A DNA stretch of 34,780 nucleotides from Acidobacteriota bacterium (lineage in GTDB: Bacteria > Acidobacteriota > Polarisedimenticolia > J045). A model generated the notes under the pieces. It saw nothing but the letters and a program-made list of their open reading frames with translations, did not search any database and was not told where the DNA came from. The DNA lies in contig CP070706.1 in the NCBI GenBank assembly GCA_020350085.1, forward strand, positions 3,865,620 to 3,900,399, read 5' to 3'. Positions 1 through 34,780 of this stretch are shown here, piece after piece (the first letter of the stretch is position 1; every line of letters starts with the position of its first letter). The translations under genes and the position numbers were made by a program.

Positions 1-42
1 CTCTGCCGCCCGTGAGGAGCGCACGATTCCGACCAGGAGTCC

Positions 43-1452
43 ATGGTGAAAAGCGTTCACTCAACCGATCAGCTCGACGCGATTCGTCCACGCGGCGAGC
101 GGGACGCACGGCCGGCTCCAGCCCGGCTCGCGCGGCGAGCCCAGCGGGGCGGTCTGCGGTCTACGCCGGGGTTCGTCTTGTCGCTGGCGCTGGCCGCCGT
201 GCTCGCCGGAGCGGCGCAGGCCCAGCAGGACGAGCTGACGGGCACGTTGCGAGCCACAGGCGCGCGGCGTGTGGCCCTCGCCGTGCCCCCCACAGAGGCC
301 GGAACCGGTGCGGGTCTCACGGGGGCTGCCGAGGTCTTCCGCGTGCTGCGCGACGACCTCGAGTTTTCCGGCTGGTTCGGCCTGCTCGACCCCCGCGGCG
401 AGGGACGCATCGCGGCGGGCCGGCTGGCCGACGCTCGCGCCTGGCGCGAGGTCGGCGCCGCGTATCTGGCCACCTCGCGGCTCGAATCACTCGGCGATCG
501 GGGCCGCTTTACGGTTCGACTGGTGGAAACCTCCGCCGGTGAAGAGCTGTTGCACAAGACATGGGGCGGCGCTCTTCCCGGTGACCTGCGAAGGTTGGCG
601 CACGTCGCGGGCGACGCCATCGTCGAGGCACTGACCGGTCGGCCCGGCATCGCTCAAACCAGGCTGTCTTTCGTCTCCGTGCATGGTGAGGGCAAGGAGG
701 TCTACTTGATGGACTACGACGGCGCGCGAGTGCGCCGTCTGACTTCCACCGGGACGATCAACCTCTCGCCGTCGTGGTCGCCCGACGGCCGGCGACTGAC
801 CTTCCTTTCGTATCTCGACCGAAAGCCGTCGATCTATCTGCTCGACGAGGACGGCACGGTGACGACTCTGCATCCAAAAGGCGGTGATCTGAACGCCGCG
901 CCCGATTTCGCCCCCGACGGCCAGTCGCTCGTCTTCTCTTCCGACAGAGACGGCAACACGGAGCTCTACCTCTACGAACTGGCCACCGGACGCGAGACGC
1001 GTTTGACGCGCCATCCAGCGATCGACATCGCAGCCTGCTGGGCGCCGGACGGGCGTCGGATCGCTTTCACTTCGGATCGTTCGGGATCGCCGCAGATCTA
1101 CGTCATGAGCCGCGACGGGTCAGAAACGACGCGCTTGAGTTGGCAGGGCGGCTACAACGAGTCCGCCGCGTGGTCACCCGATGGGACTCGCATCGCCTTC
1201 GTCAGCCGCATCGCGGGCCGCTTCGAGATCGTGCTTCACGAGCTCGCCACGGGGCGCGAGACCATCATCACCAGCGGTCCCGGCAACAAGGAAAACCCTC
1301 GTTGGGCACCCGACGGGCGCCACCTGGTGTTTTCCGGCAATCGAGACGGCGAGTACGCGATCTACACGATTCGCGACGACGGGACCGACGTGAGGCGCTT
1401 GACGCGCGGCGCACCGGCGGAAACGCCCGACTGGAGCCCGCCGCGGTCTTGA
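43..1452 (+). CDS. tolB: Tol-Pal system beta-propeller protein TolB
   Basis: Signal-peptide-like stretch GFVLSLALAAVLAGAAQAQQ. It is followed by a TolB N-terminal domain and repeated beta-propeller blades with WSPDG/FAPDG/WAPDG motifs (SPSWSPDGRRLTF, APDFAPDGQSLVF, AACWAPDGRRIAF, SAAWSPDGTRIAF, NPRWAPDGRHLVF). pal and cpoB lie directly downstream. The true start may be downstream of 43, because about 40 residues precede the signal peptide. Confidence 0.9.
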   Translation: MVKSVHSTDQLDAIRPRGERDARPAPARLARRAQRGGLRSTPGFVLSLALAAVLAGAAQAQQDELTGTLRATGARRVALAVPPTEAGTGAGLTGAAEVFRVLRDDLEFSGWFGLLDPRGEGRIAAGRLADARAWREVGAAYLATSRLESLGDRGRFTVRLVETSAGEELLHKTWGGALPGDLRRLAHVAGDAIVEALTGRPGIAQTRLSFVSVHGEGKEVYLMDYDGARVRRLTSTGTINLSPSWSPDGRRLTFLSYLDRKPSIYLLDEDGTVTTLHPKGGDLNAAPDFAPDGQSLVFSSDRDGNTELYLYELATGRETRLTRHPAIDIAACWAPDGRRIAFTSDRSGSPQIYVMSRDGSETTRLSWQGGYNESAAWSPDGTRIAFVSRIAGRFEIVLHELATGRETIITSGPGNKENPRWAPDGRHLVFSGNRDGEYAIYTIRDDGTDVRRLTRGAPAETPDWSPPRS

Positions 1453-1600
1453 TCTGGACTGCGTGGGTGGCGGCTCACGTCGCAGACGAGCGCGGGATCC
1501 GCGGTATACTCCGCCTCCTTGCCGACTGCGGGTGCCAAGGGTCAAGGTCGAGGGTTGCCGTTGCCGTCGATCGGTGCACCCGCTCAGGAGATGTTCGAAG

Positions 1601-2206
1601 ATGCGACATGCTGGCGTCATGCTATTAATCGCTGGAGTGTTCTTCGCGTTCGCGTCGGGCCTTGCGGGTTGTGGCAGCCGGAGCGGTCCAGGTCTCGATA
1701 CGGGGCCGGGGCCGGCCACGACGCCCGCGACTCCGGACACCGATCCGCGCGATGCCATGGATAGCGGCGCGGATACGGCCGAGCTCGGAGCCGAAGGCTT
1801 CGGCGAAGGCGAGCTGATTTCAGAGGAACTCGGCTCCGGCCTCGTCGAGCAACCACGCGCAACCGAGCGGGGGCCGCTGCGTACGATCTACTTCAGTTTC
1901 GACTCGAGTGAGCTGGACGACGTGGCATTGCGCACGCTCGAGGAGAATGCGCGCTGGCTGCGCCAGCATCCCGACAACTCGGCGGTGGTGGAAGGCCACT
2001 GCGACGAGCGGGGCACGATCGAGTACAACCTCGGACTCGGCGCGAGGCGCGCTCGCTCCGTGCGCGATCACCTCGTGCGTCTCGGCATCGACTCCGGGCG
2101 GCTACGAACGATCTCCTATGGTGAGGAACGACCCGCCGATCCGGGACACGACGAGATGGCGTGGTCGAAGAACAGACGGGTCGAGTTCCAGGTCCTCGAG
2201 CCATGA
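1601..2206 (+). CDS. pal: Peptidoglycan-associated lipoprotein Pal (OmpA-family C-terminal domain)
   Basis: ATG at 1601 is preceded by CAGGAG (1585-1590). Lipoprotein signal MRHAGVMLLIAGVFFAFASGLAGC has lipobox LAGC. The C-terminal OmpA-like domain reads IYFSFDSSEL...NARWLRQHPDNSAVVEGHCDERGTIEYNLGLGARRARSVRDHLVRLGI...ISYGEERP. I rejected the 5' extension of the track ORF (from 1463) because it is R/P-rich. Confidence 0.9.
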   Translation: MRHAGVMLLIAGVFFAFASGLAGCGSRSGPGLDTGPGPATTPATPDTDPRDAMDSGADTAELGAEGFGEGELISEELGSGLVEQPRATERGPLRTIYFSFDSSELDDVALRTLEENARWLRQHPDNSAVVEGHCDERGTIEYNLGLGARRARSVRDHLVRLGIDSGRLRTISYGEERPADPGHDEMAWSKNRRVEFQVLEP

Positions 2207-3060
2207 CGAAGTCTTCGGTCCCAGCTGTCTCCACGCTGATGGCGATTGTGGCGCTCATGGGAGCATCGTGTCTGTCTGGCTGCGCGACGCCGGTTCAAGG
2301 CCGGTCGGTCGCGACGACGGATGCGGCCGAGATTCGCGATCAGCTGTTCAAGCTGCAGAAGGACTCCGCGCGGCTGATCGAATCGATCGAGCGCATCGAG
2401 CAGCGTGGAGGAAACGCCATGTCCTCCAACGCGTGCGCCGAGGCCGTCACCAAGATCGAATCGGTCGAGCGGCGCGTTCTCGTGCTTGAAGAGCAGCTTC
2501 TCGCCGCCCACCAACGACTCGACCAGACGCTCGCGGAGCTGCGCGCGATCCGGATTTCCGGCGGGTTGGCATGGTCCGGGACCGGGTCATCGACCTGGGA
2601 CGAAGGGACCGGAACCCCCGAGCTCCCCCCGGCCCAGCCCCCGGCGGGACAGGAGCGTCCTGACGCTGGGGACCTGTCGGCCTCGGAGATGTTCAACGCC
2701 GCCTATGCCGACTACTCGCGCGGAAAGTTCGACTTGGCGCTGGCGGGATTCGAGGCGGCGCTTCGTCAAGACGCCGGCGGCCCGCTGGCCGACGACGCCC
2801 AGTTCTGGGTCGGCGAGACGCTGTTCGCGATGGGCCGCTACGAGCAGGCTGCGGAGGCTTTCGAACGGGTGATCAGCGATTACGGCGTGCCGGAAAAGAT
2901 GCCCGCGGCACATCTGAAGAAGGGCCTGGCGCTGTTCGAGGCGCGGGACACCGCCGCCGGCGTCCAGGAGCTGCAGTACGTGATCCGGACCTGGCCGGCC
3001 TCCGATGAGGCCCGCATCGCCCGCGAGTACTTCAAGCGCAAGGGGATCGTGGCGGAGTGA
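2203..3060 (+). CDS. cpoB: Tol-Pal system protein CpoB/YbgF (coiled-coil plus TPR), predicted lipoprotein
   Basis: ATG at 2203 overlaps the pal stop (ATGA, 2203-2206). The signal has lipobox LSGC. An N-terminal coiled-coil-like segment (IRDQLFKLQKDSARLIESIERIEQ...) is followed by a C-terminal TPR region (MFNAAYADYSRGKFDLALAGFEAAL...FWVGETLFAMGRYEQAAEAFERVI...). It sits in the canonical position after pal. Confidence 0.85.
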   Translation: MTKSSVPAVSTLMAIVALMGASCLSGCATPVQGRSVATTDAAEIRDQLFKLQKDSARLIESIERIEQRGGNAMSSNACAEAVTKIESVERRVLVLEEQLLAAHQRLDQTLAELRAIRISGGLAWSGTGSSTWDEGTGTPELPPAQPPAGQERPDAGDLSASEMFNAAYADYSRGKFDLALAGFEAALRQDAGGPLADDAQFWVGETLFAMGRYEQAAEAFERVISDYGVPEKMPAAHLKKGLALFEARDTAAGVQELQYVIRTWPASDEARIAREYFKRKGIVAE

Positions 3061-3070
3061 CGCACCCGTT

Positions 3071-3099
3071 GGGCCTGCGGGCCCCGTTCGGGCCCGAAC
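3071..3099 (+). terminator. GC-rich hairpin/palindrome cluster downstream of cpoB (possible intrinsic terminator, no U-tract)
   Basis: GGGCC-TGCG-GGCCC is followed by the perfect 14-bp palindrome GTTCGGGCCCGAAC (3086-3099), starting 11 nt after the cpoB stop. No T-run follows, so terminator function is uncertain. Confidence 0.3.
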
Positions 3100-3115
3100 T
3101 AGCGGCGCGTGCAGC

Positions 3116-3144
3116 TTGACAGGCGGCGCCCCGCCGCCCAGAAT
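3116..3144 (+). promoter_or_regulatory. Sigma70-like promoter candidate for rpsT
   Basis: TTGACA (3116-3121), a 17-nt GC-rich spacer, then CAGAAT (3139-3144). It lies about 80 nt upstream of the rpsT ATG. Confidence 0.35.
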
Positions 3145-3222
3145 GCGTGGCTTCGTGGGTCGAAGCCGCCTGGGGAAAACCGAGGGGCGCTCGGCCCCCT
3201 TCATCTCGAGAGGCTGGAGACG

Positions 3223-3495
3223 ATGGCCAACCACAAGTCGGCCGCGAAGCAGGCGCGGCGCAACGAAGTCCGCCGCCAGCGCAACCGCGGCTGGCGCTCG
3301 CGAATGCGCACCGAGGTCAAAAAGCTCCGCAGCGCGCTCGAGGCGGGCGACGTCGACGCGGCACGCGCGATGCTGCGAGGAACGCTGGGCCTGATCGATC
3401 GTACGGCCCGCGCGGGCGTGCTTCACGACAATACCGCCGCGCGTTACAAGTCCCGACTCCAGCGCGCCTTCGACCAGCGCGCCGCCCAGGCCTGA
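3223..3495 (+). CDS. rpsT: 30S ribosomal protein S20
   Basis: MANHKSAAKQARRNEVRRQRNRGWRSRMRTEVKK...LIDRTARAGVLHDNTAARYKSRL is a typical S20 sequence of typical length (90 aa). GGAGA lies 5-9 nt upstream of the ATG at 3223. I rejected the track ORF start at 3109. Confidence 0.95.
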   Translation: MANHKSAAKQARRNEVRRQRNRGWRSRMRTEVKKLRSALEAGDVDAARAMLRGTLGLIDRTARAGVLHDNTAARYKSRLQRAFDQRAAQA

Positions 3496-3605
3496 CGCTC
3501 GCTGGGACCGGGCAGCCCCGCCTGGATGAACGACGGTTTCTCTCTCTACAACCCCCTCTCTTCTCCCTTGGCTTAACCCCGCTTATCCCCCCGTTCATCC
3601 CCCGT

Positions 3606-5045
3606 TCATCCCTTGATGACGGCGATCGGGCGAAGCCTCGCCAACCGCGCCGCGAGCCCGGCCCCATCGACCGCCCGAACGACGTCCGCGACGTCCTTGT
3701 AAGCTTCGGGGATCTCCTCGAGCACCGTGGCCATCCCGGCGGCACGCACGGTGATGCCCTGATCTGCAAGCTCGCGCACGACGGGTCGGCCGCGGGCCGA
3801 CTTCTTCGCCGCGGTCCGCGACAGCCTGCGGCCCGCTCCATGACACGTCGAGCCGAACGCTTCTTCCGAGCCTTGTCGCCCGAGTAGCACGAAGGAATAG
3901 CGACCCATGTCACCCGGGATCAGAACCGGCTGGCCCAGGTCGCGAAGGCCTGGAGACAGACTCGGGTGACCCGGGCCGAAGGCCCGAGTCGCCCCCTTGC
4001 GGTGAACGCACAGCTTGCGACGTACCCCGTCGACCTCGTGTGTCTCGATCTTGGCGATGTTGTGGCACACGTCGTAGACGGTGCGCAGTCGGTGCTCGCG
4101 CGGCGCGAGCCCGAGATCGAGCTCCAGCGCTTCGCGCACGTGATGAGCCATCATCGCGCGGTTGACGAAGGCGTAGTTGGCCGCCGCAGCCATGGCGCCG
4201 AGATAACGCCGGCCTTCGTCCGAGCCGATCGGTGCGCAGCACAGCTGGCGATCTGGAAGCTCGATGCCGTAGCGGGCCGAAGCCTTGAGCATCTCACGCA
4301 ACCAGTCGTCGCAGACCTGATAGCCGAGGCCGCGCGATCCGGAATGAATCGACACCGTGACCACTCCGCGCTCGAGACCGAGTCGCGACGCCGGCTCCGG
4401 CTGATAGACCTGCTCGACGTATTGCACTTCGATGAAGTGGTTGCCCGAGCCGACGGTCCCGACCTGCTTCCGGCCGCGCTCGAGGGCGCGCTCGGAGACC
4501 TGCGACGGATCGGCCGAACTCAGACAACCCCTCTCCTCGATCTGATCGAGATCGCGCGACTCCGCGACCCCGCGCTGGACGGCCCAGCCGGCTCCCTTTC
4601 GCATCAGATCCATCAGCTCGTTGCGGCTCAGCTTGGGAGCGCTGCTCGTGCCGCCGACACCGGCGGGAATGCGCCGAAAAAGCGCGTCGGCGAACGCGCG
4701 CACGCGGTCGACCAGCTGCTCGCGCCGCAGCGACGTTACCAGCAGGCGCACGCCGCAGTTGATGTCGTATCCAACACCGCCCGGCGAGACGACGCCGTCG
4801 TCGAGGTCGAACGCGGCGACGCCTCCGATCGGGAACCCGTATCCCCAATGAATGTCGGGCATGGCCAGCGAGTGCTTGACGATGCCGGGCAAGTGAGCCA
4901 CGTTGGCGACCTGATCGAGACACTTGTCCTGCCGAATGTCATCGATCAGCATGTCGTCCGCGTAGATCATTCCATCGACGCGCATGCCGCCGCGGCGCGG
5001 GATGCGCCAACGATAGGGATCGATTTTTTCGAGTGGAATCGTCAT
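3606..5045 (-). CDS. rtcB: RNA-splicing ligase RtcB (3'-phosphate/5'-hydroxyl RNA ligase)
   Basis: RtcB hallmarks are present: MPDIHWGYGFPIGGV, GGVGYDINCGVRL, GSGNHFIEVQ, HSGSRGLG, CHNIAKIE, HRKGATRA, IPGDMG, STCHGAGR. I prefer the start at MTIPLEKIDPYRWRIP (ATG 5045, GGAG upstream) to the maximal ORF start at 5138. Confidence 0.93.
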   Translation of the reverse strand: MTIPLEKIDPYRWRIPRRGGMRVDGMIYADDMLIDDIRQDKCLDQVANVAHLPGIVKHSLAMPDIHWGYGFPIGGVAAFDLDDGVVSPGGVGYDINCGVRLLVTSLRREQLVDRVRAFADALFRRIPAGVGGTSSAPKLSRNELMDLMRKGAGWAVQRGVAESRDLDQIEERGCLSSADPSQVSERALERGRKQVGTVGSGNHFIEVQYVEQVYQPEPASRLGLERGVVTVSIHSGSRGLGYQVCDDWLREMLKASARYGIELPDRQLCCAPIGSDEGRRYLGAMAAAANYAFVNRAMMAHHVREALELDLGLAPREHRLRTVYDVCHNIAKIETHEVDGVRRKLCVHRKGATRAFGPGHPSLSPGLRDLGQPVLIPGDMGRYSFVLLGRQGSEEAFGSTCHGAGRRLSRTAAKKSARGRPVVRELADQGITVRAAGMATVLEEIPEAYKDVADVVRAVDGAGLAARLARLRPIAVIKG

Positions 5046-5170
5046 CGTCTTCTGCTCCGAGTCGTCCGCCCCGATCGATAAACAGCAGCGCTTCAGCTCC
5101 CATGGTGCCACGCGCGCCTCGCCCTCGACCAAAGTCATGGAAACGGCATCACATGCTCGGCAGCGGGACT

Positions 5171-5632
5171 TCAGACGTCGAACACCACTCTGGCCACGAA
5201 CCCATCCTCCTGCTCACCAACGAAAAGGTGGTGATAAGTCACGGCTTTCAGCTCGGCCTTGAAGCCGTGGCGTTCGAGGTCGAGCGGCTCTCCCCAGACG
5301 CGTCCGATCAGCTTCAGCCCGCCAGCCACGGTACCGACGATGCCCTCCACGGGCCCGATGGCGACGTCGAATGCCCCGTAGACCAGCCCAGCGGCCATCG
5401 CGCGACTGAGCAACTCCCCCAGCCATGCCACGAGCAGCGTCTCCTCATCGTTGGCCTCGACACGGACGAGCTCGGGCGGATCACTGACGCGGATCGCGTC
5501 GACATCGACGATCTGATCGAACATCGCCGAGGCCATGAACTCGAACACCTTCTCGAGTCGAGTCGACCGCACGACGATGCCCGTGTCCGCCGTGTGCTCG
5601 ACCAACTCGTAGGCTACCTTTCCACGCGTCAT
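5171..5632 (-). CDS. Archease (RtcB cofactor/activator family)
   Basis: Archease signatures: YELVEHTADTGIVVRS near the N-terminus and LKAVTYHHLFV near the C-terminus, at a typical size of 153 aa. The start codon overlaps the rnr stop (ATGA at 5629-5632). rtcB lies directly downstream. Confidence 0.85.
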   Translation of the reverse strand: MTRGKVAYELVEHTADTGIVVRSTRLEKVFEFMASAMFDQIVDVDAIRVSDPPELVRVEANDEETLLVAWLGELLSRAMAAGLVYGAFDVAIGPVEGIVGTVAGGLKLIGRVWGEPLDLERHGFKAELKAVTYHHLFVGEQEDGFVARVVFDV

Positions 5633-7890
5633 CGGCGCCGCCTCGGCCGTATGGCCTTTCGTCGTCCACGCCCGCTCCGTCGCTTCGGGCCGGCGGATGG
5701 CGGTCGCTGGCGCCGGCTCCGTCGTCCGCGATCTTCGGCGTTTTCGTCACCGACGAGAGTAAAGTCCACGAAGTGGCGCAGCAGATCGACTCGGTCGACG
5801 CGGACGCGTACTTCCTGACCGAGCCGGAAAGTGGCTCCTGACTTCGAACCGGTCATCTTGCGCCGCTTCGCATCGTAGCGGAAATACTCCTCGCCCAGCC
5901 GGCGAACCGGAATCAGGCCCTCCACGTAAGGTTCGTCGAGCAACACGACCAGGCCGTGAGGAGCGATCTCGACGATCCTCCCCGCATACTCCTCTCCCAG
6001 TCGCTGACTCATGAAAGTGGCGGTCTTCCAGCTCAGCGCCTCACGCTCTGCCGCCTCTGCGTCGCGCTCGAGCCGCGAGCACTCACGCGCCATCTCGGGC
6101 ATTCGCGCGGCGCGATCTTCGGCGCTACCCGGCAGCTCGCGGTGACCGGCGCGCAGCCTGCGCAGTGCGCGATGCACGACAAGATCGGGATAGCGCCGAA
6201 TGGGTGACGTGAAGTGCAAGTAACGCGGCAGTGCGAGGGCGTAGTGCCCCAGGCACTCGGGATCATAACGGGCCAGTGACATCGTGCGCAGTACGAGCCG
6301 GACAACGCACGGCTCCTCCGGCCGCCCGGCCACGAGGCGCAGCAGATGAGCGAAATCTTCAGGGGCCAGGGCTTGATAGGGCTCGGGAACCCGGTAGCCC
6401 AGACCTTGGAGCATCTCCGCCAGCCGAGCAACCCTATCGACGTCCGGTCGCTCGTGCGCCCGATACAGGCAGGCCGCGCGAGCTTGAACGAGTTCGGTCG
6501 CGACCGCGGCGTTGGCCGCGATCATGAACTCCTCGATCATGCGGTGTGCGGCATTGCGCTGGCGGGCGACGATCTGCTGCGTCTCGCCCGTGAGCGCCAG
6601 CAGAACCTCCGGTTCCGGCAGGTCGAAGTCGATGGCCCCTCGAGAATGACGCCGCTCGGCCAGCTTGCTTGCCAGCTCGTGCGCCGTGTCGAGCATCGGT
6701 ACGAGGAATCGGCGGCGCTGGCGCGCGGATCGGTCGCGCTGCTCGACGACGGCGGCCACCTCGGTGTACGTCAGACGTGCGCGAGACCGGATCAGACCGT
6801 CGTGGCAACGCCAATAAGTCAGCCGGCCCTCGTCGTCGAACTCGAGCGAGACGCCCTGCGTCAACCGCAGCTGGCGCGGCCGAAGCGAGCACAGGTCGTT
6901 GCTCAACCGCTCGGGAAGCATCGGGACGGCGCGGCCCGGAAAGTAGACGCTCGTCGCCCGGCGCGCCGCTTCCTCGTCGATCGCCGACTCCTCGCGCACG
7001 AAGAACGCCACATCGGCAATGTGCACGTGCAGCCGGTAGCCTCCGTCCTCGAGGCGCTGGACCGAGATCGCGTCGTCGAAGTCTTTCGCGGTCTCGCCGT
7101 CGATGGTCACGACCGTGTCGTTCGTGAAATCCTCGCGTGAGGACAGCGGCCAGCCCGCCGGCGAGCCAGGAAGGGCATCGACCTCTTCGACGACGGCTTC
7201 GGGGAACGTCGGCGAGAGGTCGTACTTGCGGATCAAGACCTCGACTTCGACACCGGGCTCGTCGAGCCAGCCCAGCCTCTCGACGATGCTGCCCCGCAAC
7301 GGCGCACCAGAGCGGCTGGCCGGCAGCGGCCCGAGCTCGACCCGTACGACCTCCCCAGCTCGAGCGCCAGCGCGTCCCTCACGCGGTACCTTGATCTCGA
7401 TCCCGAACCCCTCGTCGAGCGGCTCGACGCGCCCGCCACCGCTCGAGCTCGGATGAAAAAGCCCGGTGATGCGATCGCTTCTGCGATCGACGATGCGAAC
7501 GATGCGCCCCTCGCGCCGGCCGTCCGGCTGCACGTCGACCACGCGGGTGGCGACGATGTCCCCGTGCAGCGCGCCGCCCGCCGCACCCGGCGGAATGAAC
7601 ACGTCGCTCTGAAGCGGATCGTCCGGCACGACGAAGCCGAAGCCTTGACGATGACGGCTGAAGCGACCCACGGCATCGCCCATCAGCCGCGTGGGCGCGA
7701 AGCCGCGCCCACGCACCGCGACGAGCCGTTGTTGATCCACGAGCTCGCGCAGCCAGCGCCGCAGCGCCGGACGGCCGCTGGCGCGCACGCCGAGGGCCTC
7801 CGCTATCTGGCGGGCGGTCATCACGGACGGCATCGACGGATCGGCAAACAGCCGCTCGATCTGCGCGTAGCTGGGAAGCTCTCGTGGCAA
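5629..7890 (-). CDS. rnr: Ribonuclease R (RNB-family 3'-5' exoribonuclease) with basic C-terminal tail
   Basis: N-terminal HTH-like segment (ARQIAEALGV...LRELVDQQRLV), cold-shock-like domain (GFGFVVPDD), RNB motifs (DGETAKDFDDAISV, YFPGRAVPMLPERLSNDLCSL, HFTSPIRRYPDLVVHR), S1 domain (GRIVEIAPHGLVVLLDEPYVEGLIPV) and an Arg/Lys-rich tail. Candidate starts are TTG at 7890 (keeps the conserved LPSYAQIERLF helix) or ATG at 7833. The maximal ORF to 8337 is a low-complexity extension overlapping the divergent neighbour, and I rejected it. Confidence 0.9.
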   Translation of the reverse strand: MPRELPSYAQIERLFADPSMPSVMTARQIAEALGVRASGRPALRRWLRELVDQQRLVAVRGRGFAPTRLMGDAVGRFSRHRQGFGFVVPDDPLQSDVFIPPGAAGGALHGDIVATRVVDVQPDGRREGRIVRIVDRRSDRITGLFHPSSSGGGRVEPLDEGFGIEIKVPREGRAGARAGEVVRVELGPLPASRSGAPLRGSIVERLGWLDEPGVEVEVLIRKYDLSPTFPEAVVEEVDALPGSPAGWPLSSREDFTNDTVVTIDGETAKDFDDAISVQRLEDGGYRLHVHIADVAFFVREESAIDEEAARRATSVYFPGRAVPMLPERLSNDLCSLRPRQLRLTQGVSLEFDDEGRLTYWRCHDGLIRSRARLTYTEVAAVVEQRDRSARQRRRFLVPMLDTAHELASKLAERRHSRGAIDFDLPEPEVLLALTGETQQIVARQRNAAHRMIEEFMIAANAAVATELVQARAACLYRAHERPDVDRVARLAEMLQGLGYRVPEPYQALAPEDFAHLLRLVAGRPEEPCVVRLVLRTMSLARYDPECLGHYALALPRYLHFTSPIRRYPDLVVHRALRRLRAGHRELPGSAEDRAARMPEMARECSRLERDAEAAEREALSWKTATFMSQRLGEEYAGRIVEIAPHGLVVLLDEPYVEGLIPVRRLGEEYFRYDAKRRKMTGSKSGATFRLGQEVRVRVDRVDLLRHFVDFTLVGDENAEDRGRRSRRQRPPSAGPKRRSGRGRRKAIRPRRRR

Positions 7891-8035
7891 TCGATTCGCG
7901 TTCTGAGACCTAGGAGCCTTCCACCGCCTCGTCGGCTCGACGCACGGTCTCGAGGAATACTCAGGGCTCGTACCGCAGTATTCTGGCACTTCTTCCCACC
8001 TCAGGGCAGCGGCCCCGCCGACACCCGGAGCTGTG

Positions 8036-10924
8036 ATGAAGCGTTCGAAAGCCACGCACGAGATCGCCCCTCCCGCCGTTCTGCGCGGCCTCGCGATCGC
8101 GTTGTTCACGCTCTCGGGAGCCGCTGCGCTGACCGTCGAGGTGGTCTGGACCCGCTGGCTGACGCTCGCACTCGGCAGCAGCGCGCGAGCGACGGTGCTC
8201 GTGCTCGGGACGTTCATGCTCGGGCTCGGCCTCGGCTCGCTACTGGCGGGCCAGATCGGCGACCGGCGACCCGCCCGGGGCTTGATGCTCTTCGGCACGG
8301 CCGAGCTGCTCGTCGGTGGCTGGGCGCTGCTGTCCATCCGGCTTCTCGGTCAGGCTCTCCCGGAGTGGGCTGCCGCCGCGGCGCGGGCCGGCGGAGACGT
8401 GGCGCTCGCGCTACCTCTTCGTGCTTTTTTCGCTCTCGTGGCGCTGTTGGTACCGACGATCCTGATGGGTGCCACGCTGCCGTTGATCGGCCGCTGGGCG
8501 GTCGCCGTCGGTGGCCTGCCCGGGAGAGACATCGGCTGGTTGTATGCGCTGAATACCCTCGGAGGTGCGGCAGGCTGCCTGCTGGCTGCCTTCTGGCTGA
8601 TCGAGCGGCTCGGCCTGGCGGGCTCGGCCGCGGCGGCGGGAATGACCGACATCGGGGTCGGTCTGCTGGCTGTCGGCCTCGCTCTCGGCCTGGGTCGAGC
8701 GGGTGCCAGCGAGCGGGCGCGCCCCGAGCGGCCCCGCCCACGTCTCCGTGAGACCGACCGTCGAGCGCCGGCTCTCTCTTCAATGCCGGGTCCTGCGCCG
8801 GCGCTGTCGGCCGCCTTCGGCTTCGGCGTCAGCGGGATGGTCGGCCTGGGGCTGGAGGTGGTGTCGCACCGTGTGTTGTCGATCCTCGCCGGCTCGAGTG
8901 CCTACGCCTTCGCCGTCATGCTCGCGGCGTTCTTGTTCGGGATCGCGCTCGGCGGTCTGATCGGCTCGTGGCTGGCGGATCGAGTCGGTCAGCCCGGCGC
9001 CTGGCTCGCCGGCACGCTCGCGGGCCTCGCTCTCGGCGTCGGCATCGCGCGCTGGGTCTTTCATGCCGGCTGGTGGGAGCGCGCGGGCACGCTGGCGGAT
9101 GCTCTTCCCGGCCTGTCCTCGTGGAGCTACGGGCTAGAGATGGCGGGGTGTTTGCTGGCGCTGCTTCCCGCCACGCTGATGCTCGGGGCCGCGGTGCCGC
9201 TGGTGGCTCGGCTGGCGGGCGAGATTCCCGAGCGGCTCGCTCATCGCTTCGGCGCCGCGTACGCGTTCAATACGATCGGCGCCGTCGCCGGAGCGGCATG
9301 CGCTGGACTGCTGTTGGTGCCCTGGCTGGGCACGGCACGGAGCTTCTCCGTGCTGGCAGGCCTCGCGGGGACCGCCGGCGCGCTGCTCGTGGTGAGCGCC
9401 GTGCCGGCCGGGAGCCGCGGCCGACCGTCGCTCGTGGTGGTCGGCTTCACCGCGGCCGGAATGCTGCTCGGTATCGGCACCGACCCGGTGCGGGAAACGA
9501 TCCTCTCACGCGTCGGCCCGCACGAGTTGCTCGCGTTTCACGAGGGGCCTGTGCAAACCATCGCCGTCGTCGAGGAGCAGAACGATCAGCAGCTGCGATT
9601 TTTGCGCCTGCTGACCAATCGTACGAGCCTTACGGGAACACATCTCTACGCTCGCCGGTACATGAGCCTGCTCGGCCACCTGCCAGCGCTCTGGACCGAA
9701 GCGCCGCGACGCTCGCTCGTGATCTGCCTCGGAACCGGAATGACGGCGGCCGCACTCGCGACGCACCCCGATGTCGAGACGCTCGACATCGTCGAGATCT
9801 CCCCCGAAGTCGTGGCCGTGGCGCCGCTGTTCCGAGCGGTCAGCAACGACATCCTCGACGATCCCCGAACCCGGCTTCACGTCGAAGATGGCCGGCACGT
9901 GCTGCTGGCGGCCGCCGATTCGTGGGACCTGATTACGCTCGAGCCTCCCCCGCCCCGCGACTCCGGGGTCGTTTCGCTGTACTCGACGGATTTCTACCGT
10001 CTCGCGCGATCGCGTCTGAGTCCCAGGGGCGTTCTTGCGCAGTGGGTGCCATTGCATTCGCAATCACTGGAGGAGGTACGGGCGCTGGTGCGCTCGTTCG
10101 TCGACGAGTTCCCGCACGCGCTCGGCTTTCTGCCGGTCGAGCGCGAGCTGCTGCTTCTGGGCGCTGACACGCCTTTGCGGGTCGATCTCGGCAGCTTCGC
10201 CGAGCGGATCTCTCGAGACACCGTGCGGCGTTCTCTCGAGACGATCGGTCTCGCCGACGCGGCAGCTCTCTTGGCCACCGCAATGCTCGATCGGAATCAG
10301 CTCGTGGGCTTCGCGGGCCAGGCCGTCGCGGTCTCGGACGACAATCCGCTGGTCGAGTACTTCGCCCGATTCGGCAAGCGGCCGCCTCTGCCGGTGATCG
10401 ACGCCCTCGCTGCAACGCCGCTTCCGCTCGATGAACTGCTCAACCATCCGCCGCCGACTGTTTTCCGAGACGAGTTTACGCGCGCTCGCTCGGCGTTACG
10501 GGCGCTCTTGCGAGCCGGTTGGGAATCGGAGCGCGGCAACATGCAGCAGTGGGAACGAATGAGCCTGGAATCGCTCCGACTGCGGCCACACGACGCCTAT
10601 TTGCGGTGGGCGGCGGGGCTTTCTGACGAGCATCTGGCGCTCCACCGCCGCCGCGCCGAGCAGGCCTCGAAAGACCCCAGGCTGTGGCGCACGTTGGGCC
10701 GCAAGCTGGTGCTCGCGGGATCGTACGATGAGGCGTTGAGCGTTTACGAACGGGCCTACGAACTTGCGCCGGAAGACCCGATGTTGCTGCTCGAGTATGG
10801 TGACCTGCTCGTCGGTCCGGGAGGCCGGCCTGAACAGGGCCGCATCTTGCTCGAGCGGTTACTCCGCAGGCTCTCGCCGGACCATCCGCTGGTTGCCGAG
10901 ATTCGGCGGCGCATCGGGCGCTGA
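8036..10924 (+). CDS. Fused MFS-like polytopic membrane domain / spermidine-synthase-like (class I MTase fold) domain / C-terminal TPR protein
   Basis: The N-terminal ~480 aa contain many hydrophobic helices. The central region is spermidine-synthase-like (SLVICLGTGMTAAALATHPDVETLDIVEISPEVV...HVEDGRHVL...WDLITLEPPPP...LYSTDFY). The C-terminal helical repeats are TPR-like (GSYDEALSVYERAYELAPEDPMLLLEYGDLL). ATG 8036 has GGAG 6 nt upstream; GTG 8033 is also possible. Confidence 0.8.
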   Translation: MKRSKATHEIAPPAVLRGLAIALFTLSGAAALTVEVVWTRWLTLALGSSARATVLVLGTFMLGLGLGSLLAGQIGDRRPARGLMLFGTAELLVGGWALLSIRLLGQALPEWAAAAARAGGDVALALPLRAFFALVALLVPTILMGATLPLIGRWAVAVGGLPGRDIGWLYALNTLGGAAGCLLAAFWLIERLGLAGSAAAAGMTDIGVGLLAVGLALGLGRAGASERARPERPRPRLRETDRRAPALSSMPGPAPALSAAFGFGVSGMVGLGLEVVSHRVLSILAGSSAYAFAVMLAAFLFGIALGGLIGSWLADRVGQPGAWLAGTLAGLALGVGIARWVFHAGWWERAGTLADALPGLSSWSYGLEMAGCLLALLPATLMLGAAVPLVARLAGEIPERLAHRFGAAYAFNTIGAVAGAACAGLLLVPWLGTARSFSVLAGLAGTAGALLVVSAVPAGSRGRPSLVVVGFTAAGMLLGIGTDPVRETILSRVGPHELLAFHEGPVQTIAVVEEQNDQQLRFLRLLTNRTSLTGTHLYARRYMSLLGHLPALWTEAPRRSLVICLGTGMTAAALATHPDVETLDIVEISPEVVAVAPLFRAVSNDILDDPRTRLHVEDGRHVLLAAADSWDLITLEPPPPRDSGVVSLYSTDFYRLARSRLSPRGVLAQWVPLHSQSLEEVRALVRSFVDEFPHALGFLPVERELLLLGADTPLRVDLGSFAERISRDTVRRSLETIGLADAAALLATAMLDRNQLVGFAGQAVAVSDDNPLVEYFARFGKRPPLPVIDALAATPLPLDELLNHPPPTVFRDEFTRARSALRALLRAGWESERGNMQQWERMSLESLRLRPHDAYLRWAAGLSDEHLALHRRRAEQASKDPRLWRTLGRKLVLAGSYDEALSVYERAYELAPEDPMLLLEYGDLLVGPGGRPEQGRILLERLLRRLSPDHPLVAEIRRRIGR

Positions 10925-11011
10925 GCAGATCCGCCGGTCAGCATCGTCTTGCCGACTCGCGCCGGCCGCGGAGGATTCGTGTTTTCGCGCTTGCAGGCAC
11001 CGGGAGCGATC

Positions 11012-11040
11012 TTGACGGACCTGCCGGCAGGTCCTACCCT
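11012..11040 (+). promoter_or_regulatory. Sigma70-like promoter candidate for tRNA-Leu, with a palindromic spacer
   Basis: TTGACG (11012-11017), a 17-nt spacer, then TACCCT (11035-11040), about 40 nt upstream of the tRNA. The spacer is essentially the perfect 18-bp palindrome GGACCTGCCGGCAGGTCC (11017-11034). Confidence 0.3.
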
Positions 11041-11080
11041 GATGCGCTCCGGGGAATCACAACCCCGAACGTCTCTGCTG

Positions 11081-11167
11081 GCCGAAGTGGCGGAATTGGC
11101 AGACGCGCATGGTTCAGGACCATGTGCCCAATAGGGCGTGCCGGTTCGAGTCCGGCCTTCGGCACCA
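11081..11167 (+). tRNA. tRNA-Leu (anticodon CAG), class II with long variable arm, genomically encoded CCA
   Basis: Acceptor stem GCCGAAG/CTTCGGC. D-arm region GGCGGAATTGGCAGACGC. Anticodon stem-loop CATGG-TTCAGGA-CCATG gives anticodon CAG. Long variable arm TGCCCAATAGGGCG. T-arm GCCGG-TTCGAGT-CCGGC. Discriminator A followed by CCA. Confidence 0.93.
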
Positions 11168-11267
11168 GTTGATGGCTCGCTGGTTTCTCGCCAACGCCCT
11201 GCTTCACGCGTTGCGGTGCCGGGATCTCGATGGGGCGAGGGCTCGAAGCTGCGAGCTCCTCCGAAGC

Positions 11268-11885
11268 TCAGACATCGCCAGGATCTTCCTCGTCGGCCCG
11301 GCGGGCGGCTTCGAGCAGCAACAGCTGAGGGTCGATGGCAATCTGGGCATCTGCGTGGGGCAAGCGGCTGCTTACCGTGCGGAATCGGAAGATGCCACGC
11401 CCCCAGCCGAGCATTCTCGTCGTGTGCGCCTTCATCTGTTCGCTGAGCGCCTCGGCCAGCAGGACGGGAGCCAGGGCCTGCATCTCCACCAAGACCTCGC
11501 CCAGCGGTCTCCAAGCGGCAGCCGCGGCCTGCCGGCGCAGACCCTCGTGCAGTTCCTCAGCCTCCACCGCGTAGCGACGCAGCAGAATCGCGCCCAGCGT
11601 CTCCGATGAGGGCGTGACTCGCGCCCGCGCGACGCGCCCGCCGCGAAGCTCCAACTCACCTCGCTCGGGGGGCATCTCCCGCTCGACGATCAGCACGCCG
11701 TCCTGACCGGAAGCAGCGATCACTTGCAGCGCGTCGGCAAGGGAGATGGCCTCGAGCCGTCCCGACAGCACGAGCGAGCTGGCCGATCTCGACGACGTGC
11801 GAGCCGATGCTCTGCTGCGGTTTCGTTCGACCTCGTGGGCAGCTCTCACCCGACCTCCGGAGCCGGCACGTCGTCCGAGCCGCAC
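11268..11885 (-). CDS. DUF4388 (PatA-N/PATAN-like) domain protein
   Basis: LSGRLEAISLADALQVIAASGQDGVLIVE...GELELRGGRVARA matches the DUF4388 signature (L.G.L..i.l.dllQ.l...g.tG.L.v......G.i.f..G.iv.A). The C-terminal half has LGxxL...L..AL..Q-type helical repeats. The true start may be the internal GTG at 11771, since the first ~38 residues are R/S-rich. Confidence 0.6.
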   Translation of the reverse strand: MRLGRRAGSGGRVRAAHEVERNRSRASARTSSRSASSLVLSGRLEAISLADALQVIAASGQDGVLIVEREMPPERGELELRGGRVARARVTPSSETLGAILLRRYAVEAEELHEGLRRQAAAAAWRPLGEVLVEMQALAPVLLAEALSEQMKAHTTRMLGWGRGIFRFRTVSSRLPHADAQIAIDPQLLLLEAARRADEEDPGDV

Positions 11886-11971
11886 CCCCCGGACCGGGCC
11901 GGCGGTGCTCCTCGTCGATCACTTGCGAAGCAGAACGTAGGTTTGCGAGCGGTCACGGGCAATCGCGGAGC

Positions 11972-12562
11972 TCAGCCTGGCCTCGGCTGTCTTTTGACCG
12001 CCACCTCGCGCAGCCCGTCACGACGCAGGTAAATCTCGTCGACTCGCATCGGGCGCATCAACGAGTCGATCTCGCGATTGCTGCGCGGACGCGAGGCCGA
12101 CGACGAGCCCGGAACCGGGGTCAAGCGCAGGCGCCCGTCTCTGGCGACATCCAGTCGGAATCTCGGAATCGTCCGGCCTGTGCCACGACGGACAAGCAAG
12201 AACACTCTTCCCCCGGGTCGCAGGATGCGCCGCCACTCGCGGCTCAGCTCGCGAGCCTCGTCGTCGTCGAGCATGTCCAGCACGTCGCTGGCCAGAATGA
12301 GATCGAAGCTCTCATCGGGGTAGGCCAGCGGCGGCGTGAGTCGGTCCTCGCCTTCGACCGTGACGTGCGCTCCCGCGGCGCTGAAGGTCTCGATGGACTC
12401 TCCGGACGGCGGGCCGAGCAGCAAGACGTGTGTCTCGCGGCCCTGTTCCGAGCGCCGGCCGACCAGCTCGAGAACCTCCGTGATGATGCGCGAGGGAGAC
12501 AACATGGCGGCGCCCGGCATGGAAAGAAGATCTCCACCTGAGCGCCGCCGAAACATTCGCAT
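11972..12562 (-). CDS. Class I SAM-dependent methyltransferase-like protein (Methyltransf_11-like)
   Basis: VLLLGPPSGESIETFSAAGAHVTVEG (motif I/post-I region), FDLILASDVLDMLDDDEARELSREWRRILRPGGRVFLLV (motifs II-III). Motif I is degenerate (GPPSG instead of GxGxG). Confidence 0.7.
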   Translation of the reverse strand: MRMFRRRSGGDLLSMPGAAMLSPSRIITEVLELVGRRSEQGRETHVLLLGPPSGESIETFSAAGAHVTVEGEDRLTPPLAYPDESFDLILASDVLDMLDDDEARELSREWRRILRPGGRVFLLVRRGTGRTIPRFRLDVARDGRLRLTPVPGSSSASRPRSNREIDSLMRPMRVDEIYLRRDGLREVAVKRQPRPG

Positions 12563-12640
12563 CGACCCTAAAGACCCTTACAGCGCATGGAGCCCCTGCG
12601 GCCCAGACCGTCCAGACCGTGATTCAGCCACACCGACGGA

Positions 12641-13186
12641 TCAGGACGAGACGCCGACCGGCTTGGCCGTGCCGCTACTGGGGACGCTCTTGTCCGCAGT
12701 CTGCGGCTTGGCTGTCGCAGGTGCCGGAGCTCCGCTGGGTGCGCGCTTGCTCCGATCCATGTCAACGCTGCCCTTGAATTGCGCACCGTCGGCAATGACG
12801 ATCCGTGGCGAGACGATATCGCCGTTGAGCGTGCTGCCCGCAGCGAGCTCGAGTCGCTCTCCGGCGACGACGTCACCTTTGACCGTACCCTCGACTCGGA
12901 TCGACTTGGCCTCGAGGGTCGCTGCGATGTGCGCCTGCTTGCCGATCGTCAGATGATGGTCCCGCAGACGGACCACACCCTCGATGCGACCTTCGATGAC
13001 CAAGTCCTCGCTTCCGATGAGCTCACCTTTGACCTGAATCGATGGTCCGATGATCGCCTTGCGTTCCTCCATACCGACACCTCTTGCGGGGGCCTGACCG
13101 GTCGTCGAGCGAGCCGGCTTGGGCGTCTCCGCGGGAGTGGCCGTCGAGCGGCTCTCGTCTTGTTCTTTGCGACCCCACATGGCCAT
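12641..13186 (-). CDS. Bactofilin (polymer-forming cytoskeletal protein, DUF583 core)
   Basis: The core beta-helix repeat is IIGPSIQVKGELIGSEDLVIEGRIEGVVRLRDHHLTIGKQAHIAATLEAKSIRVEGTVKGDVVAGERLELAAGSTLNGDIVSPRIVIADGAQFKGSV, flanked by disordered P/A/T-rich N- and C-termini. A perfect AGGAGG lies 7 nt upstream of the ATG at 13186. Confidence 0.9.
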   Translation of the reverse strand: MAMWGRKEQDESRSTATPAETPKPARSTTGQAPARGVGMEERKAIIGPSIQVKGELIGSEDLVIEGRIEGVVRLRDHHLTIGKQAHIAATLEAKSIRVEGTVKGDVVAGERLELAAGSTLNGDIVSPRIVIADGAQFKGSVDMDRSKRAPSGAPAPATAKPQTADKSVPSSGTAKPVGVSS

Positions 13187-13273
13187 ACCTTGCCTCCTAG
13201 CAGTCGTCGCGGCCGTGGATTGGGCGGACCGACGGCAATGCGTCGCGGCGTCGTAAAAGGGCGCGTTCCGTCA

Positions 13274-14362
13274 TCAAGACGCCGACTCGCTCGGGAAGCG
13301 CTCGATCAGCTTTCGCATCGAAATGCCGGCCTCCCGCTTGACGAGCCCGTCACGGTCCTCGTAGAAGGCCTTGTCGAGAACCTCCATGCTCTCGCGGCGC
13401 CCCACGTCGCCAAGAATGCGCGCTGCTTCGGCTCGGGCGAGTTCCGATCGAGCGCGCAGCGTACGGTCTTCGAGAAAAGCCACCGCTGCCTTGTCGCCCA
13501 TGAGCGCCAGGCAGTGAGCCATCACGACCGCCGCCAAGTCATCTTCTTCTATCGCCAGCGCTTGCTCAATCACCTCGCGCGCGCGGTCTCCTTGTAGCTG
13601 CATGACGGCCCACGCAGCTTTGCCTCGCGTGACCGCATCGAAGTCCTGCAGCGCCTCGAGGACAGTCGCCAGCCCCTTCGGATCCCCGATCTCGCCGAGC
13701 GCCTCCACCGCCCACGATCGGTTGCGGTTGTTGTCGGTGTGGTAGACCTCGATCAGTGAATCGACGGCGCGCGGATCACCGAGTCGCCCGAGGGTCATTA
13801 CGGAGGCGTTGCGAATGTTCTCGTCGTAATCATTGGCCAATCGCTGCAACAAGAAGTCGATGCCGGCGGGCTGCTTGACGACGGCCAGCGAAGTCGTCAC
13901 GGTGCGGCGCACCTCGAGAGCTGGATCGTCGCCGGGCCCGCGCGGTAACGCCTGCTCACCCATGCGAACGAGCACCTCCGCGGCGTCTGGGTAGAACTCC
14001 GGCTCGACGTCGCGAAGAGCCTGGGCCACCGCCACGCGCACGAGCAAGCTCTCGTGCTCGATGAAGCGCGCGAGGGCGTCGACGGCCCGCTTCGTGCCGA
14101 TGCGACCGAGAGCATCGACGGCGTTGATCTGCACCAGCTCGGGCTGCGTCTCGATCGCCTCCACCAGCGTCGCGATGTTCTCGTTGGCGCCACGCTTGCC
14201 GAGCTGGGCCGCAGCGAGCGCCTTCTCGTCCGGGGTACCGCCGCCGAGCCCGCCGCCGCACGCTGCGAGCAAGCCAGCGCAGACGAGCAGCAGCACGATC
14301 CCCGTCAATCGCGGAGTCTGGCGGCCACCGCCCTCCGCGCCACCTCCGTCGTTGCGCATCAC
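13274..14362 (-). CDS. HEAT-repeat (PBS-lyase-type) lipoprotein
   Basis: Signal with lipobox LLAAC. Multiple HEAT-like repeats follow (AVDALGRIGTKRAVDALARFIEHESLLVRVAVAQALRDV; NASVMTLGRLGDPRAVDSLIEV; WAVEALGEIGDPKGLATVLEAL; AARILGDVGRRESMEVL). The start is GTG 14362 or ATG 14359. Confidence 0.8.
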   Translation of the reverse strand: MMRNDGGGAEGGGRQTPRLTGIVLLLVCAGLLAACGGGLGGGTPDEKALAAAQLGKRGANENIATLVEAIETQPELVQINAVDALGRIGTKRAVDALARFIEHESLLVRVAVAQALRDVEPEFYPDAAEVLVRMGEQALPRGPGDDPALEVRRTVTTSLAVVKQPAGIDFLLQRLANDYDENIRNASVMTLGRLGDPRAVDSLIEVYHTDNNRNRSWAVEALGEIGDPKGLATVLEALQDFDAVTRGKAAWAVMQLQGDRAREVIEQALAIEEDDLAAVVMAHCLALMGDKAAVAFLEDRTLRARSELARAEAARILGDVGRRESMEVLDKAFYEDRDGLVKREAGISMRKLIERFPSESAS

Positions 14363-14394
14363 GTCTCCCTGGCTGAGTATTCGGCGCAGTCGAA

Positions 14395-15975
14395 GTGCGG
14401 GGGTATCTTAGTGGCGTGCTTCGCTCGGGGGCAAATCTGTGGCGACGGAATCCCGGCCGCCTCGCGGCGTCTTGCCTGCTGTCGGCGCTCGTCACACTGA
14501 CGGGCTCGGGCGCCGCCAGCGCTGAACGAGACCCGCTCACCGAGTGGATCAAGGGGCCCGTTCGCTATCTGATGTCGCGGAAAGAGGCGCGCCTGTTCAA
14601 GCGCCTGGAGACCGACCCGGAGCGGCTCGAGTTCATCCGCCGATTCTGGGAGCGGCGAGATCCCGACCCCCGCACGCCAGAAAACGAGGCCCGGCTGGCT
14701 TTCTGGTTCCGCGTCTCGCAGGCCAACCGGCAGTTCGCCGACACCCCGGCACCCGGCTGGCGAACGGACCGCGGAAAGATCTTCATTCTGCTGGGGCCGC
14801 CCGACGATATCGAGCGTGCTCACGATTACGACACGCAGCAGCGGGAGATCGCCGCGCGCGGTCTGATGCGCTGGCACTACTACGGGCTCGAGCGGGCGGC
14901 GATTCGCGCCGTGACGGTGATCGCGTTCGTTCGAGACAGCGACGACGACTGGCGCCTGACGGCGGACCCGAAGCTATCGAGCGTTTTTCTCGACCTCAAC
15001 AGCCCGTATTCGGAGGCCCTTCCGCCGACGATCGAGCTGCTGCTCGATCAGATCCCCTATGGCGGGGGCACGATGAGCACCGCCATGGACCTCGGGCGCC
15101 TGCAGGAAGTCCCGACGGAGCGGGACATGCTGCGCTCGGCCGTGCGCTCGGAGCAGTTCCTCGGCACCTACGACGGCCGTGCGGCGGTCCACTCGTTGGT
15201 CGACACGGCGGACACGGCCCTGCTCGCGGTGACAGTCGCGCTGCCCAAGAACCAGCTGCGTCCCGAATGGGACGGCTCGCCGATCGGACTCTCCCAACGC
15301 TTCAGCATCTCCGCGGAGCTGCGTCCAGCTTCGCCAGAGACGATCGAAGTCGGCACGATCGAATTCCCCGAAGCCTCCTTCATCGCGGAACCGGCTCCGC
15401 AAAGCGACGATCCTTGGATCCGATTTCAGGCCGTGCGCGCCGTGCCCGCTGGAAGCTGGCGATTGTCCGCGCTTGCGTTCGACCGGCCTGGAGGCGGTGC
15501 TGCCGTCATTCATCGCGACGTGACGGTCGAAGCTCCGCCGGTGCGCGGACCACGGGTCAACGGGCCGATTCTCGCTCGATCGCTCATCGAAGCGGGCGGA
15601 CCGGCGGACGAAGGAACCGTCCCGTTCAGGCTGCGCGACTATCTGGTGATTCCCCGCGTGGATCATACGCTGTCGATCGAGGACCCGTTCGCGATCTACA
15701 TCGAGGTTTTCGAGCCGCCAGCAATCGCTCAGCCAGTCGGTCTCGAGTGGCAGTTCTGGCGGCTCGGCGAGGACGAGCGTGCCACGGCGCTCGGTCAGCC
15801 GGGACGTCTTGATGACGGGCGAGGGCCGCGAGCGTGGCAATTCGAGCCGGGCCGTTTCGCGCCAGGGAGCTACCGCGTCGTCTTCACGGCAACGGTGCCC
15901 GACGGTCAGCCTTTGATCCGCTCGCTCGAGTTCGTCGTCAAGGACTCGCCGGCGGCGTTGCGGCGGGGGAGTTGA
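14395..15975 (+). CDS. GWxTD domain-containing secreted protein
   Basis: N-terminal signal (LAASCLLSALVTLTGSGAASA). The GWxTD region reads FIRRFWERRDPDPRTPENEARLAFWFRVSQANRQF...PGWRTDRGKIFILLGPPDDIE. The start at 14395 is GTG, and later in-frame GTG/CTG starts are possible. Confidence 0.8.
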   Translation: MRGYLSGVLRSGANLWRRNPGRLAASCLLSALVTLTGSGAASAERDPLTEWIKGPVRYLMSRKEARLFKRLETDPERLEFIRRFWERRDPDPRTPENEARLAFWFRVSQANRQFADTPAPGWRTDRGKIFILLGPPDDIERAHDYDTQQREIAARGLMRWHYYGLERAAIRAVTVIAFVRDSDDDWRLTADPKLSSVFLDLNSPYSEALPPTIELLLDQIPYGGGTMSTAMDLGRLQEVPTERDMLRSAVRSEQFLGTYDGRAAVHSLVDTADTALLAVTVALPKNQLRPEWDGSPIGLSQRFSISAELRPASPETIEVGTIEFPEASFIAEPAPQSDDPWIRFQAVRAVPAGSWRLSALAFDRPGGGAAVIHRDVTVEAPPVRGPRVNGPILARSLIEAGGPADEGTVPFRLRDYLVIPRVDHTLSIEDPFAIYIEVFEPPAIAQPVGLEWQFWRLGEDERATALGQPGRLDDGRGPRAWQFEPGRFAPGSYRVVFTATVPDGQPLIRSLEFVVKDSPAALRRGS

Positions 15976-16561
15976 TCTCGCGGGCCGGAGATTCGTCCGG
16001 CTCGAGTTCTTTGAGCGGCGGCAAGCCGAGCAGCTTGCGACCGACATCGAGAACGATCTCGGCGGCGCTCGGCGAGACGAGCACGACCCGCTTGAATCCA
16101 TCGAGGCGCGCGTAGACGGCCGGCGCGAGCGGCGACAGTCCGCCGATCTCGATCTGCGGCGTGCGGCGCGGCGAGGACCCGTCATCCGCCGGCCGAATGA
16201 CGGCCGAAAGCGAGCCGATGGGCGGGGCGAGTTGGAAACGCTCGAGGCTCTCGGGGTGCTCCTCGACGGTCTCCAGATACCGCACGCGAGACCACGCTCC
16301 GAGCACGTCACCGGCGAAGTACGGATCGACTCCCTCCGGCCCGTCGACCACCACCCAGCGCCGCGATGCGTCACGCTCCAGCCGCGCGCGCACATTGCCG
16401 AGTGTAAGCGTGAACTCCTCCACGCGGTACACGTTGAACGGAAACACCATATCCTGCTCGCGGCGAAGCCCGCGCTCGACGTCCTTCTCCTTGAGCAAGT
16501 ACGCCGCCGCCGCGAGTCCGGCGACGAGGACCAAGCCCAGCCACATCCCGCGGGATCTCAC
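15938..16561 (-). CDS. DUF4340-like protein (accessory to GldG-type ABC systems)
   Basis: N-terminal TM anchor (MWLGLVLVAGLAAAAYLL). The pattern RWVVVDGPEG...AGDVLGAWSRVRYLETV...FQLAPPIGSLS...IEIGGLSPLAPAVYARLDGFKRVVLVS is typical of DUF4340. The start overlaps the gldG-like stop by 4 nt. Confidence 0.6.
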   Translation of the reverse strand: MRSRGMWLGLVLVAGLAAAAYLLKEKDVERGLRREQDMVFPFNVYRVEEFTLTLGNVRARLERDASRRWVVVDGPEGVDPYFAGDVLGAWSRVRYLETVEEHPESLERFQLAPPIGSLSAVIRPADDGSSPRRTPQIEIGGLSPLAPAVYARLDGFKRVVLVSPSAAEIVLDVGRKLLGLPPLKELEPDESPAREINSPAATPPASP

Positions 16562-18159
16562 TTGCTCCTCCTCAGGAACCAGATCACGCCTCCGATCAGC
16601 AGCACGACGACCGGCTCCAAGACCAAACCTAGTCGGACGCGCCGCATGCGGGGCGGCTCGATCGTCACCGCCGTCTTGCCCATCTGCCGCTCGCCTTCGC
16701 GCCGAATCAGCAGCTCCTCTCCCGTGATCCAGTTGACGACGTTGAGGGCGAGATCGTCATTGGCGCGCTGAGGCAGCTGGGCATTGTTGAGAAAGTCGGC
16801 GTCACCAAACACCACGAACCGCGCCTGCGTGCCGGCGTGCGTCTCACCGGGCCGCGGCTCGAAGCGCCGGAAGGCAGCGATGCCGAGGATGGGCGGATCC
16901 TCCGCTGCCTCGGCCATGGCCACACTGTCGCCAGCGCGTCCGCTCGCCGCGCGCTCAAGATCGGTTTCCGCGTAGACGCCCCGGCCTGCGCGCACCATGA
17001 CGTGGTGGAAGATCTGCTGGTCCTCGAGCACCTGGAAGAACTGCAGCGGACGAGCCCCGATGTAGACGGTGCGCTTGCCGCGCAGCGCCGCGACGGACTC
17101 GTGGCGACCGTACTGCTCGCCGAGCACCGTCCAGGTGTCCTCATACTCACCGAGCTTCTCGGGCCGTGCGTCGATGGCCACGCCAGCCAGCGCCCGAATG
17201 CCCCACCTCGCGAGCAGCGGCGCCAGCGGATTCTCGTCGCTCGTGCGCTGCTTCATATCGACGTCCGTCAAGGCGAGAATGCTGCCGCCGCGGCGCAGAT
17301 ACGCATCGTAGGCCGCGAGCTCCGATTCCTGAATCGGGTCCTGCGGATCGGCGATGATCAACAAGGACGCATCTTCCGGGACACTCTGGCCCGGGCCGAG
17401 GCTCAGCGTTTCAACCCGGTAAAAGCTCGAAGCGAGCTCTCGCTGGAGTACCTGGTAGCCAAGCTCGCCTTCCGCCTCGAGGGGGCGTTCGCCATGGCCG
17501 TAGATCCAGTAGATCACCTTGTCCGTGTCGCGGGTCACCTCGCGCAGCGCCGCTGCCAGCTGTGCCTCGCGCTCGGTGGCATCGCCCGGATCGGGAAAAG
17601 CCACCACGCGCTCGCCCGAGCGCACGACCGTCAACTGCGTGCCGCGCACGCCGAGCTCTTGCATCAAGTCGGGCCGCCGCTGCGGATCGGCTACCGTCAG
17701 GCTCATCGTCGGCGTGTAGAACTTGAACGTCTCATACAGCCCTTCCACCGCCCGCGCCGCCAGCGGCTCTCGTTCTGAGAACAGCGCAAAGACGTCCACC
17801 TCGCGATCGATGCTGTCGAGCACGCGCATCGTCACCGGGTGGAGCGAGAACACGCGCGCTCGCGTCAGGTCCCAGCGCTCGCGGTAGCGCACGGCGAAGA
17901 AATTGAGCAGCAAGACGATCGACACGACAACGGCGGCCGTCACCAGCGCGTTGGCGCCGAAGCGCACGCGCTTGCCGCCCACCGGGTCGCGTAACGTCTG
18001 GCGCCAGCCCCAGATCGCGGGCAGCAGCATCAGCAATCCGACCACGACCAGGCCGCGATATGTCCCGGGATGAAGTCTCGGCGCCAGCACAGCCCAGCCG
18101 GCGCCCACGACGAGCAGCGCCATTCCAACCGGTCCTGCGATGTAGAAGATGCGCTTCAC
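16558..18159 (-). CDS. GldG-like ABC-type transport auxiliary protein (ABC_transp_aux family)
   Basis: N- and C-terminal TM segments. RWDLTRARVFSLHPVTMRVLDSIDREVDVFALFSE matches the family N-terminal motif, and FVVFGDADFLNNAQL...NDDLALNVVNWITGEE matches the C-terminal motif. It follows the ABC-2 permease after a 4-nt gap. Confidence 0.75.
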   Translation of the reverse strand: MKRIFYIAGPVGMALLVVGAGWAVLAPRLHPGTYRGLVVVGLLMLLPAIWGWRQTLRDPVGGKRVRFGANALVTAAVVVSIVLLLNFFAVRYRERWDLTRARVFSLHPVTMRVLDSIDREVDVFALFSEREPLAARAVEGLYETFKFYTPTMSLTVADPQRRPDLMQELGVRGTQLTVVRSGERVVAFPDPGDATEREAQLAAALREVTRDTDKVIYWIYGHGERPLEAEGELGYQVLQRELASSFYRVETLSLGPGQSVPEDASLLIIADPQDPIQESELAAYDAYLRRGGSILALTDVDMKQRTSDENPLAPLLARWGIRALAGVAIDARPEKLGEYEDTWTVLGEQYGRHESVAALRGKRTVYIGARPLQFFQVLEDQQIFHHVMVRAGRGVYAETDLERAASGRAGDSVAMAEAAEDPPILGIAAFRRFEPRPGETHAGTQARFVVFGDADFLNNAQLPQRANDDLALNVVNWITGEELLIRREGERQMGKTAVTIEPPRMRRVRLGLVLEPVVVLLIGGVIWFLRRSK

Positions 18160-18163
18160 GCCC

Positions 18164-18925
18164 TCACCTCCAACGCTGACTGTCGACGATCTGAGACGTC
18201 AGGAACAGCAGCAACGCCGTCATGCTGAGGAAATAGACCAGCGGCTGCGTATCGACGACGCCGCGGGCGAGCAGGCTCAGATTGCCGCCCGGGGTGAACT
18301 GCTCCAGGTTCTCGCCGACCAGCGGCACGCGCGGAACGAGAATGCCCACGACGTAGACGACGGCCATGAACAGCAGCGTCAAGAACCCCGCTTGAATCGT
18401 GCTCTCGGTCAGACTCGAGGCCAGCAACGCGATCGCCAGCATGAGCGCTCCGTACAGCAGCACTCCCAGAATCCCCGAAAGCAGCGGTGCCGGATCGGCA
18501 CTTCCCCAGTAGACGACGACGAACGGCATCCACACCGCCAGAGCGAGCATCGTGATCAACACGAACACGGCGCCGAAGAACTTGCCCAGCACTAGATGCC
18601 ACGTCGTCATCGGAGCCGTCAACAACAGCTCCGCCGTGTGCTGTTGTCTCTCCCAGGCCAGCATGCGCATCGATAACAGCGGCACGATGATGAGAAACGC
18701 CCACATGATGTCCGAGCCGAGCATTCCCCTGACGATATTCTCCACGCCCGGCATCTCCGCCAGCGGGTTCATCGCCGCCCGCAAGCGAGTCCGCTCGTAA
18801 CCCATCAACAGGGCGTAATAGAGCACCCCCATGATGCCGAGAAAAGCCGCAATCGCCGTGTAGCACAACGGGGACACGAAATACGATTTGATTTCGCGTC
18901 GAAACACCGCCCAGACGAATCTCAC
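18164..18925 (-). CDS. ABC-2 type transporter permease (GldF-like)
   Basis: MRFVWAVFRREIKSYFVSPLCYTAIAAFL is a typical ABC-2 permease N-terminus, followed by about 6 hydrophobic helices. The GTG start overlaps the ATPase stop (GTGA at 18922-18925). Confidence 0.8.
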   Translation of the reverse strand: MRFVWAVFRREIKSYFVSPLCYTAIAAFLGIMGVLYYALLMGYERTRLRAAMNPLAEMPGVENIVRGMLGSDIMWAFLIIVPLLSMRMLAWERQQHTAELLLTAPMTTWHLVLGKFFGAVFVLITMLALAVWMPFVVVYWGSADPAPLLSGILGVLLYGALMLAIALLASSLTESTIQAGFLTLLFMAVVYVVGILVPRVPLVGENLEQFTPGGNLSLLARGVVDTQPLVYFLSMTALLLFLTSQIVDSQRWR

Positions 18926-19923
18926 GCGGGGACCTCCTCCAAGACGACATCTCGGAAGACCTCTTCGAGCGTTGCCGTCTCGGCTCGGACCTCGATCAGA
19001 CCGTAGCCGCTGTTCGCCAGACCGGCCACGAAACGCTCGCGAACATCGTCGCCCGGCTCGAGGAAGAAGCGGAACTCCTGCTCGCCGAGGCGCTGAACCT
19101 GCCTCACCGCCGTCAGCTGCCGCAAGGGGTCGAGCTCCTCCGGGGGCCGGCGCAGGCTCGCGACCACACCGCCGTGGCTCTCTCTGCTCAGCAGCTCGTC
19201 CATCGGTCCATCGGCGACGACGAGCCCCCGATTGATGATCACCACCCGATGACAGGTCGCCTGCACCTCGGGCAAGACGTGACTGGACAGAATGACGGTT
19301 CGTTCCTCGCCCAGCTCGCGAACGATCCCGCGAATCTCGATCACCTGCGTCGGGTCGAGGCCGACGGTCGGCTCGTCGAGGATCAGCACGCGCGGCTCGT
19401 GGATCACGGCTTGGGCCAGGCCCGTGCGCTGGCGGTATCCCTTCGAGAGGTTGCCCACGAGGCGTTGCGCCATGTGCGTCAGTCCACAGCGCTCGAGCGC
19501 GAGGTCCACCGCCCGGCGCCGACGCGCCCGCGGCACCCCTCGCAGCTCAGCAGCGAAGGAGAGATAGTCTCGTACCGTCATCTCGGGATACAGCGGCGGG
19601 ATCTCCGGAAGGTAGCCGATCGCCCGGCGGACTTCGAGCGGCTCGTCGAGTACGTCGTGACCGGCGATGCTGACCGAACCTCGCGTCGGCGGCATCAGGC
19701 CGGTCATGATCTTCATCGTCGTCGATTTGCCGGCTCCGTTCGGTCCGAGAAAGCCGACGACCTCTCCGCTTCGCACCGTGAAGGAGATCCCCTTCAAGGC
19801 CTCGAACGGGCCGTAAAACTTGTGCAGCTGGTCGATCTCGATCATCGACTGGCGTGGCCGACCGGGTGGCACGGGACTCGCGCTTCCGCCCCCCGCAGAC
19901 GCGGACGTCGAAGTGCTTGTCAT
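18922..19923 (-). CDS. ABC transporter ATP-binding protein (GldA-like)
   Basis: Walker A GPNGAGKST, Q-loop, signature LSKGYRQR, Walker B LILDEPTVGLD, H-loop SSHVL. ATG 19923 has AAGAGGA about 9 nt upstream. An alternative start at 19845 (MIEIDQL) has no SD. Confidence 0.93.
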   Translation of the reverse strand: MTSTSTSASAGGGSASPVPPGRPRQSMIEIDQLHKFYGPFEALKGISFTVRSGEVVGFLGPNGAGKSTTMKIMTGLMPPTRGSVSIAGHDVLDEPLEVRRAIGYLPEIPPLYPEMTVRDYLSFAAELRGVPRARRRRAVDLALERCGLTHMAQRLVGNLSKGYRQRTGLAQAVIHEPRVLILDEPTVGLDPTQVIEIRGIVRELGEERTVILSSHVLPEVQATCHRVVIINRGLVVADGPMDELLSRESHGGVVASLRRPPEELDPLRQLTAVRQVQRLGEQEFRFFLEPGDDVRERFVAGLANSGYGLIEVRAETATLEEVFRDVVLEEVPA

Positions 19924-19998
19924 CAGCTCTGGTCCTCTTCGTTGGACGACCGCTCGCCGGTGCCGGGAGACTCAGCACCGGCGGCAAAAAGGCCTCTA

Positions 19999-20025
19999 TT
20001 TATAGCGGTTTAGTTCGAGTGTCAA
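19999..20025 (-). promoter_or_regulatory. Sigma70-like promoter candidate for the ABC/GldG/DUF4340 operon
   Basis: The minus strand reads TTGACA (20025-20020), a 15-nt spacer, then TATAAA(TA) (20004-19999). This is the most AT-rich patch I noticed in the window, about 75 nt upstream of the ATPase ATG. The spacer is short for the best -10 register. Confidence 0.4.
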
Positions 20026-20462
20026 CGAACCGGCGTCCGGCTCGTCTCAGGGCCGTTCGCCGCGTGCCGATCTGAGCGTGTGCGGGCCGGACGCCTATTC
20101 GGCCGGTTCTCGTCGACGCCGGTCGCAGGGCTGTCCGTGCGTGAGACCACGCACACGGACAGACCGGGGCGCCGCAGCGCGGCTCGCACACAAGCCTGCA
20201 AGCGAGCGTTCGCGCCCGCCAGCCGGCGCTCCCAGCCATCACCTCGGAAAACCAGGCTCACACGATGGTGCCTCTGTTCGATGGCGAGCAGATGTCTCGC
20301 CAGTTCGGGTCCTAACGCCTGGCGGACTCGGGCCAGCCTCACGCTGCAGTACAGTTTCGACGGTCCGCCGGGAGGCGGCGACAAGCTCGAAACCGCCACC
20401 CAATCCCCTCGCCTGCGTCTCCAACGCCGTCCCGCGAAATCGTCCATGGCGTGAGCATACAT
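20022..20462 (-). CDS. Hypothetical protein, possibly DUF721/DciA-like
   Basis: RLARVRQALGPELARHLLAIEQRHHRVSLVFRGDGWERRLAGANARLQACVRAALRRPGLSVCVV loosely follows the DUF721 pattern (w..ivG..la.ht.p..l..g.L.v.v.s..wa.el......l...l......v..i.f.v). Third-position GC looks lower than in neighbouring genes and the termini are R-rich. Weak call. Confidence 0.35.
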   Translation of the reverse strand: MYAHAMDDFAGRRWRRRRGDWVAVSSLSPPPGGPSKLYCSVRLARVRQALGPELARHLLAIEQRHHRVSLVFRGDGWERRLAGANARLQACVRAALRRPGLSVCVVSRTDSPATGVDENRPNRRPARTRSDRHAANGPETSRTPVR

Positions 20463-20754
20463 GGTGGAGCGAAGATTGTTGATCGGCTGCCCTGGGCCAG
20501 CACCAGAGACCAGCTCCAGAACTCGTCGGCCAGTGCACGGCCGAGGTTCATCCGAAAAGCGCGCCATCGCCCAGAACGTGACGGAGCGCCGCTTGCGGTG
20601 CCCGTGCCGTCCGCCTGCCGACGCCCGTCCTGGATACGCGTCCGCCAGCGACGAACACTCTCGGCTCCACCAGGCTCAGAGTGTGCTATCGTGCCTCTTC
20701 CCGCTCGGAGTCGGCCCTGCCGAGGACGCGGGCCGTGAACTTGGTGAGCACGCG

Positions 20755-21009
20755 ATGAGCATCCGATCTGTTCCGCACGAGGAGCCGCCGTGTCGTTTCG
20801 TCACCAGCTGGGGCGGCACGCTGCGCTGCCAAGACCCGGTCTACGAAGAAGGATTCTGCCGTTTTCACTACGAGTGCTACCTGAGAGGCGAGCTGCTGCC
20901 CAACGGCCAGATCAACGAAATGCTATCCGACCAGAATCGGCGCCGTACGATCAATTTCCACGGAATCCCGCGCGACGAGTCCGTGTACGTCCACCAGGCC
21001 GATTCCTGA
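20755..21009 (+). CDS. Small (84 aa) Cys-rich hypothetical protein
   Basis: MSIRSVPHEEPPCRFVTSWGGTLRCQDPVYEEGFCRFHYECYLRGELLPNGQINEMLSDQNRRRTINFHGIPRDESVYVHQADS. The composition is balanced, unlike the R/P/A-rich shadow ORFs. Four Cys are spaced C-x11-C-x9-C-x5-C. GGTGAG lies upstream of the ATG at 20755. I recognise no family. Confidence 0.5.
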   Translation: MSIRSVPHEEPPCRFVTSWGGTLRCQDPVYEEGFCRFHYECYLRGELLPNGQINEMLSDQNRRRTINFHGIPRDESVYVHQADS

Positions 21010-21138
21010 ATCGTGCTTGCGGGCCGTCGGTGATCTGAACAACGCTCTGGGCCCCGTTGCTGCATTCCTCGCTGACGTCGCTCCCCAAGTCTTTCCGGAT
21101 CGACCTCGCATCCGCTCGCGGAGCACGACCGACCTCCG

Positions 21139-22173
21139 TCACCTTCTGCGCGCTGGCCCGATCTGGTAACGGCGCACCGCTCGCTGGTGCTCGCGCAGCG
21201 TTCGGCTGAACTGATGCGAGCCGTCGCCCTTCGCAACGAAGTATAAAGCGCCGGAGACATCGGGCTCCACGGCCGCAACCAGAGCGGATAACCCGGTCGA
21301 GGCGATCGGACCCGGCGGTAAACCGGCATGGCGATACGTGTTGTAGGGATGGTCGAACGAGAGGTCGGCTTTTCGGATGTTTCCGTCCCAACGCCCCTCC
21401 ATCTTGAGCGCGTAGACCACGGTCGGATCGCACTGGAGCAACCATCCCCGCCGCAATCGCTCAGCGAAGACACCGGCTATTCGGCCCCGCTCCTCGGCGA
21501 GACCTGTCTCCTTCTCGACGAGCGAGGCGAGCGTGACGATCTCGCGCAAGCTGCGTTCGCTGGCCGCGATCTCGGCCGCGTACGGCTCGGCGAATCGCAG
21601 ACGAAACGTGCGGACCAGCTCCTGCGCCACGCGCCGGGCGACAAACGGCAGCGGGAAACGGTACGTCTCGGGAAACAGATACCCCTCGAGATCGCTCGCG
21701 AGTGGATCGAGGTCCTCGATGAGGCTGACGTCGGCGAACGCGGCGAGCAGCTCCGTCTGTTCGGCGACGCCCTTCTCCGCCAACAGCTGTGCTGTCTCGA
21801 GGCGCGTCAGGCCTTCCGGCAACGTCACGGCCGTGGTGACGCTCTGGCCTGCTCTCAGCTCGCGGATCAGCTCCAGCGGCGTCAACGGCGGCTGCAGCTC
21901 GTACTTGCCGGCCTTGACCTCGCGATGTGCGCCGGTCAGACGCAGCAGCGCGGCGAACATCCAGCTCGGTGCCACGAGGTGGTGTTGCTCCACGAGCCGC
22001 GCGATCTCGCGCCCGTGTGCACCGGCGGGCACCTCCATCTGAACAGGACCCTGACCACGGGTGCCCTGGGGATGGAATGCGAACCCGATCAGGCCGAGCC
22101 CCGCGGCCAGCCCTACCAGGGCGATGGCGGCTAACGGCATCAGCAGCAGACGCGTCGCGCGGCGTTTGCTCAC
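21139..22173 (-). CDS. mltG: Endolytic murein transglycosylase MltG (YceG-like)
   Basis: N-terminal TM anchor. The LysM-like region is followed by the YceG core (VTLPEGLTRLETAQLL, EGYLFPETYRF, IVTLASLVEKET, VFAERLRRGWLLQCDPTVVY, YNTYRHAGLPPGPIASTG). The GTG start overlaps the ruvX stop (GTGA at 22170-22173). Confidence 0.9.
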   Translation of the reverse strand: MSKRRATRLLLMPLAAIALVGLAAGLGLIGFAFHPQGTRGQGPVQMEVPAGAHGREIARLVEQHHLVAPSWMFAALLRLTGAHREVKAGKYELQPPLTPLELIRELRAGQSVTTAVTLPEGLTRLETAQLLAEKGVAEQTELLAAFADVSLIEDLDPLASDLEGYLFPETYRFPLPFVARRVAQELVRTFRLRFAEPYAAEIAASERSLREIVTLASLVEKETGLAEERGRIAGVFAERLRRGWLLQCDPTVVYALKMEGRWDGNIRKADLSFDHPYNTYRHAGLPPGPIASTGLSALVAAVEPDVSGALYFVAKGDGSHQFSRTLREHQRAVRRYQIGPARRR

Positions 22174-22604
22174 GACGAGCGGTCCTGCTCCAGGGAGCGC
22201 CGATCGAGAAACCCCTGCAAGATCAGTGTCGCCGCCAGCTTGTCGATCACCTGGCGCCGCTTGCGTCGCGAGACATCCGCCTGGATCAGCACGCGCTCGG
22301 CCCCAGCCGTCGTCATCCTCTCATCCCAGAGGAAGACCGAGACCGTGCAGCGCTCGCGCAGCTTCGCAGCGATCAGCTCCGCTTCCGGGGCCAGTTCGCC
22401 CGGCCTCCCGTCGAGCTGCAGCGGCATTCCAACGACGACCTCGGCGATCTCCCGCTGCTGAATCTGCTCGGATAGCCGGCGCAGATCGCGCTCCAGACCG
22501 GACCGGGCCAGGACCTCGAGCGGCATCGCCACACGGGCGTTTTCGTCGCTGACCGCCAAGCCGAGCGTCTTCGTGCCGACGTCGATGCCGAGAACGCGCG
22601 CCAT
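22170..22604 (-). CDS. ruvX: Putative pre-16S rRNA nuclease / Holliday junction resolvase-like RuvX (YqgF)
   Basis: MARVLGIDVGTKTLGLAVSD...VVVGMPLQLDG...WDERMTT...DAAAATLILQ-like C-terminus (DKLAATLILQGFLD). Size is typical at 144 aa. Confidence 0.93.
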   Translation of the reverse strand: MARVLGIDVGTKTLGLAVSDENARVAMPLEVLARSGLERDLRRLSEQIQQREIAEVVVGMPLQLDGRPGELAPEAELIAAKLRERCTVSVFLWDERMTTAGAERVLIQADVSRRKRRQVIDKLAATLILQGFLDRRSLEQDRSS

Positions 22605-22691
22605 GACTCGATTGTCGTCGAGCCGATCGATGCGGGCAAACCGCCTCGGCCGCTGCGCGTTGGCCGCCGACGGACTCGCCGGGATCTTCGA

Positions 22692-25600
22692 TCAGAACGG
22701 CTCACCGATCGAAAGGAAGAACTCACCACCTGACTCGCCTTCCAGACGATCGAGCTTCCAACCGTAGCCGATGCGCAGAGCACCGACGGGCGTACGCCAG
22801 CGCAGGCTCAGACCGAGCGTCTCGCGCAGATCGTCGAGCGACAGCTGGTCGGCGTCCAGCCAAACATTGCCCCGATCGTGAAACAGCACCAGTTCGAAGT
22901 TCTCCCACAATCGCCGGCGGAGGTCCACGTTCAACAACAACAACCCCTCGCCACCCAGCGGCTCACCGCCCGGTCCATCTGTCGGCCCGAGCCGGTCTCG
23001 CTCGAAGCCGCGCAGAGTGTCGGCGCCGCCGGCGAACAGCCGCTCGGCGAGTGGCACCCGCCGCGTGTCGCGCCTCGGCGCGGCGGCGGCCACCCTCAGC
23101 GAGCCCCCCAACGTCCACCTCTCGCCCAGCCGACGGTAGCCCGCGAGCTGACCGCTCCAGCGCATAAAGTCGGCCTCCGAGGCCAGGGTGTCGGACCACC
23201 AGCCGAGCTCGCTAAGCCCCATCCAGCCCTGCGTCGGCAGAAAGATGTCGTCGCGACGATCGAGAATCCAAGATGCGCTGAGCGAGCCGAGCTGAATCGG
23301 ATCGAGCCGGCCGCGCTCGGTGAGCAGCACGTCTTCGAGCACCTCAGCACTGAGAGTGACGTCCTTGAAGCGGTTGTCGTCCAACTGGTATCGCAACTCC
23401 CACCGGCGAGACCGGTCTGTCCTGGTGGCGAGTTGGACCGCAATGCCCGGTGAGGTGACGGTGAAGCCGTCACGCGTCTCTTCCTCGATGCCGAGCGAAA
23501 GCAGTGCTTCATAACGCGCGCGCCGCACGTAAGGGTCCTCGAGCGTGATTCGAGCCCCTCGCCGACGATCGGAGACGAAACCCTGCAGTGCCCCCGTACG
23601 GCCCAGCCCGGCCAGGTTGTCGTGCGAGAGTGATGCGCTGACGCGGACTTTCTCCTCGGTGTCGTAGCCGAGCGAAGTCAACAGCGAGAGCGGGGAGATC
23701 TCCTCGAGCTGGATCATGACGATGTGGCGCTCAGGGTCGCTGACGAGCGGTTCGTGAACGATCTCGATTCCACGAAACAGTCCGAGCTGGAACAGCTCCC
23801 GTTCCGTCGCGCGCAACGCCCGCTGAGACAGCGGCTGTCCGGGCTCGATCTGAAGGCGACGGGCGACCAGCTTCTCGCGCGTGCGGGCCAGTCCCTCGAT
23901 CTGGATGCTCTCGATCATCGCCTTGGGGCCGGGCTGGACACCGAAGGTCACATCCACGACCGATTCGCGGATCTCCGGGCGGATCACGACCGCCGCCGTG
24001 TAGTAGCCTGCCTGGTCCAAGTCTGTCGCCAACCGCTGCAGAGCCCGCTCGAGATCTGCCGTCAGGAAGGCCGCCCCGGGAGTCAGCAACACCCTCTGCG
24101 TCGCGGGGCCGAGCTCCTCCGGCCAGTCGCCTTCGACGCGCACCTGGCCCAGATCGAATCTCCGGCCCTCCTCGATGACGAAGGTCAACACGACCGCCTC
24201 GCCGTCGCCCCGAAAACGCACGCGCGACGTCACGTCTGCCTCGAGATAGCCGCGCGACTCGTAAAGCGTGCGGATCGCGGCGAGATCCTCCCCGACCAGC
24301 TTCGGGCGGTAGAGGGTGCGTCCGCCCGGTGCCCAACCTGCCCGGGGACGCGACAGCACCTGCGCGCTGACGTCCTTGACCGGAAGCGCCTCAAGTCCCT
24401 CGAACGAGACCTCCTCGACGAACACTCGCGGCCCGGGATCGAGCGAGACGCTCAGGTGCCGTCGTGCGGGATCGGGTTGGCGGACTTCCACGAAGGCCGC
24501 TGCGTAGCCTTCGTCGGCCAGAGCATCCTCGAGCACGCGCTCGGCTTCACGAAGTCGTTCCGGGCGGAAATCGGTCGCGGCCCACAGGGCAGACAGCTGC
24601 TCGCGAGCACGGCGAACCGATCGCGGAGGCCCATCGAAGGCGATCTCCCAGCGAGGGCCCGGATCGACGCGCAGGCGGACGTTGGCCCCTTTGACCATCG
24701 TCTTCGTCTCGATCTCGATGTCGGCTTCGAGGAAGCCCTGCTCGGCCAGCGATTGGCGCAGGCTCTCGCTGGCCGCCAGCAGCCGCGCGCGGTGGGCTGG
24801 CTGACCCGACCCGAGTCCTAGTCGCCGTAGGCTCGGCGGGTCCAGATCTTGCGGCAGGCCCGTGATGCTCGCTTCGCGGATCGCGACGGACGAGCCGTCG
24901 TCGATCTCGGCGCCCATCGTTCGCCGCCGACCGAAACGGTTGAACCAGCGAAGATCGACGGCGACGGCGTCGGACTCACTGCCGAGCGCGAGTCGGAACG
25001 CGCGCCCGAGGTCTCGCTCGATGCGATACACGTCGCGGGCCTCGGCCGACAGGTCGCGCGAGTAGAGCACGGACGTGCGCTCGTCGATGCGGCTGCCGAC
25101 GGTCAGTCGCGCCGTCGGGCGTGATTCTGGTCCCACGACGGTCGGAGCGAGCTGCAGCGTCGTGATCCCGAACAGCCGTCGCACCGGCTCGGCGAGCAGC
25201 AGCTCACCGAGCTGGGTGCCGAAGTAGGCCGTCGCGAAGTCGGGCCGGAGCAGTCCTCCTCGGCCTCCCATCTCGTCGAGCGTCTGTCCCGTGATCAGCA
25301 GCGCAAGGATCTCCTCCTGGCTCAGCGCCGGGACGGACGCCAGCCGATAGTCGAGCGAACTGCTCGAGGCATCGAGATCGAGCTGAATGCGATAGCCGCG
25401 CAGCTCGGTGAAAGCCCGCAAGCGCAATCGCACCGGCTCGGCGTGCACGTCGTCGAGGATGACTTGCCCTGAGACGACCTCGTAGTCCTGCCCGCGAAAC
25501 GAGAGTCGTCCGCCCTGAGCCAGCACGATCGTGCCCGCGAGCAGCGGGCGACCCAGCGTGCCGCTGACGTCGAGTCTCAGCGACGATTCGAGCCGCGCCA

Positions 25601-28600
25601 GATCGTTGCGAATGGCGAGCGAATCGTCGGCCACGAGCCGAACGCGCACGCCGGTGCGGTAAAGCCACGAGGAGAGGCCATAGGAAGGATCGAGCAACCT
25701 CACGCGATCGCCGATCAGTCCACCGATACCGAACGGCTGCGTGTAGCGGCCCGCCAGCATCCGCAGCTCGCCGCTGATCTCGAGTCCAGACAGCGCGCCC
25801 TCGACCTTCAGATCGCCATCGTAACGTCCCCAGATGCCTTCCGGCTCGTTGAGCGCGACATCGCGAGCCGTTAGCGCGATGTCGACCCGCTGAGGCGTCC
25901 ATCCTTCCAAGCTGACTTTTCCAGAAGCATCGACTCGCCCGCCTCCGAGCCGGCAACGGGCTTCTTGAATCGTCACATCATGACCTTCGAGTCGCAGCCG
26001 CCCGGAGAGCCGGTCGAGCCCGTCGTCAAATGCCAGCGACCGCGCGAAGCCGTCGGACACGCGCAGCTCCCCACCAAACTGCGGATCGCTCGTGGTACCG
26101 CCGATCTCGAACTGGCCCTCGACTCGGCCGTCGATGATCAGCTCTGGAGCGAACGCTTCGAGCAGCCGAAGATCCCACGAGCCGTCGCCGACCAGCTGCA
26201 AAGTCCCGGCGCCGTCACCCGCGAGGCCGACGCCACCCGTGATGCGGAGCAGACTTCCGCGCTCGCCAGCGAGCTCGGCAGGCCGATCCCGCTCGATTTC
26301 GAGCAGGCCGTCGCGGGAGAGACGCAAGCCGACTGGGTCCCGCAAACCGGCAAAGAAGGTGGGACCCTCGATATCGAGGCGCATCAGGCTTCCCGAGCCG
26401 GTCCACTCTCTCGGAGCGCTCCATGCTCCTTCGAACGACAACCTGCCGTCGGTACGCAGCGACAGCGACAACGGCGAGCGTCGGCCCAAGATCTGCTCCG
26501 CCATCGGAACGAGCTCGAGATCCGACCAGCGCAGCTCGGCGGCCACTCGGCTCGCGCGGTCCACGAGCTGCCCGTGCAGCTTCATGGCCCCGGCGCGCGC
26601 CTCGAAGCTCCAGGCTCCATCCGCGGCCGGCCCAAACGTCGCGACGCCGTCCGGGACGGGCGCTCCGGCTGCGATGAGATCGCGCCACCGGATCTCACCG
26701 CGACTCGAGGCAAGCAGCTGCTCGGCCCACTCGGGGCGGTGCTCAGAAGACCATCCGGCGAGCGGCCCGCTCAGCGCCGCATGGAGCCGGACCGTCCCGC
26801 TGCCGAGCGCCACGGACCAAGCGAGCGGGAAGCGCTCGATGTGCGTACTCGCCGTCAGCATGCCGTCGATCGCGCCGGGTTCCGTCAACGAAGGCAGGCT
26901 GCCTCGACCCTCAAACTGTGCTTCGAGACCCGGCGCGCGCAGCAACACGAGCGGCACGCGGAAGTCCGATCCGCGCCACGACCCCACGCTGATCAGCTGT
27001 CCCGGCCAAGCGCCAACGTTTCCGCTGCCGTGCACGAGCCAGTGCCCGTGAAGACCCGTGAGTTGCTGCTCGAGATCGACCTGGGCATCGAGCTGGCCCA
27101 CGAGCTCTGTGGCGAGACCGTCGTCGGTGCCACTGAGCCAGTCCACGCCCGCGTGGCGCTCGGCTAATGCCCGCACCGCGGAGAGCGGAAACGCCTCGGC
27201 ACGCACGCTGACCCGCCATCCCGGCCCTTCCGAAGCTGCGGCGCGCAGAAGCAGGCCGCGCCCGTCATCCTGCGCGAGCCGGCCCGAAACGGAGTCGATG
27301 CGCCCGTGCCGAACTCGAGCCAGCACTTCGAACCGATCGAAGCGCAGACCGGCCACGTCCGGCGCGGCCAGCTGCGCTTCGATCGTGCCCTCGCGAAGCT
27401 GTCTGCCGCGCCCGCGCAGCACGGCGCTGGCCGACGCCGACTCGCCGCTCGGCAGACCGCTCGACAGCGGACCCCAAACCTCGCGAGCGAGCGCGGCAGC
27501 CTGATCGCGCCACTCGCCGAGCGCTTCCGCCGTTGGCGCCGTGAGCCTGACCTGGGCCGTCCACTCCGGCTCCGGCCACGCCCCTCGCGTTTCGACGCCG
27601 AGATCGATCGCGCTCGCGCCGCAGCGGCCCGTCAGCCGGAGCGAGCCGCTCGTGGCGCGGCCCTGCGCTGCGAGCTCACCGCGCAGGGGCACGCCGCCGA
27701 CAGCCGCCTCGTCCGGCGTCAGCCCCCCCGAGAGCGTCCAGTCCGTCAGTCCGGCCCCGCCGATGCCGCGCGCTTCGAGCCGTAGCGTCGCGCGCGCCGA
27801 GAGCAGGCCCGATGCGGCCGTGGACTCGAGACCCAAGGCGCCGATGAGATCGGAACCGCTCAATGAAGCCGCAAGGCGCGCGTTCCAGTCTCCTCGCTGC
27901 CAGTCGATGATCCCGTCATCGACCGTCCATCCGTTCCGACCGCGAGCTTTCAGCTCCGAGACCAGCACGCGTCCCGGCGAGAGCGTCATGCGTGCGTCGA
28001 TGCGATCGAGCGACAGACCCGACCATGACAACGAAGGCCCTCCATCGAAACGCGTTTCTACGAGCCATCGGTCGCCGTCCGCGTAGCGCAATCGGCCGTG
28101 CGCTCGCACCCGCCCACTCGGCTCTCCAGGAAGCAACCCACCCAGCTGCTCGGCTTCGAACTCGGCTTCCAGCTCTCCCGTGGCGACGAGTCCGGATGAC
28201 ACCAGACCGACGTTGAGGCTGCCACCGAACGTAACGTCAGCTCCGCGCGCATCGATCTCGTCGAACGCGAGCCTCGGCGGTGTCCAGTTCAGCCGCGCCG
28301 CGACGCGCTCGAAGCTCCACTCGGATACACCCCGCACGGCGAGCCACACGCGACCGGTTTGGAGCCCACCCCGGCTGGCCCCCCTCGCTGGCGCGGTCTG
28401 CACCTGCAGCTCATCGACGTCGAGATCGAATTCGAGCGATGTCTCGTGCAGTGCTATCCGCCCCTCTCGCACGCGCACGCGCGAAAGCCGTGAGAGAATC
28501 GAGAAATCGAACTCGCTGTCCTCGGACGATTCTTCCGCGGGGGACTCGAGCCGGAGCCCGAGTCTGTCGACCGCAACGGACCGCAATCGGAGCCGGCCTT

Positions 28601-28943
28601 GAACGAGATCGCGTGCGAACACGGCGGCCTGGGCGCGCTCGGCCCGCAGACTGCGGATCCAGCGATCGCCCCCCTCGATGGACAGCTGTTCGAGGACCAC
28701 CTCCCGCCGTAAGAACGAAACGTGAAGCGTTCCGAGCTTCGCCTCGCCTCCCGTGGCCTGCTCCAGGCGCTCGATCACGAGCGGATGCAACCACGCCGCC
28801 GCCGCGCGCCCCGCGTACACGTACGCTGCCACCCCGAGACCGATCACGACCAGCGCCGCGCCCATCAGCGCGGGCCGTGCACGGCGTGCCGGGCGACGCG
28901 AGGCCTCCTCTCTCGTGTGGCCGGGATCAGGCGGAATGCTCAT
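22692..28943 (-). CDS. Giant 2083-aa fusion protein: TamB/AsmA-like translocation-and-assembly module (aa 1-~1337) fused to an Omp85/TamA-BamA-like module (five POTRA-like repeats plus a 16-strand-sized beta-barrel)
   Basis: One uninterrupted ORF. N-terminus: basic stretch plus TM anchor (ALMGAALVVIGLGVAAYVYAG) and an AsmA/TamB-like beta-rich region. TamB C-terminal DUF490-type region: GQFEIGGTTSDPQFGGELRVSDG...LRGYRIQLDLDASSSSLDYRLASVPALSQEEILALLITGQT...RLTVGSRIDERTSVLYSRDL...VDLRWFNRF, ending at nt 24933. After a short linker come five ~80-aa POTRA-like repeats (each ending in a DPGPR/EEGRR/QPGPK-type turn). The Omp85 barrel (about nt 22695-23690) carries the L6 motif ADTLRGF and the terminal beta-signal FFLSIGEPF. 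Confidence 0.9.
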   Translation of the reverse strand: MSIPPDPGHTREEASRRPARRARPALMGAALVVIGLGVAAYVYAGRAAAAWLHPLVIERLEQATGGEAKLGTLHVSFLRREVVLEQLSIEGGDRWIRSLRAERAQAAVFARDLVQGRLRLRSVAVDRLGLRLESPAEESSEDSEFDFSILSRLSRVRVREGRIALHETSLEFDLDVDELQVQTAPARGASRGGLQTGRVWLAVRGVSEWSFERVAARLNWTPPRLAFDEIDARGADVTFGGSLNVGLVSSGLVATGELEAEFEAEQLGGLLPGEPSGRVRAHGRLRYADGDRWLVETRFDGGPSLSWSGLSLDRIDARMTLSPGRVLVSELKARGRNGWTVDDGIIDWQRGDWNARLAASLSGSDLIGALGLESTAASGLLSARATLRLEARGIGGAGLTDWTLSGGLTPDEAAVGGVPLRGELAAQGRATSGSLRLTGRCGASAIDLGVETRGAWPEPEWTAQVRLTAPTAEALGEWRDQAAALAREVWGPLSSGLPSGESASASAVLRGRGRQLREGTIEAQLAAPDVAGLRFDRFEVLARVRHGRIDSVSGRLAQDDGRGLLLRAAASEGPGWRVSVRAEAFPLSAVRALAERHAGVDWLSGTDDGLATELVGQLDAQVDLEQQLTGLHGHWLVHGSGNVGAWPGQLISVGSWRGSDFRVPLVLLRAPGLEAQFEGRGSLPSLTEPGAIDGMLTASTHIERFPLAWSVALGSGTVRLHAALSGPLAGWSSEHRPEWAEQLLASSRGEIRWRDLIAAGAPVPDGVATFGPAADGAWSFEARAGAMKLHGQLVDRASRVAAELRWSDLELVPMAEQILGRRSPLSLSLRTDGRLSFEGAWSAPREWTGSGSLMRLDIEGPTFFAGLRDPVGLRLSRDGLLEIERDRPAELAGERGSLLRITGGVGLAGDGAGTLQLVGDGSWDLRLLEAFAPELIIDGRVEGQFEIGGTTSDPQFGGELRVSDGFARSLAFDDGLDRLSGRLRLEGHDVTIQEARCRLGGGRVDASGKVSLEGWTPQRVDIALTARDVALNEPEGIWGRYDGDLKVEGALSGLEISGELRMLAGRYTQPFGIGGLIGDRVRLLDPSYGLSSWLYRTGVRVRLVADDSLAIRNDLARLESSLRLDVSGTLGRPLLAGTIVLAQGGRLSFRGQDYEVVSGQVILDDVHAEPVRLRLRAFTELRGYRIQLDLDASSSSLDYRLASVPALSQEEILALLITGQTLDEMGGRGGLLRPDFATAYFGTQLGELLLAEPVRRLFGITTLQLAPTVVGPESRPTARLTVGSRIDERTSVLYSRDLSAEARDVYRIERDLGRAFRLALGSESDAVAVDLRWFNRFGRRRTMGAEIDDGSSVAIREASITGLPQDLDPPSLRRLGLGSGQPAHRARLLAASESLRQSLAEQGFLEADIEIETKTMVKGANVRLRVDPGPRWEIAFDGPPRSVRRAREQLSALWAATDFRPERLREAERVLEDALADEGYAAAFVEVRQPDPARRHLSVSLDPGPRVFVEEVSFEGLEALPVKDVSAQVLSRPRAGWAPGGRTLYRPKLVGEDLAAIRTLYESRGYLEADVTSRVRFRGDGEAVVLTFVIEEGRRFDLGQVRVEGDWPEELGPATQRVLLTPGAAFLTADLERALQRLATDLDQAGYYTAAVVIRPEIRESVVDVTFGVQPGPKAMIESIQIEGLARTREKLVARRLQIEPGQPLSQRALRATERELFQLGLFRGIEIVHEPLVSDPERHIVMIQLEEISPLSLLTSLGYDTEEKVRVSASLSHDNLAGLGRTGALQGFVSDRRRGARITLEDPYVRRARYEALLSLGIEEETRDGFTVTSPGIAVQLATRTDRSRRWELRYQLDDNRFKDVTLSAEVLEDVLLTERGRLDPIQLGSLSASWILDRRDDIFLPTQGWMGLSELGWWSDTLASEADFMRWSGQLAGYRRLGERWTLGGSLRVAAAAPRRDTRRVPLAERLFAGGADTLRGFERDRLGPTDGPGGEPLGGEGLLLLNVDLRRRLWENFELVLFHDRGNVWLDADQLSLDDLRETLGLSLRWRTPVGALRIGYGWKLDRLEGESGGEFFLSIGEPF

Positions 28944-29043
28944 CGCCGGTCATGTTCGCATGAGCCGTCGCGCGGAGCGCACTTGCCGCGCTGCTCGTGG
29001 AATGCATCGGAACCGGGCGCGACCAGCGCCCGAAGACGCCAGG

Positions 29044-29580
29044 CTACTCTTCCTCGCTGGAATCCTTCTCGGCGAGGCGCGACGAACGAACCCCAGCCAC
29101 GTCCGCACCATCCGCGTCGTCGGAATCGTCCCCGTCATCCCCTGCGTCTGAAGAGGACCGCGCCGCACTCTCGCCGCTGTCGTCCTCGCCAGTTTCCTCC
29201 TGAGCGAGATCACGCAGCGCGTGCTCGGCCAGCTCTTCGCGCTCGGCGAGCTCCTGGCAACGTACGCACAAACTGGCCCAGGGGATCGCCTGCAGGCGTT
29301 TCATCCCGATCGTCTCGCCGCAGTTGATGCACTCGCCGTACTCACCCTGGCGCATGCGACCGAGTGCCTCCTCGACGCGGACGAGCTGGCGGCGCTCCAG
29401 ATCAGATAGTGAAAGCAGGAACTCGCGCGTGTAGTGCGTGACGGCGTCGTCGACGTAGTCCTCGCCGCCCTCCGAGACGGTGGCGCGGCCCTCGCCGGCC
29501 GTGCGCGCAGACTGTTCGAGGAGGCTTTCGCGGGCTGCCTCGAGCAGCTTGCGGAACTTGTCAAGCTCGCGTTTACGCAT
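29044..29580 (-). CDS. dksA: DksA/TraR-family C4 zinc-finger RNA-polymerase-binding protein with an extended acidic C-terminal tail
   Basis: Coiled-coil region with the tip motif DYVDDA (DxxDxA). Zinc finger CINC-x17-CVRC. These are followed by a tail of about 54 aa rich in Asp/Glu/Ser/Gly. Confidence 0.85.
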   Translation of the reverse strand: MRKRELDKFRKLLEAARESLLEQSARTAGEGRATVSEGGEDYVDDAVTHYTREFLLSLSDLERRQLVRVEEALGRMRQGEYGECINCGETIGMKRLQAIPWASLCVRCQELAEREELAEHALRDLAQEETGEDDSGESAARSSSDAGDDGDDSDDADGADVAGVRSSRLAEKDSSEEE

Positions 29581-29629
29581 CGGCTCTCCCGCGCACGCAG
29601 TGGCGCACGCCGGTGGTTGGGAACCGAAG

Positions 29630-29658
29630 AAGCTAACACCGCGTCAAGCACCCGTCAA
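29630..29658 (-). promoter_or_regulatory. Sigma70-like promoter candidate for the dksA-like gene
   Basis: The minus strand reads TTGACG (29658-29653), a 17-nt spacer containing a second TTGACG (29647-29642), then TAGCTT (29635-29630). It lies about 50 nt upstream of the ATG at 29580. Confidence 0.3.
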
Positions 29659-29815
29659 ACCACGACCGCGCGCATTCCGACGCGCGCACGCTAAGCTCAG
29701 ATCGTCCGCCTAACCCCGCCGCCGCAGCGCGGAATCGCGCGCCCGCGAGAGAGGGCTTCATGAAGCCTCCGGGCCGAGTCCGGCTCCCTGTCTCGCAGGC
29801 CGCGCTTTGCCCGCG

Positions 29816-32563
29816 TCAGCCGCTGGCTATCGCTGCCTGGGCGGCGGCGACGCGGGCTACCGGCAGGCGGCGCGGCGAGCACGACACGTAGTCCAAACCG
29901 ACCTCGTGGCTGAACCGGACCGACTGCGGATCGCCGCCGTGCTCGCCGCAGATGCCGATCTTCAGCTCCGTCTTGCTGGTCCGGCCACGCTCGCATCCGA
30001 TGCGTAGCAACTGCCCCACGCCGTCCTGATCGAGACTCTGGAACGGGTCCGTCGCGAAGATCCCCGACTCTATGTAGTGCGGGAGGAATGACGCGGCGTC
30101 GTCCCGGGAGATGCCGAAGGTCGTCTGCGTCAGATCATTGGTCCCAAACGAGAAGAAGTCCGCCGAAGCGGCGATCTGGTCGGCCACGAGCGCCGCTCGC
30201 GGCAGCTCGATCATGGTCCCCACCTGGAACGAGACCCGCCGACCACGCTCTTCGAACACCTGCTCGGCCACCTGCTCGACGACGGCTCGTTGGCGTTTGA
30301 GCTCCTCGGGGTGACCGACGAGCGGGATCATGATCTCTGGGTGCACCTCGATCTGCTCCTGCGCCACATCACACGCCGCCTCGAGGATGGCCCTCGCCTG
30401 CATGGCCGTGATCTCGGGAAACGCCAGTCCGAGCCGACACCCGCGGTGGCCGAGCATCGGATTCAGCTCACGCAGTCCTTCGACCTTGGCCTCGATCTCG
30501 CTGGCAGGCCGTGCCAGCCGCTCGGACAGCTCGGCGAGCTCTCCCTGCTCGTGCGGCAAGAACTCGTGCAGGGGCGGATCGAGGGTGCGAATCGTCACCG
30601 GCCGACCCCGCATCGCTCGAAAGATTCCGGCGAAGTCCTCACGTTGCATCGGCAGCAGCTCCGCGAGCGCCTCACGGCGACCCGCCTCATCGGCCGCCAG
30701 AATCATCCGGCGCATCGCCGTGATCCGCTCGTTCTCGAAGAACATGTGCTCCGTGCGGCACAGTCCGATTCCCTCCGCTCCGAGTGCTACCGCCTCCGCT
30801 GCTTGCTGCGGCGTGTCGACGTTTGCACGCACGCCGAGCCTGCGGAACCGATCGGCCCACTCGAGGATCCGCATGTAGCTGCGCGCGACCGGACTCTCAT
30901 CGACGCTGCGCGATCTCTCGGTCAGCACCTGGACCACTTCCGACGGGTGAGGCGTCATTCGACCGTCGAAGACCTGTCCGCGGGCGCCGTCGAGGCTGAT
31001 CCAATCCCCTTCGCGAAGCACACGGGAGCCCACCGCCAGTGTCGCGCTTTCGTAATCGATCCGCAGTGCGCTGCAACCGACGACACACGGTTTGCCGCGC
31101 TGGCGCGCCACGAGAGCGGCATGACTGGTAATGCCTCCTCGCGCGGTGAGGATGCCTCGGGCCACCTCCATGCCTCCGACGTCCTCGGGCGAGGTTTCGA
31201 CGCGCGCGAGGATCACGCTCTCGCCTCGAGCGGCCCACTGCTTGGCGTCTTCGGCGTGGAAGACGATCCGCCCCGTCGCGGCGCCGGGGCCGGCCGGAAG
31301 ACCGGTGGTCATCAGCCTGCCATCGCGCTCGGCTTCCTGCAGCGCCCGGTCTGAGAACACCGGCGCCAGCAGATGCTCCATCGCTTGCGCTTCGACGCGG
31401 GTGATGGCCGTCTTCTCGTCGATCAGCTGCTCGTCGACCATCTCGGTCGCGATGCGAACCGCGGCGAGTCCGGTGCGCTTTCCCGAGCGTGTCTGCAGGA
31501 TGAACAGCTTTCCCTTCTCGATGGTGAATTCGAGGTCTTGCATGTCTCGATAGTGCTTCTCGAGCTGATGCGCGATGTCTTGAAGCTGCTCGTAGCAGGC
31601 CGGCATCAATTCCTCGAGCGAGCCGCCAGCTCGGTCGGCGTCGGCTTCCTGTACGCGACTGATGGGCTGCGGCGTGCGCGTGCCGGCGACGACGTCTTCG
31701 CCTTGGGCATTGACCAGGAACTCGCCAAACAGGCTGTTGTCTCCCGTGGCCGGGTCTCGCGTGAAGGCGACTCCCGTGGCGCAGTCCTCACCGAGATTGC
31801 CGTAGACCATCGCTTGCACGTTGACGGCTGTTCCCCACTCAGCCGGGATGTGATAAAGGCGCCGGTACGCGGCCGCCCGCGGGTTGTCCCACGAGCGGAA
31901 CACGGCAGAGATCGCTCCCCAGAGCTGCTCGAGCGGATCGTCCGGAAACTCCTTTCCCGTCCGCTCGCGTACGAGAGCCTTCGAGCGCCGAACCAGCTGT
32001 TCGAGCGCGTCAGCGGTCAGTTCCGTGTCGAGCGCGGCGCGCTGCTCGTGCTTGATCTCATCGAGCAGGCTCTCGAACGGGTCCGGCTCCGTCTTGTTTC
32101 GCGGGCGCACCTGCAGCACCACGTCCGAGTACATCGCCACGAAGCGCCGATAGGCGTCGAAGGCGAACCGTCGGTCACCAGAGCTGTCGGCCAACCCCTC
32201 AGCGGTCCGATCGTTCAAGCCGAGGTTGAGCACGGTATCCATCATCCCCGGCATCGACATCCGCGCCCCCGACCGCACCGAGACCAGCAGCGGATTCGAT
32301 GGGTCGCCAAAAGAGCGGCCCATCATCTGCTCGACCCGACTGACGGCTTGATCGACCTCGGATGCCAGCACGGCGGGGAATTCACCACCGCTGCGCGAAT
32401 AGTGCGCGCACACGTCGGTCGTGATGGTAAAGCCGGGCGGCACCGGCAGCCCGAGCCGCGCCATCTCCGCCAGATTGGCTCCTTTGCCGCCGAGCAGATC
32501 GCGCATCGATGCGCTTCCGTCTGCACTCCCGCCTCCGAACACGTACACATGCTTGTCCGACAT
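29816..32563 (-). CDS. ppdK: Pyruvate, phosphate dikinase
   Basis: MSDKHVYVFGGG...GGKGANLAEMARLGLPVPPGFTITT (ATP-grasp N-terminus), phospho-histidine domain RGGITSHAALVARQRGKPCVVG, PEP-utilising C-terminal TIM barrel (GLCRTEHMFF, FFSFGTNDLTQ, GICGEHGGDP). ATG 32563 is preceded by GGAGAGGAG. I rejected the maximal ORF start at 32638. Confidence 0.95.
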   Translation of the reverse strand: MSDKHVYVFGGGSADGSASMRDLLGGKGANLAEMARLGLPVPPGFTITTDVCAHYSRSGGEFPAVLASEVDQAVSRVEQMMGRSFGDPSNPLLVSVRSGARMSMPGMMDTVLNLGLNDRTAEGLADSSGDRRFAFDAYRRFVAMYSDVVLQVRPRNKTEPDPFESLLDEIKHEQRAALDTELTADALEQLVRRSKALVRERTGKEFPDDPLEQLWGAISAVFRSWDNPRAAAYRRLYHIPAEWGTAVNVQAMVYGNLGEDCATGVAFTRDPATGDNSLFGEFLVNAQGEDVVAGTRTPQPISRVQEADADRAGGSLEELMPACYEQLQDIAHQLEKHYRDMQDLEFTIEKGKLFILQTRSGKRTGLAAVRIATEMVDEQLIDEKTAITRVEAQAMEHLLAPVFSDRALQEAERDGRLMTTGLPAGPGAATGRIVFHAEDAKQWAARGESVILARVETSPEDVGGMEVARGILTARGGITSHAALVARQRGKPCVVGCSALRIDYESATLAVGSRVLREGDWISLDGARGQVFDGRMTPHPSEVVQVLTERSRSVDESPVARSYMRILEWADRFRRLGVRANVDTPQQAAEAVALGAEGIGLCRTEHMFFENERITAMRRMILAADEAGRREALAELLPMQREDFAGIFRAMRGRPVTIRTLDPPLHEFLPHEQGELAELSERLARPASEIEAKVEGLRELNPMLGHRGCRLGLAFPEITAMQARAILEAACDVAQEQIEVHPEIMIPLVGHPEELKRQRAVVEQVAEQVFEERGRRVSFQVGTMIELPRAALVADQIAASADFFSFGTNDLTQTTFGISRDDAASFLPHYIESGIFATDPFQSLDQDGVGQLLRIGCERGRTSKTELKIGICGEHGGDPQSVRFSHEVGLDYVSCSPRRLPVARVAAAQAAIASG

Positions 32564-32676
32564 CACATCTCCTCTCCGAGCGTCGGTGCTCCGCCAGCGT
32601 CCCGACTCACAGCGGGCAGCAGAGCACACCACCGTCAAGATCCGGGCGTCATGAACAACCCGGGCTTGCCCGAGCG

Positions 32677-34780
32677 CTACTTCCTCTCCACGACCAGTTC
32701 GGACAGGTCGACGATGCTGTTCGCCAGCTGATCGAACTCTGCGATCAACGAGAGTCTCGCCCGCCGCACCGTGGCGTCCTCGTCCATCACCAATACCTCG
32801 TCGAAGAAACGATCGATCGTCGGTCGCAGCCGCGCCAGCTCCGCCAGTGACGCCGCGTATTTCCCCTGGCTCGTCGCCGCTTGGACCCGCTCGCCGGCGC
32901 TCCGAATCGACTCGCCGAGAGCGCGCTCCGCAGCCAGCGTGAGCTGATCGCCGTGCTCGCCGATCCGAGCTGGCTCACCCCGCTCGGCCGCCTGCAACAA
33001 GATGTTGCGCACCCGCTTGCTCGCGGCCGCGAGCGCGAGAAAGTCGTCGCTGCTGCGAAAGCCCTGCATCCCCTGCAATCGATTCATCAGGTCCGTCGGC
33101 AGCATCCTTCGAGACGCTCGGCTCCGTACCGCTGCGATCTCGTCGTAACGCGCCCCGATCCGCCTCTCCGCAATCACGGAGAAGCGCTCGAACAGGAACG
33201 TTACCAGCGTGGGCCGCGCCTCGTCGGCACGCTCGGCGACCGAGCGACCATCGGGGTCTCGTCTGTAGGTGTCGAGCGCCGAGTCGATCACGCGCAACAG
33301 ATCGAGCGCCGGCTCCTCGAGGGCGAGTCTGACCGCGGTCGTCGCTGCACGCCGCAGCGCGAACGGATCCTTGCTACCGCTCGGAACGAGCCCCACGGCG
33401 AAGCATCCGACGAGCGTGTCGAGCCGATCTGCGATGCGCAGCAGTCGCGACACACGCGCCGCGTCGCCGACGGCCGAGCACTCCTCCGCCGCGTGAAAAT
33501 CGCGAAGCGCCGCAACCACCGTGTTCGGGCTTCCCTCCTCGTGCGCCAGCAGGCTACCGACGACGCCCTGGAGCTCCGGGAACTCGCCCACGAGACCGGT
33601 CGTCAGGTCACAGCGCGACAGCCGCGCCGCACGGGTGAGCGCCTCACGAAGCTCGGCCGCGAGCTCCCGCTCTGCGCCGAGTCGGTCAACGAGACCGATG
33701 AGCCGCCGGGTTTTGGCCGCCACGGTGCCGAGCTCGTGCTGGAACAAGATGCCGTCGAGCTCCTCGAGCCGATCTGCTAGCGCCCGTTTGCGGTCCTCGT
33801 TCCAGAAAAAGAGCGCATCGTGCAGACGGCCCGAAACGACCCATTCGTGACCGCGCTGGATGTGTCCTTGGGGGTCGTCCGGCATGTTCACGCCGACGGC
33901 GAAAGCGGGAAGAACACCACGCTCGTCGCGGACCGAGAACGCCTTTTGGTGGTGCTTGAGGCAGGTTCGCAGGACGGGCTCGGGCAGCTCGGCGACGAAC
34001 GCGGCTTCGAAGCTTCCAGCTCGAGCTGCCGGCCACTCCAGTATGTCGGCGACCTCGTCGAGCAGCTGCGCGTCTTCGACCAACCGCCCGCCGCGGCGCT
34101 GCGCTTCCCCCTGAAGTGACCCGCTCAACCGTTCTCGCCGCTTCTGTGGATCCGCCGTCACGCACGCACCCTCGAGGACATCCTCCCAGACGTTCGCCGA
34201 CGGGACTGCGTGAGGACCGGGAAAGAGCACCCGGTGACCACGCGTCCATCGATCCGCCGCGATTCCGAACAGACTCAGCCCCAGAACCTCCCGATCGGCC
34301 AATGCGACGAGCCAGTGAACGGGCCGCACGAAGGTGTGCTCGCCATCACCCCAGCGCATCATCTTGCCGAACGTCAGTCCGGCCACGGCCCGTTCGAACG
34401 ATTCGCTCAACACGTCGCCGAGCGGACGGGCCGGCTGCTCGAGGCGCAGCGCGGCGTAGACTCCCCGCTCGGTCTCATGCCGCAACAGCTGCTGCGGGCT
34501 CGCGCCGTGTTTGGCGGCAAATCCGCTCGCAGCTCGCGTGGGCTGACCCTCGCCGTCCCAGGCCGCCGCGGCCGGCGGGCCGGTCACGAGGGTCTCGGTC
34601 GGTCGGGTCGCCGTCTGTGTCTGCGGCAAGCGAACGGCCAGCCGGCGCGGACCCCAGAGCAGCTCGGGCTCACCGTGTGTCAGTCCCGCCCGGTCGAGAA
34701 CCTCCGTCACCGCGCGAGCAAGGTCCCGCGCTCCACTCGGCAGCATCCGCGCAGGGATCTCCTCGCAGCCGATTTCGATC
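32677..34780 (-). CDS. glyS: Glycine--tRNA ligase beta subunit (5' end runs off the window)
   Basis: KHHQKAFSVRD (HQKYF-type motif) and a typical GlyS body with a C-terminal anticodon-binding-like region. The reading frame stays open upstream of the track ATG (34746) to the window edge. There it encodes IEIGCEEIPARMLP, the conserved GlyS N-terminal (L)LxEIGxEExPA motif. The real start therefore lies beyond nt 34780. glyQ is expected just outside the window. Confidence 0.93.
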   Translation of the reverse strand, partial: IEIGCEEIPARMLPSGARDLARAVTEVLDRAGLTHGEPELLWGPRRLAVRLPQTQTATRPTETLVTGPPAAAAWDGEGQPTRAASGFAAKHGASPQQLLRHETERGVYAALRLEQPARPLGDVLSESFERAVAGLTFGKMMRWGDGEHTFVRPVHWLVALADREVLGLSLFGIAADRWTRGHRVLFPGPHAVPSANVWEDVLEGACVTADPQKRRERLSGSLQGEAQRRGGRLVEDAQLLDEVADILEWPAARAGSFEAAFVAELPEPVLRTCLKHHQKAFSVRDERGVLPAFAVGVNMPDDPQGHIQRGHEWVVSGRLHDALFFWNEDRKRALADRLEELDGILFQHELGTVAAKTRRLIGLVDRLGAERELAAELREALTRAARLSRCDLTTGLVGEFPELQGVVGSLLAHEEGSPNTVVAALRDFHAAEECSAVGDAARVSRLLRIADRLDTLVGCFAVGLVPSGSKDPFALRRAATTAVRLALEEPALDLLRVIDSALDTYRRDPDGRSVAERADEARPTLVTFLFERFSVIAERRIGARYDEIAAVRSRASRRMLPTDLMNRLQGMQGFRSSDDFLALAAASKRVRNILLQAAERGEPARIGEHGDQLTLAAERALGESIRSAGERVQAATSQGKYAASLAELARLRPTIDRFFDEVLVMDEDATVRRARLSLIAEFDQLANSIVDLSELVVERK

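Follow-up and report, generated by a model that had tools for sequence, protein, structure and literature searches.

Does the gene at positions 22692-28943 (minus strand) of the window, the 34,780-nt stretch of an Acidobacteriota genome analysed here, truly encode a TamB-like protein and an Omp85 barrel in one chain, and if so, what might such a protein do? The ORF listing and the translation gave 2083 codons from an ATG start to a TGA stop (22692-22694), with no internal stops and a predicted product of 2083 aa and ~225 kDa. The single uninterrupted 6252-nt ORF described in an earlier sequence-only reading is therefore real, and every landmark quoted there was found in the translation: ELRGYRIQLDLD, PALSQEEILALLITGQT and AVDLRWFNRF, then GRRRTMGAEIDDGSS, ADTLRGFERD and the C-terminal SIGEPF, which is followed by the stop. 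The gene contains no N bases, and the reading frame is identical on either side of the linker that joins the two halves. GC content was ~0.75, ~0.5 and ~0.8 at the first, second and third codon positions, a pattern that was uniform in 20 of 20 complete 100-codon blocks (aa 1-2000), the junction included. The fusion gene is a genuine single reading frame and not an assembly artefact. Profile-HMM searches, which the same reading had called for, confirmed the domain order TamB, five POTRAs and Omp85 with Pfam and NCBIfam models.

The N-terminus consists of a basic tail, taken as cytoplasmic, and a hydrophobic segment at aa ~24-46 (PALMGAALVVIGLGVAAYVYAG; 28806-28874, minus strand). The Kyte-Doolittle 19-residue maximum of this region is 2.09, AF2 predicted a helix at aa 24-64, and a hydrophobic N-terminal segment was present in 132 of 151 full-length fused family members. 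The segment is a predicted inner-membrane helix, a signal anchor as expected of a TamB. It is followed by a TamB/AsmA-like, beta-rich region at aa ~65-1205 (25329-28751, minus strand), whose ~1140 residues are nearly all continuous strands of ~10 residues as judged from AF2 secondary structure (models of aa 1-1000, pLDDT 80.3, and aa 951-2083, pLDDT 82.5 and pTM 0.74). Pfam matches here were weak (YhdP/DUF748, aa 16-183), a Foldseek search of the N-terminal model against the PDB returned only meaningless matches (TM-scores ≤0.17), and the score with the proteobacterial TamB equivalog NF047952 was far below its cutoff (20.8 vs. 825 bits). The end of the TamB half was recognized clearly by the Pfam TamB model (DUF490, PF04357) at aa 1000-1337 (24933-25946, minus strand), with 102.4 bits against a gathering cutoff of 22.4 (E 4e-29) and coverage of profile positions 9-381 of 381.

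AF2 shows two helices in the DUF490 region. One of these, LSQEEILALL (aa 1209-1218; 25290-25319, minus strand; model residues 259-268), is kept in the consensus of the fused family and, by its position rather than by alignment, would be equivalent to the amphipathic helix of E. coli TamB, which is functionally important (PMC13119328). Six amphipathic beta-strands end the TamB part (aa 1262-1337; 24933-25160, minus strand; model residues 312-387), and their hydrophobic and polar residues, read from the translation, alternate as in transmembrane beta-strands. The last strand (aa 1326-1337) resembles a beta-signal and ends in VDLRWFNRF, but 746 further residues lie downstream, so that this strand is internal and the TamB part has no free C-terminus. 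In an alignment of 80 fused proteins, the TamB part closes with F in 49, L in 15, W in 8, I in 4 and Y in 2 (78 in all), and Gly followed directly in 62. The linker to POTRA1, GRRRTMGAEIDDGSSV (aa 1338-1353; 24885-24932, minus strand), has 16 residues, is hydrophilic and contributes no signal peptide ahead of POTRA1; its aa 1340-1351 form the sole stretch of the junction region with pLDDT <50. In the family alignment, linkers are rich in G, P, R and A and poorly conserved in sequence; their median length is 16 aa (10th-90th percentile 12-27.5), the shortest having 8-12. The TamB C-terminus is thus joined directly to POTRA1, as the sequence-only reading had it.

The second half comprises five POTRA domains (aa 1354-1427, 1433-1502, 1508-1591, 1597-1670 and 1676-1748; 23700-24884, minus strand), which AF2 folds as five beta-alpha-alpha-beta-beta units and Pfam recognizes as five POTRA stretches, and a 16-strand Omp85 barrel (aa 1752-2083; 22695-23690, minus strand) identified by Pfam (PF01103, aa 1776-2083, 120 bits vs. 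a cutoff of 24), TIGR03303, AF2 and Foldseek. The barrel carries the loop-6 LRGF motif (aa 1977-1980; 23004-23015, minus strand) and the protein ends in SIGEPF, so the five POTRA-like repeats, the barrel motif and the C-terminal Phe proposed earlier all stand. This half is not a TamA: it failed the TamA model NF047950 (99.1 bits vs. a cutoff of 625) and has five POTRAs, not three. The BamA model TIGR03303 was passed marginally (299.8 bits vs. a cutoff of 297.15), with scores of 294 and 324 bits for other fused members, and five POTRAs, a 16-strand barrel and a loop-6 (V/I/L)RG(F/Y) motif together make up the BamA feature set. Sequence and fold comparisons with the PDB both had BamA as the best match. 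Foldseek placed full-length chains of E. coli BamA first, and the highest target-normalised TM-scores (0.57-0.58), suggestive only, belonged to BamA in substrate-engaged or hybrid-barrel states. By these features the Omp85 half is BamA-like and not TamA, although it lacks the cleavable signal peptide and the ~800-aa length of a stand-alone BamA.

This architecture is not confined to one genome. In an exhaustive search, 136 of 143 new 50%-identity cluster representatives spanned the junction, 107 of these being at least 1900 aa long, and ~80 fused 90%-identity clusters were found separately; the sequences were drawn from NCBI, ENA, JGI and Logan assemblies. All fused loci named at phylum level are Acidobacteriota. 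Gene neighborhood is conserved as well: synteny of the form glyS-PPDK-[fusion]-...-mltG-ABC is common to the window and a second fused locus (L002), and the upstream order glyQS-PPDK-dksA-[fusion] is kept even at a locus with 31% identity (L014). Automatic pipelines label family members "BamA/TamB" or "TamB domain-containing protein," and our literature searches found no published description of a TamB-Omp85 fusion. The earlier reading knew of no characterized example, which agrees with these searches, but the protein is no isolated case; it is one member of a large Acidobacteriota family that is apparently undescribed. As a side observation, a long ORF is weak evidence in itself at 67% GC, and one locus (L005) has an antisense ORF of 2201 aa.

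Split relatives of the two halves were found as well. A separate tamB adjoins the nearest free-standing Omp85 relatives in six of six cases checked, suggesting that the two halves act as partners in trans elsewhere. The order is tamB then omp85 in four of the six (L019-L022; Acidobacteriota and other metagenomic genomes), and one split pair has a 1-nt TGATG stop/start overlap. The split Omp85 proteins have 918-1038 aa and 22-31% identity to the fused Omp85 half, and a signal peptide was present at all four N-termini read (P0257, P0268, P0274, and P0275). Two comparison loci (L007, L009) have the canonical split tamA-tamB arrangement. Published reports give the order tamB then omp85 in Bdellovibrio and Myxococcus (PMC3983030), and tamB then bamA in spirochaetes (PMC4494059). 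Since split tamB-then-omp85 operons exist, a small indel together with loss of the Omp85 signal peptide would be enough for fusion, which gives it an ordinary evolutionary route. The sequence-only reading was right that the halves stand in the opposite order to the genes of the canonical tamA-tamB operon; its further statement that loss of a stop codon could not yield the fusion applies to that canonical order, but not to operons with tamB first.

Several known systems resemble the fusion protein in part. Like the TAM (TamA-TamB, e.g., E. coli YtfM/YtfN), it combines a POTRA-bearing Omp85 barrel with a TamB that is predicted to be anchored in the inner membrane and to span the periplasm, and its DUF490 end has a helix and six amphipathic strands, the last of which resembles a beta-signal; its part in the biogenesis of outer-membrane lipids and proteins is probably the same too. 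At the gene level, an Omp85 partner and a TamB are present in one ORF. However, the TAM is two polypeptides in the order tamA-tamB, its barrel is TamA instead of a five-POTRA, BamA-like Omp85 lacking its own signal peptide, and its beta-signal-like TamB strand is C-terminal rather than internal. Other counterparts are bacteria that pair BamA with TamB and have no TamA (Borrelia burgdorferi BB0794/BB0795, diderm Firmicutes, and Deinococcus), which have a TamB and a five-POTRA BamA-type Omp85, with the order tamB then bamA in spirochaetes (PMC4494059). There, the proteins are separate and BamA is the sole, canonical one with its own signal peptide, whereas in the fusion a 12-28 aa linker holds both in one covalent chain. 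The split operons of Acidobacteriota and of Bdellovibrio and Myxococcus (Bd2494-Bd2495) include the nearest free-standing Omp85 relatives, but their genes are separate; the "second BamA" of Acidobacteria (Heinz et al., 2015) is grouped with them, and Bd2495 was described with seven POTRAs (PMC3983030). A different single chain is the trans-envelope MlaD of Veillonella and other diderm Firmicutes, which carries an outer-membrane barrel at its C-terminus and sets a precedent for one polypeptide that is proposed to bridge the two membranes in lipid trafficking. Its fold is unrelated (an MCE domain and helical stalk instead of an AsmA/TamB groove) and it has no Omp85 barrel. A "transenvelope MlaD component" has been mentioned in the literature (PMC13018214).

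We favor, with a probability of about 65%, the interpretation that the fusion is a natural single-chain TamB-Omp85 trans-envelope machine, TAM-like and of the BamA-TamB type, in which the terminal TamB strands dock onto the barrel of their own chain. Sec would insert the signal anchor, which would stay in the inner membrane while the downstream chain is exported; because everything beyond the anchor would be exported, the Omp85 half would need no signal peptide of its own. The ~1140 residues that follow would fold as a TamB-type beta-groove across the periplasm. In E. coli TamAB, the six TamB strands are membrane-embedded, with the C-terminal one joined to strand 1 of the Omp85 protein in a hybrid barrel (PMC13119328), and in Borrelia the C-terminal TamB strands have been modelled as completing the BamA barrel (PMC13382580). 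As in E. coli, the DUF490 helix and six strands of the fusion would enter the outer membrane, and the last of them would pair, within one chain, with barrel strand 1. An even count of strands would bring the polypeptide back to the periplasmic face, from where the 12-28 residue linker would lead into POTRA1, the remaining POTRAs and the 16-strand barrel. The sequence-only reading placed the contact at the POTRA domains: the TamB end does join POTRA1, but the E. coli structures extend the contact to a hybrid barrel (PMC13119328), which alters the geometry to be read from the junction. We infer that the chain remains uncleaved, and the covalent link would fix the stoichiometry at 1:1 and keep the halves coupled permanently. 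Homology points to outer-membrane biogenesis as the probable function, through phospholipid delivery along the groove, assembly of beta-barrel proteins, or both.

A linker of 8-16 residues reaches only ~30-55 Å, which may be too short for the proposed path unless folding of the POTRA ring brings POTRA1 back beneath the lateral gate of the barrel. It is conceivable, although we consider it improbable, that the six terminal strands instead stay in the periplasm and pack on POTRA1 or POTRA2, in line with an older model of TamB-POTRA contact, leaving the barrel a normal closed or open BamA. Linkers as short as 8-12 aa would indeed put the TamB end near POTRA1, which in E. coli BamA lies farther from the barrel than any other POTRA. 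The Borrelia TamB C-terminal domain is reported to bind several BamA POTRA domains (PMC11361582). However, the strands alternate like transmembrane ones, their equivalents in the E. coli TamAB structures lie in the membrane (PMC13119328), an even number of strands is compatible with fusion at the periplasmic side, and Borrelia models bring POTRA1 near POTRA5 (PMC13382580).

The same linker, being disordered and basic, could be cut by a protease. The fusion would then be a polyprotein-type precursor serving co-export and 1:1 synthesis, from which a periplasmic protease releases TamB and the BamA-like Omp85 to reassociate in trans. The low-confidence, G/P/R/A-rich and poorly conserved linker, the features of a free C-terminal beta-signal kept by the last TamB strand, and the missing Omp85 signal peptide are all consistent with such processing. 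Yet the aligned linkers showed no conserved cleavage motif, no dedicated protease gene was conserved beside the fusion gene in the neighborhoods compared, and the tight constraint on linker length (12-28 aa), which was observed directly, fits a structural tether more readily than a cleavage site; we therefore regard a precursor as unlikely. As split tamB-then-omp85 operons exist, one of them with a 1-nt stop/start overlap, a single indel or a chimeric join could mimic a fusion of adjacent genes in one genome. Such an artefact is effectively refuted by the recurrence of the junction in 136 independent representatives and ~80 clusters from four sources (NCBI, ENA, JGI, and Logan), by the absence of the Omp85 signal peptide that split genes have, and by uniform codon-position GC; the 4.1-Mb length of the source contig also speaks against it.

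The route by which phospholipids reach the outer membrane has long been sought; TamB and other AsmA-like proteins are now the candidates for it, and their coupling to Omp85 proteins is now being resolved through the hybrid-barrel structures of 2026. A recurring fusion in a major soil phylum provides Rosetta-stone evidence for TamB and a five-POTRA, BamA-like Omp85 as an obligate 1:1 unit, and suggests that their association is permanent rather than transient. The conserved 12-28 residue linker leads to the prediction that POTRA1 lies near the point where the last TamB strand ends on the periplasmic side. For structural and biochemical studies the protein offers an off-the-shelf single-chain construct, and it poses a puzzle of biogenesis, as an inner-membrane-anchored protein of this size must get its C-terminal barrel into the outer membrane.

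A more speculative idea, which we think doubtful, is that the fused protein is the sole BamA-type Omp85 in these Acidobacteriota, so that the essential barrel assembly machine would be tethered, covalently and for good, to the inner membrane via a TamB lipid bridge. If true, the proposed ancestral BamA-TamB unit would survive here as a living single chain, and insertion of outer-membrane proteins and delivery of phospholipids would be coupled at one site. Canonical essential BamA typically sits in a bamA-skp-lpxD neighborhood. In the window, skp and lpxD were not among the neighbors of the fusion gene, which are glyS, PPDK, dksA, ruvX and mltG.

The fused gene lies at window positions 22692-28943 on the minus strand, where a single ORF with an ATG start encodes a protein of 2083 aa. 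The translated ORF contains no internal stops, and the gene contains no N bases. The sequence-only reading of one frame encoding TamB first and Omp85 second was borne out, with all of the motifs it quoted present in the translation. Pfam searches recovered the expected order of TamB, five POTRAs and Omp85: following weak YhdP/DUF748 matches at aa 16-183, TamB/DUF490 was matched at aa 1000-1337 (102 bits vs. a cutoff of 22.4) and Omp85 at aa 1776-2083 (120 bits vs. a cutoff of 24), with the five POTRA stretches situated between them. At 67% GC, the length of the ORF is weak evidence, because a related locus in another genome (L005) has a 2201-aa ORF (7512-14117, minus strand) antisense to its fused gene (7329-13814, plus strand), an instance of the long ORFs that arise by chance in GC-rich DNA. 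Codon-position GC is even over all 20 complete 100-codon blocks (aa 1-2000), junction included. An in-frame ATG occurs within the linker (GRRRTMGAE; Met1343, window 24915-24917) and was considered as a possible initiation site from which the Omp85 half (POTRAs plus barrel) could be made on its own. We rejected it: the sequence that follows is hydrophilic and lacks a signal peptide, which makes export of an Omp85 initiated there unlikely.

When the full protein was used to query a word index, ~80 clusters of 2000-2400 aa with the identical Pfam set were recovered, at just 23-43% identity to the query. Their automatic labels include "BamA/...TamB" (JGI) and "TamB domain-containing protein" (NCBI), and the members labelled by NCBI come from Vicinamibacteria and "Deltaproteobacteria" MAGs, one being labelled "Deltaproteobacteria bacterium." In addition, aa 1000-2083 were used as the query in an exhaustive HMMER search of 1.84 billion cluster representatives, from which the best 150 matches were taken; the E-value at the end of these was still 3e-79, so the family is at least that large. 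Among the matches listed, 136 of 143 new representatives contained the last TamB strands as well as POTRA1, and 107 of these 136 had a length of at least 1900 aa (median, 2058 aa). Throughout the family, few residues separate the last TamB strand from POTRA1 (median of 16 residues, 10th-90th percentile of 12-27.5; 216 members). In an alignment of 80 fused proteins, the position corresponding to the end of TamB is occupied by F in 49, L in 15, W in 8, I in 4 and Y in 2, with Gly as the next residue in 62; TamBs encoded as separate proteins, recovered by these same searches, terminate in ...FRKRF. A hydrophobic N-terminal segment was found in 132 of 151 full-length members. The fusion is thus neither an artefact nor a singleton, and we give almost no weight to an error of assembly as its explanation.

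Full-text searches of open-access papers and bioRxiv did not turn up any naturally fused TamB-Omp85 protein, and we found the architecture mentioned neither in these nor in two papers on Omp85/TAM evolution, a 2024 TAM review, a 2026 preprint on E. coli TamAB structures (PMC13119328) and a paper on Borrelia (PMC13382580). Bacterial DUF490 proteins are divided by the preprint into only three length classes, of up to 1700 aa (PMC13119328). The architecture is already visible in automatic annotations. What the sequence-only reading observed was right, and its interpretation was largely right but overstated the uniqueness of the gene.

Relatives of both the fused and the split kind were found. The free-standing Omp85 proteins closest to the Omp85 half measure 918-1053 aa and share 22-31% identity with it. 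Queried with just this half, the word index missed every fused homologue that the full-length and exhaustive searches recovered, so a sequence missing from its output cannot be taken as absent. In all six free-standing Omp85 relatives whose loci were looked up (L017-L022), a separate tamB adjoins omp85. The order is tamB-omp85 in L019, L021 and L022, tamB-omp85 with an intervening Uma2-family gene (PF05685, 4941-5942) in L020, and omp85, a gene of ~215 aa, then tamB in L017 and L018. In L019, from an Acidobacteria MAG (GCA_020845575.1), TamB ends in ...VRVRHIF, the TGA stop of tamB overlaps the ATG of omp85 as TGATG (7999-8003), and the Omp85 has a clear signal peptide of its own; this locus represents the fusion in split form, with the two genes coupled in translation. 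Likewise, tamB precedes omp85 in Bdellovibrio and Myxococcus, with a seven-POTRA Omp85 (PMC3983030), and in spirochaetes (PMC4494059). Split pairs in related genomes, together with this published gene order, indicate that the fused gene joins such a pair covalently, and a small indel together with loss of the signal peptide would suffice to make it. The evolutionary difficulty that had been attributed to this gene order was consequently overstated. Crude neighbor-joining trees of DUF490 and of the barrel placed two or three fused clades among split genes, with very short deep branches, a pattern compatible with one fusion event as well as with several.

The ~215-aa genes of L017 (10856-11518) and L018 (11003-11647) are 30% identical (E = 1e-33). 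They have no Pfam matches on record, and no counterpart was found inside the fused protein. By eye, the N-terminus resembles the SurA N-terminal domain. The product may act in the system as a chaperone-like third partner.

A locus scan of species-representative genomes, built on an alignment of four sequences and with a range confined to close relatives, recovered fused loci only from Acidobacteriota MAGs (L001, L002, and L005), along with partial fused loci from MAGs of the same phylum (L003, L004, and L006). Matches in Binatus and Latescibacterota were canonical split operons, with a three-POTRA tamA followed by tamB. In the window, the neighbors, all on the minus strand, are glyS, PPDK, dksA, the fusion, ruvX, mltG and ABC-transporter genes. 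The order glyS-PPDK-...-fusion-...-mltG-ABC recurs in L002, and L014, whose protein is 31% identical, keeps the upstream glyQS-PPDK-dksA-fusion arrangement while its downstream genes differ. This shared synteny indicates vertical inheritance of the fused gene. A distant member, P0027, has another gene context. The organism has two membranes, as evidenced by a Tol-Pal cluster in the window (43-3060, plus strand) comprising TolB (43-1452), an OmpA-family Pal-like protein (1463-2206) and a TPR CpoB/YbgF-like protein (2161-3060).

The Omp85 half resembles BamA. NCBIfam assigned aa 1457-2083 a score of 299.8 bits on the BamA equivalog TIGR03303 (cutoff, 297.15), while the TamA model reached 99 bits, below its cutoff of 625, and the proteobacterial TamB equivalog 20.8 bits, below its cutoff of 825. 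BamA also ranks before TamA among PDB sequence matches. That the fused protein serves as the organism's sole BamA is unlikely. Its neighborhood differs from bamA-skp-lpxD, its nearest free-standing relatives are linked to TamB, and Acidobacteria are described as having a second BamA besides the canonical one (Heinz et al.); a separate canonical BamA is therefore likely to be encoded elsewhere in the genome.

An AF2 model of aa 951-2083, built from a 41-sequence alignment (pLDDT 82.5, pTM 0.74), begins with predicted groove strands. Two helices follow, one spanning aa 1209-1218 (LSQEEILALL) and the other aa 1235-1258; after them come six strands (aa 1262-1337), the linker, five POTRA units and a 16-strand barrel (aa 1752-2083). 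The model of aa 1-1000 (pLDDT 80.3) has a helix at aa 24-64 and then unbroken strands of ~10 residues. Foldseek aligned the C-terminal model to full-length E. coli BamA chains over ~800 columns. For the N-terminal model, it returned nothing meaningful from the PDB, the matches being confined to ApoB100 and barrel proteins with TM-scores no higher than 0.17.

In cryo-EM structures of E. coli TamAB, six TamB strands are embedded in the membrane, the C-terminal, beta-signal-like strand pairs with strand 1 of TamA to give a hybrid barrel that is stable, and an amphipathic DUF490 helix is conserved and functionally important (PMC13119328). In Borrelia, TamB was modeled to complete BamA in a similar manner, with POTRA1 near POTRA5 (PMC13382580). 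Compared with E. coli TamAB, the fused protein retains the six strands, the beta-signal-like last strand and, judged by position, the DUF490 helix. By analogy, we propose, with a probability of roughly 65%, that it is a single-chain, TAM-like trans-envelope machine that would be anchored in the inner membrane, span the periplasm with its TamB groove and engage the BamA-like barrel of the same chain with its TamB end. Since six is an even number of strands, the chain would come back to the periplasm, from where 12-28 residues of linker would lead to POTRA1; a linker this short predicts a closed POTRA ring, with POTRA1 below the lateral gate. Its role would be in outer-membrane lipid and/or protein biogenesis.

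Two other arrangements were weighed against this single-chain machine. The TamB end might instead dock on the POTRAs in the periplasm and form no hybrid barrel, which seems unlikely to us. The top target-normalized TM-scores of the C-terminal model (0.57-0.58) fell on substrate-engaged or hybrid-barrel states of BamA (e.g., 9mge, 8bnz, and 8sqa), a preference that is only a hint. Alternatively, the protein could be a precursor that is cut within the linker. The linker is modeled with low confidence (aa 1340-1351), and across the family it is rich in G, P, R and A and unconserved in sequence, alongside the narrow range of its length; we consider such cleavage improbable as well.

Elsewhere in the window, genes for an RtcB RNA ligase (3606-5138, minus strand), RNase R (5629-8337, minus strand), a HEAT-repeat protein (13274-14362) and a GWxTD-domain protein (14395-15975) have no evident connection to the fusion. 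A 963-aa protein with a spermidine-synthase-like domain and C-terminal TPRs is encoded at 8033-10924 (plus strand), and positions 8001-11000 show an unusually negative AT skew of -0.36 to -0.16.
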